Source: Rhodospirillaceae bacterium
GTDB lineage: Bacteria > Pseudomonadota > Alphaproteobacteria > Rhodospirillales > Rhodospirillaceae
Assembly (NCBI GenBank): GCA_019694335.1
Contig: JAIBCD010000003.1
Coordinates: 16,113 to 80,112 of the forward strand
Length of the DNA: 64,000 nt
Direction: 5' to 3'
In this document: in pieces, positions 1 to 64,000 of the stretch
How the letters are laid out: each line of letters starts with the position of its first letter
Numbering within the stretch: the stretch's first letter is position 1
Notes under the pieces: model-generated
The model's input: only the letters and a program-made list of their open reading frames with translations
What the model was told of the DNA's origin: nothing
Database searches by the model: none
Made by a program: the position numbers and the translations under genes

Positions 1-292
1 CATACCCCAGATCGTTGCCGAGGCAGGTGAGCGAGGACGCGTCGTTGAAGGTCACCGACCGGACGCCGCCGTTCTTGGCGAAATCGATCGCCATATGGCC
101 GGCGATCCCCGCCGACCCGCCGTTGCCGACGAACATCATCTTGTTGGGTGTGCCGATCAGTTTACGCATGGCGTCATGCGCGCGCGCGATCCCGGCATCC
201 ACCGAAATGGTCTTGCCGGAGTTGTCCGTGGCCTCGGTGGAATTCAAGACCTCGACGAAGGAGCGTAAGTAATCGGCGAAAGCGTTCGCCAT
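1..292 (-). CDS. SIS-domain protein, GmhA/DiaA-like phosphoheptose isomerase family (5' part only; runs off the window)
   Basis: Not in the ORF track because it is truncated. Own translation of the minus strand from ATG (CAT at 290-292) gives MANAFADYLRSFVEVLNSTEATDNSGKTISVDAGIARAHDAMRKLIGTPNKMMFVGNGGSAGIAGHMAIDFAKNGGVRSVTFNDASSLTCLGNDLGY. The FVGNGGSA...H motif is typical of SIS/GmhA-type proteins. Confidence 0.6.
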   Translation of the reverse strand, partial: MANAFADYLRSFVEVLNSTEATDNSGKTISVDAGIARAHDAMRKLIGTPNKMMFVGNGGSAGIAGHMAIDFAKNGGVRSVTFNDASSLTCLGNDLGY

Positions 293-423
293 AAGGGTCA
301 TCCTGAACTGTTACGCCCAAGTTATAGCGTTGTTTCAATAGATTAGAAAGGTTCTCACTTTGCTCGACTGCCCTGCGGGCGCGAAACTTGACCTCCGGAG
401 TGACCCGGGGTACTGAGGGAATC

Positions 424-472
424 CGTGGTGATTTGAGACCGGATTGCGGCCACGTTAAAAACCGCTAAAAGG
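424..472 (+). promoter_or_regulatory. Candidate SAM-II-like (metA-motif) riboswitch aptamer in the metZ leader
   Basis: The sequence GGUGAUUUGAGACCGGAUUGCGGCCACGUUAAAAACCGCUAAAAGG lies upstream of a methionine-biosynthesis gene. It has a GAUUU stretch, a small hairpin (CCG-GAUUG-CGG) and a 3' A-rich CCGCUAAAA segment that could pair with the UUGCGG loop as a pseudoknot. This is resemblance from memory of the SAM-II consensus, not a covariance-model hit. Confidence 0.4.
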
Positions 473-484
473 TCGAGGGCTTAC

Positions 485-515
485 GCCCCCGCCGTTCCGG
501 TCGGGGGCTTTTTTT
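485..515 (+). terminator. Intrinsic terminator / attenuator in the metZ leader
   Basis: GCCCCCGCCG-TTC-CGGTCGGGGGC hairpin followed by seven T (509-515), 25 nt before the metZ ATG. The upstream gene is divergent, so this hairpin cannot terminate it. Confidence 0.75.
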
Positions 516-539
516 ATTGCCCGAACACGAGGACCGACA

Positions 540-1730
540 ATGACCACCGATTACGAGTCTCAGCGCGATTGGGCTTTCCAGACACAACTTGTGCGCGGCG
601 CCACCGAGCGCAGCCAGTTCATGGAGACAAGCGAAGCGATCTATATGACCTCGGGCTATGTCTATAAGACCGCCGAGGAGGCCGAGCAGTCGTTCAAGAA
701 CGAAATCGAGCGCTACGTCTATTCGCGCTTCCGCAACCCGACCGTGGCGATGTTCGAACGCCGGCTCGCCCTGATCGAGGGCGCCGAGGCCTGCCGCGCC
801 ACCGCCAGCGGCATGGCGGCCGTGTTCGCCGCGCTCGCCTGCCAGCTCAGCGCCGGCGACCGGCTGGTGGCCTCGCGCGCGCTGTTCGGGTCGTGCCAGT
901 ACATCTGCGCCGAACTCCTGCCGCGCTTCGGGGTCGTGACGGAATTCGTGGATGGCGCGGACATCGCGCAATGGAAGGCGGCCCTGGCGAAGCCCGCCAA
1001 GGCGGTCTTCCTGGAGACGCCATCGAATCCCGGCCTGGAGATGATCGACCTGCCGGCGGTCTGCGCGCTGGCGCATGCCGCGGGCGCCACCGTGGTGGTC
1101 GACAATGTCTTCGCCACGCCGATCCTGCAAAAGCCCCTGGCGCTGGGCGCCGACGTGGTGGTGTATTCGGCCACCAAGCATATCGACGGCCAAGGCCGCT
1201 GCATGGGCGGCGCGGTGCTCGGAACCAAGCGGTTCATCACCGACACCTTCACGCCGTTCTTCCGCCACACCGGACCGAGCCTGTCGCCGTTCAACGCCTG
1301 GGTGCTTCTCAAGGGCCTCGAAACCCTCGACCTGCGCGTGCGGCGGCATTGCGAAAGCGCCCTGCAGATCGCACGCGCTTTGGCCAAGAACAAGGCGCTC
1401 TCGCGCGTGGCCTATCCGCTGCTGGAAAGCCATCCGCAGTATCACCTCGCGCGCCAGCAGATGACGGGCGGCGGCTCGATCATCGCCTTGGAGGTCGCGG
1501 GGGGCAAACCGGCGGCGTTCCGGTTCCTGAACAAGCTCAAGATCATCGACATCTCCAACAACCTCGGCGATGCGAAAAGCCTGATCTGCCATTCCGCCAC
1601 CACCACGCACCAGCGTTTGACGCCGGAACAGCGCGCGGCGGTCGGAATTACCGAAGGATTCATTCGCCTGTCGGTAGGGCTCGAGGATCCGAACGATTTG
1701 CTGGCGGACCTCACACAGGCGCTCGCCTGA
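540..1730 (+). CDS. metZ: O-succinylhomoserine sulfhydrylase (Cys/Met-metabolism PLP enzyme)
   Basis: 396-aa ORF. The N-terminus (...TQLVRGATERSQFMETSEAIYMTSGYVY...RYVYSRFRNPTV) and the SATKHIDGQGR lysine region are typical of MetZ and the cystathionine gamma-synthase family. Confidence 0.85.
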   Translation: MTTDYESQRDWAFQTQLVRGATERSQFMETSEAIYMTSGYVYKTAEEAEQSFKNEIERYVYSRFRNPTVAMFERRLALIEGAEACRATASGMAAVFAALACQLSAGDRLVASRALFGSCQYICAELLPRFGVVTEFVDGADIAQWKAALAKPAKAVFLETPSNPGLEMIDLPAVCALAHAAGATVVVDNVFATPILQKPLALGADVVVYSATKHIDGQGRCMGGAVLGTKRFITDTFTPFFRHTGPSLSPFNAWVLLKGLETLDLRVRRHCESALQIARALAKNKALSRVAYPLLESHPQYHLARQQMTGGGSIIALEVAGGKPAAFRFLNKLKIIDISNNLGDAKSLICHSATTTHQRLTPEQRAAVGITEGFIRLSVGLEDPNDLLADLTQALA

Positions 1731-1793
1731 CCGGAAGCCCTTGCGCTCAGGCCCTCGACGTTCAATATAGACGCATCAGACGCGAGGAATTCC

Positions 1794-2210
1794 GTGAGCC
1801 CAAAGCCGCCGGCAGCAGTGTACGAGAAGGTCACACGGGACATCTGCGTGTCCGTGCGCACCTTTTATCTCGAGGAGCAGTCGGCACCGGACCGCGATCA
1901 CTTCGTCTGGGCTTATCGCGTCAACATCGAAAACCGCGGGCCGGAAACCGTGCAGCTCCTGAACCGGCACTGGCGCATCACCGACAAGCTCGGCCGTCTT
2001 CAGGAATTCAAGGGACCGGGCGTGGTCGGCGAGCAACCCGTCCTGAAGCCGGGGGAGAATTTCGAATACACCAGCGGCTGCCCGCTGCCGACGCCGTCGG
2101 GCATCATGGTCGGCAGCTATGAGATGACCACACCCGAGGGTGAGCGCTTCGACATTGAAATTCCGGCCTTTTCTCTCGATAGCCCTTACGACACCGCCGC
2201 CATAAACTGA
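1794..2210 (+). CDS. apaG: ApaG (DUF525) protein
   Basis: 138 aa with a GTG start preceded by GAGGAA. Motifs are [12 protein letters not shown]...[12 protein letters not shown]...[21 protein letters not shown]...PSG.M.GSY. Confidence 0.85.
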
Positions 2211-2215
2211 TCCCC

Positions 2216-2806
2216 ATGAACACACCCAGAATCCCGCCGCGGCCCAGCCGTGAAGAAGCCGAAGCCGCCGTCGCCACGCTCATCCGCTGGGCCGGCGACG
2301 ACCCCGCCCGTGAGGGCCTGGGCGATACGCCCGCGCGCGTGGTTCGGTCCTACGAAGAGTTCTTCGCCGGATACCACAAGGATCCCGAGGAAATTCTGCG
2401 CACCACCTTCGAGGAAACCGATGGCTACGATGAAATGGTGGTCCTCAAGGACATCACCTTCGAGAGCCACTGCGAACACCACATGGTGCCGATCATCGGC
2501 AAGGCCTATGTCGCCTATCTGCCCAACAAACGCGTCGTCGGCATCTCAAAGCTCGCGCGCGTGGTCGAGGCCTATGCCAAGCGGCTTCAGATCCAGGAAA
2601 AGATGACCGCGCAGATCGCCAACGCCATCAATGACGTGCTGAAGCCCAAGGGTGTCGCGGTTGTGGTCGAGGCCGAACACCAATGCATGACCACCCGCGG
2701 CGTCGAGAAGCCGGGAGTCGCCATGGTCACCAGCACGATGCTGGGCGCCTTCCGCGACGATCCATCGACCCGGAAAGAGTTCCTGGCCTTTATCGGCCGC
2801 ACCTAA
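2216..2806 (+). CDS. folE: GTP cyclohydrolase I
   Basis: 196 aa with the signature [20 protein letters not shown]...QERLT-like QEKMTAQIA...HQCMTTRG. Confidence 0.9.
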
Positions 2807-2867
2807 AGCATTTTCCGGCGAAGCGAGAATCGGTTCGCCGGAGAAAATGCGACAAAATAATAGTCCT

Positions 2868-3446
2868 TTAGTGCAGGTACCCTGACATCGTCGACCGCAT
2901 GCGGGGCAGCAGCTCCGCGTCCATGTTGTCGAACGTGGCCTTGATCATATCGGCCCAGACCTTGCGCTTGTCGTCTTCGGTGGCGCCTTCGGTGACCGTC
3001 TGCGTCTGCCACGATTTGCCTTCGGCCGAGGCGACGGATTTGCCGTTGGGGTCGATCACCGCCACTTCCACCGCCAGCCGCGCGTCGTATTCCGCCGCCT
3101 GATCCTTGGTGAACCAGCCCTTGATGCCGCCGGTCTTGGGCAGCAGCTTCTCGGTGATGTCGCCTTCCTTCAAGGTGACGCGCAGCGTGTTCACGCTGTT
3201 GCCGCTGAGGTTGAACCGCGCCGCGGCCCAGGCCTTTACCGCTTGCTCGAAAGTGAACGGCGCGCGGTACATCACATGGGGATATTCCTTGGGTGGCCGG
3301 GCCTCGATATTGATCGAGAGCGCGACCGCATCGGTGGAGAACATGGTCGCGTCGGCGAAGCGCAAGGGCGCCTCGGCGGCCGAGGCTGCGTGGAAAACCA
3401 GGGCGACGAACGCCGGCACCAGGATTTTGGCGATGGATTTGGTCAT
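2868..3446 (-). CDS. Secreted/periplasmic protein of unknown function
   Basis: ORF 2868..3581 trimmed to ATG at 3446. MTKSIAKILVPAFVALVFHAASAAEAP looks like a Sec signal peptide. I recognise no family. Confidence 0.5.
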   Translation of the reverse strand: MTKSIAKILVPAFVALVFHAASAAEAPLRFADATMFSTDAVALSINIEARPPKEYPHVMYRAPFTFEQAVKAWAAARFNLSGNSVNTLRVTLKEGDITEKLLPKTGGIKGWFTKDQAAEYDARLAVEVAVIDPNGKSVASAEGKSWQTQTVTEGATEDDKRKVWADMIKATFDNMDAELLPRMRSTMSGYLH

Positions 3447-3528
3447 GGCATCCCTATCCGTAACGTTATTGGTTTGTCGCGTGTCCGAGTGGAAAACCGG
3501 ATTCCACCTTTCCGGGGCACGCTCCAGC

Positions 3529-4467
3529 TCAAGCACGGTGCTTTTCAGCGATGGCTTCGATATCCGATTCCAGAAACACATAGTCGGCGCGGCAAAACTC
3601 GCACGTCATGTGAATTTCGCCATTGTCCGCGTAAGATTTCACTTCTTCCACCGGAAATGAGGCAAGAATGCGTTCGCTGCGCGCACGCGAGCAGCGGCAC
3701 TTCGCGGCCACGGGCCGGGCCTTGGCCGCCCGCACGTCCAGAGTGGCGAACAGGCGGTGCAGAAGCCGTTCCGGGGTCAAGGTAACGTCCAGCAACTCCG
3801 CGTCTTTCACGCTGCTCATCAAGATGACCGCCGTGCGCCAGACGTCGTCGCTTTCCTCACGGCTGGCGATGGGAACCCCGCCGGCCTCGGGCATGCGCTG
3901 CAGGAGCAACGCCGCCGCGACCCAATCGCCGGCCCCGTCCTGGGGCGCCGAAGCGACGATTTTCAGCGCCGATTCGAGCTGTTCCGATTGACGGAAATAG
4001 TGATGGATGGCGTCCGCCAGGGTTTCTCCCGACAGCTCCACGATGCCCTGATAGCGCTCGGTATCCTGACCTTGATCCACGGTGAAGGACAGATGCGCTC
4101 CCGGCCCCAGCAGATGGGGCAGCGCCGCGCCGGTCCGGGCCCGCGCCATCTCCGCCGCCACCTCGCCCGGATCGAACTTGGTGCAGCCGCGCAAGGCGCC
4201 GTCGCTGGTGACATCCGTCACCAGGGTATGAACCGGCCCCTTACCCTGCACCTGCAGCGTAAACACGCCTTTGTATTTGAGGCCGCTGGCCAGCGCCACG
4301 GCCGCCGCCATGGCTTCGGCCAGCAGCAGCGACACCGGTTCGGGATCCTGGTGAGCCTTGATGATCTCGGTGGCCGCCGCCGTCAGGCGAACCAATCTTC
4401 CGCGAAACGCACCGCCCGCAAGAATGAACGGCAGGCAGACGTCGGCTGACTTCAACGCCTCGGACAT
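3529..4467 (-). CDS. hslO: Hsp33 redox-regulated chaperone
   Basis: The C-terminal Zn/redox switch is KCRCSRAR...TCEFCRADYVF (CXC...CXXC). The start was trimmed to MSEALKS at 4467, whose ATG overlaps the argF TGA. The 459-aa ORF in the track runs into argF. Confidence 0.85.
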   Translation of the reverse strand: MSEALKSADVCLPFILAGGAFRGRLVRLTAAATEIIKAHQDPEPVSLLLAEAMAAAVALASGLKYKGVFTLQVQGKGPVHTLVTDVTSDGALRGCTKFDPGEVAAEMARARTGAALPHLLGPGAHLSFTVDQGQDTERYQGIVELSGETLADAIHHYFRQSEQLESALKIVASAPQDGAGDWVAAALLLQRMPEAGGVPIASREESDDVWRTAVILMSSVKDAELLDVTLTPERLLHRLFATLDVRAAKARPVAAKCRCSRARSERILASFPVEEVKSYADNGEIHMTCEFCRADYVFLESDIEAIAEKHRA

Positions 4468-5363
4468 CAGGTGAGACACCACAGCAGCACGCCTTTTTGG
4501 GCGTGCAGGCGGTTTTCCGCCTCGTCCCACACCGCCGACTGCGGGCCGTCCATCACGCCGGCGGTGACCTCTTCGCCGCGATGGGCGGGCAGGCAGTGCA
4601 TGAAGATCGCATCGGATTTGGCAGCAGCCATCAGGCCCTCGTTCACCTGGAACGGCGTCAGCATATTGTGCCGGTTGCCGGTATCGTCGCCCATCGATAC
4701 CCAGGTATCCGTGACGATGCAATCCGCGCCTTTCGCGGCGGCAAAGGGGTCGGCGGTCACGGACACTTTCGCGCCCCTGGCCTTCGCCCAGGACAGCGCT
4801 TTTTCCGCCGGCGACAGCGCCGCGGGACAGGCGAGCCGCAATTCGAAGCCGAAATGCGCCGCCGCGTGGATCCAGCTGGTCGCGACATTGTTGCCGTCGC
4901 CCGACCAAGCCACCACCGCCTTGCCGATGTCGCCCTTGCGTTCCTCATAAGTCATGATGTCGGCCATGATCTGGCAAGGATGCGATGCGTCCGTGAGACC
5001 GTTGATCACCGGCACCGTGGCATGGCGCGCGAGCTCGGCCAGCTTCTCCGGCGCCGAGGTGCGTATCATGATCGCGTCCACATAACGCGACAGCACGCGC
5101 GCGGTATCCGCGATGCTTTCGCCGCGGCCGATCTGGGTTTCCTGGGGCGACAGGGTCACGACGTTCCCACCCAATTGCTGCATACCGACCTGGAACGACA
5201 CCCGTGTCCGCGTCGACGGTTTCTCGAACACCATCGCCAAGGTGCGGCCCGCGAGAGGTTTCTCGCCGCCGCGGCTTTTCTTCAGCCGGACCGATGCGTC
5301 AAGGATGTCGCGCAGGGTCGCCGCGGTCATAACATCCAGATCGAGAAAATGTTTCAGCGCCAT
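4467..5363 (-). CDS. argF: Ornithine carbamoyltransferase
   Basis: 298 aa with the motifs [12 protein letters not shown] and [13 protein letters not shown]. Confidence 0.9.
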
Positions 5364-5389
5364 GGCTTCGGGCCGGATTGTTGAAGGGA

Positions 5390-6571
5390 TTAGAGGGTCG
5401 CGGCCAACTGGCCGGCGGCGAGGTCGATGATGGCGGTCGCGGCGTCGATCTCGGTCTCGCCGATGATCAACGGCGGCACCAGGCGCACGACGTTATCGCC
5501 GGCGGCCACGGCCAGCAAACCATTGGCGAACAACCGGGCCACGACATCGCCGTTGGGCACCTTGCACTTCAGCCCGAGCATGAGGCCTTGGCCGCGCGCC
5601 TCCTGGAACACACGATCATGTTTCCTGGCGATCGCATCGAGCCGGGCATGCAGCACCGCGGCCATGGCGTTGACATGCGCGAGGAATCCCGGCTTCAGCA
5701 TCACGTCCAGCACCGCATTGGCGACGGCGGTCGCCAGCGGATTGCCGCCAAAGGTGGAGCCGTGGGTACCGGGCTTCATGTCCTTGGCCGCGCGCTCGGT
5801 CGCGAGGCAAGCGCCGATCGGGAAGCCGCCTCCCAAGCCTTTGGCCAGCGCCATCACATCCGGTGTCACGCCAGCCCATTCATGGGCAAACAGCTTGCCG
5901 GTGCGGCCCATGCCGGTCTGGACCTCGTCGAAGATCAGCAACAGGCGGAACTCGTCGGCCATGGCGCGCAGTCCTTTCAGGTACTGCGCGTCGGCGGGGA
6001 TGATCCCGCCTTCGCCTTGCACGGGCTCGACCACCACCGCCGCCGTTTGGGCCGTGATCGCGGCGCGAGCCTCGTTGAGATTGCCGAAGGCCACTTGGTC
6101 GAAGCCGTCGACCTTGGGCGCGAAGCCGTCGAGATGCTTTTCCTGGCCGCCGGCGGAGATGGTCGCGAGCGTGCGGCCATGAAAAGCGCCGCGCGCCGTG
6201 ATGACGCGGTATTTTTCCTTGGCACCTTGGGCCTGGTGATAGCGCCGCGCGATCTTGAGGGCGCACTCCATGGCCTCGGCGCCGGAATTGCAGAAGAACG
6301 CGGTGTCGGCGAAGGAATTGTCCACCAGCCGCGCCGCCAGCTTTTCCTGGCCGGGCACGCGGTAGAGATTGGAGCAGTGCCACAGCTTCTCGGCCTGGCT
6401 CTTCAGAACGTCGACCAGGTAGGGATGCGCATGGCCGAGCGCCGTCACCGCGACGCCGGCGCCGAAATCCAGGAAACGGCGGCCATCGGCGGTATACAGC
6501 CAGGCGCCTTCGCCGTGATCGAACATCACGTCGGTGCGCGCATAGGTCGGCATCACTGCGGAAATGCTCAT
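5390..6571 (-). CDS. argD: Acetylornithine aminotransferase (class III PLP)
   Basis: 393 aa. Motifs are MPTYAR...[29 protein letters not shown] and [13 protein letters not shown]. It sits upstream of argF in the same direction. Confidence 0.9.
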
Positions 6572-6613
6572 CCCTTCGCCTTTTTCATGAGGCGCATCGC
6601 CATGTCATCGTAC

Positions 6614-6649
6614 CGGAAAAAGCTTCGGGCGGCTTGCGCCGCCCGAAGG
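6614..6649 (-). terminator. Intrinsic terminator after the ABC-2 permease gene
   Basis: The minus strand reads CCTTCGGGCGGC-GCAA-GCCGCCCGAAG followed by CTTTTTCC. The stem is 11 bp. Confidence 0.6.
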
Positions 6650-6710
6650 TGCGGATTCATACGCCGGCTATAGATTTTGTCAACGTTGGCTGTCAGAAAA
6701 TCTTAATGGG

Positions 6711-7520
6711 TCACGACTTCAGCTTGTAGCCGCTGCGGATGACCAGGTAGGTCCACGCCAGCCCCACGATATTCACGCCCAACAGCACCACCACGCCGAG
6801 CACCGGCCGGGTCGCGTCCTGACCCAGGAAGCCGTAGCGAAAACCGTCGATGTTGTAGAAGAACGGGTTGTAGTGGGCGAGAAATTGCGCCCACGGCGGC
6901 AACCGGTCGATGGTGTAGAAAGTGCCGGACAGGAAGGTCAGCGGCGTGACGATGAAGTTGGTCACCGCCGCCATATGGTCGAACTTGTCGGCCCACACCG
7001 CCGCCAGAATTCCCGCCCAGGACATCATCAGGCAGCCCGCGACCGCGTGAAACACCAGGAATCCCACCGAGTACAGATGCAAGTGGGCGAAGAACGCCAT
7101 GCTCGCGGCGCAGGCGATGCCCACCACCACACCGCGCGTTACCCCGCCCAGGGTCCAGGCGATCGTGAGCTCCAGCGCGCTCAACGGCGGCATCAGCACA
7201 TCGACGATATTGCCCTGGACCTTGGACACCAGGATCGACGACGAGGTGTTGGCGAAGGCGTTCTGGACCATGGTCATGATCACGAGGCCCGGCACGAGGA
7301 ATTCCTCGAACGGGTAGCCCGCGATGACCGTGCCGCCGCGCCCGAAGGCGAAGACCATCACCAGCAGGAACATCAGGGTGGTGATCACCGGCGCCAGAAC
7401 GGTCTGGAAGATCACCTTCCAGAAGCGGCGCACCTCCTTCAGGTACAGCTGCCACATGCCGAGCCAGTTGACCGCGCCCATGGTGCGGGGCAGCGGCAGC
7501 GTATTTGTGTGTTCGGTCAT
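6711..7520 (-). CDS. ABC-2 type transporter permease (no adjacent ATPase)
   Basis: Polytopic membrane protein (...WQLYLKEVRRFWKVIFQTVLAPVITTLMFL...) typical of the ABC-2/YadH-like family. The start was trimmed to ATG at 7520, because the track start at 7553 is TTG. Confidence 0.7.
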   Translation of the reverse strand: MTEHTNTLPLPRTMGAVNWLGMWQLYLKEVRRFWKVIFQTVLAPVITTLMFLLVMVFAFGRGGTVIAGYPFEEFLVPGLVIMTMVQNAFANTSSSILVSKVQGNIVDVLMPPLSALELTIAWTLGGVTRGVVVGIACAASMAFFAHLHLYSVGFLVFHAVAGCLMMSWAGILAAVWADKFDHMAAVTNFIVTPLTFLSGTFYTIDRLPPWAQFLAHYNPFFYNIDGFRYGFLGQDATRPVLGVVVLLGVNIVGLAWTYLVIRSGYKLKS

Positions 7521-7572
7521 AAATCCCGGCTCTCTGGTCAGCGACGCGGTCAATTTAGGCTATATATGCCAC

Positions 7573-8157
7573 ATGGAAAAGCGTGAGGAGCCCGGGAGGA
7601 CCGCCCGCAAAGCGCGGGGCGCACCCCGCAAAATGACAAAGGCGCGGGTGATCAATATCGCGCGCTTTCACATGGAGCGCTTTTCCTGCACCGCCGGGCA
7701 CCTCAAGGCCGTTCTCACGCGCCGGACCGACCGTGCGCTCCGCGTACACGGCGGGGATCGCGCCGAGGCCCTGGCGTGGATCGACGTGGCGGTACAAAGC
7801 CTGCAACGGGCGGGGGTTCTGGACGATGCGAAATTCGCGCACGCCCTGGCGACCTCCCTGCGCCGCAAGGGAAAAGCGCCCGCGCGGATTCAGGTGGCCT
7901 TGCTCGCCAAGGGCGTGCCGCGGGACATCGCCGTCCAGGCCGTCCGCGAATCCGCCGGTCCCGGCGACGCGGAGGACGCCTATGCCAGTGCGCGGGTCTA
8001 CATCCGCCGCAGGCGCCTGGGGCCCTTCCGGCCGGAGGAGCGCGCCAAACTAAGTCCGCTGGACCAGCGCCGCCTTGCGCAAAAGGAGCTGGCGGCCGTG
8101 GTGCGCGCGGGGTTCTCGATCGACATCGCGCGCCGCGTCCTGGCGGAAGAAGACTAA
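7573..8157 (+). CDS. recX: RecX-family regulatory protein
   Basis: ORF 7324..8157 trimmed to ATG at 7573. It has repeated helical modules (...NIARFHMERFSCTAGHLKAVLTRR..., AGVLDDAKFAHALATSLRRKG...) like RecX. The start could also be 7633. Confidence 0.7.
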   Translation: MEKREEPGRTARKARGAPRKMTKARVINIARFHMERFSCTAGHLKAVLTRRTDRALRVHGGDRAEALAWIDVAVQSLQRAGVLDDAKFAHALATSLRRKGKAPARIQVALLAKGVPRDIAVQAVRESAGPGDAEDAYASARVYIRRRRLGPFRPEERAKLSPLDQRRLAQKELAAVVRAGFSIDIARRVLAEED

Positions 8158-8684
8158 CCGCGCGCCGCGAGCGCCCGGTTCTCGGCCGTGATCCGGACCC
8201 ACAGCACCAGTGCGTTCAAGGCCGAGAACAGCACTGCGACCGGCCAGGCGCCGAGAGCGAGCGGCAGAAGCGCGATTTCCAATACCACGACCGCGTAGTT
8301 CGGATGCTTGAGGAACCGGTAAGGGCCGCGCCGGACCAACGGCGCCGACGGCAAACTGATGATGCGCGTAGTCCAGTAACGTCCGAGGCTGGCGATCACC
8401 CAGGCCCGCAGCGGCTGCACCAACAGATAAAGCGCGATGCCCGCCGGGTTCATTCCCGGCGGCATGAGCGCCGCCCACAGCGCCAGCGCCACAAGCCAGC
8501 CGGCATGGACCGCGACGATGAAAGGATAGTGTTCCGCGCCGTATTCGACCGCGCCTTGCGCCCGCAATGCCCGCTCGTGGCGGCGGCTGATGAACAATTC
8601 CGCGATGCGTTGAACCGCTACGAGTGCCAGCACCACGGCGATCCATACGCGTGGCACCGGAACGAGGGTGAGCAGTTGATCCAT
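8154..8684 (-). CDS. Isoprenylcysteine carboxyl methyltransferase (ICMT)-family membrane methyltransferase
   Basis: Polytopic protein with RGPYRFLKHPNY. The ATG at 8684 overlaps the TGA of the upstream type III PKS (ATGA). Confidence 0.75.
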   Translation of the reverse strand: MDQLLTLVPVPRVWIAVVLALVAVQRIAELFISRRHERALRAQGAVEYGAEHYPFIVAVHAGWLVALALWAALMPPGMNPAGIALYLLVQPLRAWVIASLGRYWTTRIISLPSAPLVRRGPYRFLKHPNYAVVVLEIALLPLALGAWPVAVLFSALNALVLWVRITAENRALAARG

Positions 8685-9751
8685 CAATGAAGGTCCAGCA
8701 GGCACATGCCGACCGAGAACCCCGGCCCAAGCGCGGCCATCAGGTGCGGGCCTCGCGCGCCGCGCGCCCCCGCTTTGACCAAAGTCCGGCGCAGCACCGC
8801 CAGCACCGTCACCGCCGACATATTGCCGTGATCGGCCAGCACCGCGCGCGCCTCGACCAGCCCGCCGCGCGCGAAACCGTAGCAGTCTTCCAAGGCCTCC
8901 AGCACCCGCTCGCCGCCCGGGTGCACGATCAGGCCCTTTAGGTCGGCTTGCGCAAGACCCTTACTTGCCAGAAACGCATCCGTGACCGGACGCATCATGT
9001 CGCGCACCAGGGCGGGAATGCTGCGCGAGAACACCACGCCCAACCCATCGTCCTCGACGGTCCAGCCCATGATGTCGCGGGTGCCGGGCCAGGTGTGCTC
9101 GCCCCAGGCCCGGATGCGCGCACGGGATGCACCTTCTCCCGCGCGCAACACTACGGCAGCGGCGCCGTCGCCGAACAGGGTGGTGGCGATGATATTGGCC
9201 TTGCTGTCGTCGCCGGGCCGGAAGGTGAGGCCACATAGCTCCGTGCACAGGAACAGCACCCACTCCCCGGGCATGGCTTTGGCGATGGCCGCGGCACGCG
9301 AAAGGCCGATGACTCCGCCCGCGCAGCCCAATCCGAACACCGGCAGGCGCTGCACCGTGGGCGAGAGCCCCAAAGGCTGCTGCAACAACGAATCAAGGCT
9401 GGGGGTGACAATGCCGGTGGAGGAGACCGTGACCGTGGCGGCGACATCGCGCGCGGCGACGCCCGCATCCGCCAATGCAAGCCTGCCCGCTTCGGCGAGC
9501 AACTTCACGGCGTGCTGTTCGAACAGCGCCGCGCGTTCCGGCCAGCCATGGCGTGACCGGTACCATTCCAGCGGCACACAGGAATTGCGCTGCTTCACGC
9601 CCGCATTGCCGTAGGTCTTCGCCATGCGCTCCATGAGTTCGGGACGGTGGCCGAAGACCTCGGCCGCCTTGGCCATGATCTCGTCCTGCCGGAAACAATG
9701 CAGAGGATAGGCGGTGGCGACGCCGTGAATGCCGACGTCCAATTCAGTCAT
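8684..9751 (-). CDS. Type III polyketide synthase (chalcone synthase-like)
   Basis: Trimmed to MTELDVG at 9751 (355 aa). It has Cys in FGLGCAGG, His in LIVHPGGERVL and Asn in HGNMSAVTVL, which form the CHS-like catalytic triad context. Confidence 0.85.
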   Translation of the reverse strand: MTELDVGIHGVATAYPLHCFRQDEIMAKAAEVFGHRPELMERMAKTYGNAGVKQRNSCVPLEWYRSRHGWPERAALFEQHAVKLLAEAGRLALADAGVAARDVAATVTVSSTGIVTPSLDSLLQQPLGLSPTVQRLPVFGLGCAGGVIGLSRAAAIAKAMPGEWVLFLCTELCGLTFRPGDDSKANIIATTLFGDGAAAVVLRAGEGASRARIRAWGEHTWPGTRDIMGWTVEDDGLGVVFSRSIPALVRDMMRPVTDAFLASKGLAQADLKGLIVHPGGERVLEALEDCYGFARGGLVEARAVLADHGNMSAVTVLAVLRRTLVKAGARGARGPHLMAALGPGFSVGMCLLDLH

Positions 9752-9791
9752 GGCAGGCCTGGAACAAAAGGAACCGCCCCCATGACGAAAT

Positions 9792-10214
9792 CTATGGCCC
9801 GGTTGTTCCGGGCGGCAGGGGGAATGCCACGGGCGCCGGCACGGTACTCCAGGCGGTCTCGCCGGCCACGGCCATGTCCTGCGACACCGGGTGCAACCGC
9901 GTGCATAGATATGTGACGATCCCCGGGCAGCGTCCGGGCGCCAGGAACGCCCAGGCCGCGAACAGCCCGCCATTGCCGCGAAAGGGAGAGTCCTTGAGGG
10001 CCTCGGCCAGAGCCTTCAGGCACACCGCGAGATCCGCGCCGGCGCCAACGCGCAGCCACTGCGGGCGCACGCCCAGGTGCCATACCGTGAAAACGCCGCT
10101 CTTGCCGTTCAGCCCCGCCAAGTGGCCGCCGAGGGAGAACAGCGAGGGGTAAACCCCTTCTCCGGGCAACCATCCCTCCTCCGCTTTGCCTTTGATACGC
10201 GCAATCAGGCTCAT
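9792..10214 (-). CDS. Hypothetical protein (140 aa), no recognised family
   Basis: ORF trimmed to MSLIARIKGK at 10214. Its ATG overlaps the TGA of the upstream PAP2 gene (ATGA). Confidence 0.4.
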   Translation of the reverse strand: MSLIARIKGKAEEGWLPGEGVYPSLFSLGGHLAGLNGKSGVFTVWHLGVRPQWLRVGAGADLAVCLKALAEALKDSPFRGNGGLFAAWAFLAPGRCPGIVTYLCTRLHPVSQDMAVAGETAWSTVPAPVAFPLPPGTTGP

Positions 10215-10870
10215 GCCCGCCCCAGCATCAGCCGCGCCAATCCGGCATTCACCGCGACTACGATCAGACCTGCGGCGAGCACGTCGCTGGCGAAATGGCC
10301 GCCTTGCACGACGCGCACGAAGCCGATCAACACCCCAAAACCCGTGCTTGCCCACAGCCCCGCCGCGCGCCATTCGCGTGGCAACAGGAAGGCGTAAGCC
10401 GTCAACCAGAACGCGATGGCGGCGTGACCGGAAACGAAGGAACAGTTACGCGCGCATTCGTCGGCCACGACAAATGGTGGTGTGTAGGCATGTTCGCCCC
10501 CGAACAGAGCGATGTCCTTGGGCCTAGCCCGGCCCCAATGAGGTTTGAGCAGAGATTCGACGATCAACCCGGGCCCGATGGCCGCGGTCACAACCAGATA
10601 ACCGATGCGGCGCGGCGTCAGATCCCAGATCCAGTCGCGCGAGGGCCCACGCGACAATATATCCATCAGCCACACCAGCACGAAGAACACCAGCGACCCG
10701 ACGATCATCGTCGGCACGGCGGCGCGGGCGAACTCCAGCAAGCCGTGCGGATCCCAGGAGAAGCCGCCGGCGAAGAACGCGGCACTGGCGGCGGCGTCGA
10801 GCGCGGGGATGCTGAACAGCGCAGTCAACACCGCGAGGCCGAGTAGAATCTTGGCGTCGGCAGAAACCAC
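10211..10870 (-). CDS. PAP2-superfamily membrane phosphatase (LpxE/LpxF-like candidate)
   Basis: It carries the three PAP2 motifs KPHWGRARP, SFVSGH and VRVVQGGHFASD. The proposed GTG start at 10870 is separated from the lptG stop by 1 nt; the track ORF start lies inside lptG. Confidence 0.7.
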   Translation of the reverse strand: MVSADAKILLGLAVLTALFSIPALDAAASAAFFAGGFSWDPHGLLEFARAAVPTMIVGSLVFFVLVWLMDILSRGPSRDWIWDLTPRRIGYLVVTAAIGPGLIVESLLKPHWGRARPKDIALFGGEHAYTPPFVVADECARNCSFVSGHAAIAFWLTAYAFLLPREWRAAGLWASTGFGVLIGFVRVVQGGHFASDVLAAGLIVVAVNAGLARLMLGRA

Positions 10871-10871
10871 G

Positions 10872-11984
10872 TCAGCCGTCCTCGCGATGGAACAGATAGG
10901 CCACACCGAACATGGCCGTGGCCACGGTCGGCGCCCAGGCGGCCAGGGCCAAAGGCAAGGTCGCCGACAGCCCCAAGGCATACGTGAAATGATTCAGGAA
11001 ATAGACCAGGAATCCGGTACCGAGTCCGGCGGCGCCGCGCAGCATCCAGCCCGGCAATTTGGTTCCGGCGGTGAGATAGAACGCCGACGCCACCAGCACC
11101 ATGGCGCACAGCAGGAACGGCGAGGCGAGCAAGGATTGCCAATACAGCCGGTGCGGCAACGCCGAGAAGCCGGCGGCCTGCGACGAGCGGATGAACGCCG
11201 GCAGATCCCAGAACGACATGGTCTCGGGCGCGGCCAGGCTGTCCTGCACCTTGTCGGCGGTGAGCGTGGTCGGGATCCAGAAATCCTGGTGATAGGCGGA
11301 CGTGGCCCGGCCGCCACCGAGATGCATTTCCCACACATTGCTCATGGCGATCACGCCCGCGCCAAGACGGCCCGCCGCCGCCTCGTAACGGCTTTCAATG
11401 GCCTCGCCATTCATCTTGAACACCGAGACGTCGCGCAAGTTCAGCACGTCGCCTTCCGCCTGCATGGCGCCGGCGCGCACGATGGTGACCGCGCCATTCT
11501 GGGATTCCCGCAGCCACAGGCCGCCGCGGTCGAGATTGATGGAGGTGGAGTTGCGCCGGATCAGCGAGTCCTCGAGCCGCTGATAGGAGTCATAGAGACT
11601 GGCGGCGAATGGATCGACCACCGCGAGATTGACGAACCCCAGCACCAGGGTGAGCGCCAAGGGCGGCGCCAGGAATTGCCACACCGAGATTCCCGCGGCG
11701 CGCATGACCAGCAGTTCGTGGCTGCGCGACAACCGGAACAGCGCATACATCATCGCCAGCATGACCGCGAACGGCAACGTCGCCTGGGCGGTGTGCGGCA
11801 GCTTGAGCAGCGCGAGGCCGAATACGGTGCCGAAGCCGAGCGAGTCATTGCCGGCGGTGCGGCGCAGAAGTTCGATCGTGTCGAACAACAGGATCAGGCC
11901 GCTGATCCCGCCGATGAAGGCAAGGAACGACAGCGTCACGTGCCAGGCGACATAGACCGAGAGAATGCGAAGAAGACGATTCAC
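10872..11984 (-). CDS. lptG: LPS export ABC permease LptG (YjgP/YjgQ family)
   Basis: Trimmed to GTG at 11984 (VNRLLRILSVYVAWHV..., about 370 aa). It has typical LptF/G N-terminal TM segments (ELLVMRAAGISVWQ) plus a periplasmic jellyroll region. Confidence 0.8.
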   Translation of the reverse strand: MNRLLRILSVYVAWHVTLSFLAFIGGISGLILLFDTIELLRRTAGNDSLGFGTVFGLALLKLPHTAQATLPFAVMLAMMYALFRLSRSHELLVMRAAGISVWQFLAPPLALTLVLGFVNLAVVDPFAASLYDSYQRLEDSLIRRNSTSINLDRGGLWLRESQNGAVTIVRAGAMQAEGDVLNLRDVSVFKMNGEAIESRYEAAAGRLGAGVIAMSNVWEMHLGGGRATSAYHQDFWIPTTLTADKVQDSLAAPETMSFWDLPAFIRSSQAAGFSALPHRLYWQSLLASPFLLCAMVLVASAFYLTAGTKLPGWMLRGAAGLGTGFLVYFLNHFTYALGLSATLPLALAAWAPTVATAMFGVAYLFHREDG

Positions 11985-12138
11985 GGAGCATCGGTCCGAA
12001 GAGTGGGCACCGGTTTGTGCGGGCGAAGCCCGCCCTCTTATTGTAGCGCGCCTTCCGCGCGCACTGAACCGATGCGACGAACAATTAGCCCCATCATACT
12101 CATAGCGGAAGCGGCGATACACGGCGTATCATCGGACA

Positions 12139-12711
12139 ATGGTGAAGCTGACAAAGATCTATACCCGCGGCGGCGACAAGGGCGAGACCTCGCTCGGCGA
12201 CGGCGCGCGCGTCAAGAAATACGACCTGCGGGTCGCGGCCTACGGCACCCTCGATGAAGCCAATTCGGTGGTCGGCCTCGCGCGCCTGCACACGGCCAGG
12301 AACGCCGAAACCGACGCCATGCTGATGCGCATCCAGAACGACCTGTTCGACCTGGGCGCCGACCTGTGCACGCCGCTGGCGGCCGACGAGAAGCCCGGCC
12401 AGGCCTTGCGCGCGGTCCAGGCCCAGGTCGACCGGCTGGAGCGCGAGATCGACGCCATGAACGCCAAGCTTGCACCGCTCACCTCTTTCGTTCTGCCCGG
12501 TGGCACGGCCGCCGCGGCCTACCTGCACCTCGCGCGCACGGTCGTGCGCCGCGCCGAACGCGAGATCACGGAACTGGCGGCACACGAGGCCATCAACCCG
12601 GTGTCGCTGACCTATGCCAACCGCCTCTCGGACCACCTGTTCGTGCTTGCGCGTCATGTGAACGCAAATGCTGGTGGCGACGTCATGTGGGTGCCCGGTG
12701 CCAACCGCTAA
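12139..12711 (+). CDS. ATP:cob(I)alamin adenosyltransferase, PduO/MMAB type
   Basis: 190 aa, MVKLTKIYTRGGDKGETSL...YGTLDEANS...LPGG. Confidence 0.85.
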   Translation: MVKLTKIYTRGGDKGETSLGDGARVKKYDLRVAAYGTLDEANSVVGLARLHTARNAETDAMLMRIQNDLFDLGADLCTPLAADEKPGQALRAVQAQVDRLEREIDAMNAKLAPLTSFVLPGGTAAAAYLHLARTVVRRAEREITELAAHEAINPVSLTYANRLSDHLFVLARHVNANAGGDVMWVPGANR

Positions 12712-12734
12712 CTGTCTGAAATGTCCCGAAAACC

Positions 12735-12761
12735 ATGCTGCAACGCAGCATTATTTCGTTT
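12735..12761 (+). terminator. Possible intrinsic terminator
   Basis: Perfect 7-bp hairpin ATGCTGC-AAC-GCAGCAT followed by TATTTCGTTT. Confidence 0.5.
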
Positions 12762-12842
12762 GACAGGTCTTGGCCTCGGGACTAGTGGTACGGCCGCGAA
12801 ACTGACTAAAAACAAATATCTTTTCTGCTGAATGGGGGGCCG

Positions 12843-13595
12843 ATGAAAGCACTGGTCGCCGTCAAACGCGTGGTCGACTACAACGTCAAGGTCCGGGTCA
12901 AGGCCGACAAGACCGGCGTCGAACTCGCCAACGTCAAAATGTCCATGAACCCGTTCGACGAAATCGCCGTCGAGGAAGCGGTGCGCATGAAGGAAGCCGG
13001 CAAGATCACCGAGATCGTGGTGGTCAGCATCGGCCCGATGGGCGCCCAGGAAACACTGCGCACCGCCCTCGCCATGGGCGCCGACCGCGGCATCCTGGTG
13101 CAGACCGACGCCGAGATTCAGCCGCTGGCGGTCGCCAAGATCCTGAAGGCGGTCGCGGCCAAGGAAAACCCCAACCTGATCGTGCTGGGCAAGCAGGCCA
13201 TCGACGACGACGCCAACCAGACCGGCCAGATGCTCGCCGCGCTGCTCGGCTGGTCCCAGGGCACTTTCGCCTCGAAGGTGGAACTCGGCGCCGACGCCGC
13301 CACGGTGACGCGCGAAGTGGACGGCGGCCTCGAGACCATCAGCATCAAGTTGCCGTGCATCATCACCACCGACCTGCGCCTCAACGAGCCGCGCTATGCG
13401 TCGCTGCCCAACATCATGAAGGCCAAGAAGAAGCCGATCGACACGCTGGCCCCGGATGCGCTCGGCGTCGATGTCACGCCGCGCCTCATCACGCTCAAGG
13501 TGGAAGAGCCCGCCAAACGCCAGGGCGGCGCCAAGGTGCCCGACGTCGCCACCCTCATCGACAAACTGCGCAATGAAGCCAAGGTGATCGGATGA
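12843..13595 (+). CDS. etfB: Electron transfer flavoprotein beta subunit
   Basis: 250 aa, [19 protein letters not shown]... Confidence 0.9.
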
Positions 13596-14521
13596 CCTCG
13601 CTCGTTCTCGCGGAACACGACAACACGTCCATCAAGGCCGCCACGCTGTCGGCCATCACCGCCGCCGCGCAAATCGGCGGCGACATCCATGTGCTGGTGG
13701 CCGGCAAGGACTGTGCCGGCGCGGCCGCGGCCGCCGCCAAGATCGCGGGCGTCACCAAGGTGCGCGTCGCCGATGCCGACGCCTATGCCCATGCCCTGGC
13801 CGAACCGCTGTCGGCGCTGATCGTCAGCCTGGCCGGCGACTACTCCCATCTGATCGCGCCCGCCACCACCTCGGGCAAGAACGTCATGCCGCGCGTCGCG
13901 GCTCTCCTGGATGTCGCGCAGATCTCCGACATTTCGGCGGTGGTCTCGGCGGATACCTTTGTCCGTCCGATCTACGCCGGCAACGCGCTCGCGACCGTCC
14001 AATCGAAAGACCCCAAGAAGGTCATCACCGTGCGTGGCTCGACCTTCGACAAGGCCAAGACCGAGGGCGGCAGTGCCGTTATCGAGAACGTCGCCGCGGC
14101 GGCGGACCCCGGCCTTTCCAGCTTCGTCAGCCAGACGCTGTCCAAATCCGAACGCCCCGAACTCACCTCGGCGCGCATCGTGGTCTCGGGCGGCCGCGGC
14201 ATGGGCTCGGGCGAGAACTTCAAGATCATCGAGGCCCTGGCCGATAAACTCGGCGCCGGTGTCGGCGCCAGCCGCGCGGCGGTCGACGCGGGCTTCGTGC
14301 CGAACGACTACCAGGTCGGCCAGACCGGCAAGATCGTGGCGCCGGAACTTTACATCGCGGTGGGCATCTCCGGCGCCATCCAGCACCTCGCCGGCATGAA
14401 GGATTCCAAGGTCATCGTCGCCATCAACAAGGATCCCGAAGCGCCGATTTTCCAGATCGCCGACTACGGCCTGGTGGGCGACCTGTTCCAGGTCGTCCCG
14501 GAACTCACCGCCGCGCTCTAA
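13592..14521 (+). CDS. etfA: Electron transfer flavoprotein alpha subunit
   Basis: 309 aa. The C-terminal FAD motif is [30 protein letters not shown]. The ATGA overlaps etfB. Confidence 0.9.
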
Positions 14522-14533
14522 TCACGCTGCTTA

Positions 14534-14567
14534 CGCCGCCGGGGATGCCCCGGCGGCGCTTGTTTTT
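14534..14567 (+). terminator. Intrinsic terminator after etfA
   Basis: CGCCGCCGGGG-ATG-CCCCGGCGGCG followed by CTTGTTTTT. Confidence 0.75.
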
Positions 14568-14587
14568 CATGTAGGTCTTTCACATCC

Positions 14588-15487
14588 ATGAACCAGCCCG
14601 CCAACACTCCCGTCACCATCGCCAAGGTCGGCATCATCGGCGCCGGGCAGATGGGATCGGGCATCGCCCATGTCTGCGCGCTCGCGGGCTTCGACGTGGT
14701 GATCTCGGACATCAGCGAAGACCAGCTCAAGAAGAGCCGCTCCAATATCGAAAAGAACATCCTGCGCCAGGTGAACAAGGGCTTCGTCAGCGAAGCCGAT
14801 AAAAACGCCGCGCTGGAACGCATCAAGACCGCCACCGGCTACGAAGGCCTGCGCGACCGCGACCTGGTGATCGAGGCCGCCATCGAGGCCGAGGAAACCA
14901 AGAAGAACATCTTCAAGGCTCTGACGCCGTTCCTGAAGGCCGACGCGCTGCTGTGCTCCAACACCTCGTCGATCTCCATCACCCGCCTCGCCGCCGTCAC
15001 CGACCGGCCCGAGCGGTTCATGGGCCTGCACTTCATGAACCCGGTGCCGGTGATGAAGCTGGTGGAACTGATCCGCGGCATCGCCACCGACGAAAACACC
15101 TTCTCCGCCGTACGGGTATTCGCCGAAAAACTCGGCAAGCAGACCGTGTCGTCGGAAGACTTCCCGGCCTTCATCGTCAACCGCGTGCTGATCCCAATGA
15201 TCAACGAGGCGATCTACACGCTGTACGAAGGCGTCGGCACCGTGAAGGCGATCGACACCGCTATGAAGCTCGGCGCCAACCACCCGATGGGCCCGCTCGA
15301 ACTCGCGGATTTCATCGGCCTCGACACCTGCCTCGCCATCATGACGGTGCTGCACGACGGCCTGGCCGACACCAAATACCGCCCCTGCCCGCTGCTCGCG
15401 AAATACGTCGAGGCCGGCTGGCTGGGCCGCAAGACCGGCAAGGGCTTCTACGACTACAGCGGCCCGGAACCGGTTCCCACCCGCTAA
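14588..15487 (+). CDS. 3-hydroxyacyl/3-hydroxybutyryl-CoA dehydrogenase
   Basis: 299 aa with Rossmann motif [14 protein letters not shown] and [12 protein letters not shown]. Confidence 0.85.
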
Positions 15488-15496
15488 CGTCCCCGC

Positions 15497-17155
15497 ATGG
15501 CCGCGCCTGCTTCAGACATCGGCGCGTTCGTGGCCCGCTATCGGCTCACCGAGGGCTTCCGCCCCTATCTTCTGCTGACCTTGCTGTGCCTCGTCCTTTA
15601 CGCGCCGGGGCTCGCGTCGTTGCCGCCCATGGACCGCGATGAAGCGCGCTTCATGCAGGCCACCAAGCAGATGATCGAGACCGGCGACTACGTCAACATC
15701 CGCTTCCAGGAAGAGGCCCGGAACAAGAAGCCCGTGGGCGCCTACTGGCTGCAGGCGGCTGCGGTGAAACTCACGAGCGCCGAACTCACCGCGCCCTGGG
15801 CCTACCGTCTGCCGTCGGCGCTGACGACCTGGCTCGCGGTGCTGACCACTTTCTTTTTTGGACGCAGGCTGTTCGGTGCGCCCGCCGGATTGACCGCCGG
15901 CGCCATGCTGGCGACGACACTGGTCGTGGCCGCGGAGGCCCATCTCGCCAAGACCGACGCGGCGCTGCTGTGCGCCACCACCCTGTGCCTTGCGGGACTA
16001 GGGAGCGTTTACACCGAACCGCGCAAGCAGATCGGCGCGGCGCTCCTATTCTGGAGCGCGCTGGCGGCCGGCATCCTGATCAAAGGGCCGGTCATCGTCG
16101 CGGTGGCCGGCGCCACGGGCGCCGCGCTGTGCCTCGCGGACCGTGATCTGAAATGGATTTGGCGGCTGTATCCCGTGGCCGGTGTCGCCCTGCTCGCGGC
16201 CCTCGTGGCGCCCTGGCTGCTGCTGCAATCGTCGGCCGGCTCCGGGTTCGTGAGCGCGTCCTTCCAGGAAGACATCCTGCCCAAACTCGTCGGCGGCCAG
16301 GAAGGCCACGGCGCGCTGCCCGGCACGCACCTGGTGCTCGGCGTGGTCACCGCGTGGCCGTGGTCGGTGCTCGCCCCGTTCGCCGTGATCGCGGGCTGGC
16401 GCAAGCGCGCCGAACCGGCGGTGCGGTTTTGCCTCGCGTGGCTGGCACCCGCATGGATCGTGTTCGAACTCGTACCCACCAAACTCCCGCACTACACCCT
16501 GCCGCTGATGCCGCCGCTGATGCTGCTGATCGCCGCGCTGTTGCGGGATCTGCCCGACCTGCGCGGCCTACTCGGCGGCCGGTGGGGGCTGGGGTGGCGG
16601 ATCGCCTGGTCGTGGGTGTGCATCATCCTCGGCGTCATCGCCCTGGTCGCCGCGCGGCGCTTCGGTGACGGCAGCGTGATCCCGGCCACCATGGCCGCGA
16701 TCATCATGCTAGGCGCGGGCCTCTATGGCATGACCGTGCTCGGGCGTTCCGGGACCGCCCAGGCCGTGCTGGGCGTCGGCATCGCGAGCTTCGCGTTCTA
16801 TGTGACGGTGTTCGGCGCGGAACTGCCGCGCTTACCGCGCTTGGCGCTCAGCGACCGCATCGCCGCCCGCGCGAAGCCGCTGATGACGGAGCCGGTCATC
16901 ATCGCAGGCTATCACGAACCTTCCGCGATTTTCCTTCTCGGTACGAGAACCATCCTGTCGGATGCGAAAGGCGCCGCCGACCATCTGCTGGCCCATCCGG
17001 CGGCGCTGGCGGTGGTGCCGGTGGCGGCTCTCGACCTTGTGCGCGAAACGCTGGCCGCGGGCGGACGGAACCTGGTGCGGATCGAGGAGTTCGGCGGGTA
17101 TAACTATTCCCGCGGCAGGCCCGAACACCTGGCCCTGATTACCACCGGCTCATGA
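15497..17155 (+). CDS. ArnT/PMT-like membrane glycosyltransferase (GT39/GT83-type)
   Basis: 552 aa and polytopic. The N-terminal loop motif PPMDRDEARFMQATKQMIETGDYV...KKPVGAYWLQ resembles the ArnT DE.RY.E..REM loop. Confidence 0.75.
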   Translation: MAAPASDIGAFVARYRLTEGFRPYLLLTLLCLVLYAPGLASLPPMDRDEARFMQATKQMIETGDYVNIRFQEEARNKKPVGAYWLQAAAVKLTSAELTAPWAYRLPSALTTWLAVLTTFFFGRRLFGAPAGLTAGAMLATTLVVAAEAHLAKTDAALLCATTLCLAGLGSVYTEPRKQIGAALLFWSALAAGILIKGPVIVAVAGATGAALCLADRDLKWIWRLYPVAGVALLAALVAPWLLLQSSAGSGFVSASFQEDILPKLVGGQEGHGALPGTHLVLGVVTAWPWSVLAPFAVIAGWRKRAEPAVRFCLAWLAPAWIVFELVPTKLPHYTLPLMPPLMLLIAALLRDLPDLRGLLGGRWGLGWRIAWSWVCIILGVIALVAARRFGDGSVIPATMAAIIMLGAGLYGMTVLGRSGTAQAVLGVGIASFAFYVTVFGAELPRLPRLALSDRIAARAKPLMTEPVIIAGYHEPSAIFLLGTRTILSDAKGAADHLLAHPAALAVVPVAALDLVRETLAAGGRNLVRIEEFGGYNYSRGRPEHLALITTGS

Positions 17156-17844
17156 CCCAGCGCAGCCCCCTCCTCGCTCCGGCTTTCCTGATCTACACCG
17201 TCCTCAATGCCGCCGCGATCGTGGCGTTGATGCTGTGGGGCGACGACGACATCGCGCGCTGGTTCCGCCCGCGGCGCGACACGGCCTGGGCCGCGTTCTT
17301 CGCCGCGATCACCGATTTCGCCAGCGGTTGGCTGTGGTATTCGGTGGCGCTGACCGGCCTTGCCGGGGCTTACGTCCGCTACCGTTCGCAGCAATTGGCG
17401 CTTGGCACCACCGCCTTCACCGTGCGCAAACGCGCCTGGGTTTTCATGATCGTGGCCATGGCCACGTCGGGAATCATCGGAGTGGCGCTCAAGTTCGCGA
17501 TCGGCCGCGACCGGCCGCGCTTCTTGTTTGAAGATGGCGGCGCCACCTTCCATCCCTTCCGGATGAACACCGGGGATTCCAGTTTCCCCTCGGGTCACGC
17601 CCAGTCCATCACCTCGGCGATGCTGGCGCTGGCGCTGATCTATCCGCCGCTGCGCCCGGTGTTCATTGTGGTCGCCGCCCTGATCGCCGCCAGCCGCACG
17701 ATCATCGGCGCGCACTATGCCAGCGATGTGCTTGGCGGGGTCTGGCTGGCGGTGGCGGCCGTGATCTTTTGGCGCCACCGGTTCGAAGCCAACGGCGAGA
17801 AGCTGGACCTCACCCTGGCTAGGGCGCGGCCGCCAGGCTCTTGA
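17152..17844 (+). CDS. PAP2-superfamily membrane phosphatase
   Basis: Motifs are KFAIGRDRP, SFPSGH and SRTIIGAHYASD. The ATGA overlaps the ArnT-like gene. Confidence 0.75.
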   Translation: MTQRSPLLAPAFLIYTVLNAAAIVALMLWGDDDIARWFRPRRDTAWAAFFAAITDFASGWLWYSVALTGLAGAYVRYRSQQLALGTTAFTVRKRAWVFMIVAMATSGIIGVALKFAIGRDRPRFLFEDGGATFHPFRMNTGDSSFPSGHAQSITSAMLALALIYPPLRPVFIVVAALIAASRTIIGAHYASDVLGGVWLAVAAVIFWRHRFEANGEKLDLTLARARPPGS

Positions 17845-18442
17845 GCTTGTCCACCACCACGTCCGAGGTCCACTTCACCTCGCCCTCGACACGGCCGATC
17901 TCCTTGCCCGACTTGTCGATGATGATGGTGGTGGGCAGCCCCTTGATCGACGCGTCACGCTGGAACCGGCCCTGCGGTTCGGTATAGAGCGCCAGGTTCT
18001 TCCAGCCGTTCTTCTCCACGAAGGGTTGCGCAACCTTGGCACCTTCACGGTCCTGGGAAATGGTCAGCACCTGGAAGGTGTCGCCGCCCAGCTGCGCTTG
18101 CAGCGCGTCCAAGGTGGGCATTTCCTTCACGCAGGGCGCGCACCAGGTCGCCCAGAAATTCACCACCAGCGCCTTGCCCTTGAAGTCGGCCAGGGTCTTG
18201 TCCGCGTCGGCGGCATCCTTGAACACGGTGGCGGGCGCATCCCTGGGCGCATCGTACCAGACGAAGTCGGCGCCCTTCGGCGGCGCGGCCGGCGCGGAGG
18301 CCGCCGACTCCGACGAAACAGCCGGCGCGGATTCTTGCTTCTGGCCGCTGCGGCTTGCCACGACAACCACGGCGATGATAATCAGCCCGAGCCCCAGGAT
18401 CGGCACCCAAGGTCCGGTCTTGCGGCCTGATTCATTTGACAT
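17819..18442 (-). CDS. Membrane-anchored thiol:disulfide oxidoreductase (TlpA-like thioredoxin fold)
   Basis: 207 aa with an N-terminal TM segment and the active site FWATWCAPC. Confidence 0.75.
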   Translation of the reverse strand: MSNESGRKTGPWVPILGLGLIIIAVVVVASRSGQKQESAPAVSSESAASAPAAPPKGADFVWYDAPRDAPATVFKDAADADKTLADFKGKALVVNFWATWCAPCVKEMPTLDALQAQLGGDTFQVLTISQDREGAKVAQPFVEKNGWKNLALYTEPQGRFQRDASIKGLPTTIIIDKSGKEIGRVEGEVKWTSDVVVDKLKSLAAAP

Positions 18443-18512
18443 AAATGGCTCCCGATAAAATCCCGGCGGGATGATAGCCTCCGGGAGACAGCTTCAGTAC
18501 CCAAGGTAGCAC

Positions 18513-19910
18513 ATGACGAGCAAGATCTGGGGTGGCCGTTTTTCCGCCGGACCGTCGTCGGTCATGGAGGAGATCAACGTCTCCATAGCTTTCGACCAGC
18601 GCCTGGCCAAGCAGGACGTGCGCGGCAGCCGCGCCCACTGCGCGATGCTGGTGGCGCAAGGCATCATCAGCAAGGACGACGGCGAAGCCATCCAGGGCGG
18701 GCTCACGCGCATCGAGAAGGATATCGCCGGGGGCACCATGCATTTCCGCCGGGCGCTCGAGGATGTTCACATGAATATCGAATCGAGGCTCAGCGATCTC
18801 ATCGGCCTGCCGGCGGGCCGCCTGCACACCGCGCGTTCGCGTAACGACCAGGTCGCCACCGATTTCCGCATGTGGGTGCGCGCCGCCATCGATACCCTGG
18901 ATGAAGAACTGGAGAAGCTGCAGTCGGTGCTGATGGACAAAGCGGAATCGGAAGCCGCCACAATCATGCCGGGCTTCACCCATTTGCAGGCGGCGCAGCC
19001 GGTGACCTTCGGTCACCATCTCATGGCCTACGTCGAAATGTTTGGCCGCGACCGCTCGCGCTTCAAGGACGCGCGCGCGCGTCTCAACGAATGCCCGCTG
19101 GGCGCGGGCGCCATCGCCGGCACCTCGTTCCCGATCGACCGCCACCTCACCGCCGAAAAACTGGACTTCGACCGCCCCATGGCCAATTCCATGGACGCCG
19201 TCTCGGACCGCGACTTCGCCATCGATTTCCTGGCCGCCGCCGCCGTCCTCGCCACGCATATGTCGCGCCTGGCCGAGGAAATGGTGCTGTGGGCCTCGGC
19301 CCAGTTCGGCTTCATCGCCTTCACCGATGCCTTCTCCACCGGCAGCTCGATGATGCCGCAGAAGCGCAACCCCGACGCCGCCGAGCTGGTGCGCGGCAAA
19401 GCGGGCCGCGTGTTCGGCGCGCTCACCACGCTGCTCACGGTCATGAAGGGCCTGCCGCTGACCTATTCCAAGGACATGCAGGAAGACAAAGAGGCGGTGT
19501 TCGGCGCGTTCGATACGCTGGAACTGTGCCTGGCCGCCACCACCGGCATGATCGTGGACATGAAACCCAGACGCGACCGCATGAAGGCCAGCGCCAGCGC
19601 CGGCTTCACCACCGCCACCGACCTCGCCGACTGGGTGACGCGCGTCCTGGGCGTGCCGTTCCGGGAATCGCATCACATCACCGGACGCATCGTGGCGCTG
19701 GCCGAACAGAAGGGCTGCGGCCTCGCGCAACTGCCGCTCGCAGACATGCAAAGCGTCGAGCCGCGCATCACCCAGGACGTGTTCAATGTGCTGACGGTCG
19801 AAGCCTCCGCCGCCAGCCGCACCAGCTTCGGCGGCACCGCGCCCGCCAATGTCATCGCGGCCGTCGCCAGCGGCCGCGAGCGCTTCCTTAAAAAGGGCCG
19901 CAAGTCATGA
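18513..19910 (+). CDS. argH: Argininosuccinate lyase
   Basis: 465 aa, IWGGRFS..., with fumarate-lyase signature [12 protein letters not shown]. Confidence 0.9.
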
Positions 19911-20044
19911 AGCGTCTTCTGCACCTGACCTTCCTCGCGCTGCTGCTGGCCGATTTGACCTTGGGCCTCGCCGCCTGCGGCAAGAAAGAACCCTTGAAGC
20001 CGCCCGAAGGCTCCACTTACCCGCGGCGTTATCCGCCGCCTTAG
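19907..20044 (+). CDS. Small lipoprotein (45 aa)
   Basis: Below the ORF-track size cut-off. Own translation is [45 protein letters not shown], with lipobox L-A-A-C. The ATG overlaps the argH TGA (ATGA) and the gene ends 8 nt before the lysA ATG. Confidence 0.55.
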
Positions 20045-20052
20045 GAAACGAC

Positions 20053-21348
20053 ATGCATCATTTCGTCTACTGCAAGGGCGTGCTCAATGCCGAGGACGTG
20101 CCGCTGCCCGAAATCGCGCGGGATGTCGGCACGCCGTTCTATTGCTACTCGTCGGCGACGCTCACCCGCCATTACCTGGTGTTCCGCGAGGCACTGAAGG
20201 GCCTGGACGCGACCATCTGTTTCGCCATGAAGGCCAACAGCAACCTCGCGGTGCTGCGCACCCTCGCCGACCTTGGCGCGGGGTGCGACGTGGTGTCGGG
20301 CGGTGAATTCGAGGTGGCGCTGCGCGCGGGTATGCCGGCCGCCAAGATCGTGTTTTCCGGCGTCGGCAAGACCGAGGAGGAAATCCGGTTGGCGATTTCC
20401 CGGGGCGTCGGCCAGATCAACGTCGAGTCCGCAGCCGAACTCGACACCATCAGCCGCATCGCGTCCTCGCTGGGAAGGACCGTGCGCATCGCGCTGCGCG
20501 TCAATCCCGACGTCGCCGCCGGCGGCCACGACAAGATCTCGACCGGGCGCAAGGAAGACAAGTTCGGCATCGACTGGTCGCAGGTGCCCGACCTGTACCG
20601 CAAGGCGCGCACGCTGCCGGGCGTGGCGGCCACCGCCATCGCCGTGCACATCGGCTCCCAGATCACGACGTTGGCGCCGTTCGAAGCCGCCTTCACCAAG
20701 GTCCGCGACCTGACCCTGCAACTGCGCGCCGAAGGCTTCACCATCGACCACCTCGACCTCGGCGGCGGCCTGGGTGTGCCTTACGACCATCTCTCCAACA
20801 CCCAGCCGCCGAGCCCGGCGGAATACGGCGACATGGTGCGCCGGGTACTGGGCGGACTTGGCTGCAAACTGGCGTTCGAGCCGGGCCGCGTGATCGTCGG
20901 CAACGCCGGCGTGATGGTGGCGAAAGTGATCGTGATGAAGGACTCGCCTACCAAGAAATTCGTCGTGATCGATGCCGCCATGAACGACCTGGTGCGCCCG
21001 GCCATGTACGGCGCGCGTCATGAAATCCTGCCGGTGGTCGAGCCGCCGATGAGCCCGGGCGCCCAGCCTGTCGATGTAGTGGGCCCGATCTGCGAGACCA
21101 GCGACCGCTTCGCCCAGGATTGCCGCCTGCCGCCCCTGAAGGCCGGCGACCTGATCGCCTTCATGACCGCGGGCGCTTACGGTTCGGCGATGTCCTCGAC
21201 CTACAACAGCCGGCCGCTGATCCCGGAAGTGCTGGTCCAGGGCGCGCGCTACGCCGTGGTGCGCCGCCGGCCCTCGATCGCCGAAATGCTGGCCCTGGAA
21301 CAGCTGCCATCCTGGCTTGCAGATGAGCAGGACGCCAAAACCGGCTGA
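20053..21348 (+). CDS. lysA: Diaminopimelate decarboxylase
   Basis: Trimmed to MHHFVYCKG at 20053 (431 aa). Motifs are GTPFYCYS, FAMKANSN and GPICETSDRF. Confidence 0.9.
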   Translation: MHHFVYCKGVLNAEDVPLPEIARDVGTPFYCYSSATLTRHYLVFREALKGLDATICFAMKANSNLAVLRTLADLGAGCDVVSGGEFEVALRAGMPAAKIVFSGVGKTEEEIRLAISRGVGQINVESAAELDTISRIASSLGRTVRIALRVNPDVAAGGHDKISTGRKEDKFGIDWSQVPDLYRKARTLPGVAATAIAVHIGSQITTLAPFEAAFTKVRDLTLQLRAEGFTIDHLDLGGGLGVPYDHLSNTQPPSPAEYGDMVRRVLGGLGCKLAFEPGRVIVGNAGVMVAKVIVMKDSPTKKFVVIDAAMNDLVRPAMYGARHEILPVVEPPMSPGAQPVDVVGPICETSDRFAQDCRLPPLKAGDLIAFMTAGAYGSAMSSTYNSRPLIPEVLVQGARYAVVRRRPSIAEMLALEQLPSWLADEQDAKTG

Positions 21349-21424
21349 TTCGGCGGGTACTGGCGAAGATCGGCGGGCTTTCGCCAGATTGAACGGGCCT
21401 TGCGGTGCCCGTACACTCGGGCGC

Positions 21425-23902
21425 ATGCAACAGGCTCCCTCATCGTCCTCCGTTCATGCCCGCCTCGCTTTGGCATGGCTCGCGCTCGCCTGGGAGCGGC
21501 TGTGGGTGCGCCTATGGCTGCCGGCCACCTGCACCGGTCTGTTCTTCGCCTTCGCCCTGACCGACGTTCTCACCGGCCTGACACCCTTCGTTCATGTCGC
21601 CGTCGTCGTGCTCGCGGCCGCGGGCATCGCCGCGCTGACCTGGCGCCAGGTCAAGGGCTTCGTGGTGCCGTCGCGCCACGAGGCGCGCGCGCGCCTCGAA
21701 GCCGAATCCCCGGTCGGCCACCGCCCGCTCACCGCCGTCGAAGACCAGCTGGTCGACAGCGGCGACGCGGTCCAGCAGGCCTTATGGGAAGCGCACCAGC
21801 GCCGTGCCCGCGAGGATCTCGCCCGTCTGCGCGCGCCGTCGCCCGCGCCCAATGTCGCCGCGCGCGACCACTTCGCGCTGCGCGCCGCGGTGATCCTGGC
21901 GTTGTTCGTGGCGCTAATCGGCGGCTCGGGAACCATCGGCACGCGCCTGGTGCGCAACATCGTCCCGTCGATGGTCAAGGCCGGCCCGGCCGTCGCCATC
22001 AAGATGTGGATCACGCCGCCGGCCTATACCGGCCGCTCGCCGGTTTACGTCGAGATCCCGTCGAGCGACGGGCGCGACCCGCCCAAGGCCCTCGAGATCG
22101 CCGACGGCAGCACCGGGCTGTTCGTCGTCACCGGCGCTCCCATGGATGCCGGCGTTGCGATGGACAAGAACCTGACGCCGCTCGAGCGCCTCGCCGACGC
22201 CAGCCAGCACGGCGAATTCCCGCTCAAGCCCGCCAAGCGCCTGGAGATCCTGCACGGCGGCAAGCCGCTGCACGGTTGGGACGTAACCTGGATCGCCGAC
22301 AAGCCGCCGACGATCGCCTTCACCGGCCCGGCCTCCGCCGCCACGCGCTGGCGCCTCAAGTTCGACTACAAGGCCAGCGACGATTACGGCATACAGACCG
22401 TTACCGCGCATATGACGCGCCCCGACGCACAAGAGCCGCTCGACGTCGAACTCAGCCTGCCGCCGTTCGCCTCGAAAGTGATCACCCAGTCGCCGGCCCT
22501 CGACCTCGCCGCGCATCCGTGGGCCGGCCAAAAGGTCAAACTCAGCCTCAAGGCCACCGACCAGGCCGGCCAGGCCGCCGAGAGCGATGTCATCGACGCC
22601 ATCTTGCCCGAGCGCGTGTTCACGCATCCGGTCGCCAAGGAAATCATCGCTCAGCGCAAGGCGCTGTTCGCCGATGCCGCCAAGAATGCCCCGGCCGCGC
22701 TCGCCAGCGTCACCCAGATGACCCGCAAGCCGGAGAGTTTCGGCGCCGATCCGCTCACCGACCTCGCCCTCGCCGCGGCGCGATTCCGCCTGCAGGCCGA
22801 GCCGCCGGCCGAAGCCATGGCCACCGTGCCCGACCTGCTCTGGCACGCCGCCGTGCGCATCGAGGATGGCAACCTCACGCTCGCCGAACAGCGCCTCGCC
22901 ACCGCCGAACAGTCTTTGCGCGACGCGCTCGAGAAAGGCGCTCCCCAGGAGGAGATCAACAAGAAGATTTCCGAATTGCAGCAGGCGTTGGCCGACTACC
23001 AGAAGGCCAAGACCGAGAAGCAGGAAAACAACTTCGCCGCCAACCAGGGCACGCCGCCAGACATCCAGAAGATGATGGAGCAGCTCAAGCAGATGAACGA
23101 GATGGGCGCCAAGGAAGGCGCCAAGCAGCAGCTCGCCGAATTGCAGGACCGCCTGCAGGAAATGCGCGACGAGAACATGGACCTCGAGAACGAAAGCGCC
23201 CCGGCCAAGGCCGCGCAGAAGCTGCTCGCCGAGATGCAGGACTTGACCAAGAGCCAGGCCAGCCTGATCGACAGGAATTTCGACAAGGCGCGCGCCGAGG
23301 AACTGCGCCGCCAGCAGCGCCAGGGCCAGAACCAGGCGCAGAACGGTCAGAACCAGAACCAGCGCCCCAACAACACCTCCAACCAGCGCCAGGATGACGC
23401 GCAGCAGCAGCAGAGCGGCGCGGACGCGGCCCAGCAGCAGGAGGCGTTGCGCCAGGAACTCGCACGCCTCAACGAGCAGATCCGCCAGATGGCCGGCAAG
23501 CCGCAGGGCTCCATGGACGAGGCCGGCGACGCCATGGCCGAGGCCCGCGACCACCTCAAGGCCGGATCATGGAAGAACGGCGTCGAGGCCCAGAGCCGGG
23601 CGCTCTCCAAGCTTCAGGAAAGCGCTGAGCAGGCGCAGCAGGATCTTGCCGAGGCGATGTTCAACAAAGGCTTCGGCGGCATGATGGAACAAGCCGGCAC
23701 GCCGCAATTCCGCTTCGGCCAGGGCCAGCGCGGCCGCGCCGCCGGCAACAACAACGATGTCGACGTACCGATGGGCGAAGACCCCGCCAGCATGGCCAGC
23801 CGCGTGCGCGCGATCCTTGAGGAGATCCGCACGCGCGCGAGTGACCGTACGCGCCCGGCGGAAGAGCAGGATTATCTCAAACGGCTCATGAAGCAGTTCT
23901 GA
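21425..23902 (+). CDS. Large membrane protein with Gln-rich low-complexity region (TIGR02302/DUF4175-like)
   Basis: Trimmed to MQQAPSS at 21425. It has N-terminal TM helices, then a long extracytoplasmic region with coiled-coil and Q/N-rich stretches (QRQGQNQAQNGQNQNQRPNNTSNQRQDDAQQQQ). This architecture and its position after lysA match my recollection of the alphaproteobacterial TIGR02302 family. Confidence 0.65.
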   Translation: MQQAPSSSSVHARLALAWLALAWERLWVRLWLPATCTGLFFAFALTDVLTGLTPFVHVAVVVLAAAGIAALTWRQVKGFVVPSRHEARARLEAESPVGHRPLTAVEDQLVDSGDAVQQALWEAHQRRAREDLARLRAPSPAPNVAARDHFALRAAVILALFVALIGGSGTIGTRLVRNIVPSMVKAGPAVAIKMWITPPAYTGRSPVYVEIPSSDGRDPPKALEIADGSTGLFVVTGAPMDAGVAMDKNLTPLERLADASQHGEFPLKPAKRLEILHGGKPLHGWDVTWIADKPPTIAFTGPASAATRWRLKFDYKASDDYGIQTVTAHMTRPDAQEPLDVELSLPPFASKVITQSPALDLAAHPWAGQKVKLSLKATDQAGQAAESDVIDAILPERVFTHPVAKEIIAQRKALFADAAKNAPAALASVTQMTRKPESFGADPLTDLALAAARFRLQAEPPAEAMATVPDLLWHAAVRIEDGNLTLAEQRLATAEQSLRDALEKGAPQEEINKKISELQQALADYQKAKTEKQENNFAANQGTPPDIQKMMEQLKQMNEMGAKEGAKQQLAELQDRLQEMRDENMDLENESAPAKAAQKLLAEMQDLTKSQASLIDRNFDKARAEELRRQQRQGQNQAQNGQNQNQRPNNTSNQRQDDAQQQQSGADAAQQQEALRQELARLNEQIRQMAGKPQGSMDEAGDAMAEARDHLKAGSWKNGVEAQSRALSKLQESAEQAQQDLAEAMFNKGFGGMMEQAGTPQFRFGQGQRGRAAGNNNDVDVPMGEDPASMASRVRAILEEIRTRASDRTRPAEEQDYLKRLMKQF

Positions 23903-23955
23903 GAACGGTGCGCGCGCCGTTTCCGCCCGGCGCGCGTTGGGCGAGGTCGCCCGCA

Positions 23956-24058
23956 GCTTGCCTCGGGACGTGCGGGCTATTTCGCCCACGGCTTGCCTTG
24001 GACGTGTGGGCTATTTCGCCCACGGCTTGCCTTGGACGTGTGGGCTATTTCGCCCACA
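23956..24058. repeat. Tandem direct repeat, three copies of 34-35 bp
   Basis: Copy 1 (23956-23990) is GCTTGCCTCGGGACGTGCGGGCTATTTCGCCCACG. Copy 2 (23991-24024) is GCTTGCCTTGGACGTGTGGGCTATTTCGCCCACG. Copy 3 (24025-24058) is identical to copy 2 except for its last base. Copy 3 contains the last codons and the TAG stop of the minus-strand gene 24045..26720. Confidence 0.9.
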
Positions 24059-26720
24059 CGATGCCGTAGCCGCCCTTGGCGGCGGACATCTGCGGCAGTT
24101 CCATCCGCAATTCGAACTCGCAGCTCGCTTTCGGATCCAGGATCGCGGAGCAGGCGTTGGCGCCGGCGTCCTGGATCACTTCGTGCTTCTCGTTGTAGAG
24201 CTGAAGCTTCAGGTTCGGGACGCTCGCCGGCAGGTCGCTGATGTTCGAGACGAAGCCGCGCACGACCAGCGTTTCCACGCCGCCGATCCGCTGCAGGCGC
24301 TTGGAGGATTCGGCGATCTTCAGGCCCTCGCCCTGTTTCTTGGTTTCGGCGCCAACCGACTGGTAGAAACCCTGGATGCCGGGCCACATGTCCATGAGCA
24401 GCGAACGGCCAAACCAGATCAGCCCGCCAAGGGCGATCACCGCCGCACCCATGACAGCGACAGTGACGTAGGCGGGATCGATCGGCTTACGCTTCGCGGC
24501 CTTGCCGCGCGCCGCCGCGGCGCCGCGCCCGGCACGGGCGGCGACGCTGGCGAAGCCGTCATCGCCCTCCTTCTCGTCCTCGTCCTCGGCCTCGTCCGCA
24601 TCCTCGTCTTCCGCGGCGCTGCCGCCGAAATCCGGCCGGTCGGCATCGGGGTCCACCAGGTCGTCTTCGTCGGCGTCTTTCGCGCCGGGGCCACCGTCGG
24701 CGCCGGGGCCGCCAGGACCGCCGTCGGCGCCTTCTTCCTTGGCCTTGCCTTTGGCGTCATCGGGATTGGCGGCGCCGGGGCCGCCCATGGCGCCACCCTC
24801 GCCGCCTTCGAAATCGTCATCGGCCCGCTTGGCGCGTTCCTCGGATATGAGGGACGCCTCGGGCTTGCTCGCCCCTGGGCCGCCCGAATCGCCGGGAGCC
24901 GTGGCGCCCGCGTCCCCGGGCGCTTGTCCCGGACCACCTGCTGCGCCGTGCTCGCCCGGCGCTCCAGCCGCGGCTCCGGAAGCACCTGGCCCGCCGGATG
25001 CACCCTCCGCGCCCGGCCCACCCGCCGCGCCGGCCGCGCCGAGCTGATCATCGCCCGGCTGGCCCGGCCCGCCCGCCGCGCTCAGCTGTGAGACGCCGGG
25101 CTGGCCCGGCGCCCCGGCCGCGCCCAGCGCGGTGCCGGGGCCGCCCATGGCGCCGCCGTCTTGCATCTGCGAAACCCCGGGTGCGCCCGGACCACCGGCG
25201 GCGCCCGGAACCTGTCCGTTCTGACCAGCGACCTGACCGGTCAATTGAGAAACCGCCGGACCGCCAGGTCCAGCCACGGCGCCGCTCATTTGTGAAACCG
25301 ATGGCGCGCCAGGCCCCGCCATGGCGCCTTGAGCGCGCATGGACTGCCCCGGCGCTCCCGGAGCACCTTGCGCCCCCTGATTGTTCATCCAGGACACGCT
25401 GCCTTGCCCCACGGCCTGGGCTCCCGCCTGGCCGCGCATCGACTGGGCGGCCATCGCGGCGGCTTGGGGACCGCCTTGAGCACCCATGCCGGGGGGCACG
25501 CCCATGGATTGCGCGGGTGCGCCAGGACCGCCCGGCCCTTGTTGGCCCATCCAGGACATGGCCGCGTCGCCCACGGCCTGGGCTCCCGCCTGGCCACGCA
25601 TCGATTGACCGGCCATCGCGGCGGCCTGAGGGCCGCCTTGGGCGCCCGCCTGCCCCATCATCGAGGCGCCGGGACCGCCGGCGCCTTGTCCACCCGTCTG
25701 GTTCATCCAGGAAACCGAACCCTGGCCCACGGCCTGCGCCCCCGCCTGGCCGCGCATCGATTGGGCGGCCATCGCGGCGGCTTGAGGACCACCCGCCTGG
25801 CCGCGCATCGATTGAGCCGCCATCGCGGCAGCCTGGGGACCACCCGACTGGCCGGGCATCGGCTGCAGGCCCATGGGAGCCGCCTGAGGACCGCCCTGGG
25901 CCCCCTGCAATCGGGGTATGCCCTGCACGCCGCCCGGCGCCCCCGGCGACAATCCGGACTGGCCAGGCTGGCCCGGCACGCCGAACGGCGCGGCCTGGGC
26001 GCCGGGCATCGGTTGGCCCTGCTGGTTGCGGGTCCAGGACATGGCGGCGTCGCCGACCGTCCCGGCGCCGGCCTGACCGCGCATCGATTGGCCGCCCATC
26101 ACGGCGGCCTGAGGCTGCCCCGCGGCGGCCGCCTGACGGGCCGCGCCCTGGAACCAGGGCTGGCCTGGCGGCGCGCCTTGGCCGGGGACCTGGCCCGGTT
26201 GGCCAGGTGCACCCATTTGACCGGGCATTTGGCCCGGCATCTGACCGGGTTGCTGGCCGCGCTGCGTTTGCCCTGGCCGGGGCTGACCATGGCTGGGACG
26301 CTGCATCAGGGAAACCGCGCCTTGCGGCGGCGGCCGGTCATTGGCCATTTGGCCGGATTGAGCGCCTATCTGCGCCGCCTGGACACGGTTCTGACCGCCG
26401 AGATCGCGTTGTTGGGCGCCCATCGGCGCGGCCTGGGCGCGATTCTGGCCTCCCATCTGGGCGCGCTGTTGCGGCGTCTGCTGCGCGGCCGCCGGCGCGG
26501 CACCGCCCATCGCGGCACGTGGCTGCGCCGCCTGTTGCGTCGCGGCCGCCTGCGCGGCGTATTCGCCGCCCATGATGGCGGCGAGATCCAGCGTTTCGAC
26601 CTGCGCCGTCTGATACCAGGAATGGCCACAGCTGGCGCACTTCAGCGCCCGGCCCTTCTTGCCCAGAAGCTCGGTCGGCAGATCGAAATGTGACGTGCAG
26701 TTAGGGCACGTAATACGCAT
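24045..26720 (-). CDS. Zinc-ribbon (MJ0042-type) / long disordered linker / TM / DUF3426-like protein (ZitP-like architecture)
   Basis: 891 aa. The N-terminus MRITCPNCTSHFDLP...LKCASCGHSW has two CxxC pairs. About 650 aa of G/P/Q/A/M-rich repeats follow, then an acidic stretch, one TM (VTVAVMGAAVIALGGLIWF) and a C-terminal domain ...VVRGFVSNISDLPASVPNLKLQLYN... Confidence 0.7.
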   Translation of the reverse strand: MRITCPNCTSHFDLPTELLGKKGRALKCASCGHSWYQTAQVETLDLAAIMGGEYAAQAAATQQAAQPRAAMGGAAPAAAQQTPQQRAQMGGQNRAQAAPMGAQQRDLGGQNRVQAAQIGAQSGQMANDRPPPQGAVSLMQRPSHGQPRPGQTQRGQQPGQMPGQMPGQMGAPGQPGQVPGQGAPPGQPWFQGAARQAAAAGQPQAAVMGGQSMRGQAGAGTVGDAAMSWTRNQQGQPMPGAQAAPFGVPGQPGQSGLSPGAPGGVQGIPRLQGAQGGPQAAPMGLQPMPGQSGGPQAAAMAAQSMRGQAGGPQAAAMAAQSMRGQAGAQAVGQGSVSWMNQTGGQGAGGPGASMMGQAGAQGGPQAAAMAGQSMRGQAGAQAVGDAAMSWMGQQGPGGPGAPAQSMGVPPGMGAQGGPQAAAMAAQSMRGQAGAQAVGQGSVSWMNNQGAQGAPGAPGQSMRAQGAMAGPGAPSVSQMSGAVAGPGGPAVSQLTGQVAGQNGQVPGAAGGPGAPGVSQMQDGGAMGGPGTALGAAGAPGQPGVSQLSAAGGPGQPGDDQLGAAGAAGGPGAEGASGGPGASGAAAGAPGEHGAAGGPGQAPGDAGATAPGDSGGPGASKPEASLISEERAKRADDDFEGGEGGAMGGPGAANPDDAKGKAKEEGADGGPGGPGADGGPGAKDADEDDLVDPDADRPDFGGSAAEDEDADEAEDEDEKEGDDGFASVAARAGRGAAAARGKAAKRKPIDPAYVTVAVMGAAVIALGGLIWFGRSLLMDMWPGIQGFYQSVGAETKKQGEGLKIAESSKRLQRIGGVETLVVRGFVSNISDLPASVPNLKLQLYNEKHEVIQDAGANACSAILDPKASCEFELRMELPQMSAAKGGYGIVWAK
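25311..26123 (-). repeat. Intragenic degenerate tandem repeats (coding)
   Basis: The peptide unit PQAA(A/V)M(A/G)(A/G)QSMRGQAG(AQAVG(Q/D)(G/A)..SWM) recurs at residues about 203, 295, 312, 363 and 418, with a partial copy near 458. The nucleotide repetition is also visible in the other reading frames of the ORF track. Confidence 0.7.
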
Positions 26721-26847
26721 TCATGACTCGCCGTTACGCGAAGTTTGAATTTCTATAATACAGGCAGCACCTTAATGGGAGCTAAACGGCCCGACCACGC
26801 TGGCGCAACCCCTTGCGCAACCGGAGGATTATGGAAACAGTGTCGCG

Positions 26848-27564
26848 ATGAATCCCCCCACCCCGCAAGTTGAAAAAAAGTTGCCAGGCGACACCATTTC
26901 CCTGAACCAGGTGGGCCTGCGTTACGATGGCGGCCCCGAGGTTCTGAGTGACCTCTCCCTCACCATCGCGCCCGGCTCCTTTCATTTCCTGACCGGCCCC
27001 TCGGGGGCGGGGAAAACCTCGCTTCTCAGCCTGATGTACCTCGCCAAGCGCCCGACCCGCGGCCGGGTGCTGTTGTTCGGCGAGGACACCACCGCAGCCA
27101 AACGGACCCGGCTGGCCATTATGCGCCGCAGGCTGGGAGTGGTGTTCCAGGATTTCCGCCTGCTCGACCACATGACCGCCTTTGACAATGTCGCGTTGCC
27201 GCTGCGCGTGGCCGGCGTCGCGCCCGGGGTGGTGCAACGCGACGTCACCGAATTGCTGAAATGGGTGGGCCTGGAAAACGAGATGGACAAACATCCCCCG
27301 GCGCTCTCGGGCGGTCAGCAGCAACGCGTGGCGATCGCCCGCGCGGTGGTCAACCGGCCCAAGCTGATCCTGGCCGACGAACCCACCGGTAACGTCGACG
27401 ACGCCATCGCGCTCCGGCTGATGACCCTGTTCGTCGAACTCCACAAGATCGGCTCCAGCGTCATCATCGCCACGCACAACCATGCGCTGGTCGAGCGCTT
27501 CCCGTTTCCGCGCCTGCATCTCGAGGACGGCGTGCTGACCCGGATGCCGGCGGCAAGGAATTGA
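26848..27564 (+). CDS. ftsE: Cell-division ABC ATPase FtsE
   Basis: 238 aa with GPSGAGKTS, LSGGQQQRVAIARA and ILADEPTGNVD. It is followed by ftsX. Confidence 0.85.
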   Translation: MNPPTPQVEKKLPGDTISLNQVGLRYDGGPEVLSDLSLTIAPGSFHFLTGPSGAGKTSLLSLMYLAKRPTRGRVLLFGEDTTAAKRTRLAIMRRRLGVVFQDFRLLDHMTAFDNVALPLRVAGVAPGVVQRDVTELLKWVGLENEMDKHPPALSGGQQQRVAIARAVVNRPKLILADEPTGNVDDAIALRLMTLFVELHKIGSSVIIATHNHALVERFPFPRLHLEDGVLTRMPAARN

Positions 27565-27566
27565 GT

Positions 27567-28436
27567 ATGTTCACCCTGCGCTCCGATCTTCCCCTCCGCG
27601 GCGGCGGCTCCGGCCGCTTCGTCGCCTCGCTGGTGATGGTGCTGGTGTTCATCGCCGCCTTCGCGGTGACGCTGAGTTCCTATGTCGGCGTGTTGATCTC
27701 GGGCTGGGAGCGGGGCGTGAGCGGCACTCTCACCGTGCAGGTTCCCGCCGGGGAAAATTTCGACGCCGAGGTCGCCAAGACCCTCGATGTCCTTGCCCGC
27801 CATCCGGCGGTGGCCCACGCCAGCCTGGTGCCGCGCGCGCAGGTGGACGCACTGCTGAAACCTTGGATCGGCGAAGGCGCGGTCAAGGATCTCCCGCTGC
27901 CCGCGCTGATCGACGTGGAGATGCGGGACTCCGACCCGGCCGCGGTGGCGGCGGTCGACGCCTCGGTCAAAGCCGCGGCGCCGCGCGCCGTGATCGACGA
28001 GCACCGCGTCGGGCTCGCGCGCGTCGCCAGCTTCGCGCGCGGCCTGGGCGGCGTGGCGGCCGCGATCATCGTTCTGGTCACGGCGGCCCTGGCGGTGACG
28101 ATCATCTTCGCCACGCGCGCGAGCCTGACCGAATGCGCCCAGGTGATCGAGGTATTGCATGTGGTCGGCGCGAAGGACGGCTATGTCGCGGGACAGTTCG
28201 CGCGCCGCGCGTTGCTGCAAGCCGTCACCGGCGGTGTCGCGGGGCTGGCCTTGTACGCGCCCGCGCTGGGCATCGTGGCGGTGCTGGCGGCGCGGGTCGA
28301 TCCTGAGATCCTGCCGCCGGCCCATCTGCCTTTGGCGCACTGGCTGGCGCTGGCCTTGCTGCCGCCGGCGGCGGGCGTGCTCGCCATGCTGTCGGCCAAC
28401 ATCACCGTGCGCCGCACGCTCGCCGCCAAGATATAA
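27567..28436 (+). CDS. ftsX: Cell-division permease-like protein FtsX
   Basis: About 290 aa with 4-TM FtsX topology, immediately after ftsE. ATG at 27567, or alternatively TTG at 27561. Confidence 0.8.
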   Translation: MFTLRSDLPLRGGGSGRFVASLVMVLVFIAAFAVTLSSYVGVLISGWERGVSGTLTVQVPAGENFDAEVAKTLDVLARHPAVAHASLVPRAQVDALLKPWIGEGAVKDLPLPALIDVEMRDSDPAAVAAVDASVKAAAPRAVIDEHRVGLARVASFARGLGGVAAAIIVLVTAALAVTIIFATRASLTECAQVIEVLHVVGAKDGYVAGQFARRALLQAVTGGVAGLALYAPALGIVAVLAARVDPEILPPAHLPLAHWLALALLPPAAGVLAMLSANITVRRTLAAKI

Positions 28437-28483
28437 GATAAGCGGGCGAAGTATGATCTGCCGGTTTTTGCTATAGTCACATC

Positions 28484-29122
28484 ATGACCGACGCCGCTCC
28501 TTCACGCGCAGCGCAGACTCACGCCCTGATAGCGGGCGCGTTGACGTCGGCCGCTTGTGTGGTGATCGCGTGGCTGGGGGGGCTGTTGTGGTTCGCATCG
28601 ACTCTCCCCGCCGCGGTCGATGACGCCACGACGCACACCGACGCGATCGTGGTGCTGACCGGCGGCTCCGAGCGCATCGAGACCGGGCTCAAACTTCTGT
28701 CCACGGGCCTCGCCGACAGGCTGTTCGTCTCCGGCGTCGGCGAACAGGTCAAGGCCGGCAGCCTGGTCGCACGCGCCGACGCGTTGCCGCCGGACCTCGC
28801 CGCCAAGGTCGCGGTCGGATCCAGCGCCTACGACACGCCGGGCAACGCCACCGAGACCGCGGCCTGGGCGCAAGCACAGCATGTCGCCTCGATCCGCCTG
28901 GTGACCGCGGGCTATCACATGCGCCGCGCGCTCCTGGAATTCCACGCCGCCATGCCGGCGGTGCGCATCGTGCCGCACGCCGTGTTCCCGGCGGTGGTCA
29001 AAAGCGACTGGTGGCGCTGGCCCGGCACCGCCAGCCTGATCGCGCGCGAGTACACAAAATATGTGATCTCCTGGGCGCGTCAGAATCTCGGGCTCGCGCC
29101 GCGCGCGGCGGCGCGCCAATGA
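28484..29122 (+). CDS. DUF218 / YdcF-SanA family protein
   Basis: 212 aa with an N-terminal TM. Motifs are AIVVLTGGSERIETGL...LFVSGV and DTPGNATETAAW...VTAGYHMRRA. Confidence 0.7.
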   Translation: MTDAAPSRAAQTHALIAGALTSAACVVIAWLGGLLWFASTLPAAVDDATTHTDAIVVLTGGSERIETGLKLLSTGLADRLFVSGVGEQVKAGSLVARADALPPDLAAKVAVGSSAYDTPGNATETAAWAQAQHVASIRLVTAGYHMRRALLEFHAAMPAVRIVPHAVFPAVVKSDWWRWPGTASLIAREYTKYVISWARQNLGLAPRAAARQ

Positions 29123-29871
29123 CAAACCCCTTGGACGCCCGGCCCGGGCCGGTCACCTGGATACGTTCGGCGCTCTATGCGCTGGCGTTCTCCCTTTGGG
29201 CGGTGATCGCCTGCCTCGGGCTGCTGCCGTTCCTGATCCGCCGGGCGTGGACACCCACCGCGGTCCGCATCTGGAACACCGGCAACGTCGTACTGGCGCG
29301 GATCTTCGCCGGCGTCGGATGCCGCGTCGAAGGCCTCGAGCACCTGCCGGCGGAACCCTGCATCATCGCCTCGCAACACCAGTCGTCCTACGAGACCTTC
29401 CGCGTGTTCGTCGATCTGCGCGATCCGGTGCTGGTGCTGAAACAGGAGTTGATCCGCATCCCGTTCATCGGCTGGTACATGCTGCGCGGCGGCATGGTCA
29501 GTATCGATCGGGCGGGCGGTGCCGCCGCCATGCGCAAGACGATGCGCGCGACCAAGGCCGCGCTGGCGTCGGGCCGGCACGTGGTGATTTTCCCCGAAGG
29601 TACCCGCGCGCCGCCTGGCGTGGTGCTGCCGTTCCGGCCGGGGATCGCGGCGCTCTACCTGCATTGCAACGTACCGGTGATCCCGGTCGCCCTCGATTCG
29701 GGCTGGTTCTGGGGCAAGTTCCGCCTGCTCAAGCGGCCGGGCCACATCACCGTGCGCTTTCTGCCGCCGCTGCCACCCGGCCTCGGCAAGGACGAGATGC
29801 TGGAACGGCTGCATGCCGCGATCAGCGAGGCCTCACGGAGTCTGCCCGCGGGCGTCCCTCCGGCCGGTTAG
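29119..29871 (+). CDS. Lysophospholipid (1-acyl-sn-glycerol-3-phosphate) acyltransferase family
   Basis: Trimmed to MTNPLDA at 29119; the ATGA overlaps the DUF218 gene. It has block I SQHQSSYE and block III FPEGTR. Confidence 0.75.
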   Translation: MTNPLDARPGPVTWIRSALYALAFSLWAVIACLGLLPFLIRRAWTPTAVRIWNTGNVVLARIFAGVGCRVEGLEHLPAEPCIIASQHQSSYETFRVFVDLRDPVLVLKQELIRIPFIGWYMLRGGMVSIDRAGGAAAMRKTMRATKAALASGRHVVIFPEGTRAPPGVVLPFRPGIAALYLHCNVPVIPVALDSGWFWGKFRLLKRPGHITVRFLPPLPPGLGKDEMLERLHAAISEASRSLPAGVPPAG

Positions 29872-29976
29872 GCATGCGACTGTAAATTCCTGTACCTAAA
29901 TGATTTTTTAGGAACAGTGGGCAAGATTGCCTGCGCGGCTTATCTTAGCCGGTCCGGAACAAAACAGAAACTCTCG

Positions 29977-32280
29977 ATGCCCACTCAAATGAACGCGGGT
30001 GATCTTACGCCGTCCCCGATCGCACGGCAGATCTGGGACATGAAGTACCGCTTCAAGGACGCGGACGGCAGCCCGCGCGACCACACAGTCGCGGACACCT
30101 GGGCCCGTGTGGCCGAGGCCCTGGCCGCGGGCGAGAACAACCCCGCCCAGTGGCGCGCGCGCTTCATCGAGGCCCTCGCCGGTTACCGCTTCCTGCCCGC
30201 CGGCCGCATCCTGGCTGGCGCCGGCACCGGCCGGTCGGTGACGCTGCACAACTGTTTCGTCATGGGCACGATCGGCGACGACATGGGCGCCATCTTCGCG
30301 CATTTGCGCGAGGCGGCGCTGACCATGCAGCAGGGCGGCGGCATCGGCTACGACTTCTCGACCCTGCGCCCCAAGGGCGCACCGGTGAAAGGCGTCGGCG
30401 CCGACGCCTCGGGCCCGCTGTCCTTCATGGACGTGTGGGATGCCATGTGCCGCACCATCATGAGTGCCGGCAGCAGGCGCGGCGCGATGATGGCGACCCT
30501 GCGCTGCGATCATCCCGACATCGAGGATTTCATCACCGCCAAGCAGACCGCCGGCCGCCTGACCATGTTCAACATGTCGGTGCTGGCCACCGACCCCTTC
30601 ATGGCGGCCGTCAAGGCCGACCAGGATTGGCAACTCCAGTTCGGCGGCAAAGTCCACAAGACGGTCCGGGCCCGCGCGTTGTGGGATAAGATCATGCGCG
30701 CGACCTATGATGCCGCCGAGCCCGGCGTGATCTTCATCGACCGCATCAATGCCCGCAACAACCTGCACTACTGCGAAACCATCGCCGCCACCAATCCCTG
30801 CGGCGAGCAGCCGCTGCCGCCTTACGGCACCTGCCTCTTGGGCTCGGTCAATCTCGCACGCCTGGTGAAACAGCCGTTCACCGCGGCGGCCGAACTCGAC
30901 CTCGGCGCGCTTGGCGAGATCGTCAGCGTCGCCGTGCGCATGCTCGACAACGTCATCGAAGCCTCCAACTACCCTTTGCCGGAGCAGCGCGCGGAAGCGC
31001 TCGCGAAGCGCCGCATCGGCCTCGGCATCACCGGCCTCGCCGACGCGCTGATTATGTGCGGCAAACGCTACGGCGCACCCGACGCGGTCGCGATGACGCG
31101 CACCTGGATGGCGGCGTTCCGCGATGCCGCCTATGGCGCTTCGGTCGACCTGGCCGCCGAGAAAGGGCCGTTTCCGCTGTTCGACGCCAAGCCCTACCTC
31201 GCCGGCGCGACCGTCGCCGCGCTGCCGGAAACCCTGCGCGCGCGCATCGCCAAGCACGGCATCCGCAACGCGCTGATCACCTCGATCGCGCCCACCGGCA
31301 CCATCTCATTGTTCGCCGATAACGTGTCTTCCGGCCTGGAGCCGGTGTTCAGCTTCGACTACACGCGCCATGTGCTGATGCCCGACCAGACCCGCCGCGA
31401 GGAGCAGGTCAGCGATTATGCCTGGCGGCTGTTCCGCGCGCTGAAGGGCGACGCCGCGCCGCTGCCCGACTATTTCGTCGATGCCCAGAGCCTTCAGCCC
31501 GCCGATCACCTCGCGATGCAGGCCGCGATCCAGGACTACATCGACAGTTCCATTTCCAAGACCATCAACGTGCCCGAGGATTTCCCGTTCGCGGCGTTCA
31601 CGGACGTGTACATGCAGGCCTACGACCAGGGCTGCAAAGGCTGCACCACCTACCGCCCGAGCCCGGCGCGCGGTGCGGTGCTGGAAGTGAAGAAGGCTGC
31701 AAAGCCGGCCGCGCCGCTCCTGGAAGAGGCGGCGCCGGAAGCCCGGCCTGAAACCCTGCCCGGCCAGACCTACAAGCTGCGCTGGCCCGAGAGCGACCAC
31801 GCCATCTACATCACCATCAACGACATCCCGGTTCACGACGCCAACGGCGCCCTCGTCGGCCGGCGCCCGTTCGAGGTGTTCATCAATTCCAAGAACATGG
31901 AGCACTACGCCTGGACGGTCGCGTTGACACGCATGATCTCGGCGGTGTTCCGCCGCGGCGGCGATGTGGGTTTCGTGGTCGAGGAATTGAAGGCGGTGTT
32001 CGATCCGCGCGGCGGCCAGTGGATGGAGGGCCGCTACGTGCCGTCCCTGTTGGCGGCCATCGGCGATGTGATCGAGCGCCACATGCAGGACACCGGCTTC
32101 CTCAAAGCTGAGCACCCCGTCCGCGCTGAGGTTGGGGGCAAGATCGTCAGCCTCAACACCGGTCGCGAAGCGGGCCGCGACCGCCGTTTCCGCGCCTGCC
32201 CGCGCTGCGGCACCCATGCGCTGACCCGCCAGGAAGGTTGCGACAGCTGCACCAGTTGCGGCTATTCCAAATGCAGCTAA
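29977..32280 (+). CDS. nrdJ: Class II (adenosylcobalamin-dependent) ribonucleotide reductase
   Basis: Trimmed to MPTQMNAGD at 29977. The active-site region is NPCGEQPLPPYGTCLLGS, and the C-terminal Cys-rich tail is CPRCG...CDSCTSCGYSKC. Confidence 0.85.
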   Translation: MPTQMNAGDLTPSPIARQIWDMKYRFKDADGSPRDHTVADTWARVAEALAAGENNPAQWRARFIEALAGYRFLPAGRILAGAGTGRSVTLHNCFVMGTIGDDMGAIFAHLREAALTMQQGGGIGYDFSTLRPKGAPVKGVGADASGPLSFMDVWDAMCRTIMSAGSRRGAMMATLRCDHPDIEDFITAKQTAGRLTMFNMSVLATDPFMAAVKADQDWQLQFGGKVHKTVRARALWDKIMRATYDAAEPGVIFIDRINARNNLHYCETIAATNPCGEQPLPPYGTCLLGSVNLARLVKQPFTAAAELDLGALGEIVSVAVRMLDNVIEASNYPLPEQRAEALAKRRIGLGITGLADALIMCGKRYGAPDAVAMTRTWMAAFRDAAYGASVDLAAEKGPFPLFDAKPYLAGATVAALPETLRARIAKHGIRNALITSIAPTGTISLFADNVSSGLEPVFSFDYTRHVLMPDQTRREEQVSDYAWRLFRALKGDAAPLPDYFVDAQSLQPADHLAMQAAIQDYIDSSISKTINVPEDFPFAAFTDVYMQAYDQGCKGCTTYRPSPARGAVLEVKKAAKPAAPLLEEAAPEARPETLPGQTYKLRWPESDHAIYITINDIPVHDANGALVGRRPFEVFINSKNMEHYAWTVALTRMISAVFRRGGDVGFVVEELKAVFDPRGGQWMEGRYVPSLLAAIGDVIERHMQDTGFLKAEHPVRAEVGGKIVSLNTGREAGRDRRFRACPRCGTHALTRQEGCDSCTSCGYSKCS

Positions 32281-32352
32281 CCGGCTGGATATGAAATAGA
32301 TTTATCGGGTTCGCGACGGCCGGAAAATGCCCCTGCCCGCCCTTCCGAATCT

Positions 32353-33432
32353 TTGCGAGAGTCCTCCCGCGCCGGGGGAATACACGTCAGCCAGCACCGG
32401 CGCAGCGAGGATCTCATTTCCACCGTTGTTCGACATCGCGGATCTCATCCGCGCGCCGCGGCCCAGCCGCCGCGCGACGGCAAGGCGTTGGTGCGCGCAC
32501 GCGCGGCCGCCGGCAAAGCCCTGCCCGCGCCGCCGGTCTGGCACGGGGTGGCGGCGGTATCGCTGAACCGCGACGCAGGACTGGACCGCACCATCGCCGC
32601 GGTGGTGAAAAACTGCCGCGATCACTGGCGGGCCAATGTCGCCGCGGCGGCGGATGGCGGCGATCCCGAAGGTATCCACCAGGTGCGCGTGGCGCTCCGC
32701 CGCCTGCGCTCAGCGCTCGGCCTGTTCAAACATCATATCCCGCGCGCGCAACGCACCGTCCTGGCCCAGGAAGCCAAGTGGCTGCTGGGCGAATTGGGCG
32801 CGGTGCGCGACCTCGATGTCTTCATCAACGTGCTGGCCGCGGATTTCACGCCGCGCGTCGCCCGGGACGAGGGCTTCGCCCATTTGATTCGTCACGCGCG
32901 CCTCCGGCGCGACGCGGCGCAAGCCAGCGCCGCCTCCGCCCTTTCGAGCGCGCGCGCCCGCCGCTTCGCCGCCCGTCTCGACACCTGGCTGGAAGGTCAC
33001 GGCTGGTGCAGCGAAAAAACCGCCGCCGATGCCGCGGATTTCGCGCGCCACGCCCTCAATCGCCGCCTGCGCAAGATCAAGGGCGCCGCCGCGGGCATCG
33101 CCAAGCTGCCGGTCCCCGAACGTCACGAGTTGCGGATTGCGGTGAAAAAAGCCCGCTACGGCATCGAGTTCTTCCACGATCTCCTGCCGCAGAAGCACGC
33201 CCAACGCTGGGCCACCGCGCTCAAGTATGTCCAGGACAGCCTGGGCCACATGAACGACCTCGACGTCGCCGAACGCACCATCGAACGGCTGGCGGGCCCG
33301 CCGGCCGAGGCCAACCGCAGGCTCGCCGACGCCGCGCGCGACATTCGCCGCATGCACAAGAAAGCCGCCCGCGACGCGGAGCCCTATATTCGCAAGAAGT
33401 GCAAACGCCTCGCGCGAATCGCGCTTTTCTAA
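32353..33432 (+). CDS. CHAD domain protein
   Basis: It has repeated CHAD helices: IHQVRVALRRLRSAL, LGAVRDLDVF, LRIAVKKARYGIEFF and LGHMNDLDV. The start is uncertain; the track start is TTG. Confidence 0.65.
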   Translation: MRESSRAGGIHVSQHRRSEDLISTVVRHRGSHPRAAAQPPRDGKALVRARAAAGKALPAPPVWHGVAAVSLNRDAGLDRTIAAVVKNCRDHWRANVAAAADGGDPEGIHQVRVALRRLRSALGLFKHHIPRAQRTVLAQEAKWLLGELGAVRDLDVFINVLAADFTPRVARDEGFAHLIRHARLRRDAAQASAASALSSARARRFAARLDTWLEGHGWCSEKTAADAADFARHALNRRLRKIKGAAAGIAKLPVPERHELRIAVKKARYGIEFFHDLLPQKHAQRWATALKYVQDSLGHMNDLDVAERTIERLAGPPAEANRRLADAARDIRRMHKKAARDAEPYIRKKCKRLARIALF

Positions 33433-33452
33433 AGAGCGGTGAATCGCGCGCT

Positions 33453-33932
33453 CTAATCCGGCAGCGGCGCCTGCGCGGCCGGCTCCAGCGGCAGCGCGGT
33501 GGTGTACTTGATCTCCTCCATCACGAACGTCGAGCTGACGTCGCTCAAGGACACGCGCTTGATCAGGCGCTTATAGAAAGTGTCATAGGCATCCATGTCC
33601 TTGACCACCACGCGCAGGAGATAATCGATGTCGCCCGCCATGCGCCAGATCGCGGTGATCTCGGGCATGTCCTTCACCGCGCGGGCGAACTTCTGCAACC
33701 AGATGTCGTCGTGCTGGCTGGTGCGGATGATCACGAACACCGTCAGGCCGAGATTGAGGCGCTTGGCGTCGAGCAGCGCCACCCGCGCCTTGATCACGCC
33801 CGCCTGTTCCATTTTCTGAATCCGCTTCCAGCATGGGGTCTGGGACAGGCCGACCTTGGCGGCGATGTCGGCGATGGACAGGCCGGCATTGCTTTGCAGC
33901 AAGCCGAGAATCTTGCGGTCGATGGGATCCAA
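33453..33932 (-). CDS. Lrp/AsnC-family transcriptional regulator
   Basis: 159 aa, MDPIDRKILGLLQSNAGLSIADIAAKVGLSQTPCWKRIQKME..., plus a C-terminal RAM/AsnC_trans_reg domain. Confidence 0.85.
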   Translation of the reverse strand: MDPIDRKILGLLQSNAGLSIADIAAKVGLSQTPCWKRIQKMEQAGVIKARVALLDAKRLNLGLTVFVIIRTSQHDDIWLQKFARAVKDMPEITAIWRMAGDIDYLLRVVVKDMDAYDTFYKRLIKRVSLSDVSSTFVMEEIKYTTALPLEPAAQAPLPD

Positions 33933-34224
33933 GCGCGGTCTCCTTAAGTGCGGGGCGGCGGTTGCGCGGGCGCGCGGGCCACCCTACATGGCGGATGCCG
34001 TGACGACCGGGATCCGGCCTCTCGCCGAGTCCTCCGGTTTTGGGAGGCGATGGCCGGAACGCGCGGATTTATAGAATATTTTCCTCCCGACGCCAGTCCT
34101 TGTCTAGGTCGGTGGATTTTTATTCCCTTTGCGGAGGCCTGGTGCTATGGGGCATGTGACTCGGACTTCGCCCGGCCGCAACCGCCGTCCCGCGAAGCAA
34201 TTGTTGAGGGGCTAGAGACACATC

Positions 34225-34932
34225 ATGGGCGCGCCGTCCCTTCTGGACTCCATCAAGGCCCGCGACCCGGCGGCACGCTCCCTTTGGGAGATCGCGCTGC
34301 TGTACCCCGGCGTGCGCGCGCTGTTCTTTCACCGCATCGCCCATGCCTTCTGGCGCACGGGCCTGACTTTCCTGGGGCGCCTGGTGTCCGAGCTCGGGCG
34401 CTGGCTTTCAGGAATCGAGATCCACCCCGGCGCCACCATCGGCAAACGCCTGTTCATCGACCACGGCACCGGCGTGGTGATCGGCGAAACCGCCATCATC
34501 GGCAATGACGTGACGCTGTATCACGGCGTCACCCTGGGTGGCGTCGCGGTCAACGCCGTGACCGGGCGCCGCCATCCGATCGTGGAAGACAATGTCATCA
34601 TCGGCGCGGGCGCCCAGGTGCTGGGCGCCATCACCGTCAGCCGCGACGCCCGCGTCGGCGCCAACGCCGTGGTGGTCAAGGACGTGCCGCCCGGGGTCAC
34701 CGTGGTCGGCATCCCGGCGCAGGTCGCCTTGCCGCGCGCCAAGACCCAAACCTTCGTCCCGTACGGATCACCCTGTGACGACCTGCCGGATCCGACCTCG
34801 CGCGCCATCTGCGGCCTGCTCAATGAGGTCGAGGCCCTGCGCCGGCGTGTCGCCCAGCTGGAAGCGGAGCGCGAAAGCGCCGTGCCCGGATGGAAACAGG
34901 AAGAACCGCGCCCCGCCAAGCTCGGATCCTAG
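34225..34932 (+). CDS. cysE: Serine O-acetyltransferase
   Basis: 235 aa with the SATase N-terminus and hexapeptide repeats [41 protein letters not shown]. Confidence 0.85.
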
Positions 34933-35086
34933 CCCACCTCCGCCTTTCGCGAAAACGGCCATCTAAACGATTTCGCGCTTCCTGCGAGGGTTGCCTGCCG
35001 CGGCATTTGCTCTCACGGGGAGTTTCGCCCCATTCTTTGAGTGTGATCGTGTTTAACTGGACAGAATCCCAGCTCAAAGGACGGCC

Positions 35087-36901
35087 ATGGAATTCCTAGC
35101 CCAAGCCGCGGTGTTCTTCGGCGCAGCCGTGATCATCGTGCCGATCTTCCGCCGCCTCGGCCTGGGCGCGGTGCTCGGGTATCTCGCGGCCGGCGCCATG
35201 ATCGGGCCGTTCGGCCTGAAACTGTTCACCGACGTTGCCACCATCATGCACACCGCCGAACTCGGTGTCGTGCTGCTGCTGTTCATCATCGGTCTGGAAC
35301 TGCAGCCGTCGCGCCTGTGGACCATGCGCGCCAAGGTATTTGGCCTGGGCGGCGCGCAAGTCGTACTGACCGGGGCCGCGATCACCGCCGCGGCCATGGT
35401 TTTCGGCTTGGGCTTCCGCACTGCCATCGTCGCAGGCATCAGCCTGGCGTTCTCCTCGACCGCGTTCGTTCTGCAGACCTTGGCCGAACGCGGCGAACTC
35501 AAGGACCGGCACGGGCGCGCGGCCTTCGCCATCCTGTTGTTCCAGGATCTCGCGGCCATCCCGATGCTGGCGATCGTGCCGTTGCTGGGCGCCGGCTACG
35601 CGGTCGCCAGCGTTTCGTCGATCGTCATCAGCGTCACCAAGATCGTCGCGATGCTGACGGCGGTGGTGATCGGCGGCAACTATCTGTTGCGGCCGGTCCT
35701 GCGCAGCGTCGCCAAGACCCGCACGCCCGAGCTGTTCACCGCCACCGCGCTGCTGATCGTGGCCGGCACCGCGCTCCTGATGGATTCGGTCGGCATCTCC
35801 ATGGCGCTGGGCGCGTTCCTCGCCGGCGTCCTGCTCGCCAACTCCGAATACCGGCACGAACTGGAGGCCGACATCGAGCCGTTCAAGGGCCTGCTGCTCG
35901 GGCTGTTCTTCATGTCGGTCGGCATGGGCCTCAATCTCGCGCTCCTGCGCACCCAGTTCGGCGCGATCGTGCTGCTGGTGCTGGGCCTCATGGCCCTCAA
36001 GGCGGCGGTGCTGTTCGGACTGGGCAAGGCGCAGGACATGAACACCCACAGCGCCAAGAGCCTCGCGATGGCGCTGCCGCAAGGCGGGGAGTTCGCCTTC
36101 GTCATCTTCACCGCCGCGGCCGCCGCCGGCCTCATGAGCAACGACCTGGAACAGCTCCTGGTGCTGGTGGTCAGCTTGTCGATGGCGGGAACGCCGATCC
36201 TGAGCCTGATCAACGACCTGATGACGCGCGGCTTCGTGGCGCCGCCGAGCGAGCCCTACAATGTCGCGCCGCCGGACGAACGCCCCGTCATCATCGCCGG
36301 CTTCGGGCGATTCGGGCAGATCGTCGGGCGCGTCCTGGCGGCCAAGAAAATTCCGTTCACCGCACTGGACGTCAGCGCCGAGCATGTCGATTTCGTGCGC
36401 CAATTCGGCGCCGAGATCTACTACGGCGACGCGTCGCGGCTCGATCTTCTGCGCGCGGCCAAAGCCGACAAGGCCAAGATCCTGGTGCTGGCGGTCGACG
36501 ACGTGGAAGCCTCCTTGCGCACCGCCGAATCGGTGCGCCGGCATTTTCCCCACATCACCGTGGTCGCGCGGGCGCGCAACCGTCAACACGCCTACCGCCT
36601 GATGGACCTGGGCGTCACCTTGCTCAGGCGCGAGACTTTCCTGTCGTCGCTGGATGTGGCGCGCCAGGTGCTGATCGGGTTGGGGATGCGGCCGAAAGAC
36701 GCCGAGCGCACCGTGCGCAGCTTCCAGGCGCACGACGAGAAGCGCCTGTTCGAGCATCACAACTATTACACCGATCAGGACAAGATGAAGTCCCTGGCCA
36801 AGGACTCCGCCAAGGAGCTCGAGGAAATGTTCGCCCGCGACGCCGCCGAGCAAGCCGCCAGCCAGATCCCCGACGACGACGGCCGCCAGCAGGCGGCCTA
36901 G
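35087..36901 (+). CDS. CPA2-family K+/H+ antiporter with RCK domain (KefB/KefC-like)
   Basis: 604 aa with Na_H exchanger TM domain plus TrkA-N Rossmann VIIAGFGRFGQ. Confidence 0.85.
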   Translation: MEFLAQAAVFFGAAVIIVPIFRRLGLGAVLGYLAAGAMIGPFGLKLFTDVATIMHTAELGVVLLLFIIGLELQPSRLWTMRAKVFGLGGAQVVLTGAAITAAAMVFGLGFRTAIVAGISLAFSSTAFVLQTLAERGELKDRHGRAAFAILLFQDLAAIPMLAIVPLLGAGYAVASVSSIVISVTKIVAMLTAVVIGGNYLLRPVLRSVAKTRTPELFTATALLIVAGTALLMDSVGISMALGAFLAGVLLANSEYRHELEADIEPFKGLLLGLFFMSVGMGLNLALLRTQFGAIVLLVLGLMALKAAVLFGLGKAQDMNTHSAKSLAMALPQGGEFAFVIFTAAAAAGLMSNDLEQLLVLVVSLSMAGTPILSLINDLMTRGFVAPPSEPYNVAPPDERPVIIAGFGRFGQIVGRVLAAKKIPFTALDVSAEHVDFVRQFGAEIYYGDASRLDLLRAAKADKAKILVLAVDDVEASLRTAESVRRHFPHITVVARARNRQHAYRLMDLGVTLLRRETFLSSLDVARQVLIGLGMRPKDAERTVRSFQAHDEKRLFEHHNYYTDQDKMKSLAKDSAKELEEMFARDAAEQAASQIPDDDGRQQAA

Positions 36902-37770
36902 GCGGCGGGCGGCGGCGCCAACGACAACACCACGGCCGCTCCGACGATCAGGATCAGGAGGACAAACTCCGCCGCGATGCTGGTGCGTAAATGCCGTGAC
37001 GCCGGCACATTCCCCTCCGCGAGCGCGGGCGTGAGCACGATCTTGTTGTAGACCGCCAGGGCGATGACCAGCGCGGCCAGCGCCACTTTCACGGCCAGCC
37101 GCAACCCGTAGTCCGTGGTGAGCAGCGCGTCCCAGGATCCGACATGCATAACGGCCAGAACCAGACCGCTCGCCACGATCGCGCCCACCGCATAGACCGC
37201 ACGCATTGAAAACGCCGCCACCACGGCCCAGGCCTCGGCCGGCGCCAGCACCTTTAAGCAGCGTACCAATGGCGCCAGAGCGCCAAGCCAGAACGCGGCG
37301 CCGAGAATGTGCAAGGCATATGCGGGCGCGCTCACCCAGCGTGGCGCGGCCACAACCGGATGACCCGTGACCAGGAAACTCAAGACACACAGTATCGCGC
37401 CGGCGGGAACGATGACCCTCTGGCGTGCCACCGGCCGCGCGAACCCGAGCAGCAGGATGACCATTGCCGGCACGCCGAAGCCGGCGCTGTCCTTCAGCGT
37501 CGTGCTCAAACCGATTTCCCAGGCACGCGCGGTGAAGGGACCGCTTTCAAGCAGGCTGGCCCCGATCAGGCCCACGGCCAGGAGATAACAGAGTGCCGCC
37601 ACAACGCCGGCGCACCGGCCTACGACACGAATCAGATCCTGCGCCGGCGGCGGCGTGCGCACCCACAGCCCGAACAACCCCGAGCCCGTGGCCAGGAGCG
37701 CGGCGCCATAGAGCAGCCATTGATTGATCGCGGCGGCCAACGCCCAGCCGGTTGGCGCGACGCCGGCCAT
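36898..37770 (-). CDS. copD: Copper resistance protein D family membrane protein
   Basis: 290 aa and polytopic, directly downstream of copC (3-nt gap). Confidence 0.65.
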   Translation of the reverse strand: MAGVAPTGWALAAAINQWLLYGAALLATGSGLFGLWVRTPPPAQDLIRVVGRCAGVVAALCYLLAVGLIGASLLESGPFTARAWEIGLSTTLKDSAGFGVPAMVILLLGFARPVARQRVIVPAGAILCVLSFLVTGHPVVAAPRWVSAPAYALHILGAAFWLGALAPLVRCLKVLAPAEAWAVVAAFSMRAVYAVGAIVASGLVLAVMHVGSWDALLTTDYGLRLAVKVALAALVIALAVYNKIVLTPALAEGNVPASRHLRTSIAAEFVLLILIVGAAVVLSLAPPPAA

Positions 37771-37773
37771 GAA

Positions 37774-38133
37774 TCAGGGGCCGGCGACGATGAACGTCAG
37801 GGTGCCGTTGACCGCATGGGTATCGGCGCCGGCGACGCGGTAAGTGAAGGTGTAGTGCCCGGGCGCAAGCTTCGCCGTCACCGGCACATGGAGCGCGGCT
37901 CCGTCGGCCCGCGCGGCGCCGAGAGATTTCACTTCGTGTCCGTCCTGATCGGCGAGGATCACGATGGCCGGGGTTACGGCCTCGCTGAAAGTCAGAACGA
38001 TTTCCGCCGGTGACGCACCGCTGGCGTCCTTGGCGGGCATCGACGACTGCAGCTTGGCGTGGGCAAAGGCGGCGGTCGCCACACCGAACGCGGCCAGGCC
38101 CGCGAGCGCGCCAAGAACGATCCGTCTGACCAT
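37774..38133 (-). CDS. copC: CopC-family periplasmic copper-binding protein
   Basis: Trimmed to MVRRIVLGAL at 38133. The signal peptide ends ...AAFA|HAKLQSSMPA, giving an N-terminal His after cleavage as in CopC. Confidence 0.75.
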   Translation of the reverse strand: MVRRIVLGALAGLAAFGVATAAFAHAKLQSSMPAKDASGASPAEIVLTFSEAVTPAIVILADQDGHEVKSLGAARADGAALHVPVTAKLAPGHYTFTYRVAGADTHAVNGTLTFIVAGP

Positions 38134-38194
38134 GGTTGCCTCCCCGGTTGCGAGGGGTGCAGAGTAACGCAACGCGCCGCGGCCGCGAAGGCCC

Positions 38195-39811
38195 CTACCG
38201 GCGTTGCAGCAGCCCGACCAGGCCCCGCACCCCCGCGCCGTTTTCCATCCGGAGCGTGACGGCGCGCGACGCGGCCGGGGCAAGCCCATGCGCAGCCGCG
38301 AGATCCTCGACATATTTCTGCGAATGGCCGAAGCGGCCGGTACGCTGAAGCTTGTAGCGCCCGTCCGCCAACACCTCGATCGAATAGGCCAGCATGCCGC
38401 CGGGAACCAGGGCGCCGGCGATCAACGGCATCAGCGGCGCAAGATCGCCGACATAAACAAACAGATCGATCGCCGTGATGAGGTCGAAGGCGCCGATGCG
38501 CGCGGCCAGAACTTCCGTGGCTTCGCCGGCAATCACCTCGTCGTAGACTCCCTTCGCCCGGCTGACGTCCGCCATCCTTTCCGCGACATCGACGCCGACG
38601 GCGCGCGTGAACGCGTAGGTCTTGGCGAGCGCCTCCGCCACCAGGCCGGTGCCGCAGCCGAGATCCAGAAATTGCTTGAAAGATTGAGGACCGGGCTTGG
38701 CCTCGGCCAGAAGCGCGGCGATCTCCTCGGGCGCGCGGTATTTGAGCGGCCCGGCCATCGTGCGGTCGTACTTGGGCGCGGACCAGTTGAACAGCTGGCG
38801 CGCGTAGCCCGCAGGCACGGTGCGGACGGGCTCGCCGTTGACCGCGGTGAGCATATGGCGGGCTTCCAGGTTATCCGGCTCGATAGCAAGGATGCGCTGG
38901 AGGATCTTCTCGGCGGCGCGCGGATTGTTGGCCGCGTTTTCCGCCATCGCCAGATCGGTCAGCACCACCACCGTTCCGGGTTCGAGGTCGGCGGCGATCC
39001 TGAAAATTCCCACCGCGCCCTCGATTTGCCCGGCTTCCAGGAGCACGTTCCCCAGGACCGAATATGCGGCAACCAATGTGGGATCCAGGTCGATGGCCTG
39101 GCGCGCGGACTGAACCGCGCGCTGCAGGCTGCCGATCTGATGATAGAACCGCGCCATGCTCGTGTGGGCGCCGGCGTTGGACGGATCGAGAGCGATCGCA
39201 CGCAGCAGGAGCGCCTTCCCTTCCACGAGATCCGATCCCGCGGCAAGGAGACCGCCCAATTTGAGATAGCCACGGGCGTCATCCGGCTTGAGTACCGTCG
39301 CCCTGCGATAGGCGGCAAGCGCTTCGTCGCGGCGGCCGGTCTGAAGGAGGGCGTCGCCCCGCGCGAGGGCGGCATCGAGATTCATGGGCTGGAGCGACAA
39401 GCTCTGTGCGAAGGCGGCTTCGGCACTTTCCCAATCGCCGGTGCGTGCACGGAGACTGCCCAGGGCGAGCCACATCGCCGCATCATCGGCGCGCAACGCC
39501 AGGTATCTTTCCACGCCGCCGATAGCGCGTCCGAGCTGACCCGTGCCGGCATAAGCATCGGCCAGGGCGGTCACCAGCGTGGCACTGACGTTATTTTCGG
39601 CCACCGCGCGCTCGAGCATCACGAGCGCCTCGTTCACTTCACCGCTGGCACGCAACCCCCCGGCGGCGGCCACGATGGCTTCCTTGCCGGGAAAGAGCAC
39701 GGGCAGGCGGCGGTAGATCGCGATCGCCTCGGCGACGGCGCCGCTCTTGCGCGCCGCGTTCGCCGCCGTCAAAGCCTCGCGCGCGCTGGCGAAATTAGAT
39801 GTCTGGTTCAT
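38195..39811 (-). CDS. TPR-repeat protein fused to class I SAM-dependent methyltransferase
   Basis: Trimmed to MNQTSNF at 39811. About 330 aa of TPR-like repeats are followed by the SAM motif LDLGCGTGLVAEAL. Confidence 0.7.
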   Translation of the reverse strand: MNQTSNFASAREALTAANAARKSGAVAEAIAIYRRLPVLFPGKEAIVAAAGGLRASGEVNEALVMLERAVAENNVSATLVTALADAYAGTGQLGRAIGGVERYLALRADDAAMWLALGSLRARTGDWESAEAAFAQSLSLQPMNLDAALARGDALLQTGRRDEALAAYRRATVLKPDDARGYLKLGGLLAAGSDLVEGKALLLRAIALDPSNAGAHTSMARFYHQIGSLQRAVQSARQAIDLDPTLVAAYSVLGNVLLEAGQIEGAVGIFRIAADLEPGTVVVLTDLAMAENAANNPRAAEKILQRILAIEPDNLEARHMLTAVNGEPVRTVPAGYARQLFNWSAPKYDRTMAGPLKYRAPEEIAALLAEAKPGPQSFKQFLDLGCGTGLVAEALAKTYAFTRAVGVDVAERMADVSRAKGVYDEVIAGEATEVLAARIGAFDLITAIDLFVYVGDLAPLMPLIAGALVPGGMLAYSIEVLADGRYKLQRTGRFGHSQKYVEDLAAAHGLAPAASRAVTLRMENGAGVRGLVGLLQRR

Positions 39812-39972
39812 GGGGGCCTGATACCCGAAAGCGGCCCGCAGCAAAAGCCTTGTCGCGGGCCTTACACGGTATTGTAGGGATACGGGGCTGCGCGGCGAGG
39901 TTGTGAGGGCCCGGGGAGCGGGCTATCTTCACGCATGGACCTTGCGCGCGGGCGCAACCCTCGGGAGTTTTC

Positions 39973-40407
39973 ATGACCAAGATCCTCGTTATCCACGGCG
40001 CGGGGATGAACATGCGCGGCAAGGTGCAGGTCGAGGTCTACGGACCCCTGACCCTGGCCGATTACGACGCGCGTATTCGCGACTACGCCAAGGCCTTGGG
40101 GATTTCGGTCGAGACCTTCCATTCGAATATCGAAGGTGAGGTCATCAACCGCATCTATGCCGGTGGCGATGACGGGTTCGCCGGCGCGCTCATCAATCCG
40201 GCCGGCTATATGACCGGCTACCCTGCGCTGTGCCTGGCGATTTCGCAGGTGGCTTATCCGACCATCGAGGTCCACATCTCCAACCCCGCCAAACGCGGCA
40301 TCGTTTCGGATGTCGGCAAGGTATGCCGGGCGACCGTCGCGGGCTTCGGAATCAGCGGCTACGACCTGGCCTTGAAAGGCCTGCAAGGTTTGATTTCAAA
40401 AGCCTGA
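39973..40407 (+). CDS. Type II 3-dehydroquinate dehydratase-like protein (divergent)
   Basis: 144 aa. Overall AroQ pattern: KILVIHGAGMNMRG...YG, HSNIEGEVINRI, LINPAGY and IEVHISN. It deviates from the canonical NGPNLN..., THTS and HAREEFRHHS segments. Confidence 0.6.
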   Translation: MTKILVIHGAGMNMRGKVQVEVYGPLTLADYDARIRDYAKALGISVETFHSNIEGEVINRIYAGGDDGFAGALINPAGYMTGYPALCLAISQVAYPTIEVHISNPAKRGIVSDVGKVCRATVAGFGISGYDLALKGLQGLISKA

Positions 40408-40522
40408 GAGACCTCTTTTGTGCGGTGCACCAGGGCCTGAAAGGGCTCAGCATTTTCTCGCCAAATGGCTTATGCTCCGCCCCCGAGAACCCAGCCGTCT
40501 TTCCCCTAGGAGGAGAACCGCC

Positions 40523-41107
40523 GTGAACCGTTTTCTTGCCACCCTACTCGTCTCCAGCGCGCTCGCGCTGCCCGCCGTCGCCGCGCTCAAGAACGGCGAA
40601 AAGGCTCCTGACTTTTCCGCCAAGGCCTCGCTGGCCGGCAAAGAATTCAACTTCTCGCTCAAGGACGCGCTGAAGAAGGGTCCGGTGGTGGTGTACTTCT
40701 ACCCCGCCGCCTACACCAAGGGCTGCAACATCGAAGCTCACACCTTCGCCGAGAACAAGGAGAAGTTCGACGCGGTCGGCGCCACCATCATCGGCGTGTC
40801 ACAGGACAGCATCAAGCGCCTGAACGACTTCTCGGCCGATCCGGAATACTGCGCCGGCAAGTTCCCGGTGGCGTCCGACGCCGACGGCAAGATCACCAAG
40901 TCGTATAACCTGACGGTGCGGGAACTCACCGCCGGCGCCAAGGACACGCGCGGCGTCGAACTCGACCATCACTTCACCGAGCGCACCACCTTCGTGATCA
41001 CGCCCGACAGCAAGATCATCGCCACCCTGTCGTCCGCCGACGACAAGATCAGCCCGGCCGACCATGTCGACAAGTCGCTGGCGATCCTGCAGGGCATCAA
41101 AAAGTAA
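40523..41107 (+). CDS. Secreted peroxiredoxin (AhpC/TSA-redoxin family)
   Basis: GTG start at 40523 preceded by AGGAGAA. The signal peptide is VNRFLATLLVSSALALPAVAA, and VVVYFYPAAYTKGC contains the peroxidatic Cys. Confidence 0.75.
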   Translation: MNRFLATLLVSSALALPAVAALKNGEKAPDFSAKASLAGKEFNFSLKDALKKGPVVVYFYPAAYTKGCNIEAHTFAENKEKFDAVGATIIGVSQDSIKRLNDFSADPEYCAGKFPVASDADGKITKSYNLTVRELTAGAKDTRGVELDHHFTERTTFVITPDSKIIATLSSADDKISPADHVDKSLAILQGIKK

Positions 41108-41125
41108 GCCTGATTTTCGCGAAAT

Positions 41126-41162
41126 GGCCCGGGTGGAGAAATCCGCCCGGGCCTTTTTCTTT
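41126..41162 (+). terminator. Intrinsic terminator between convergent genes
   Basis: GGCCCGGG-12-nt loop-CCCGGGCC followed by TTTTTCTTT. Confidence 0.7.
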
Positions 41163-41163
41163 C

Positions 41164-42009
41164 CTAAGGGGCCGCGAACCACCCCTTGAGCATCTCGAGG
41201 ATCTTGTCCTTGGCCGCACCGTCCCAGATCTCGATATGGCCGCACCCCGAAAGGGCCACCATGGTCTTCGGCTCGTGCGCCTCGGCGAACAGCGCGGCGC
41301 CTTCGGCGAACGGCACCGTGCGGTCGGTATCGCAATGAATCAGCAGCAACGGCGCATCCATCGCCGCGATGCGTCCGATCGAATCCCAGGTGTCGCGCAT
41401 CAGGAAGGACGCGGGCAGCCAGGGGTACCGCTGCTGGGCGACATGCAGCGCCGATGAGAACGGTGAGTCGAGGACGACGCCCGCTTCCTTGACTTGCGCC
41501 GCCAGGGCCACCGCGACGCCGGTGCCGAGGCTGGTGCCGAAAATCGCGATCGGCGCGCCGGGCGCCGACGCCTTGATGAAATCGTAGCCCGCGCGCGCAT
41601 CGGTAATCAGCCCGGCTTCGCTTGGCCGTCCCGTGGACCCGCCGAAGCCGCGGTAGTCGATCGCCAGAACGCCGAAGCCGGCCGCGGCCATGTCACGCGC
41701 GCGCGTCGCGATATATTCCTGAGAACCGAGGCTGCCGAGCTGTCCGTGCAGGTACAACACCACGCCGGCGCCCGCCGGCGGCGGCGCCCACCACGCGGCC
41801 AGCGTTTCGCCGTCGGGGGTTTTGATCCTGACGCCCGTGAACGCCGTGAGGCCCCTGGCGGCGGGCGCGGTGTCGTCGCGCGTCGCGGGATAGAGCAGAT
41901 CGTCCTGATGAAGATAGAACCAGGTCAGTACGCCGGCATAGGCGAGCAGCGCGAGGCCGAGGACACTCGCGGCAACAATGGCGGTGATGCGTTTCGATCT
42001 TGATGTCAT
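41164..42009 (-). CDS. Alpha/beta-fold hydrolase with N-terminal membrane anchor
   Basis: 281 aa with nucleophile elbow GTSLGTG, plus later D and H (CGHIE) residues. It is BEM46/ABHD-like. Confidence 0.75.
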   Translation of the reverse strand: MTSRSKRITAIVAASVLGLALLAYAGVLTWFYLHQDDLLYPATRDDTAPAARGLTAFTGVRIKTPDGETLAAWWAPPPAGAGVVLYLHGQLGSLGSQEYIATRARDMAAAGFGVLAIDYRGFGGSTGRPSEAGLITDARAGYDFIKASAPGAPIAIFGTSLGTGVAVALAAQVKEAGVVLDSPFSSALHVAQQRYPWLPASFLMRDTWDSIGRIAAMDAPLLLIHCDTDRTVPFAEGAALFAEAHEPKTMVALSGCGHIEIWDGAAKDKILEMLKGWFAAP

Positions 42010-42064
42010 GCGCTACCCCTGCGGTAGCGGCATATCACGGCGATGGCGGCGGCAGGAATCGCGT

Positions 42065-42283
42065 TTAGTTGAAACCCGCGTCTTCGACGGCGTCGAGCCA
42101 GGCCTCGAGCTGGGCACGGCCGCTTTGCGAGGCGACGATCGGCACCGCCTGGCGGGCCAGCGCGTTCAACCAGGCCTCGACATCGGCTTGGGCCGCTTGG
42201 TGCGCCCCCCGCCCGAGATCGCCCATGATGAAGGTGAGCGAGCAATCCGGCGCCGCGGTGATGCTTTCGAACTGGACGCCCAT
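42065..42283 (-). CDS. Small hypothetical protein (72 aa)
   Basis: ORF trimmed to MGVQFESITAAP. I recognise no family; coding status is uncertain. Confidence 0.3.
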   Translation of the reverse strand: MGVQFESITAAPDCSLTFIMGDLGRGAHQAAQADVEAWLNALARQAVPIVASQSGRAQLEAWLDAVEDAGFN

Positions 42284-42379
42284 GACAACTGTCCCGGTTA
42301 TGCCGCCCCGAAGACCGGGCCGGCAGACTGGGACTATCGGGCGGGAAGGGTTAACAAATCTTAAAATCCCGCAAAGCAA

Positions 42380-42413
42380 ACGGGCCCGCGCATGGCATGA
42401 TGCGCGGGCCCGT
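42380..42413 (-). terminator. Probable intrinsic terminator after the HiPIP gene
   Basis: The minus strand reads ACGGGCCCGCGCAT-CATGCC-ATGCGCGGGCCCGT followed by TTGCTTTGC. Confidence 0.55.
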
Positions 42414-42436
42414 AAAACTTGTCTTATAGGCGGCTT

Positions 42437-42754
42437 TTAGCCCTTAGGCGCCCAGGAGTCGCAGTGCCCTTTGGCGTTGGCGGGACCGGTGAAGATCATG
42501 CACTGGCCGCAGCCGACGTTAGCCGCGTCCGGGGTGAAGAACCCGCACTTGCCGCAGGCCTGGTTCTGATCGGTGTGAACTTCCACATAGTTCAGCGACA
42601 TGCGGATGCTCTTCTGGCCGCCGTCCATGGCCTTTGGATCGGCGCAGACTTTTTGCTCGGCCGCCGCGGCCGTGCCAGTGGCAGCAATGATCGCGCCACC
42701 CACCGAAATCTGGACGCCGCGTTCCAGCAGCTTACGGCGCGAAATCGTAGTCAT
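42437..42754 (-). CDS. High-potential iron-sulfur protein (HiPIP) with Tat signal
   Basis: ATG at 42754 is preceded by AAGGAGG. The twin-arginine leader is MTTISRRKLL. Four Cys sit in HiPIP-like spacing (ACGKCGFF...GCGQCMIF...GHCDSW). Confidence 0.75.
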   Translation of the reverse strand: MTTISRRKLLERGVQISVGGAIIAATGTAAAAEQKVCADPKAMDGGQKSIRMSLNYVEVHTDQNQACGKCGFFTPDAANVGCGQCMIFTGPANAKGHCDSWAPKG

Positions 42755-42820
42755 AGCTCCCTCCTTCACTTGATGACCGCGAGTACCGCAGTCTCGAACA
42801 GATTCTTGGGGTCCAATTGT

Positions 42821-42836
42821 GATCCAAATATGGATC
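42821..42836. repeat. Perfect 6-4-6 inverted repeat GATCCA-AATA-TGGATC upstream of the HiPIP gene
   Basis: Read directly from the sequence, about 70 nt upstream of the HiPIP ATG. A second 6-5-6 palindrome, TTGCGA-GTAAT-TCGCAA, lies at 42941-42957. Confidence 0.8.
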
Positions 42837-42989
42837 GCAGCAGTGTCGCGAACCGCGACGGACCATCCTTAACCCCTGTCCGCGCGATCTAATTTCGCCG
42901 TGATAGTAACGGCTTAGCTATGAGCCAACAAGTTTTGAAGTTGCGAGTAATTCGCAAGTCACGCGATCTTGCGCGCCTCCTGTTTGGTC

Positions 42990-43034
42990 GCGTGTCCGGA
43001 CGGAAAACCGGAAGTCCACTTTTCCTGGACACGC
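42990..43034. repeat. 45-nt imperfect-palindrome (REP-like) element, copy A
   Basis: GCGTGTCCGGACGGAAAACCGGAAGTCCACTTTTCCTGGACACGC. The outer stem is GCGTGTCC/GGACACGC and the inner stem GGAAAA/TTTTCC. It ends 1 nt from the TAG stop (43036-43038) of the minus-strand gene. Confidence 0.8.
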
Positions 43035-43035
43035 T

Positions 43036-43701
43036 CTAAAACGGTTTGGCCGCGCCGAGATAACCGATGGCGGCGAGCAGCACGAACAGGAGCGCCATGG
43101 ACTTCAACGTGTTGCCGAGCGCGCGCGCCACCGCCTCCTCGCGCTCATAGGTCGAGCCTTCCTCGCGAATTTCGGCGAACGGCAAGACAAAAGGATGAAA
43201 ACTGAGTTCGGCGGCAATCGCCACCCAGAACACGACGCCGATCAGGAACAGCTTGGCCGCGAACCACGGATCGTCGATCGGCGAACCGGTGGCGAGTGAA
43301 TTGAGGCCGTAAGCGACGAAGCCCATGCCCGCCAACACCTCGAATGTGATCTCGGCGTAGCTCAGGCCCTTGGCCAGCGGGGTACCGCGATTGCGCGCGC
43401 CGATCACGATCAGGACCACCCAGATCACCCCCGCGATCCAGAACGCCGCGCGGAACATCGGATTCACGGGGTAAACACTCAGAGCCTGGGTGAGTTCGAT
43501 GCCCGCGGGCAGCATCGCCGCGAAACTGAGGCGCGGAATGACATGAAGCTGCTGCGCCAGATTGACGCAAGCTTCCCGCACGGCGAACGGACGCTCGGGT
43601 TGTTTCACCACCATCAGCGCCATGAACACGCCGATATCCGGCCCGAGCCACAGCGCGAACAGCAAGATGTGCAGATATCCCCAGGTCGATGCGCTTTCCA
43701 T
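43036..43701 (-). CDS. Integral membrane protein of unknown function
   Basis: 221 aa with an ATG start and about 6 hydrophobic segments. I recognise no family. Confidence 0.5.
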   Translation of the reverse strand: MESASTWGYLHILLFALWLGPDIGVFMALMVVKQPERPFAVREACVNLAQQLHVIPRLSFAAMLPAGIELTQALSVYPVNPMFRAAFWIAGVIWVVLIVIGARNRGTPLAKGLSYAEITFEVLAGMGFVAYGLNSLATGSPIDDPWFAAKLFLIGVVFWVAIAAELSFHPFVLPFAEIREEGSTYEREEAVARALGNTLKSMALLFVLLAAIGYLGAAKPF

Positions 43702-43729
43702 GGCCGTCCCCCGCCCAAGCTTAACACGC

Positions 43730-44323
43730 CTATTCAGGCGATGCGCGCGTCTCGCGGCGGCGGAGCATGAGCACCGCCGTGGCGGCGATGAACACCAGCG
43801 TCAGGACATCCCTGACGGCGCCAAGCACCACTTTGACGTTATGTACCTGGACCACGAATTCGACCGCGCCGGCATAACCCTCGCGGCCGCGTTGCTGCAA
43901 CAAGCCGAGCACGGCGTGATGCTCCGCCAGTTCGAAGGCCGCCACCGCGACCGGCAGCAGCATGATCCCGCCCCGCGTCAAGAATCCAAAAAACGGATTG
44001 GGTGCGCGCAGATGCAGCCAGCGCCACAGCACCACCGTGGTGAACGCGATCACCAGGGAAACCGGGATGTCCGTCATGACGAAGGCGCCATAGAGCCGCC
44101 CCAGGGGATGCCCACGGGCCGCGCCCACCTGGATCACCAGCATGCCCTGGTTCAACCGGCCCTGAAGATCGAACGGCAGATAACCCAGTTCGTGCGAGAA
44201 CATCGCCGCCGCGATCAGCCAGCGCACCGCGAGCGCGCCGCCAAGCGCGGCAAGAAAAAGCAGGGCGCCGCGGCGCGAAGGGCCTTGTGCCCACCACGCG
44301 TTGAGGCGCCCCCCCTTGGTCAA
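43730..44323 (-). CDS. Integral membrane protein of unknown function
   Basis: 197 aa with a TTG start overlapping the marC-like TGA (TTGA). It is hydrophobic; the start is uncertain. Confidence 0.4.
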   Translation of the reverse strand: MTKGGRLNAWWAQGPSRRGALLFLAALGGALAVRWLIAAAMFSHELGYLPFDLQGRLNQGMLVIQVGAARGHPLGRLYGAFVMTDIPVSLVIAFTTVVLWRWLHLRAPNPFFGFLTRGGIMLLPVAVAAFELAEHHAVLGLLQQRGREGYAGAVEFVVQVHNVKVVLGAVRDVLTLVFIAATAVLMLRRRETRASPE

Positions 44324-44961
44324 ATGGTCCCCAACACCGGAAAGCTCGTACGTAATCCTTCGACGATATTGTTCACCGCCAGCGCCGCCAACACGATGCC
44401 GAGCACGCGGGTCATCACGTTGATGCCGGTGACGCCCAGTACCGTCATGATCGGACCCGCCGCGAGAAAGCCGATGCCGGTGATCGCCAGCACGCCCACC
44501 ATCACACCCGCGGTCACCGCCTGGGCGAGCAGGTCGCCGTTGTTCTGGGTTTGCAGAAGGATGGTCGACGCAATCGCGCCGGGACCGGCGATCAGGGGAA
44601 TGGCGAGCGGGAACACCGCCACGTCCGGGCGACGGTGGGTGGCTTCCTCCTCTTCCTTGGCGGTGGTCGCGCGGATGCCGCTTTCTTTCACGACCACCAT
44701 GTCGATCGCCAGCAGGAACAGGAGCGCGCCGCTGGCGATCCGGAACGCGCCCAGCGTCACGCCGAGATAGTGCAGCAGGGGCTGCCCCAGGACCGTGAAC
44801 ATCAACAGGATGATCGCGGCGATGCTGACGCTCTTCACGGCCGTGCGGCGGCGGGCGTCCTTATCGAACCCCACGGTCAGGCTCAGGAAGAACGGCACCA
44901 CGCCGATCGGGTCGATCACCACGAAGAAATTGGCGAAAGCGGTGAGGGCGGTTTCGAGCAT
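44320..44961 (-). CDS. MarC/UPF0056 (NAAT) family membrane protein
   Basis: 213 aa. MLETALTAFANFFVVIDPIGVVPFFLSLT is the typical MarC N-terminus. Confidence 0.8.
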   Translation of the reverse strand: MLETALTAFANFFVVIDPIGVVPFFLSLTVGFDKDARRRTAVKSVSIAAIILLMFTVLGQPLLHYLGVTLGAFRIASGALLFLLAIDMVVVKESGIRATTAKEEEEATHRRPDVAVFPLAIPLIAGPGAIASTILLQTQNNGDLLAQAVTAGVMVGVLAITGIGFLAAGPIMTVLGVTGINVMTRVLGIVLAALAVNNIVEGLRTSFPVLGTI

Positions 44962-45087
44962 GGGCTCACTGTAATTGATCGGTGGCCGTCATGCCCAGGG
45001 GCACGCGAAATCCGCTCGCGTTTCGCTGCCACGGTGTTGCCCCGGGGCTGCCTTACCCTTGCCCAAACAGCCGGCCATATTCGGACC

Positions 45088-45381
45088 ATGGCACAAGCTG
45101 TGGCTCATGACCGCAGGCGGCTTCCCCGCCCGACGCTGGCGCGGATCGCCGCCTTTTTCTGCATCGCCGGCGCATCCGCGGCCCTGACCCTCGCTGGATG
45201 GACTTTGTTCCTCGACCAGATGGCGTCCGTACGCGGGTTCAAAGACCTTTTGATCACAGTGATCCTGCAGTCCGGCCTGGTGGTGCTGGGCCCCCTGCTG
45301 CTGTGGGCCTATCTCACGCTCATGCCGAAGGGCCTGTTAACCGCGATCCTCCGCCGGCTCGGCAGACCGTTCCGTTCCTGA
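45088..45381 (+). CDS. Small membrane protein (97 aa), hypothetical
   Basis: Only the 3' part of track ORF 44551..45381 is kept, because the rest is antisense to the marC-like gene. The retained part starts MAQAVAHDRRRLPRPTLARIAAFFCIAG... and has 2-3 TM segments. Confidence 0.35.
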   Translation: MAQAVAHDRRRLPRPTLARIAAFFCIAGASAALTLAGWTLFLDQMASVRGFKDLLITVILQSGLVVLGPLLLWAYLTLMPKGLLTAILRRLGRPFRS

Positions 45382-45445
45382 ACCGGCCCTTGCAGGCGTT
45401 CAACGGCCTCGGGCAATATCGCGTCGGACCGATTGAGGGTGCTCG

Positions 45446-45652
45446 ATGAAGAGTTCCTTGCTCACGGGATTTCGCGCCCTGGCGTTCGCGTTGGGGGTTT
45501 CCATCCTTTTGTTCGTGAGCGGCCGGTTCGCGATCAAGTCCTCGCGCGACGTCACCTTGTTCGTGCTGGGACTGGTGGCTTTTTGGGTAGTGATCGAAAA
45601 GGTCTTCCTGAACCTGCGCAAGGCGAAGGCCGTCAAACCGCCGCATCCATAG
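45446..45652 (+). CDS. Small membrane protein (68 aa), hypothetical
   Basis: MKSSLLTGFRALAFALGVSILLFVSG...LFVLGLVAFWVVIEKVF has two TM segments. Its 3' end overlaps the convergent chaC-like gene by 20 nt. Confidence 0.35.
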   Translation: MKSSLLTGFRALAFALGVSILLFVSGRFAIKSSRDVTLFVLGLVAFWVVIEKVFLNLRKAKAVKPPHP

Positions 45653-46202
45653 CTTTCGCCAGGTCGAGCAGCCGGTGCAGACGGCTGTCGCCGATGCCCA
45701 GTCCGTCGAGATGCGCCACCAGGCTCGCGAGATAATCCAGGCTGCGCCCTTGCGAACCGCGCCCGGCGACAATTGCCGCGGCCTTCTCGGCATCGCTCCA
45801 CCCGCCCACGAACTGCCGATGCGCTGTGTCGGCGACATAGCCGCGCGCCGGGACGGTGCGTCCGTCCTCCAGCGTCACGGGCAGCATACGCGTATGATAG
45901 ATGTCGGTGATGAGCTCACGCTCGTCCAGGTAAGCGATGACCGCGTCCGCATCGGCCGGCGCCACCCGGAAGGCGCGGCCCCGGCAGACACCGCGCGCGT
46001 CCTCCATCAACCCGCACACCAAACCGGGGGTCTCCGGCGTGCCGCGATAGTGGATCGACAGGAAACACATGTCGCGCACAAAACCCGAAACGCGCGCGGC
46101 CTGCATCTCCAGGAACGAAAATCCCGGCCGCCACATCAGCGAGCCGTAGCCTAACACCCACAGGCCATCGTGATCTTCTTTAGGGGAGGCATCTTCGATC
46201 AT
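45633..46202 (-). CDS. ChaC-family gamma-glutamylcyclotransferase
   Basis: 189 aa with LWVLGYGSLMWRPGF and the downstream E-containing motif. Confidence 0.8.
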   Translation of the reverse strand: MIEDASPKEDHDGLWVLGYGSLMWRPGFSFLEMQAARVSGFVRDMCFLSIHYRGTPETPGLVCGLMEDARGVCRGRAFRVAPADADAVIAYLDERELITDIYHTRMLPVTLEDGRTVPARGYVADTAHRQFVGGWSDAEKAAAIVAGRGSQGRSLDYLASLVAHLDGLGIGDSRLHRLLDLAKAMDAAV

Positions 46203-46302
46203 GGCCGCGTTGTACCCGTGTCGTGCGCGGGGTCAACGGGCAGCCTCCCGGGTTGCCACGGGAGTCCGCGCCAGCGTAAAAACAGCCATGGTCGGGTGGT
46301 GA

Positions 46303-47397
46303 ATGGCAGAACAAAAATCTCCGCGGTCGCTGGTTTCCGGCATTGTCCTCGGCTTGGCGATCGCGGCCGTGCTGTACGGCGGCGTCTGGTACGCCAGCGC
46401 ACGCCTGCTGCGCGGTGAAGTGGAACGGTGGCTGGAGGCGCGCCGCGCCGAAGGCTTTGCGATTCGCACCGGCGCCATCCTGACGGCGGGCTTTCCCTCC
46501 CGGATCGCGATCCGCGTGACCGACCTGGATTTCGCGGCACCGCCGGCGCGCGGCCGGTGGACCTGGCGGACGCCGGCGGTGGAGGTGACCGCCTCGCCCC
46601 TGCGTCTTGGTCATATCGCCATCGACCTCGCGGGCGCGCATCAAATCGCCGGGCCCTGGCTGGAAAGCGCGCCCGTGCAACTCACCGCCACGAAAGCCGC
46701 GCTCACGCTCGACCTCAAGGACGGCGCACTCGATGAGGCGCAACTGACGCTCGAGGATGGCACCGGCGTCTGGAACGGCGCCGACTCACGCCTGCATACC
46801 GACAAGGCCGGCGTGCGCGTATCGTTGCATCCCGATGCACCACCCCCGGTTGCTCCCGCTTCTGAAAAAAACGGCGGCGCCCTGCCGGTGATCTCGACGC
46901 GGCTGGCCGTGAAGATTGAGAACCTGACCGTGCCCGGCGACCTGCCGCAGCCCTTGAGCAACACCTTGCGCGAGTTGGCCTTCAACGCCGAACTGGTGGG
47001 ACCAGTCGGCGACGGCGCGCTACCCAAACTGCTGGCCACCTGGAGCGATGCGGGCGGCGCGATCAACCTCAAGGATGTCACGCTCGATTGGCCGCCGGTG
47101 GTGCTGTCGGGCGAAGGGTCCATCGCCCTGGATCAGAACCTGCAACCCATGGGCGCCTTCACCGCGCGCATGGCGGGGTTCACCGATGCCCTGGACATCA
47201 TGGTGCGTGAACAGCGCATGCGGCCGGATGAAGCCGCGGTCGCCAAGGCGATGCTGGGCTTGATGGCCAAGCCCGGTCCCGGCGGCCGGGCTGAGATCGG
47301 CATGCCGCTGACGGTACAGGACCGGCAGCTGAGTTCCGGTCCCCTGAAGCTGTTCGAGTTGCCGCGGATCGACTGGCCGCGCGCACCGCCGCCCTAA
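46303..47397 (+). CDS. DUF2125-like membrane-anchored protein
   Basis: 364 aa. The N-terminal TM is followed by ...GGVWYASARLLRGEVERWLEARRAEGFAIRTGAILTAGFPSRIAIRVTDLDF. This matches my recollection of alphaproteobacterial DUF2125 proteins. Confidence 0.6.
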   Translation: MAEQKSPRSLVSGIVLGLAIAAVLYGGVWYASARLLRGEVERWLEARRAEGFAIRTGAILTAGFPSRIAIRVTDLDFAAPPARGRWTWRTPAVEVTASPLRLGHIAIDLAGAHQIAGPWLESAPVQLTATKAALTLDLKDGALDEAQLTLEDGTGVWNGADSRLHTDKAGVRVSLHPDAPPPVAPASEKNGGALPVISTRLAVKIENLTVPGDLPQPLSNTLRELAFNAELVGPVGDGALPKLLATWSDAGGAINLKDVTLDWPPVVLSGEGSIALDQNLQPMGAFTARMAGFTDALDIMVREQRMRPDEAAVAKAMLGLMAKPGPGGRAEIGMPLTVQDRQLSSGPLKLFELPRIDWPRAPPP

Positions 47398-47401
47398 GCG
47401 C

Positions 47402-48055
47402 CTAAAGCTCGTACTTCTCGATCACCCAAGCTTCCGCTTCCGCGTCGGCATACCACTGTTTGACCGCGGGGTGGGCGAGGATCGCATCGGCGTAAGCCTG
47501 CGAGACGGCATCGAGCTTCACGCCGTAAGTCTTGAAGCGCGTCACCACCGGCGCGTACATGGCGTCGGCATTGGAGAACTTGCCGAACAGGAACGGCCCG
47601 CCCTGCCCGAACTTGGCGCGCGCCGCGCCCCACACGGTTTGAACACGGGCGACGTCCTTATCCACCTCGGCGGTGCGTTCGCGGCCCAGAATGGTCCGGC
47701 GTACATTCATCGGCATGGCCGAGCGCAGGTTGGTGAACCCGGCATGCATCTCGGCCGCGATCGCGCGCGCCATGGCGCGCGCGGCACGATCCTCGGGCCA
47801 CCAGGCATGGGACGGCAGCGTGTCGGCGAGATAGTCGAGGATGGCAAGCGATTCCCACACCGTGACCTCGCCATGCTTGAGCACCGGCACCTTGCCGGCG
47901 GCGCTGTACTTGGCGATTTGTTCGGCGGTGTCCGGCTGCTGCAGGCAGATCACGGTTTCCTTGAACGCGACGCCCTGCGCCTTCATCGCCACCCACGGGC
48001 GCATCGACCAGGACGAATAAGCCTTGTTGGCGATGACGAGGTGCAGGTCGGCCAT
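47402..48055 (-). CDS. Glutathione S-transferase
   Basis: 217 aa. LVIANKAYSSWSMRPW is the GST N-terminal thioredoxin-like fold, with a GST_C-like C-terminus. Confidence 0.8.
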   Translation of the reverse strand: MADLHLVIANKAYSSWSMRPWVAMKAQGVAFKETVICLQQPDTAEQIAKYSAAGKVPVLKHGEVTVWESLAILDYLADTLPSHAWWPEDRAARAMARAIAAEMHAGFTNLRSAMPMNVRRTILGRERTAEVDKDVARVQTVWGAARAKFGQGGPFLFGKFSNADAMYAPVVTRFKTYGVKLDAVSQAYADAILAHPAVKQWYADAEAEAWVIEKYEL

Positions 48056-48124
48056 GGGTGACTCCTATGTTTGGTCGCATCTTTACCGGCCGAACCGGCT
48101 TCCCCTTCGGCCCAAAATGCTCCG

Positions 48125-49024
48125 CTAAGCTTGGCGCGCGTCGATGATGCTGCGCCGGACCGCGCGGGTGCGCGTGAACAGGTCTTCCAGGGTCTTGCCG
48201 TCGGCCTTGCGGATCGCCTTCTGCAGCGCCGTCAGATCCTCGGTGAAGCGCTGAAGGATTTCCAGCACCGCCGGACCGTTGGTCAGGAAGATGTCGCGCC
48301 ACATCACCGGGTCGGAGGCGGCGATACGCGTGAAATCGCGGAAACCGGAGGCCGAATACTTGATCACCTCGCGCTTGAGGTCGCCTTCCAGATCGGTGGC
48401 GGTGCCGACGATGGTGTAGGCGATCAGGTGCGGCAGGTGCGAGGTGATGGCCAGCACCATGTCGTGATGGTCGGGCTCCATGATGTCGACCTTGGCGCCG
48501 ATGCGGCGCCACAGCTCGGCGACCTTCGCGGCCGCCTTGGGCGAAGTGCCCGGCGGCGGCGTCAGGATGCTCCAGCGGTTCTGGAACAGCTCCGCGAACC
48601 CGGCTTCGGGGCCCGAGTGTTCGGTGCCGGCGATGGGATGTCCCGGAACGAAATGCACGGCCTTGGGCAGATGGGGCATTACCGAAGCGATCACGTCCTT
48701 CTTCACCGAACCGGTGTCGGTGAGGATGGCGCCAGGCTTGAGGTGCGGCGCGATGGCCTTGGCGATGGCGGCGTAGCTGCGCACGGGCGTGGCGATCACC
48801 ACGAGGTCCGCGCCCTTCACTGCCTTGCCGGCGTCCTTGAACGCTTCGTTGACGATGCCGAGATCGAGCGCGGTTTTGCGCGCCTTCGGGTTGCTGTCGC
48901 AGCAGACGATCGCGTCCGCGGCCCTGGCCCGGCGAATCGCGAGGGCCATCGAGGCGCCGATCAAGCCGATGCCGATGAACGCAACCCGGCTGAACAGCGG
49001 CTTTTGCGCTTTTTCCTTTGGCAC
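48125..49024 (-). CDS. tyrC: Prephenate/arogenate (cyclohexadienyl) dehydrogenase
   Basis: Rossmann motif VAFIGIGLIGASMA and HPIAG. I place the start at GTG 49024 (VPKEKAQKPLFSR...). The track start at 49078 (also GTG) would translate through the hairpin element at 49022-49066 and overlap hisC. Confidence 0.75.
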   Translation of the reverse strand: MPKEKAQKPLFSRVAFIGIGLIGASMALAIRRARAADAIVCCDSNPKARKTALDLGIVNEAFKDAGKAVKGADLVVIATPVRSYAAIAKAIAPHLKPGAILTDTGSVKKDVIASVMPHLPKAVHFVPGHPIAGTEHSGPEAGFAELFQNRWSILTPPPGTSPKAAAKVAELWRRIGAKVDIMEPDHHDMVLAITSHLPHLIAYTIVGTATDLEGDLKREVIKYSASGFRDFTRIAASDPVMWRDIFLTNGPAVLEILQRFTEDLTALQKAIRKADGKTLEDLFTRTRAVRRSIIDARQA

Positions 49025-49066
49025 GCGTCCGGACGCAAAACCGGGGGCCACTTTTGCTGGACGCGC
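49022..49066. repeat. 45-nt imperfect-palindrome (REP-like) element, copy B
   Basis: CACGCGTCCGGACGCAAAACCGGGGGCCACTTTTGCTGGACGCGC. The stems are CGCGTCC/GGACGCG and GCAAAA/TTTTGC. It ends 1 nt from the TAG stop (49068-49070) of hisC. Confidence 0.8.
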
Positions 49067-49067
49067 G

Positions 49068-50159
49068 CTAGCCACCACGCTTGCTCATGAATTCGGCGAG
49101 CGCATCGAGGGTAATGCCCATCTCTTCCTCGGTGCCGAGGGTGATGCGCAAATGATCGGGCAGGCCGTATCCATCCACGCGCCGCGCCAGGATGCCTTTG
49201 GACTGCAGGAAGGTATCGGCTTCGGGCACCAGGCCTTTCGGGAATTCGGGCAACACGAAGTTGCCGTGACTGTCCTGCACCTTAAGCCCGATGCCGCGCA
49301 GGCGCTGCAGCACTACTTTCATCATCTTGGTGTTATGCGCGCGCTGCTTCGCCACATGGGCCTGATCGGTGAGCGCGGCGATACCGGCCGCCTGGGCGGG
49401 GCGTGAAACGTTGAACGGCGAACGGATCCGCTGCAACGCGCCGATGATCGCCGCCGGGCCGAACGCCCAGCCGAGGCGCAAGGCCGCCAGGCCATAGATC
49501 TTGGAGAACGTGCGCAAGGTGATGGTGTTGGGAGTGGTGGAGGCGAGCTTGGTGCCCGGCTCGTAATCGGGCGCTTCCACGTATTCGGCGTAGGCGTCGT
49601 CCACGACCAGCAGGATGTCCTCGCGCAAGGACGCGCGCAGCCGGTTCACCTCGGACGCCGGGATATAGGTGCCGGTGGGATTGTTGGGATTGGCGAGGAA
49701 CACCACCCGGGTCTTGTCGGTCACCGCCGCGAGCAGCGCGTCCACGTCGGCGGTGAGATCGCGCACCGGCGCCGCCACGGGCGTGGCGCCCACGCTCTTG
49801 GTGGAAATCTCGTACATGAGGAAGCCGTAGCGGGGATAGAGCACCTCGTCCCCGGGCCCGGCGAACGCGCGACAGGTCAGCAGGATCAGCTCGTCCGAAC
49901 CCGCGCCGCAAATGACGCGGTCGGGATCGAGCCCGTTCGCCTTGCCGATGGCGTCCCGCAGATCGGCGGCATCGCCCTCGGGGTAGCGCTCCAGGCTGCG
50001 CGCGATGTCGTCATAAGCCGCCGTGGCCTTCGGGCTAGGACCGAGGGCGGCTTCGTTGGACGAGAGCTTGATGATGCGGCTGGCCCCCTGCACCACCGAT
50101 TTACCCGGAACATAGATGGGCAGCGTCATCACTTGCGGCTTGGGCTGAGGCAGCGGCAT
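49068..50159 (-). CDS. hisC: Histidinol-phosphate/aromatic aminotransferase
   Basis: Trimmed to MPLPQPKPQVMTLPIYVPGKS at 50159, preceded by AAGGAAG. KLSSNEAALGPSP is typical of HisC. The start could also be 50189. Confidence 0.8.
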   Translation of the reverse strand: MPLPQPKPQVMTLPIYVPGKSVVQGASRIIKLSSNEAALGPSPKATAAYDDIARSLERYPEGDAADLRDAIGKANGLDPDRVICGAGSDELILLTCRAFAGPGDEVLYPRYGFLMYEISTKSVGATPVAAPVRDLTADVDALLAAVTDKTRVVFLANPNNPTGTYIPASEVNRLRASLREDILLVVDDAYAEYVEAPDYEPGTKLASTTPNTITLRTFSKIYGLAALRLGWAFGPAAIIGALQRIRSPFNVSRPAQAAGIAALTDQAHVAKQRAHNTKMMKVVLQRLRGIGLKVQDSHGNFVLPEFPKGLVPEADTFLQSKGILARRVDGYGLPDHLRITLGTEEEMGITLDALAEFMSKRGG

Positions 50160-50312
50160 CGGGCTTCCTTTGAAAGGGGTCCGAGTCATAGTGGGCCACC
50201 CCCCCAAAATCAAAGAAAACGTTGACATGGGCATGGCCGGGAGGTGTCTTGGCCCCTATATCCGCGCAGGCCCTTTTATGGGCCGCCACAGGCCTTTAGC
50301 CGAGACCCGACG

Positions 50313-51482
50313 ATGCCACCCGAGAGCCCCGCCGCCCGCGAGACGTTAGGAGTCGCCCATAACGGGATCGCCCTGACGGAGCCGCTCGTCCTGCAGTCAG
50401 GCGTGACCCTGGCGGGCGTCACCGTGGCCTATCAGACCTGGGGCACGCTCAACGCCGACAAGTCGAACGGGGTGCTGGTATGCCACGCCCTCACCGGCGA
50501 CCAGTATGTGATCGGCACGCATCCGGTCACGGGCAAGCCGGGCTGGTGGAACGACCTGGTGGGGCCGGGGAAGATCATCGATACGGACCGGTTCTTCGTG
50601 ATCTGCGCCAATGTGCTCGGCGGCTGCATGGGGTCCACGGGGCCGAAGGACATCAACCCCGCCACCGGCAAGGCATGGGGTCTTTCGTTCCCGGTCATCA
50701 CCATCCCCGACATGGTCCAGGCCCAGGCCAAGCTGCTGGATCACCTCGGCGTGCGCCGGCTGTTCTGCGTCATCGGCGGTTCGATGGGTGCGATGCAGGT
50801 GCTGGAATGGGCGCACCGCTATCCGGAGCGCGTATTCGCCGCCGTGCCGATCGCCGGCTCATACCGTCACTCCGCCCAGAACATCGCGTTCCACGAAGTC
50901 GGCCGCCAGGCGATCATGGCCGACCCCGACTGGTGCCAGGGCGCCTATGCCGACGAAGGCAAGATCCCCAAGCGCGGCCTCGCGGTTGCGCGCATGGCGG
51001 CGCACATCACTTACCTTTCGGAAACCGCGCTGCACCGCAAGTTCGGCCGCCGCCTGCAGGACCGCGACGCGCTGACTTACGGCTTCGATGCCGACTTCCA
51101 GGTGGAAAGCTACCTGCGCCACCAGGGCTACACCTTCGTCGACCGCTTTGACGCCAACTCCTACCTCTACATCACGCGCGCCATGGATTACTTCGACCTG
51201 GCGGCGGAGAACAACGGCGTGCTGGCCGAAGCCTTCACCGGCACCAAGGTGCGTTTCTGCCTGATTTCGTTCTCCTCCGACTGGCTGTTCCCGACGGTGG
51301 AAAGCCGCGCCATCGTGCGCGCCCTCAACGCCGTGGCGGCGAACGTCAGTTTCGTCGAAGTGGTCTCGGACAAAGGCCACGACGCCTTTCTGCTCGACGA
51401 GCCCGAGTTTCATCAGACATTGCAAGGCTTCATCGACGGCTCCGCCGATGCGCACGGATTGCCGGCGCGGAGAAAGCCATGA
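50313..51482 (+). CDS. metX: Homoserine O-acyltransferase (MetX)
   Basis: Trimmed to MPPESPA at 50313. It has the alpha/beta-hydrolase nucleophile [12 protein letters not shown] and is followed by metW. Confidence 0.85.
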
Positions 51483-52108
51483 GTGAACAGAAGACCGGCG
51501 CCCCGCGCATTCGCGTAGACCTGCAACAGGTCGCCGACCTCGTGCCGCCGGGATCGCGCGTGCTCGACATCGGCTGCGGCGACGGCACGCTGCTGGCCTA
51601 TCTCACCGCGTTCAAGAAAGTGGATGGACGCGGCCTGGAACTGTCCATGGCGCGGGTGCGCGCCGCGGTCAGCCAGGGCCTGCCGGTGATCCAGGGCAAC
51701 CTGGAAAACGATCTCAAGGACTATCCCGCCGGCGCCTTCGACTACGCCATCCTCAGCCAGACCCTGCAGGCGACCCACAACCCCGCCGCCGTGGTCGAGG
51801 ACATGTTGCGCATCGCGCGCCGGGCGATCGTGTCGTTTCCCAACTTCGGCCATTGGCAGGTGCGGATGTCGGTGATGTTCGGCGGCCGCATGCCGGTGAC
51901 GCCGACCTTGGCGGACTCGTGGTTCGACACGCCCAACATCCATCTGTGCACGATCCTGGATTTCATCGACCTGTGCCGCGCCATGGGCGTGCGCATCGAG
52001 GAGAGCTTCGCGCTCGACGGCGCCGGGCGTAAACGCGACTTCGCAGCCACCAGCGGGATCGCCAACCTGCTCAGCGAGCAGGCGCTATTCGTGCTCGCCC
52101 GCGGCTGA
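51479..52108 (+). CDS. metW: Methionine biosynthesis protein MetW
   Basis: 209 aa, [12 protein letters not shown]...[12 protein letters not shown]...SFPNFGHW. The ATGA overlaps metX. Confidence 0.85.
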
Positions 52109-52846
52109 ACTCGCCGAGTTGCGCACGCCGTTGCCGGCGGGCCGCACCAACCCCTTGACCCGCGCCGTGGCCGGCGTGCCCGCGAACGGCGCCGCGTAGA
52201 TCTGCTTTTCCGCCTCCACCACCACCACGCCGGCGAAGGTCGGGAACCAGCGCGCGCCCAGATTCTCGATGCCGGTCGCCCAGGTGCCGAACAGCCGCCA
52301 CCACACCGGCGGCACGAACAAAGCCGTCGCGGTCTGCAACGGCACGAACAGGTTGTCGCGCAAAAGGCGCGTGATCTGGCCCATGGAGTAAGGCCGGCCG
52401 TGAGCGAAGGGCGCGTTCTCGGCGCGGGCCCACAGGCCGCGGCGGTTGGCCACCACCACCAGCAGCCGCCCGCCGTCCGCCAGCACGCGCCAGCATTCGC
52501 GCAGGAACGGGCGCAACTGGTCGCTGCCTTCCAGGCAATGCATCAGGATCAGCCGATCCATGGAGCGGTCCGGGAACGGCAAGGCATCCTCGGCCGACAG
52601 CGCCACCAAGCCCGGCGCGCCTTCGGGCCAGTGCACGACCCCCTGCCCGTCGGGCATCACCGCCACCACCCGTTCGGCCTCGCCCTGGAACAGCCCCAGG
52701 AAAGGCACCGCGAAGCCCACCCCCAGCACCCGCCGCCCCGCCACACTGGGCCAAATGGCGCGCAACCGGCGCGCAATCAGGCGGCGCACCAGCCGCCCCA
52801 TCGGGCTGCCGTAAAAGTCCCTCAGATCGACGATATCGGCCCACAT
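52085..52846 (-). CDS. Class I SAM-dependent methyltransferase (type 11-like)
   Basis: 253 aa, ...RRVLGVGFAVPFL..., DRLILMHCLE and LADGGRLLVVVANR. Its 3' end overlaps metW by 24 nt in convergent orientation. Confidence 0.65.
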   Translation of the reverse strand: MWADIVDLRDFYGSPMGRLVRRLIARRLRAIWPSVAGRRVLGVGFAVPFLGLFQGEAERVVAVMPDGQGVVHWPEGAPGLVALSAEDALPFPDRSMDRLILMHCLEGSDQLRPFLRECWRVLADGGRLLVVVANRRGLWARAENAPFAHGRPYSMGQITRLLRDNLFVPLQTATALFVPPVWWRLFGTWATGIENLGARWFPTFAGVVVVEAEKQIYAAPFAGTPATARVKGLVRPAGNGVRNSASSAAGEHE

Positions 52847-53086
52847 GAGAGATATCCTAGCGAGCCCCGCCGGAACGCGCCGGGACGCGGCGTAAAATTA
52901 ACGTAACTCATTGAAATATATCTATTCACGTTTGGACATCCAGGCCCAATCCGAGGATACTGCAGCCGGGGTCCGGAATGGTTAATCCGGTGCGAATGCG
53001 GGCGGAATGCGTTACTTTTGCGGGCCGCCGGTCAACTATTCGTAGAGTGCCGGCTGCGACCGGGGGCTAAGGGGTAGATTTCCAAG

Positions 53087-53869
53087 ATGGATTGGCGTCG
53101 GCGTTTAAAGCGCGGGTTCTCCCTGATCGAAATGGCCATCGTTTTGACGGTCATCGGGATCATCTTGTCGGGCGGTCTTCTGGCGGTGGCGCCGGTCCTG
53201 GAAAGCAGCAAAGGCAATGAGACCAATGCCAAGCTGGACCGTATCGAGCAGGCGCTGACTCTTTACGTCATTCGCTATGGCTGCCTGCCCTGTCCCGCGG
53301 AACCTGGCATCGCGAGCGGCACCGCGAATGCGGGCCAGTCTCATGGCGCTGCTTACTATAGCAGCGGCTGCACGACGGCCTGTGACGCGACGACCGTCGC
53401 GACGCAGGGCATCGTGCCGTGGGTGACTTTAGGCCTGTCGGAAGAAGAAGGGCGGGACGGGTATGGATACCGCATCGACTATGCGGTGACCGCTGCCCTT
53501 GTCGCCACCAATGGCATGGTACGGACCCCGCCCGCGACCTATCCCGCCGGTACGCTTGCTGTTGCCGTGTCGGCCGCAAATGATGCCACCGCGATCGCGA
53601 CCCGAACGAAGGTTTCGTCGACGGCGGCCTATGTCCTGATCAGCCATGGCGTCGATCACAGCCTAGCCTGGAACGTGGCTGGGAAGCAGCTTCCAGATCC
53701 GAATTCGGGGCCCGATCAGACCGAAAATTCCAATGGAACGCCGTTCGTACAGGATACGCCGGTCAAGAATGCCGGCACCTACACCTATTTCGACGACATT
53801 GTGCGCTTCCGCACGGCGCCGATGATCATCCAGTTGTGCGGCACAAACGCATGCGGCAACCCGGCCTAA
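53087..53869 (+). CDS. Prepilin-type N-terminal cleavage/methylation domain protein (large pilin or pseudopilin, 260 aa)
   Basis: The class III signal is MDWRRRLKRG|FSLIEMAIVLTVIGIILSGG, with Glu at +5 and a hydrophobic alpha-1 helix. There are three Cys pairs: CLPC, CTTAC and CGTNAC. Confidence 0.75.
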   Translation: MDWRRRLKRGFSLIEMAIVLTVIGIILSGGLLAVAPVLESSKGNETNAKLDRIEQALTLYVIRYGCLPCPAEPGIASGTANAGQSHGAAYYSSGCTTACDATTVATQGIVPWVTLGLSEEEGRDGYGYRIDYAVTAALVATNGMVRTPPATYPAGTLAVAVSAANDATAIATRTKVSSTAAYVLISHGVDHSLAWNVAGKQLPDPNSGPDQTENSNGTPFVQDTPVKNAGTYTYFDDIVRFRTAPMIIQLCGTNACGNPA

Positions 53870-53899
53870 CCGGACAAGGGTTCTTGGGGGATATTGGGA

Positions 53900-55057
53900 A
53901 TGATCCTGCAATCCATCGGCAGACTTGGCTTGGCCTGTGCGGTCCTGGCAGGTTTCGCCCACGACGCCGCGGCGCAGATCGAGGTGCCGGAAGAATGCCT
54001 CCGCGCGCTGCAGACCTATGAGCGCAGCTACCAAATTCCCCAAGGCCTGACGACGGCGATTTCGTTGGCCGAGGCCGGCCGCCCGATGGGCCCCAACGGC
54101 CGGCGCTTGCCGTGGCCATGGACGATCAACATCAACGGTCAGGGCCGGTTCTTCGATACCAAAGAGCAAGCCGTGGCTGAAGCCCGCAAACAGCTCGATG
54201 CGGGCCAACGCTCGATCGATGTCGGCTGCATGCAGGTGAACCTGCGCTATCATCCCACCGCCTTCCGCACCCTCGACGACGCCTTCGATCCCGCGACCAA
54301 CGTCGCCTACGGCAGCAAGTTCCTGGCCTCGCTGCACACGGTGCAGGGATCATGGGAAAAGGCCGTCGAGCGTTACCACTCCTCCGACGACAACCGCCGC
54401 GAAGATTACCGCGACAAGGTGATGGCGTTGTGGAACGGCGAGGTCCGTACCCTGGTCATGGATGCCGTGCAGGCGGAGAACACCAACACGCCGTACCACC
54501 GCGCCCTCAATGCCTTTGCCGCGGGCGAGTACACCGATGCCCTGGAAAAATACCAGGCGATCGTCGCGAGCAACCCCAAGGACCGGCTCGGACTGCTCGG
54601 CGTCGCCATGACGTATGAGAAAATGGGCCAGGCCGGGGATGCCGATAAGGCCTACGGCCGCTACATCGCGGCCCAGCCGGACGACCCGGCGGTGCTCGCG
54701 GACCGGATCAAGGCCGCCAGGGCGCTCCCGCCGGCGGAAGCGCGCGCGCGCCTTGAGGCCCTGGCCAAAGCCGGTGTTTCCGAATCCGAGCTGTTCGCCG
54801 CCTTGTCCGAGGTGCTCGCGGCAACGGGCGACAACGAGGCGGCTTTGTCCTATGCCGAAAAGGCGGTCAAGGGCGCGCCGTCGGTGGTTCTCTACCAGCT
54901 CAACGCCGCGATCCTGGCGGACCGCCTGAAGCAGCCGGCGGTTGCCGTGCGCTATTACGAGAACTTCCTGGCCCGCGCCGAACGGCAGCCGGCCCTCATT
55001 GAAGTATCGATCGCGGAAATACGCAATCGCGTGGAGTTTCTGCGCGCACGGATGTAA
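53900..55057 (+). CDS. Specialised lytic transglycosylase (SLT, IagB/VirB1-like) fused to TPR repeats
   Basis: It has a signal peptide (MILQSIGRLGLACAVLAGFAHDAAAQ). The SLT motifs are AISLAEAG (catalytic Glu context) and IDVGCMQVNLRYH. The C-terminal half is TPR-like (YTDALEKYQAIVASNPKD..., YIAAQPDDP...). Confidence 0.7.
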   Translation: MILQSIGRLGLACAVLAGFAHDAAAQIEVPEECLRALQTYERSYQIPQGLTTAISLAEAGRPMGPNGRRLPWPWTININGQGRFFDTKEQAVAEARKQLDAGQRSIDVGCMQVNLRYHPTAFRTLDDAFDPATNVAYGSKFLASLHTVQGSWEKAVERYHSSDDNRREDYRDKVMALWNGEVRTLVMDAVQAENTNTPYHRALNAFAAGEYTDALEKYQAIVASNPKDRLGLLGVAMTYEKMGQAGDADKAYGRYIAAQPDDPAVLADRIKAARALPPAEARARLEALAKAGVSESELFAALSEVLAATGDNEAALSYAEKAVKGAPSVVLYQLNAAILADRLKQPAVAVRYYENFLARAERQPALIEVSIAEIRNRVEFLRARM

Positions 55058-55094
55058 CACATAAGAACACGCGACCAAAAAACGGGGTGGGGAC

Positions 55095-56237
55095 ATGGAA
55101 ATCACGGAACTTCTGGCATTCGCGCAAAAGAACAAGGCCTCCGACCTGCATCTCGTGGGCGGCAAGGAACCGATGGTGCGCATCGACGGCGGATTGAAGC
55201 CGATCAAGACCGGCGACCTCTCGGCCGATACCGTCAAGAACATGCTGTACTCGGTCATGACCGAGGAGCAACGCTCGGAATACGAAAACGAGAAGGAAAT
55301 CGACTTCGCGATCGCGTTCGGCGCGGAATCGCGCTTTCGCGTCAATGCCTATACCACCGCCACCGGCTCGGCCGCGGCGTTCCGTGAAATCCCCACCAAG
55401 ATCCCCTCGCTGGAACAGCTCAACGCGCCCGCGATCTTCAAGGAATTCGCCCAGATCGAGCGCGGACTGGTGCTGGTGACCGGCCCGACCGGATCGGGCA
55501 AGTCCACGACGCTGTCGGCGATGATCAACTGGATGAACGAGAACACCGACAACCACATTCTCACCGTCGAGGATCCGGTGGAATTCGTCCACGGCAAAAA
55601 GCGCGCGCTGATCAACCACCGCGAAGTCGGCAAGCACACCAAGTCCTTCGCCCGCGCGCTCAAGAGCGCCTTGCGCGAAGATCCCGACGTGATCCTGGTC
55701 GGGGAAATGCGCGACCACGAAACCATTTCACTGGCCCTGACCGCGGCGGAAACCGGCCACCTTGTCATGGGGACGCTGCATACCAGTTCCGCGGCCAAGA
55801 CCGTGGATCGCATCATCGACGTGTTCCCGTCCGGCGATAAGGAAATGGTCCGCGCCATGGTGGCGGGCTCGCTGCAGGCGGTGATCAGCCAGGTGCTCCT
55901 CAGGCGCAAGGGCGGCGGCCGCGCCGCGGCGCACGAAATCATGGTGGGCACCTCGGCGGTGCGCAACCTGATCCGCGAGAACAAGATTCCGCAGATCTAT
56001 TCGATGATCCAGGTCGGCCAGCGCTATGGCATGCAGACCATGGACGATTCCATCAAGCGCCTGGTCGAGCAGGGCGTCGTCGACCCCGAGGAAGCTTCCG
56101 CGATGAACGCCAAACTCAACGACAGCGGGCCGTCGACGACCGGCGGCGGCGAAGCCGCGCCTGCGCCCCGGCCCGCCGCACCGCAGGCATCGCAGCCGGC
56201 GGCAGCGCCCGCCGCGAAGTCGCGCTCGATCTTCTAA
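55095..56237 (+). CDS. pilT: PilT-type pilus retraction ATPase
   Basis: 380 aa with Walker A GPTGSGKST, Asp box VEDPVEF, Walker B DVILVGEMRD, His box TGHLVMGTLHT and PilT signature AVRNLIRENK. A Pro/Ala-rich C-terminal tail of about 35 aa is an extra. Confidence 0.85.
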   Translation: MEITELLAFAQKNKASDLHLVGGKEPMVRIDGGLKPIKTGDLSADTVKNMLYSVMTEEQRSEYENEKEIDFAIAFGAESRFRVNAYTTATGSAAAFREIPTKIPSLEQLNAPAIFKEFAQIERGLVLVTGPTGSGKSTTLSAMINWMNENTDNHILTVEDPVEFVHGKKRALINHREVGKHTKSFARALKSALREDPDVILVGEMRDHETISLALTAAETGHLVMGTLHTSSAAKTVDRIIDVFPSGDKEMVRAMVAGSLQAVISQVLLRRKGGGRAAAHEIMVGTSAVRNLIRENKIPQIYSMIQVGQRYGMQTMDDSIKRLVEQGVVDPEEASAMNAKLNDSGPSTTGGGEAAPAPRPAAPQASQPAAAPAAKSRSIF

Positions 56238-56296
56238 GGCACTAACGTTACCTGCGCCGAACGACCGGCGGCCAACGCCGGCGCGGCCAGAACAGG

Positions 56297-57442
56297 ATGG
56301 GGGATTCCATGATCGACGCCGAATTTCAGGGTTGGTTGCGTGAATTGGCGGGGCCGGGCGGCTCCGACCTTTATGTGACCGTCAACGCGCCGCCGGCTTG
56401 GCGTGGCGGCTCGGGCTTCCGCAACCTGCGGGACAAGCCGCTGACGGTCGAGGAAATCAACCGCATCTTCTCCAGCTTCCTGAACGAGAAGCAGCGCAAG
56501 GAATTCGACACCACCGGCGAATTCAACATGGCCCTGATGATGGAAGGCGTGGGCCGGTTCCGCCTCAACCTCTTCAAGCAACGCCAGATGCCCGGGATCG
56601 TGGCGCGCATCATCCGCGCGGAGATCCCCACCCTCGCCCAGTTGAAGCTGCCGAGCCTGTTCGGCGACCTGGTGATGGAAAAGCGCGGATTGATCTTCGT
56701 GGTCGGCGGCACCGGTTCGGGCAAATCCACCACACTCGCTGCGATGATCGGCCATCGCAACGAAACCGCCCCGGGTCACATCATCACCATCGAGGATCCG
56801 GTCGAATACGTGCACGATCATAAAAAGTGCATCGTCACCCAACGCGAGGTCGGCGTGGACACCGACAGCTTCGACGCCGCCCTCAAGAACACGCTGCGCC
56901 AGCACCCCGACCTGATCCTGATCGGCGAAATCCGCGACATGAAAACCATGGAGCATGCCATCAACATCGCCGAGACCGGGCACCTGGCCATGGCGACCTT
57001 GCATGCCAACAACGCCAATCAGGCGATCGAGCGCGTCACCAACTTCTTCCCGATCGAGATGCACCACCAGATCTTGTTGAACCTGTCCCTGAACCTGCGC
57101 GGCATCATCTCCCAGCGCCTGGTTGCGAAGAAGGAAGGCGGCCGCGCCGCCGCCCTCGAGATCATGCTCAATCAGGGCTACATCAAGGAGCTGATCGGCA
57201 AAGGCGAGATCAAGGAATTGAAGAAGGTCATGGAGGAAAATGCCCATAACGGCATGCAGACCTTCGACCAGGCGCTGCTCAAGCTGTTCCAGGAAGGCAC
57301 GATCAACGAGGAAACCGCACTGGCGGAAGCCGACAACGTGGGCGACCTCAAGCTCAAGATCAAACAGGCCAACATCGCCTCCTCGGGCAAGGGCGGCGGC
57401 GGATTGAAGGACGTGGATACGTCGAAGCTGTCGCTCGGCTAG
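56297..57442 (+). CDS. pilU: PilU-like second PilT-family ATPase
   Basis: 381 aa with GGTGSGKST, IEDPVEY, DLILIGEIRD and TGHLAMATLHA. It lacks the A(I/L)xNLIRE motif, having GYIKELIGKGE instead. Confidence 0.75.
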   Translation: MGDSMIDAEFQGWLRELAGPGGSDLYVTVNAPPAWRGGSGFRNLRDKPLTVEEINRIFSSFLNEKQRKEFDTTGEFNMALMMEGVGRFRLNLFKQRQMPGIVARIIRAEIPTLAQLKLPSLFGDLVMEKRGLIFVVGGTGSGKSTTLAAMIGHRNETAPGHIITIEDPVEYVHDHKKCIVTQREVGVDTDSFDAALKNTLRQHPDLILIGEIRDMKTMEHAINIAETGHLAMATLHANNANQAIERVTNFFPIEMHHQILLNLSLNLRGIISQRLVAKKEGGRAAALEIMLNQGYIKELIGKGEIKELKKVMEENAHNGMQTFDQALLKLFQEGTINEETALAEADNVGDLKLKIKQANIASSGKGGGGLKDVDTSKLSLG

Positions 57443-57451
57443 GCGCCCGCT

Positions 57452-58198
57452 TCAGCCGGCGGCGCGCTCACTTTCTTCCAAAGCGGCGAGGAATGCACGC
57501 TCCAGCGATTGGGCGCCCAATCGGCTGACGAAATCCCGGGGCGTGCCCAGGAAGATGATTCGGCCGGCGTGCAGGACGGCGATGCGGTCGCAGATCTCCT
57601 CGATATCCGACAGGATATGCGAGCTAAAGAACACCGACCGGCCGGCAGCCTTGCTCTCCATCAGGCGGTCCTTGAGCATCACGCGCGCGCGCGGGTCCAG
57701 ACCGCTCATGGGCTCATCCAAGATCATCAGCGCCGAGTCCACGAGGAAGGTAGCCACCAGGCCAAGCTTCTGGCCCATGCCTTTGGAGTAGGTCTTGACC
57801 TTGCGGTCGATCGCGGCCGGATCGAGATCGAGCCCCGCGGCAATGGTGCGCGCCCGGTCGCGGTCGATCGTCTGCCCGAAGTACGCGAGCATGATTCCGA
57901 GGTACTCCCAGCCATAAAGCTGTGGCGACGGCTGGAACTTCTCCGGGAGATACACGAGATTGCGCCGGGCCACGGGTTCGGTACAGGGTTCGCCGAACAG
58001 TTTGATGTCCCCCGCGGCCTGCCTGAGACCAAGGATGGACCGGATCATGGTGGTCTTGCCGGCCCCATTCAGCCCGACCAGGCCGAACACTTCACCGGAC
58101 TGCACGGCGAACGAGACGTCCGCGAACACCTGCTTTTTGCCGTAACTGGCGGAAACGGCCGCGAGTTCCAGGGGCGGCGCCCCCGTGGCCGGACTCAC
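57452..58198 (-). CDS. ABC transporter ATP-binding protein (ABC-2/DrrA-like), no adjacent permease
   Basis: 248 aa with Walker A GLNGAGKTT, signature YSKGMGQK, Walker B LMILDEPMSGLD and H-loop SSHIL. The GTG start overlaps the TGA of the upstream gene (GTGA). Confidence 0.8.
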   Translation of the reverse strand: MSPATGAPPLELAAVSASYGKKQVFADVSFAVQSGEVFGLVGLNGAGKTTMIRSILGLRQAAGDIKLFGEPCTEPVARRNLVYLPEKFQPSPQLYGWEYLGIMLAYFGQTIDRDRARTIAAGLDLDPAAIDRKVKTYSKGMGQKLGLVATFLVDSALMILDEPMSGLDPRARVMLKDRLMESKAAGRSVFFSSHILSDIEEICDRIAVLHAGRIIFLGTPRDFVSRLGAQSLERAFLAALEESERAAG

Positions 58199-58656
58199 TG
58201 CACCCGCCCCTCAACGACGATGCCGGATTTGGCCACGAACGTCTGGTTGGGTCCGAGGCGGACGGGGCGCATACCCATGGCGCTCAAGGGCACCAGCAAC
58301 TCGACCGATGACGGTGAAATGTCGGTCACCTTAAAGGCTTGGAAATCCTGGTGCGGTTCGATCGGCACACCGTTCACCCAGATGACCCAATCTGTCGGGC
58401 TGAAATAGAGAATACTCGAGAGATAGAGCGACGCGTTCTCGACGGCGTTACCCGCATTGGCCCCAGCCCCGGCATCCGCCTGTCCGATACGACTCTGGAT
58501 ATCCGTGAGCTCATCGGTCGTGAACATAAGGGTATCGGGAACGCGCGCATCAGAGACCGCAACCGGCGCATCGGCGGATTTGGCGTCGGCGGCAACGGTG
58601 TCATGAAGCCACAGCAAGCCGACAAATGCGACAAATGCGAAGGTGACAGTCCTCAT
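58195..58656 (-). CDS. Small secreted protein, possible PilP/MshK/GspC-HR-like
   Basis: 153 aa with a signal peptide (MRTVTFAFVAFVGLLWLHDTVAA). The C-terminal pattern LYLSSILYFSPTDWVIWVNGVPIEPHQDFQAFKVTDISPSSVELLV resembles the L.L.GI....A.iNG......G......V..I....V.L pattern of HR/PilP domains. This rests on my pattern recognition only. Confidence 0.4.
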   Translation of the reverse strand: MRTVTFAFVAFVGLLWLHDTVAADAKSADAPVAVSDARVPDTLMFTTDELTDIQSRIGQADAGAGANAGNAVENASLYLSSILYFSPTDWVIWVNGVPIEPHQDFQAFKVTDISPSSVELLVPLSAMGMRPVRLGPNQTFVAKSGIVVEGRVQ

Positions 58657-59312
58657 GGCTTTTGCTCATTGGCCAAGGCGGTTCGCCACACCAGGTCCAT
58701 CTCGCCGGTCACGATCGCACCTTTCTTACTGATTTGTGCAAGCATATCTGCGGTCACTTTCGGCGGCCGCGAAAGCTTGAGGGACGTCAGCACCGCCGAA
58801 CCGGGAAAATTCCGGCGTAAATCGGCGGTGAATCCGTAGATCTGCCCATCGAGCGGCGACCCGAGCTTGATCTTGATTGACTCGACGCTGACGCGATAAG
58901 CCTGGGCTTGGGTCTGGGCCTGGTTTGCCGTTGGCGGTGCGGCTCTGTCATTGGCGGCCGCGAATTCGGCGGTCATCTCGGTCAAGCCATGTTCCTGGGC
59001 CAGGCTTTGAAGCTGTTTGAGGGCATCGCGCCGTGTGTGGGGCACCAGCCGATCCCCCTTCATCAGCTTTTCGAATTGTTCGGTGTTTTCAGTGACGAAT
59101 TTGTAGTCGGCGTTGGCCGAGGCCGCATCCCGCGTGGCTTGATCGATGGACCTTTTGAGCCGTGCGCTTTCGGTGACCGCACCGTCGAGCGTACCGCCGA
59201 GCACTTCGAGCAGTATGACGAATAGAACGGCCGAACTGACCAGCACGGCCAGGGAAATCATCACCTTGCGCGGCAAATCCGGAATCTTGATGCGGATTTC
59301 GGGGAGTTTCAT
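58653..59312 (-). CDS. Bitopic PilO/MshJ/GspM-like assembly protein
   Basis: 219 aa with a short cytoplasmic N-terminus, one TM (VMISLAVLVSSAVLFVILLEVLG), a coiled-coil and a C-terminal globular part. ATGA overlaps occur at both ends. Confidence 0.5.
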   Translation of the reverse strand: MKLPEIRIKIPDLPRKVMISLAVLVSSAVLFVILLEVLGGTLDGAVTESARLKRSIDQATRDAASANADYKFVTENTEQFEKLMKGDRLVPHTRRDALKQLQSLAQEHGLTEMTAEFAAANDRAAPPTANQAQTQAQAYRVSVESIKIKLGSPLDGQIYGFTADLRRNFPGSAVLTSLKLSRPPKVTADMLAQISKKGAIVTGEMDLVWRTALANEQKP

Positions 59313-60904
59313 CGCGCCACCTTCACAATACGGAATTCGGCGCGGAACGGCTCGTCGGAGTGAGGAGCTGTATCAAGACCGAGAACATCTGATAGTCCGC
59401 CCGAGAATGTCTGGCTGGCCTGGGCCGCCAGCGGCGCCACGGTCATCTGCACGCGATAGTCTTTGCCGAAGCTTTCGTTCAGGCGACTCTCGAGGCGGCG
59501 CGTCACTGCAACGGCTTCATCGGCCGTCACAACTACACTCGGCAACTGCATCCCCGCGACCAGTACATATTCCGATTTTTCCCCCGCCGGCGTACCCGGA
59601 GCGGGTACTGTGACCTGCTGGCCGAGCACGCCGCTGTTGATGCTGAGGCTGGTCACGACCGCGTCGCTCTGTAGAGCGCGCGCCAGAGCTTGCAACGGCG
59701 GAACGATGTCGATCTGGCCCACATCCAGGGTTTTATCAACCTCGATCGCGCTTCGGACCCGGCCCGGCTCGTAGGGCATCCCGCCCGCCAGATTGCGAGC
59801 CGAGGTCAGAGCCGCATTCTTCTGATTTAGTTGCGCTTGCAACGCGGTGTTCTGATCGTTGATCTCCAGCAACTGGTTGGTCGTCCACCCCGCCCAGATC
59901 AGAACCGCCGCCGCCGCGACACCAGCGACATAGGGCGCCGCCAAAAACGCGAGTTCGCGAATATCATCCATGGTGTCGCCCATGGCGAGCGAGCGAGTCA
60001 GAGGCAGCAGCGGCCTGCGTTTGGAAGCGAACCAGGCGGCATGCAGCACGTCACCGAAAGCCTGGTCCTCGCGGCCGAGGGAGCCGAGATTGAGGAGCAT
60101 CCCGGCCTCATATGGCGTGTAGACCGATGCCGAGCGTGCGCCATCCCAGGTCAGATCCTCGAGTACCTTTTTGTTATCGACCGAAGTCAGCACTACCAGA
60201 TCCAGGGGCTCACCCACCTGATAGCCGAGGCGGCGGATATAAGTGATGGTCGCCTTGAAATCCCTGAGAATCATGTCGGCGAAGTCTTCCGGCGGCGTTT
60301 CCGGCGGTGGCGCTTGCGTCAGACGGGTAAGAGAAAGCCGGCCGTTCTTGGTAATGATCTGGCGGAGGCCGCCGGTGACGTTGATGCTGACAAGATGACG
60401 CCAGTGGTTCTTGCCTTCCTCCGCGGGCGGTACGTCCTTCGGCGCGAGCGCCTCCAAGATATCCGCATTCTCGGGCGCAATCGCGTAATAGCCCCCTTTG
60501 TCGTTGGGCAGACTTTCAACGAACTCAACCCAGCCGGGGATATGTCCATCCAAGGGCACGGCGGCAAATTCATAGACAAGGGTCTTTTTGTCGGTTTCGG
60601 TGACCATGCGCGCGCCGCGCAAATTCTGACCTGGATAGGCCATGTTGATATGGCGGGCGAGCACCTTGCGACGGTCGAGAATGCTGACCTTCGGGATCTC
60701 TTCTTCCTTGGAGGACTGGTCGAGGGTGTCGATGAGCACCGACAATTTGGCCTTCGGATCCTCGGCCAGCGCCTCTCCCAGTTCTTCCTGAGCCATGGCG
60801 GGATCGGGCGAACCCAGCCAAGCATTGGCGACCTTTTTGTCCACCAGCTTAGTCAGAACGACATTGTCGTCGCCGATGCTCAGGACATATTCGCTGCGCG
60901 CCAT
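59309..60904 (-). CDS. Bitopic GspL/MshI-like (PilM-PilN fusion-like) assembly protein
   Basis: 531 aa. A cytoplasmic domain of about 335 aa is followed by one TM (LAFLAAPYVAGVAAAAVLIWAGW), a coiled-coil (NQLLEINDQNTALQAQLNQKNAAL) and a periplasmic domain. It sits between the platform protein and the PilO-like gene. Confidence 0.5.
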   Translation of the reverse strand: MARSEYVLSIGDDNVVLTKLVDKKVANAWLGSPDPAMAQEELGEALAEDPKAKLSVLIDTLDQSSKEEEIPKVSILDRRKVLARHINMAYPGQNLRGARMVTETDKKTLVYEFAAVPLDGHIPGWVEFVESLPNDKGGYYAIAPENADILEALAPKDVPPAEEGKNHWRHLVSINVTGGLRQIITKNGRLSLTRLTQAPPPETPPEDFADMILRDFKATITYIRRLGYQVGEPLDLVVLTSVDNKKVLEDLTWDGARSASVYTPYEAGMLLNLGSLGREDQAFGDVLHAAWFASKRRPLLPLTRSLAMGDTMDDIRELAFLAAPYVAGVAAAAVLIWAGWTTNQLLEINDQNTALQAQLNQKNAALTSARNLAGGMPYEPGRVRSAIEVDKTLDVGQIDIVPPLQALARALQSDAVVTSLSINSGVLGQQVTVPAPGTPAGEKSEYVLVAGMQLPSVVVTADEAVAVTRRLESRLNESFGKDYRVQMTVAPLAAQASQTFSGGLSDVLGLDTAPHSDEPFRAEFRIVKVAR

Positions 60905-60907
60905 GCC

Positions 60908-62116
60908 TCAAAATCCCATTTTTGAAAGGCTGTCGTAGATCGGGCCCATCACCCCGGCCACGATCCAGGCCATGATTGCGCCCGAGATCACGGTCATGGC
61001 GGGCTCGACCGAGCCGATCATGGCGTCGATCGCTTCATCCACGTCCTTGTCGTAGAAGCTGGTGACGTTATCCATGACGCCGCCGAGATTACCGCTGTCC
61101 TCGCCGATCTTGATCATGCGGCAGACCAGGCTGGGGAATTGACCGGAGGCGCGCATCGCGGCCGACAACGGCTCGCCGTTCTGCACCTGTTGGCGGACGC
61201 TTTTCATGGATTCCTCCAGGCAGCGATTGCCCACCACGCGCTGGGCGGTTTCCAGGCACTGTAGAATCGGCACACCGCTTTGGAACATCACGGCAAAGAA
61301 ATGAGCAAAACGCGAGATGGCCAGCTTTGTGGTCAACACGCCCATCATGGGGACACGCAGCGCCAGGCATGACAGCGCATAGCGCGCGGTCTCCGAGACC
61401 TTGGATATCCCTACGATCGTGCCGACGATGACAATCGGCGTCAGCAGCATGACCCACCAATAATTGACGACGAAATCCGATGTGGCGATCAACGCCAGCG
61501 TGACCGGCGGCAGGGTTTGGCCGTTGGACTTGAGGAACCCGACAATGCCGGGCACGACGAAACCCATCATGAACATCAACATACCGGTGATGATGATCAG
61601 CACCACCGCCGGATAGCGCGCGGCCTTCACCACTTTTTGGCGGATCGCGTCTTCCCACTTTACGTGTTTGGTCAAGTGCTGGAAGGCCTCGGTGAGTTTG
61701 CCGCTTTCCTCCCCCACCGCGATCAAGGAAGCGTACAAATCGCCGAAAATCTTGGGGTGTTTCTCGAAAGCCTGTGAAAGCGGCGTACCGCTGCCGACAT
61801 CGCTGATCAGCATCGTCGTCATATCGCGGACACGCGGGATGTCGGTGGAATCGCGCACGTCGGTGAGCGAATCCAGGAGCGGCACGCCCGCGGCCTGCAG
61901 CTGTTCAAGATGCATGAAGAACTGGATTTTCTCGCGCGCGCTGATGCCGCGGGCCGCGGCCTGAGCGATGCCGCCGGTCTTGGACACCTTGCTGTCGAGC
62001 AGCATCAAGCCGGTCTGCTGCAGCTGCTGATACAGATCGCTTTCGTTGTTCGCGGATATCTTGCCGCGGACGGTACGGCCGGCGTCGTTCAGAGCACGGT
62101 ATGCGTATTGCGGCAT
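60908..62116 (-). CDS. pilC: Type II secretion / type IV pilus platform protein (GspF/PilC family)
   Basis: 402 aa, MPQYAYRALNDAGRTVRGKISANNESDLYQQL..., with two T2SSF repeats and 3 TM segments. Confidence 0.85.
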   Translation of the reverse strand: MPQYAYRALNDAGRTVRGKISANNESDLYQQLQQTGLMLLDSKVSKTGGIAQAAARGISAREKIQFFMHLEQLQAAGVPLLDSLTDVRDSTDIPRVRDMTTMLISDVGSGTPLSQAFEKHPKIFGDLYASLIAVGEESGKLTEAFQHLTKHVKWEDAIRQKVVKAARYPAVVLIIITGMLMFMMGFVVPGIVGFLKSNGQTLPPVTLALIATSDFVVNYWWVMLLTPIVIVGTIVGISKVSETARYALSCLALRVPMMGVLTTKLAISRFAHFFAVMFQSGVPILQCLETAQRVVGNRCLEESMKSVRQQVQNGEPLSAAMRASGQFPSLVCRMIKIGEDSGNLGGVMDNVTSFYDKDVDEAIDAMIGSVEPAMTVISGAIMAWIVAGVMGPIYDSLSKMGF

Positions 62117-62125
62117 CGGATCTTT

Positions 62126-64000
62126 CTAGAGGCGGTCGGTAAAATCGACGATCTTCATGGCGGCGTCGAGGCTGGTTTTTCCCTCCAGAACCTTGGTCAC
62201 CGCGTCCTCGATCATCGGGACGAAACCGCCCTTTTCCGCCGCCTTCTTGACCTGGCTGAGCGGCGCTTCGTTAAGCACCAGCTCATCGACCTCTTCATTG
62301 AACGGCAGGATTTCGGAAGCCGCGATCCGCCCCTTGTAGCCGGTCTTGCGGCAGTTATCGCAGCCCCTGGCATGGGCGATCATCGGCGGATTGGCCGGAT
62401 CGGCGCGCAGCAGCTTGCACTCCTCGGCGGTCGCCGGCTTCATTTCCTTGCAGTCGCACAGCTTGCGCACCAGGCGCTGGGCGATGATGCCGATGATGTT
62501 GCCGGACATGAGGCTGGGTTTGAGACCGAGATCGATGAGGCGGGGGATACAGCCGGCGGCATCGTTGGTGTGAAGCGTGGTGTAGACTTGGTGGCCGGTC
62601 ATGGCGGCGCGCAGAGCCATGGTCGCGGTGCCGCTGTCGCGCACTTCGCCCACCAGGATCACGTCGGGATCCTGGCGCATCAGGGTGCGGATACCTTCGG
62701 AGAAGCTGAGCGAGCTGCCTTCGCGCACCTGCGCCTGGCGGATCAGCGACAGTTCGTATTCCACCGGATCCTCGAGCGTCATGATGTTGACGTCGAGGGA
62801 GTTGATGTACGCCATCATGGCGTAGAGCGTGGTGGTCTTGCCCGAACCGGTGGGCCCCGTGACGATGATGATACCCTCGGGCTTTTGCACCATCTTCTTG
62901 ATCAGCGCGAAATTGTGCGGCGTGTACCCCATCTTGTCGATGGTCACCAGCGTCTGGGACTTGTCGAGAATACGGAGCACGACGTTCTCGCCGTGGATGG
63001 TCGGCAGCGATGAGGCGCGGAAGTCGACCTTGCGGTTGCCGATTTCCAGCGTGAAGCGCCCGTCCTGCGGGTTGAGGCGGTCGGCGATATTCATGCCGCC
63101 CATGAGTTTGATTCTGTGGCAGGCCGCGGCCCAGTGGCGCTTGTGCAGGGTGCGGATCTGGGTCATTTCGCCGTCGATGCGATAGCGCAGGCGGAGGAAG
63201 TTGCCTTCCGGCTCGAAGTGCACGTCCGAGGCACCGCTCTTGATGGAGTCGAGCAGCAGCGCGTTCACCAGCCGCACCAGCGGGTGCAGATAGCCGCCCT
63301 CGGTCTGTTCGACGTATTCGGTCTCCTCGTCGTCGCCGGCTTCGCCCGATTCGAGTTCCTTGAGGATGCCTTCGATGGAAAGCTCGTGCCCGTAGTACTG
63401 GTCGATGGCCTTCTGAACGTCGGTGTCGGAGCACACCAACGGCTGGACATTGGTGCCGGCGGGGAAGAAGCGCTTGACCTTGTCGATGGCCAACACATCG
63501 TAGATATCGGCCATGGCAAGGCGCAGTGTCTTGCCGTCGAAGCCGACCGGGAACGCGCGGTAGCGCTGCGCGGCTTCCTTGGGCAGAAGCGCCAGCGCTT
63601 CGGGCTCGACCACGCTCGAGCCCGGCGAGAATCTCTGGAAGCCCGAGCTCTCGGCCAGCACCGCCGACAGCGCCTGTTCAGTGATGAAACCGAGATCGAC
63701 CAGCAGCTCGCCGAGCAGCTTGTTGGACTTGCCCTTTTCCTGGAACGCGACGTCGAGCTGATCCTTGGAGATCAGGCCGCGCTGGACCAGCAGGTCGCCG
63801 ATACGGGCGGTGGTCGGTTTGGTCGCCTCGGCGAGAACCGCCGACAACTTCTGCTCGGTGATGAAGCCGAGCTCGATGATCACTTCACCGAGGAGTTTCG
63901 TGGACTTGGATTTTTCCTGGAACGCGACGTCGAGCTGTTCCTTGGTGATTAGCCCCTTTTCCAGCAGGAGATCGCCGATGCGCACTGTGGGCGCCGCTTT
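62126..64000 (-). CDS. PilB/GspE/MshE-family assembly ATPase with tandem MshEN-type N-terminal modules (5' end probably beyond the window)
   Basis: It has Walker A GPTGSGKTT, LEDPVEYEL, DVILVGEVRD, TGHQVYTTLHT and a tetracysteine CDC...CDNC. The N-terminus has two copies of RIGDLL..(K/R)GLI(T/S)K(E/D)QLDVAFQEK-5 aa-LLGE....LGFITEQ.LSAVLAE. The frame stays open from the GTG at 63985 to position 64000 (KAAPT-), so the real start is likely off-window. Confidence 0.85.
   Translation of the reverse strand, partial: KAAPTVRIGDLLLEKGLITKEQLDVAFQEKSKSTKLLGEVIIELGFITEQKLSAVLAEATKPTTARIGDLLVQRGLISKDQLDVAFQEKGKSNKLLGELLVDLGFITEQALSAVLAESSGFQRFSPGSSVVEPEALALLPKEAAQRYRAFPVGFDGKTLRLAMADIYDVLAIDKVKRFFPAGTNVQPLVCSDTDVQKAIDQYYGHELSIEGILKELESGEAGDDEETEYVEQTEGGYLHPLVRLVNALLLDSIKSGASDVHFEPEGNFLRLRYRIDGEMTQIRTLHKRHWAAACHRIKLMGGMNIADRLNPQDGRFTLEIGNRKVDFRASSLPTIHGENVVLRILDKSQTLVTIDKMGYTPHNFALIKKMVQKPEGIIIVTGPTGSGKTTTLYAMMAYINSLDVNIMTLEDPVEYELSLIRQAQVREGSSLSFSEGIRTLMRQDPDVILVGEVRDSGTATMALRAAMTGHQVYTTLHTNDAAGCIPRLIDLGLKPSLMSGNIIGIIAQRLVRKLCDCKEMKPATAEECKLLRADPANPPMIAHARGCDNCRKTGYKGRIAASEILPFNEEVDELVLNEAPLSQVKKAAEKGGFVPMIEDAVTKVLEGKTSLDAAMKIVDFTDRL

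Follow-up and report, generated by a model that had tools for sequence, protein, structure and literature searches.

A predicted type IV pilus locus of uncultured Rhodospirillaceae-like Alphaproteobacteria is an undescribed variant, not a foreign island

The last 11 kb of the window (the whole 64,000-nt stretch of Rhodospirillaceae bacterium DNA analyzed here) combine MSHA- and type II secretion system (T2SS)-like features with two PilT-family ATPases, and a first-pass annotation had proposed a horizontally acquired, non-canonical type IV filament machine. Which machine do these genes encode, and are they foreign to their host? From its genes, we predict that the locus makes a type IV pilus gated by c-di-GMP and retracted by PilT/PilU. 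The stretch 52847-64000 is most probably the promoter-distal half of a complete ~18-gene machine encoded at a single locus. Its motors and outer parts are recognizable; its inner assembly proteins are unnamed. The locus is an undescribed type IV pilus variant, because these inner proteins lack names and because an ABC transporter is always carried, and it is not a foreign island. The genomes that carry a close system are all metagenome-assembled genomes (MAGs) of uncultured Rhodospirillaceae-like Alphaproteobacteria. The features within the window are as follows:

52847..53086, no strand: intergenic spacer 5' of the plus operon (240 nt, 56.7% GC)
53087..53869, plus: type IV pilin-like protein, 260 aa (PF07963, TIGR02532)
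53894..55057, plus: secreted lytic transglycosylase, SLT domain fused to TPR repeats, 387 aa (PF01464 and several TPR families)
55095..56237, plus: PilT retraction ATPase, 380 aa (TIGR01420, 470.8 bits, cutoff 319)
56297..57442, plus: PilU-type accessory retraction ATPase, 381 aa (TIGR01420, 423 bits, cutoff 319)
57452..58198, minus: ABC-transporter ATPase, ABC-2/DrrA type, 248 aa (PF00005; DrrA/NodI/GldA-type NCBIfam matches)
58195..58656, minus: periplasmic 153-aa protein, candidate PilP/GspC-HR-like secretin connector (by topology)
58653..59312, minus: bitopic 219-aa protein, candidate PilO/GspM/MshJ analog (by topology)
59309..60904, minus: 531-aa protein of predicted GspL / MshI / PilM-PilN-fusion architecture (AF2 and Foldseek)
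60908..62116, minus: inner-membrane platform protein, GspF/PilC/MshG family, 402 aa (PF00482, 182.8 bits)
62126..64000, minus: extension ATPase, PilB/MshE/GspE superfamily (PF00437, 390 bits; PF05157 MshEN)
63650..63985, minus: two tandem 53-aa MshEN-type modules (63827-63985 and 63650-63808) at the N-terminus of the extension ATPase (NF053729)

All ten open reading frames lie where the first-pass annotation had put them, in two convergent operons whose stop codons are 9 nt apart, and profile searches agree with its family assignments (prepilin-like, SLT-TPR, PilT, PilU, ABC, GspF-type, and PilB/MshE-type). Its count of the minus-operon junctions (9 nt, 3 nt, ATGA, ATGA, and GTGA) is exact. 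In the plus operon, the gaps of 37 and 59 nt stand, but the first measures 24 nt and becomes the reported 30 nt only with the ATG at 53900. Extension past 64000, which had been proposed as a check, is provided by a metagenome contig, L001, that is 99.96% identical to the window over 6743 nt and prolongs the minus operon by 8.1 kb. The window edge cuts the ATPase reading frame; in L001, the full protein has 633 aa and starts 27 nt past 64000. Additional genes on L001 encode two pilins, a 6-TM membrane protein, a 231-aa protein, an MshL-like lipoprotein secretin, a prepilin peptidase, an MshM-like ATPase, and a TPR protein. The reported lack of a secretin, a peptidase, and further pilins holds for the window itself, yet the operon continues with all of them in its next 8.1 kb; they seemed absent because the window edge cuts the locus. 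A recognizable set of four minor pilins and a PilY1-like adhesin were not found in the 19 kb seen.

The motors are readily identified. PilT has the Walker A sequence GPTGSGKST and an AVRNLIRE motif (55956-55979), a motif check found no AIRNLIRE motif in PilU, and both proteins are conserved in the locus among relatives. Among solved structures, Thermus PilF and Geobacter/Myxococcus PilB (409-445 bits) come nearest to the extension ATPase, which carries a tetracysteine motif. Phylogenetic placement, as the annotation had suggested, sets this ATPase in a separate clade with 100% support, outside the MshE, GspE, and PilB references of a neighbor-joining (NJ) tree in which Aeromonas and Legionella MshE form their own group, also at 100% bootstrap. 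NF053729 matches its N-terminus in two stretches (118 bits, cutoff 38), and the two modules are identical at 40/53 aa and 121/159 nt; among orthologs, 22 have one module and four have two. With one or two MshEN modules at its N-terminus, the ATPase is therefore probably activated by c-di-GMP, which these modules would bind, as judged from the domain model. The platform protein has TIGR02120 (GspF) as its best-scoring model, at 319.9 bits against a cutoff of 424.

The three proteins encoded between the platform protein and the ABC ATPase are of a different kind. Searches with the 531-, 219-, and 153-aa proteins gave no Pfam, NCBIfam, or PDB-sequence matches, no T2SSL, T2SSM, or T2SSC matches, and no sequence match to PilMNOP or GspL/M/C. 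Nor is there detectable similarity to Aeromonas MshI1, MshI2, MshJ, or MshK, whereas Aeromonas MshI2 and MshJ do match the Pfam PilN and PilO models. The GspL, GspM, and HR labels of the annotation are thus unobtainable from sequence, and the predicted fold backs the one given to the 531-aa protein only. The cytoplasmic domain of this protein, whose family comprises 873 clusters at 50% identity, is actin-like; a TM helix (~318-336), a long coiled coil, and an alpha/beta domain in the periplasm complete the architecture. The AF2 model of the 531-aa protein (pLDDT 69.7) retrieves PilM (5eoy, 2ych), FtsA, and the cytoplasmic domain of EpsL (1w97) in Foldseek with E values of 1e-7 to 5e-6, so that its predicted fold is PilM/GspL-like. 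The 219-aa protein has an N-terminal TM helix (residues 17-35), a coiled coil, and a C-terminal domain, and hhalign weakly relates its family to the periplasmic portion of the 531 family (probability 72%, E = 3.5e-5). In the 153-aa protein, a signal peptide and a linker precede a C-terminal beta domain (residues 76-149; AF2 pLDDT 80-91), for which Foldseek returned nothing significant, only weak compact matches to GspC-HR (3oss_C) and PilP (2lc4). Size, topology, and gene position make these two proteins candidates for the roles listed above.

The ABC ATPase gene closes the minus operon, its GTG start codon overlapping the stop of the 153-aa gene (GTGA). In 5/5 distant family members, whose 531 homologs are only 25-28% identical, the cassette order of ATPase, platform, 531, 219, 153-like, and ABC is kept, with the ABC ATPase at the same position in each. 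An ABC-2-type transporter may be formed by this ATPase and the 6-TM protein, assigned as permease solely from weak ABC2_membrane matches, and perhaps by the 231-aa protein; its role is unexplained. According to the work of Wall and Kaiser (1999) as cited in PMC6060248, the Myxococcus xanthus pil cluster encodes an ABC transporter, PilG-PilH-PilI. The two are alike in gene content, with an ABC ATPase encoded in a type IV pilus cluster together with a polytopic membrane protein and a small third one; here, in contrast, the ABC ATPase gene is translationally coupled to assembly-complex genes and holds a constant position in every cassette examined.

Pilins of the locus, about three in number, are large (227-270 aa). 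A prepilin N_methyl motif marks the 260-aa protein, whose leader MDWRRRLKRG is followed by FSLIEM and which has Cys pairs at its C-terminus; kept in relatives at 38-54% identity, it probably serves as an accessory or second pilin. A strong hairpin 3' of pilin270 and the one to three tandem copies of this gene in relatives suggest that pilin270 is the major pilin. The SLT-TPR protein (PF01464, 22.9 bits, cutoff 21.3), which would open peptidoglycan for the machine, is encoded syntenically in relatives and also adjoins the cassette in a distant locus, L040. The secretin is a lipoprotein with a lipobox as in Aeromonas MshL and with Secretin_N_2; it scores best on the MshL model (204 bits, cutoff 250), followed by GspD (117 bits) and PilQ (77 bits, cutoff 284).

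Could this simply be a standard MSHA pilus that has diverged in Alphaproteobacteria? Several features are shared with MSHA of Vibrio and Aeromonas (reference locus: Aeromonas caviae, L038): a single locus, an MshM-type AAA ATPase (44% identity to Aeromonas MshM) beside a TPR protein in the MshN position, the MshL-type secretin, the MshEN module on the extension ATPase, and a GspF-type platform; the mandatory MSH genes are mshA, E, G, L, and M (PMC6668835). MSHA is a derived type IVa pilus (T4aP; PMC6668835), and that of Vibrio cholerae is retracted by PilT (PMC9815625, PMC7096442), as predicted here from the genes. Accordingly, MSHA-like gene order and PilT/PilU conflict less than the annotation stated. 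Even so, we consider a standard MSHA pilus unlikely: the ATPase clade lies apart from MshE, the counterparts of MshI/J/K are unrelated in sequence, the secretin stays below the MshL cutoff, and the gene order differs, with only the large pilins in place of an MshB/C/D/O/P/Q-like set. Moreover, this locus encodes its own prepilin peptidase, absent from all MSH loci (PMC6668835), as well as PilT/PilU, and adds the ABC transporter and the lytic transglycosylase. Its host is alphaproteobacterial, while MSH is known from Gamma- and Epsilonproteobacteria and Chrysiogenetes (PMC6668835).

A T2SS, or some other exporter built on a pseudopilus in place of a surface pilus, would account for the order of ATPase, platform, bitopic actin-like, small bitopic, and periplasmic connector genes (GspE-F-L-M-C), for GspF as best model of the platform (320 bits), for the GspL architecture of the 531-aa protein with its match to EpsL, and for a lytic transglycosylase, an ExeA/MshM-like ATPase, and an ABC exporter in the locus. 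This is very improbable, given two conserved PilT-family ATPases where PilT is typically lost in T2SSs (PMC6668835), a secretin of MshL rather than GspD type, an ATPase not grouped with GspE, and GspE, GspF, and GspD equivalog scores that all fall below cutoffs. GspG/GspH models match the pilins in the N-terminal helix only (24-30 bits, cutoffs 80-89), and no GspH-I-J-K set is present. With canonical T4aP (Pseudomonas, Neisseria, Myxococcus, and Thermus), the locus shares PilT and PilU paralogs above the TIGR01420 cutoff, the PilB/PilF-like ATPase, the PilM-like predicted fold, and class III signal peptides with short leaders on its pilins. Unlike them, it has no sequence-detectable PilM, PilN, PilO, or PilP homologs, the equivalents of PilM and PilN being fused into one GspL-like protein; its secretin falls far below the PilQ cutoff, MshM-like and TPR components are present, all parts are in one locus, and a FimU-PilVWX-PilY1 set is not seen there. 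The proposal of a non-canonical type IV filament machine with MSHA/T2SS-like features and PilT/PilU is thereby borne out by its own ATPase clade and three orphan accessory proteins.

Its proposed foreign origin fared worse. The ~18-gene layout is syntenic in ~30 species-level MAGs (GTDB species representatives), both flanking methyltransferase genes are kept at 22 of these loci, and locus-protein identity tracks flanking-gene identity (Spearman 0.67, p = 7e-4, n = 22). A recently acquired island with a foreign filament system would explain why locus genes average 0.616 GC, 4.4 points below the window core at 0.660 (Mann-Whitney p = 1e-4), why GC3 is slightly lower (0.79 versus 0.84), and why a lower-GC spacer forms the left border. 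Hand counts of 50-62% versus 68-70% GC had overstated this dip, which is really ~4-5 points (2-kb windows, 0.60-0.64 in the locus versus 0.62-0.73 elsewhere), and the border spacer, correctly given as 240 nt, is not AT-rich. The deficit lies mostly at codon position 2 (0.436 versus 0.495) and is thus due mainly to amino-acid composition. As for the suggested composition check, GC is lower in the locus, whereas codon-adaptation index values show no difference from those of the core (p = 0.40) and are highest in PilT, PilU, and the ATPase, whose GC3 (0.86-0.87) is within the core range (0.78-0.91). A dip of 4-5 points recurs in 21/21 relatives and moves along with host GC from ~52 to 70%. Recent horizontal acquisition is therefore unsupported, given this shared dip and core-like codon adaptation. 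The window lacks tRNA genes, the ten proteins profiled in 52847-64000 include nothing that resembles an integrase or transposase, and named family members are all alphaproteobacterial. One locus, L006, is a mosaic in which the flanks and PilT/PilU are much closer (91-92%) than 531, 219, 153, and ABC (43-69%), so some intra-clade recombination is possible; this pattern also counts in favor of an island. We regard an island as extremely improbable and recent transfer as largely refuted; the locus dates back to the ancestor of an uncultured Rhodospirillaceae-like alphaproteobacterial clade, in which it has been inherited vertically.

As a working model, the prepilin peptidase encoded beyond the window would mature three or more large pilins, which the 633-aa ATPase, probably turned on by c-di-GMP through its one or two MshEN modules, would polymerize via the GspF-type platform. 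The GspL-like 531-aa, bitopic 219-aa, and periplasmic 153-aa proteins would connect this motor to the MshL-like lipoprotein secretin, and the MshM-like ATPase, TPR protein, and SLT-TPR transglycosylase may aid secretin insertion and passage through peptidoglycan. PilT, assisted by PilU, would retract the fiber, and the ABC-2-type transporter would be an obligate, functionally unexplained module. Such a pilus might serve adhesion, twitching, or DNA uptake.

The spacer 5' of the plus operon contains a TAACyCATTG box (52904-52913) that is conserved in an alignment of 21 orthologous spacers, and a sigma-70-like site, TGGACA-N17-GATACT (52933-52961). The TTG...A.ACT spacing is conserved across the same 21 sequences.

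The pilus locus of the window (52847-64000) consists of two convergent operons, and all ten open reading frames that the first-pass annotation had placed there were recovered at the same positions. Those with domain or family matches are as follows.

53087-53869, plus strand: 260-aa prepilin, pilin260 (N_methyl and TIGR02532)
53894-55057, plus strand: 387-aa SLT and TPR protein (SLT, 22.9 bits; cutoff 21.3)
55095-56237, plus strand: PilT (TIGR01420, 470.8 bits; cutoff 319.1)
56297-57442, plus strand: PilU-like protein (TIGR01420, 423 bits; cutoff 319.1)
57452-58198, minus strand: ABC ATPase (PF00005)
60908-62116, minus strand: GspF/PilC-type platform protein (PF00482)
62126 to the window end, minus strand: T2SSE ATPase with MshEN (PF00437 and PF05157)

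The minus operon also encodes three proteins that we name by their length in amino acids (531, 219, and 153). Its junctions (9 nt, 3 nt, ATGA, ATGA, and GTGA), like the plus-strand gaps, agree with the first reading. Where the operons meet, the stop codons of pilU and the ABC gene lie 9 nt apart (window 57442-57452) with no terminator-like structure between them; the two operons' transcripts would overlap unless they are ended inside the opposite coding region. Upstream of pilin260, a conserved TAACyCATTG box (52904-52913) is followed ~20 nt on by a promoter-like element, TTG-N17-.A.ACT (52933-52961). Both are present across 21 orthologous spacers from relatives (L005-L033), and they may represent a regulator site plus the promoter of the pilin260, SLT-TPR, pilT, pilU operon.

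Past the window end, the minus operon can be followed on L001, a metagenome contig with 99.96% identity to window 57258-64000; this contig encodes the platform protein and extends 8116 nt further. In the orientation of the minus operon, this contig carries the following genes in order.

Truncated by the contig end: TPR protein
L001:714-1757: 347-aa MshM-like AAA_22 ATPase (PF13401)
L001:1754-2530: A24 prepilin peptidase (PF06750 and PF01478), conserved in relatives
Next: 699-aa secretin (Secretin_N_2 and Secretin domains)
Next: 250-aa protein with ~6 TM helices (the 6-TM protein)
Next: 231-aa protein
Next: pilins of 270 aa (pilin270) and 227 aa (pilin227)
Last: start of the extension ATPase, whose start codon lies 27 nt past position 64000, giving a full length of 633 aa

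The best NCBIfam model for the secretin is MshL (TIGR02519, 204 bits; cutoff 250), ahead of GspD (117.5 bits; cutoff 351) and PilQ (TIGR02515, 76.6 bits; cutoff 284). The first-pass annotation had described a machine without secretin, peptidase, or further pilins. This is correct inside the window, but all of them are present on the continuation, and it is the window edge that makes them seem lacking. Components "missing" near such an edge should not be taken as absent.

By its gene content, the locus is a complete, PilT/PilU-equipped pilus system that is probably gated by c-di-GMP. Alphaproteobacteria are usually described with Tad/Cpa pili, which have no PilT. The locus is best read as a retractile type IV pilus. 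In the mechanism that we propose, the peptidase would process the pilins, and the c-di-GMP-binding ATPase and the platform protein would polymerise them. 531, 219, and 153 would bridge to the MshL-like secretin, while the MshM-like ATPase, the TPR protein, and the lytic transglycosylase would help passage through the envelope. PilT and PilU would depolymerise the fibre, and the ABC transporter would be needed for some step. Gene content, folds, synteny, and composition are what we observed; control by c-di-GMP, what 219, 153, and the ABC module do, and the use of the pilus to the cell are our inferences.

The N-terminus of the extension ATPase holds two tandem 53-aa MshE-type c-di-GMP modules (63650-63985, minus strand; NF053729, 118 bits over two stretches, cutoff 38) that share 40/53 aa (75%) and 121/159 nt. 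One module is present in 22 of 26 orthologues and two in the other 4, the duplicated forms including those of relatives L013, L022, and L031. The ATPase of a distant cassette (L037) is 839 aa long, possibly because its N-terminus has expanded further. Other motifs of the motors can also be recognised: the extension ATPase has a Walker A and a tetracysteine motif, and PilT has Walker A and AVRNLIRE, whereas its PilU-like paralogue lacks AVRNLIRE, in agreement with the published distinction between the two (PMC6762196, PMC6821130). As for the fibre itself, pilin270 is probably the major subunit, since its gene is set off by intergenic regions of its own, is followed directly by a strong hairpin (14-bp stem, T-rich tail; L001 7250-7281, ~750-780 nt beyond window 64000), and has tandem paralogues in relatives (1-3 copies; L012, L022, L026, and L028). 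Major-pilin genes that end in an attenuating terminator typically show such a hairpin and such tandem copies.

The three proteins encoded between the platform protein and the ABC ATPase resisted annotation by sequence. Singly, 531, 219, and 153 gave zero Pfam or NCBIfam matches; every member of the three families, searched against Pfam at a permissive E-value, gave none; and the family profiles showed no similarity to any PDB sequence. The 219 alignment, used as a profile against 5.8 billion proteins, returned the same clade alone, with no Pfam domains. When narrow and broadened profiles of the three families were compared by hhalign with MshI1, MshI2, MshJ, and MshK from an authentic MSHA locus of Aeromonas caviae, the probability was at most 10%; Aeromonas MshI2 and MshJ do match the PilN and PilO models. 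Predicted structures were more informative for 531. Its AF2 model (pLDDT 69.7) starts with an alpha/beta domain, continues through a TM helix and a helix of ~65 residues, and ends in a second alpha/beta domain, and Foldseek matched the N-terminal part to PilM (5eoy, 2ych), FtsA, and the EpsL cytoplasmic domain (1w97) at E = 1e-7 to 5e-6. The modelled architecture is that of GspL, MshI, or a PilM-PilN fusion. 219 has a single N-terminal TM helix. By hhalign it aligns weakly but colinearly with that half of the 531 family which is periplasmic (probability 72%, E = 3.5e-5), the pattern expected of a PilN/PilO or GspL/GspM pair. 153 has a signal peptide and a confidently predicted C-terminal beta domain; Foldseek found no significant match for its model, and compact matches to GspC-HR (3oss_C) and PilP (2lc4) are hints. 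Apparently, 531, 219, and 153 stand in for PilMNOP or GspLMC.

In an exhaustive HMM search, the 531 profile matched 873 clusters (50% identity level) of similar length, and 421 of the matches had E ≤ 1e-30. All clusters that are named are annotated as hypothetical proteins and come from Alphaproteobacteria or Rhodospirillales, with one cultured strain among the sources (Telmatospirillum sp. J64-1; WP_142849657.1). A search of PLSDB plasmids with the 531-aa protein gave no match, and so no chromid-borne copy from a cultured organism. 531, 219, and 153 constitute three large unannotated families, of use both for annotation and for recognising the essential features of the alignment complex. The pilus system is well delimited and widespread, and the cultured relative makes experiments feasible.

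Distant homologues of 531 (25-28% identity to the window protein) lie in the same cassette context in all five cases examined, in the order MshEN ATPase, platform, 531-like, 219-like, 153-like (148-365 aa), and ABC ATPase. This core cassette reaches hundreds more alphaproteobacterial protein clusters. The genes around it differ: upstream, L040 carries two pilin genes along with a weak homologue of ABC-2 permeases, and downstream it carries genes for a PilT-like and an SLT protein; a clear ABC2_membrane gene lies close to the L041 cassette; and in L039 two PilT paralogues and a TPR gene converge on the cassette, as in the window. Because the ABC ATPase belongs to the cassette in 5/5 distant members, we consider it an integral, conserved part and not a chance neighbour. 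Its permease partner is likely the 6-TM protein, given the topology of the latter and weak ABC2_membrane matches in four of eight members. The weakness of these matches and a chance-level match, the only one, of the 6-TM profile to PDB sequences keep the ABC-2 assignment weak. To our knowledge, PilG-PilH-PilI is the sole precedent for an ABC transporter in a pilus gene cluster. It is encoded in the Myxococcus pil cluster, according to a statement in PMC6060248 that cites Wall and Kaiser 1999, and the window locus would be analogous to the M. xanthus arrangement in having an ABC ATPase, a 6-TM protein, and a small protein within a pil cluster. With an ABC transporter so firmly linked to the genes of a pilus assembly module, the PilGHI-type requirement of Myxococcus, long without an explanation, could become testable.

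We compared the locus with the known classes of type IV filament machines. MSH systems derive from T4aP, nearly always occupy a single locus, lack a prepilin peptidase there, have mshA, E, G, L, and M as mandatory genes, and have been reported in Gamma- and Epsilonproteobacteria and Chrysiogenetes (Denise et al. 2019, PMC6668835); the MSHA pilus of V. cholerae is also retracted by PilT (PMC9815625, PMC7096442). The window-type locus shares with MSH an MshM-like ATPase (44% identity over 276 aa to Aeromonas MshM, E = 5e-70), a TPR protein in the MshN position, an MshEN ATPase, and single-locus organisation. The secretin is 27% identical to Aeromonas MshL in the secretin domain, and both have a lipobox, but its 204 bits fall below the MshL cutoff of 250. 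The differences are many: 531, 219, and 153 have no similarity to MshI/MshJ/MshK, a prepilin peptidase lies inside the locus, whereas MSH loci have none (PMC6668835), and PilT, PilU, an SLT-TPR enzyme, and an ABC transporter are added. Furthermore, the pilins are a small set of large proteins, the gene order is another, and the host is alphaproteobacterial.

The extension ATPase likewise stands apart from the MshE group. Its nearest solved relatives are Thermus PilF (445 bits) and Geobacter/Myxococcus PilB (409-419), followed by EpsE (343) and BfpD (107), and its core is 38-44% identical to every reference class, with 39% to MshE being no closer than to GspE or PilB. Since BLAST and phmmer scores against MshE, PilB, and GspE were not discriminating, we built a rough neighbour-joining (NJ) tree from 336 conserved columns with 200 bootstraps and a small reference set. 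One clade unites the window ATPase with three orthologues and the ATPases of five distant cassettes (100% support), Aeromonas MshE and a Legionella homologue form a second (100%), and the GspE and PilB/PilF references fall outside both; nodes between the groups did not resolve (26-51%). The Legionella locus (L049; L. adelaidensis plasmid NZ_LR134433.1, 365 kb, at 265-270 kb) has an AAA-family ATPase and a hypothetical gene before the GspE/PulE-family ATPase. The latter, adjacent to an MshM-like gene, pairs with Aeromonas MshE (100% bootstrap), and the locus may be a plasmid-borne MSH-like system.

T4aP shares with the window its PilT-family retraction ATPases, two of which score above the TIGR01420 cutoff. 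The extension ATPase, however, reaches 494.9 bits on the PilB model (TIGR02538, cutoff 675.65) and, although PilF/PilB are its nearest solved relatives, does not group with them in the NJ tree. PilM_2, PilN, PilO, and PilP have no matches, PilQ is below cutoff, and the likeness to PilM is that of the predicted 531 fold. T2SS models also score below cutoff (GspE 467.7 bits, cutoff 630; GspF 319.9, cutoff 424; GspD as reported for the secretin), the pilins reach 24-30 bits on GspG and GspH (cutoffs 80-89), and T2SSL, T2SSM, and T2SSC have no match in the locus. The T4bP markers also fall short, with BfpD at 107 bits against 409-445 for PilB/PilF and the secretin at 34.8 on TIGR02520 (cutoff 287), as do those of Tad/Cpa, with 54 bits on the TadA-family model TIGR03819 (cutoff 373) and no Flp or TadB/TadC matches. 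Our literature search found no description of this pilus system in Rhodospirillales or Alphaproteobacteria.

The proposal that this is a non-canonical machine therefore stands, supported by the ATPase clade of its own, the orphan assembly trio, the ABC transporter, and the peptidase and PilT/PilU borne by the locus. A bolder reading, which we take seriously while leaning slightly against it, is that the locus belongs to a separate class of type IV filament machines, as yet without a name and confined to Rhodospirillales-like Alphaproteobacteria. Its marks would be the separate ATPase clade, the orphan L/M/C-like trio, an ABC transporter obligately tied to the assembly cassette, MshL/M/N-like outer parts, and PilT/PilU in the locus. 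Such a class would be as far from MSH, T4aP, and T2SS as those are from each other, and its ABC transporter would act in pilus biogenesis by a new mechanism. The locus is not startling, since "generic" TFF systems have already been reported by the hundred.

The first-pass annotation had further proposed that the machine was horizontally acquired. A "Rhodospirillaceae bacterium" MAG encodes a hypothetical protein that matches 531 at 100% identity, and 531 has 122 close homologues, none named. With each GTDB species represented by one genome, a scan yielded 30 loci, every one of them in a MAG of uncultured Rhodospirillaceae or Alphaproteobacteria, and gene order is alike in essentially all of these loci. 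The minus operon of these relatives reads MshM-like, peptidase, secretin, 6-TM, 231, pilin270 (1-3 copies), pilin227, ATPase, platform, 531, 219, 153, and ABC, and PilU, PilT, SLT-TPR, and pilin260 converge on it from the opposite strand. Two methyltransferase genes that flank the window locus are kept next to it in 22/30, and mean identity of the locus proteins rises and falls with the identity of the genes at their flanks (Spearman 0.67, p = 7e-4, n = 22).

The lower GC content on which the proposal had leaned is present (gene means 0.616 versus 0.660) but was overstated in size, and the 240-nt spacer called AT-rich is 56.7% GC. In 2-kb windows, the locus spans 0.60-0.64 versus 0.62-0.73 elsewhere in the window. 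The deficit is greatest at codon position 2 (0.436 versus 0.495), GC3 of PilT, PilU, and the ATPase (0.86-0.87) is within the core range, and the codon-adaptation index, with the window core as reference, is no different (p = 0.40). Moreover, the T4P genes are below their own flanks in GC in 21/21 relatives, by 5.2 points on average, across host GC of ~52 to 70%. No tRNA genes, as a hallmark of an island, were found in the window. Co-variation with the flanks, the GC dip in relatives, the codon position 2 and GC3 values, and codon adaptation all argue against recent acquisition, and the pilus system is ancestral to a widespread uncultured Rhodospirillaceae-like clade.

Exchange or uneven divergence within this clade is suggested by one relative, L006 (JAYRKL010000035.1), whose identity to window 51479-62116 is mosaic. 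The flanking methyltransferases (89-92%), PilT and PilU (92%), and the platform protein (84%) are close to those of the window, whereas 531 (62%), 219 (43%), 153 (63%), and the ABC ATPase (69%) resemble those of the window no more than their counterparts in much more distant genomes do. This pattern suggests recombination, or faster divergence, of the assembly and ABC segment. Elsewhere in the window, an 891-aa ORF (24045-26720, minus strand) has the highest GC, 72.6% (GC1 0.78, GC2 0.61). The sole match of an Rfam scan of the window, far from the pilus locus, is a SAM_alpha (SAM-II) riboswitch (415-488, plus strand; 63.5 bits, gathering score 36) upstream of ORF 540-1730, which is consistent with an alphaproteobacterial host.

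Follow-up and report, generated by a model that had tools for sequence, protein, structure and literature searches.

Two tandem MshEN_N modules, plausible c-di-GMP sites, in a type IV pilus assembly ATPase of a Rhodospirillaceae bacterium

The 64,000-nucleotide stretch of DNA analyzed here (the window), from an uncultured Rhodospirillaceae bacterium, ends within a gene for a pilus assembly ATPase that, judged by its sequence, is a MshE/PilB/GspE-type member of the T2SSE family and has exactly two MshEN_N modules. The N-terminus runs MshEN_N (module A), linker, MshEN_N (module B), MshEN_C, and leads into the hexameric T2SSE ATPase. In the reading we favor, at a probability of about 0.55, the protein is the two-module extension ATPase of an MSHA-like type IV pilus, module A is an old extra copy, and each module is a c-di-GMP site, probably acting without cooperativity. 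The features of the gene, with the evidence for each in brackets, are as follows.

62126..64000 (in-window part), minus strand: gene for the pilus assembly ATPase, MshE/PilB type (open reading frames, extended contig, Pfam)
63824..63982, minus strand: module A, extra MshEN_N-type four-helix unit, residues 16-68 (NF053729, phmmer, AF2, Foldseek)
63806..63823, minus strand: inter-module linker TKPTTA, residues 69-74 (low pLDDT between bundles; variable in orthologues)
63647..63805, minus strand: module B, the ancestral MshEN_N, residues 75-127 (NF053729, alignment to relatives)
63377..63634, minus strand: MshEN_C subdomain, residues 132-217, covered by the Pfam 'MshEN'/T2SSE_N model (PF05157)
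62159..63286, minus strand: T2SSE hexameric ATPase core, residues 248-623 (PF00437)

Extension along the contig placed the start of the ATPase gene at an ATG 27 nt (9 codons) past the window end (C119:80139), giving a full product of 633 aa. This ATG is preceded by a Shine-Dalgarno-like stretch, GGGGGAA, and, at a distance of 13 codons, by an in-frame TGA; the pilin gene upstream ends 65 nt away. The N-terminus MDGDK is conserved as the start of every ATPase orthologue. A preliminary description of this DNA had correctly recognized two tandem 53-residue units, encoded by the minus-strand ORF ending at 62126, and a T2SSE_N-like segment behind them, which Pfam assigns to MshEN/T2SSE_N and follows with a T2SSE domain. 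It had also expected three or more modules, an expectation overturned by the upstream sequence: the extended contig and the in-frame stop rule out a third.

The MshEN_C subdomain covered positions 5-89 of the 90-position PF05157 profile, scoring 62.2 bits. The core matched PF00437 at 390.2 bits (E = 9.3e-117) and carries the Walker A motif GPTGSGKTT along with a zinc motif region rich in Cys. The protein thus has a Walker A core behind an MshEN_C/T2SSE_N subdomain, the arrangement of the T2SSE family. Its NCBIfam scores fell under the equivalog cut-offs for both PilB (TIGR02538, 494.7 versus 675.65 bits) and GspE (TIGR02533, 467.6 versus 630.25 bits), which leaves it a family member without a subfamily. 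The Pfam scan returned a single PF05157 stretch, so that a PilF-type repeat of the complete MshEN domain (N plus C) is absent; the repeat unit is 59 residues long and comprises the N subdomain only. Because the Pfam 'MshEN' model covers the C subdomain alone, Pfam annotation misses both the ligand motif and the duplication, which NF053729 sees.

A BLASTP alignment of modules A and B shows 73% identity across 56 aa (E = 3e-30), and the underlying DNA repeat consists of two 167-nt copies, 76% identical, at a spacing of exactly 177 nt, or 59 codons. The 53-residue layout, with its 24 + 5 + 24 half-motif spacing, was verified in both by regular expression. Against NF053729, a curated NCBIfam model of the c-di-GMP motif with a cut-off of 38 bits, module A scored 67.4 bits and module B 69.1 bits, both spanning profile positions 1-52 of 53, and module A of orthologues scored 68.8-73.4 bits; these values show membership only and cannot predict binding, since the non-binder PilF GSPII-A also lies above the cut-off at 55.5 bits. 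For comparison, VcMshE scored 85.0 bits, and PilF GSPII-B and GSPII-C 63.6 and 62.5 bits. Module A alone matched MshE 5HTL residues 9-60 (phmmer, E = 3.9e-7) and, also by sequence, PilF GSPII-B. Module B plus MshEN_C aligned end to end with the MshEN domains of PilB, MshE and PilF, and is the canonical MshEN domain found in all relatives.

Structure prediction (AF2) gave four helices for both modules at pLDDT 83-93 (83-88 for module A), low pLDDT in the linker between the two bundles, and an α/β fold at pLDDT above 90 for MshEN_C. Modules A and B are accordingly modeled as compact four-helix bundles, with 5HTL as their closest structural match. In a Foldseek superposition, the module A model lay on ligand-bound MshE (5HTL) at an rmsd of 0.6 Å over 51 positions; it fitted PilF GSPII-B at 0.7-0.8 Å, and the model of B plus MshEN_C matched 5HTL with a TM score of 0.84-0.85 and an rmsd of 2.1-2.3 Å. 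The profile scores, which exceed both the cut-off and those of the binders GSPII-B and GSPII-C, and the close fit of module A to 5HTL support the earlier assignment of both units as bona fide MshEN_N-type modules.

All four motif glycines (G11, G18, G40 and G47 of MshE), which occupy helix turns and positions that read the guanines, are kept in module A (G18, G25, G47, G54) and in module B (G77, G84, G106, G113). Among eight two-module orthologues, G84 is replaced by Asn in three (P0005-P0007) and the other seven glycines are invariant. The guanine-stacking triads of MshE, L10/L54/L58 and L25/L29/L39, correspond to I17/L61/L65 and L32/F36/L46 in module A, and module B repeats this pattern; the Ile in place of L10 and the Phe in place of L29 are conservative substitutions that do not vary in orthologues. 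Half-motif I opens with Arg (R16 in A, R75 in B) and half-motif II with Leu (L45 and L104), like L196 of PilF GSPII-B. These openings agree with the extended consensus of R, K or L, in which Leu at the start of half-motif II increases affinity (PMC11731258). Throughout module A, motif positions are invariant or conservatively substituted in the eight orthologues and non-motif positions vary; the invariant residues include the solvent-exposed guanine-stacking Arg, the Gly-Asp dipeptide and every hydrophobic triad position. The motif residues also build the core and the turns of the bundle, and this conservation may therefore reflect folding only.

The terminal glutamines of the half-motifs (MshE Q32 and Q61) are missing from both modules, being K39 and A68 in module A and K98 and S127 in module B. 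Both are replaced clade-wide, single-module relatives included (AFQEK...LAES). In MshE these glutamines hydrogen-bond the ribose 3'-OH and the phosphate; the last position as relaxed by Wang et al. 2016, [QNKRYWST], admits Lys and Ser and excludes Ala (PMC5013675). The close motif fit claimed in the preliminary description was right about the two half-motif I substitutions (F for L, K for Q) but overlooked the Leu start and the Ala or Ser end of half-motif II. Its proposed check of contact residues against MshE confirms the first Arg, Gly and Leu positions but not the two glutamines, whose absence makes c-di-GMP binding less certain than had been implied.

Module B has almost the same sequence as the lone module of relatives, a module that is fully identical among 21 of them; B is the ancestral copy and the orthologue of that sole module. 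Module A is the added MshEN_N copy, the product of an ancient tandem duplication of 59 codons that kept the reading frame. The two units share 69.5% DNA identity, and 53% at third codon positions, which rules out a recent duplication; with third positions so diverged, the similarity of the units is upheld by selection. In all comparisons pS was 0.33-0.64 with overlapping intervals, values near saturation that give no duplication date. Module A is under purifying selection in a few lineages, with dN/dS of 0.10-0.34 against 0.05-0.14 for module B, and evolves about three times faster. Two modules were present in 9 of 121 homologues and module A was absent from 111; in the source genus, two of the 13 genomes that have the ATPase gene encode both modules. 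Being faster-evolving and lost or never gained in most relatives, module A is dispensable.

As far as residues and fold can indicate, c-di-GMP binding by both modules is plausible. Each module would bind one c-di-GMP monomer in the manner of MshE, the guanines stacking on the triads of Leu, Ile and Phe and also on the opening residue, Arg in half-motif I or Leu in half-motif II, while the Gly-Asp/Glu dipeptide would read the guanine Hoogsteen edge through its backbone amides. With two independent sites in each protomer, a hexamer would have 12, module A being tethered to the rest of the ATPase by a flexible linker. On the model of V. cholerae MshE, the bound ligand would promote assembly of the pilus. 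The two sites would probably be unequal in affinity, as in PilF, and probably show no cooperativity. The same genome encodes 12 GGDEF domains, in keeping with a c-di-GMP input. Previous work shows that isolated MshEN_N binds c-di-GMP with a Kd of 0.35 µM and needs no C subdomain (PMC5013675), and that mutation of Q32 or R9 in MshE shifts affinity less than fivefold. In PilF GSPII-B, Q190E weakened binding about 80-fold and Q190E plus Q218E left none (PMC11731258). PilF GSPII-A has the motif yet does not bind, and restoring the consensus gave no rescue (PMC12002112); motif and fold are therefore no proof of binding. A literature search found no experiment on any member of the alphaproteobacterial clade.

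It is possible, if rather unlikely, that only module B binds c-di-GMP and that module A is a ligand-independent helical spacer or docking module. Module A might then lengthen the reach of the N-terminus toward a platform partner (GspL/MshI-like or PilM-like) or dock a different protein, in the way that the Xanthomonas PilB N-terminus binds PilZ. MshEN-type N-termini are known as protein-docking surfaces, and 7LKM (PilB-PilZ) and 4PHT (GspE-GspL) are among the fold matches. The weaker constraint on module A, its absence from most orthologues, its terminal Ala, its want of an MshEN_C partner of its own and the comparably silent N-terminal domain of PilF, GSPII-A, all fit a role of this kind. A site in module A is nonetheless favored by the invariance of its Arg, Gly-Asp and hydrophobic triads in the eight orthologues, by an NF053729 score on par with that of B and above those of proven binders, and by the ability of MshEN_N to bind alone.

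Quite unlikely, in our judgment, is that neither module binds, the whole alphaproteobacterial clade having lost the ligand like XpsE/GspE-type N-domains, with bundles that are structural or partner-binding and a duplication that is neutral length variation. The clade-wide replacement of both glutamines would agree with such a loss, as would the effect of the double Gln to Glu change in GSPII-B and the free variation in module number among close relatives. However, the disruptive changes of XpsE (G11V, G40L, L54H and L58C; PMC5013675) are all absent from modules A and B, the Lys permitted at the last relaxed-motif position could contact phosphate, and the Gln32 change in MshE had a small effect. 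The extraordinary conservation of module B and the GGDEF domains of the genome also speak for a retained ligand. An assembly or annotation artefact, in the form of a collapsed or expanded tandem repeat, can be dismissed: the genome is a fragmented MAG (228 contigs, 2.8% contamination), but the units differ at 30% of nucleotides and so are not an assembler duplication, the layout recurs in independent assemblies from four sources and two genera, and the reading frame is intact.

The arrangement resembles several known systems. V. cholerae MshE (5HTL; PMC5013675) shares the 53-residue four-helix module of two half-motifs, the MshEN_C subdomain and the T2SSE ATPase, but has one module where the Rhodospirillaceae ATPase carries an extra MshEN_N in front, and the latter has Lys and Ala or Ser for the terminal glutamines and Leu for the half-motif II Arg. 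The best sequence match of the N-terminus was Thermus thermophilus PilF, a pilus ATPase of (MshEN/GSPII)3-T2SSE architecture (6F8L, 8PDK, 9G1W; PMC11731258, PMC12002112) that likewise has tandem MshEN-type units and a half-motif II opening with Leu ('LLG'). Two PilF units bind c-di-GMP, with unequal affinities. Unlike the Rhodospirillaceae ATPase, which repeats only the 53-residue N subdomain with a 6-residue linker, PilF repeats the whole N plus C domain (about 150 aa each), and its binding units retain both glutamines. PilF sites have similar affinity alone or in context, without marked cooperativity (PMC11731258), and this sole studied multi-domain case lends no backing to the cooperative input suggested earlier.

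Nor is a multi-module array unusual, as had been supposed. Wang et al. 2016 catalogued (MshEN)2-, (MshEN)3- and (MshEN)4-T2SSE ATPases and (MshEN_N)2 proteins (Suppl. Table 4; PMC5013675), and a library of 1.84 billion proteins contains many with 2-9 MshEN_N modules. The (MshEN_N)2 proteins, such as Cyanothece cce_1044, Geobacter lovleyi Glov_2742 ((MshEN_N)2-CheX) and M. xanthus MXAN_7396, also have abutting MshEN_N copies with no MshEN_C between them, but stand alone or are joined to CheX, REC-cyclase, glycosyltransferase or Hpt proteins instead of preceding a complete MshEN-T2SSE ATPase. The layout itself recurs in three uncharacterised library ATPases: P0221 (721 aa), with abutting MshEN_N modules at 23-73 and 83-132 followed by MshEN_C and T2SSE; P0093 (683 aa), whose extra N-terminal module lies 55 residues ahead of its canonical module; and P0180 (830 aa). 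All three are only 38-47% identical to the Rhodospirillaceae ATPase over matched stretches, and so are independent inventions of the same layout. The duplicated-module ATPase is a small variation, restricted to certain lineages, on a design that had been catalogued before.

If both modules bind, the two-module ATPase and its single-module congeners, about 90% identical outside the 59-residue insert, form a natural matched pair that could reveal how the response of a hexameric pilus motor depends on its number of second-messenger sites. Otherwise, the protein is a regulated pilus ATPase of the expected kind. A clade without the two Gln contacts is also a useful test of drift in the MshEN consensus versus retained binding.

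At least three changes in module number are required by the ATPase tree, which suggests three independent duplications; these are not favored, given that the extra modules group together, apart from module B and the single modules (82/80, moderate support), and share the derived residues GEV and LIT. Longer relatives (740-890 aa) were considered as further carriers of extra modules, but the HMM finds one module in each, and their N-terminal extensions are Pro/Ala/Gly-rich low-complexity tails. A mis-binned contig or horizontal island as the reason for absence in congeners is ruled out by housekeeping genes and synteny: each of the 27 genomes of the genus has orthologues of housekeeping genes from the ATPase contig, and congeners keep the ATPase in synteny, at a distance of about 14 kb from those genes. 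We regard as unlikely, and offer as speculation, that the 59-residue MshEN_N cassette is an evolutionarily mobile 'dosage knob' for c-di-GMP input, gained once and then repeatedly lost or recombined among close Rhodospirillaceae. Congeners would then have one or two ligand sites in each protomer, and the extra site, with no MshEN_C partner and a terminal Ala, would differ in affinity and yield a two-threshold pilus-assembly response.

The ATPase sits, judged by the predicted products of its neighbors, in a type IV pilus cluster with MSHA-like accessory genes. Downstream of it lie the following, the platform gene immediately adjacent.

60908..62116, minus strand: GspF/PilC/MshG-type platform protein gene (PF00482, 182.8 bits in two stretches; TIGR02120, 319.9 bits)
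58195..60904, minus strand: three more assembly genes, encoding 531, 219 and 153 aa (ORFs)

Position and topology make these three proteins candidate MshI/GspL-, PilO/GspM- and PilP/MshK-like alignment proteins; the 531-aa protein had no Pfam or NCBIfam match and the 219-aa protein no NCBIfam match. The same-strand cluster comprises the GspF platform, two prepilin-type proteins, an MshL-like secretin, a prepilin peptidase, an ExeA/MshM-like AAA ATPase and a TPR protein. The secretin is closest to MshL, yet scores below the MshL equivalog cut-off (205.7 versus 250.2). The V. cholerae msh locus is similar in its MshL secretin, its ExeA/MshM-like ATPase and its TPR/MshN-like protein, but the gene order of the msh operon is different. 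The GC content of the ATPase locus is 4-6 points below that of its surroundings.

The reading frame of the pilus assembly ATPase lies on the minus strand, with its stop at 62126, and encodes the sequences quoted in the preliminary description before running off the window end. The contig, from a 4.0 Mb assembly of 228 contigs (the window is C119:16113-80112), extends 8.5 kb past the window and places the start codon, an ATG preceded by GGGGGAA, 27 nt past the window end; an upstream pilin-like gene ends 65 nt away. Because a TGA stop stands in frame 13 codons before this ATG and all orthologues, whether one- or two-module, begin with MDGDK, the full-length protein is 633 aa and contains exactly two modules. 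Thus, the tandem MshEN modules proposed earlier are present, but a third or further module beyond the window is refuted.

Domains of the ATPase (all minus strand)
Residues 16–68: module A (sequence match to 5HTL, the V. cholerae MshE-c-di-GMP complex, and to GSPII-B of T. thermophilus PilF; NF053729; AlphaFold2; superposition)
Residues 69–74: linker TKPTTA (low-confidence segment in the AlphaFold2 model)
Residues 75–127: module B (alignment to MshEN domains; NF053729)
Residues 132–217: MshEN_C subdomain (PF05157, 62 bits)
Residues 248–623: T2SSE ATPase core (PF00437, 390 bits)

Modules A and B share 73% identity across 56 residues (BLASTP, E = 3e-30) and correspond to a 167-nt direct repeat, 76% identical, spaced by exactly 177 nt (59 codons). 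Taken together, module B and the C subdomain align over their full length with the MshEN domains of Geobacter PilB, Myxococcus PilB, T. thermophilus PilF and V. cholerae MshE (5HTL, E = 1.5e-16). Module A alone matches 5HTL residues 9–60 (E = 3.9e-7) and PilF GSPII-B. AlphaFold2, given a 40-sequence alignment, predicted two four-helix units separated by a low-confidence linker and followed by an α/β C subdomain (mean pLDDT 85). The best PDB match of this model is the MshE-c-di-GMP complex (target-normalised TM 0.84–0.85, rmsd 2.1–2.3 Å). Modelled alone (pLDDT 83), module A lies 0.6 Å from 5HTL over 51 positions and 0.7–0.8 Å from ligand-bound PilF GSPII-B. NF053729 (NCBIfam "cyclic di-GMP-binding domain, MshE-related", 53 positions), which covers the ligand-binding motif, matches the ATPase twice, each time above cut-off. 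As judged from sequence and predicted structure, A and B are genuine MshEN_N modules, as first described. The Pfam model PF05157, now called "MshEN", is limited to the C subdomain, and the bundles give only a weak DUF4388 match (27.7 bits, cut-off 25) and a FumaraseC_C match below cut-off; Pfam-based architectures therefore under-report MshEN_N modules.

Wang et al. (2016) catalogued (MshEN)2-, (MshEN)3- and (MshEN)4-T2SSE ATPases, as well as (MshEN_N)2 both by itself and in fusion with CheX or REC-cyclase, and found that isolated MshEN_N binds c-di-GMP with a Kd of 0.35 µM (PMC5013675). A single-module search of 1.84 billion representative proteins gave 2950 matches (E ≤ 0.001), and almost all of the best 150 contain 2–9 matching stretches; glycosyltransferases, Hpt proteins and ATPases are among them. 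Such an array is not unusual, contrary to what was initially supposed. The N-N-C-T2SSE architecture is absent from the published list, and our literature search found no study of any member, yet it departs only slightly from designs already catalogued. The exact layout recurs independently in the library protein P0221, and P0093 and P0180 have extra modules of a similar kind.

Among 121 homologues, 111 have one module; two are confined to P0001–P0008 (631–639 aa) and the distant P0093. Module B is nearly identical to the single module of relatives, 21 of which are mutually identical, and shares its junction to SSGFQRF. By sequence comparison, the single module is orthologous to B, and A is the added copy. 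The duplication is old, since the units retain 69.5% DNA identity and 53% at third positions; synonymous divergence, too saturated, yielded no date. Two-module proteins occupy three separate, well-supported places in the ATPase-body tree. In the module tree a branch (support 82/80) separates all A modules from B and single modules, so that a single gain, with repeated loss or recombination afterwards, is favoured. Of 27 genomes of the genus, 13 carry the syntenic gene and 14 lack it; two modules occur only in the genome studied and its nearest relative (G086), with one in the other 11. The two-module form is also found in a second genus of the family. Those relatives that bear a name are MAGs of uncultured Rhodospirillaceae. 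Close relatives differ in module number despite the synteny of the locus.

The MshE reference motif includes R9, L10, G11, L25, L29 and Q32, a spacer, then R38, L39, G40, L54, L58 and Q61. Both modules retain the first Arg, four Gly, the Gly-Asp/Glu dipeptides and every hydrophobic triad position (with Ile at L10 and Phe at L29). Other positions differ in both modules: R38 is Leu, Q32 is Lys, and Q61 is Ala in A and Ser in B. PilF GSPII-B likewise carries Leu (L196) at the R38 position; in its extended form the consensus reads (R/K/L)LG, and Leu-to-Arg reversion in GSPII-B reduces affinity (PMC11731258). MshE Q32 and Q61 hydrogen-bond to ribose and phosphate. For GSPII-B, the affinity drops to about 500 nM with Q190E, and binding is lost in the double Q-to-E mutant (PMC11731258). 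Changes at R9, D12 and Q32 of MshE shift affinity less than fivefold.

NF053729 scores (cut-off 38 bits)
VcMshE: 85.0 bits, binder
Module B: 69.1 bits
Module A: 67.4 bits
PilF GSPII-B: 63.6 bits, binder
PilF GSPII-C: 62.5 bits, binder
PilF GSPII-A: 55.5 bits, non-binder

Restoring the consensus in GSPII-A leaves binding absent (PMC12002112). Family membership of both modules is clear; c-di-GMP binding cannot be read from sequence. We favour, with a probability of about 0.55, a model in which each protomer would have two independent c-di-GMP sites tuning pilus assembly. The cooperative input suggested in the preliminary description finds no backing in PilF, which binds two ligands with differing affinities and no marked cooperativity (PMC11731258). 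The 12 GGDEF domains in the genome make c-di-GMP signalling available. The main rival, in which only module B would bind and A would act as a spacer or docking module, is less likely. Purifying selection acts on module A, though with a constraint about three times looser than on B (dN/dS between orthologues 0.10–0.34 and 0.05–0.14, respectively). Across eight orthologues the motif positions of A are all invariant or conservative while the remaining positions vary. Loss of c-di-GMP binding by the whole clade is improbable.

Gene content places the ATPase in a type IV pilus cluster.

Genes around the ATPase (upstream block L002:4206-12563 of the contig extension = C119:80205-88562 of the window's contig, just past the window end, same strand as the ATPase)
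Upstream block: two prepilin-type proteins, 245 and 270 aa
Upstream block: two unassigned proteins, 231 aa and 250 aa, the latter with hydrophobic, membrane-like sequence
Upstream block: secretin closest to MshL, 699 aa
Upstream block: prepilin peptidase, 258 aa
Upstream block: ExeA/MshM-like AAA ATPase, 347 aa
Upstream block: TPR protein, 346 aa
Downstream of the ATPase: GspF/PilC-type platform protein, then three assembly proteins without family assignment

GC content is 60–63% in the pilus locus (window 54000–64000, L002:1-8000) versus 65–67% in the flanking housekeeping region; nonetheless, its synteny is kept and its descent within the genus is vertical. Many single-module relatives carry Pro/Ala/Gly-rich, low-complexity N-terminal tails of 130–330 residues ahead of the module. 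Among six such relatives of 694–885 aa (P0042, P0045, P0053, P0058, P0066, P0074), four (P0042, P0045, P0053 and P0066) have tails in which short L-x-L-G-D/E motifs recur (e.g. LVLGD, LRLSLGD, LSLGE). Elsewhere in the window, an element of ~55–60 nt at the hisC-tyrC junction (~48066–48126 and ~49018–49072) looks like a REP-type intergenic repeat, with many dispersed copies of 81–92% identity in this genome (G000) and its congeners, including G000 contigs C29, C36, C77, C93, C115, C178, C197 and C202.
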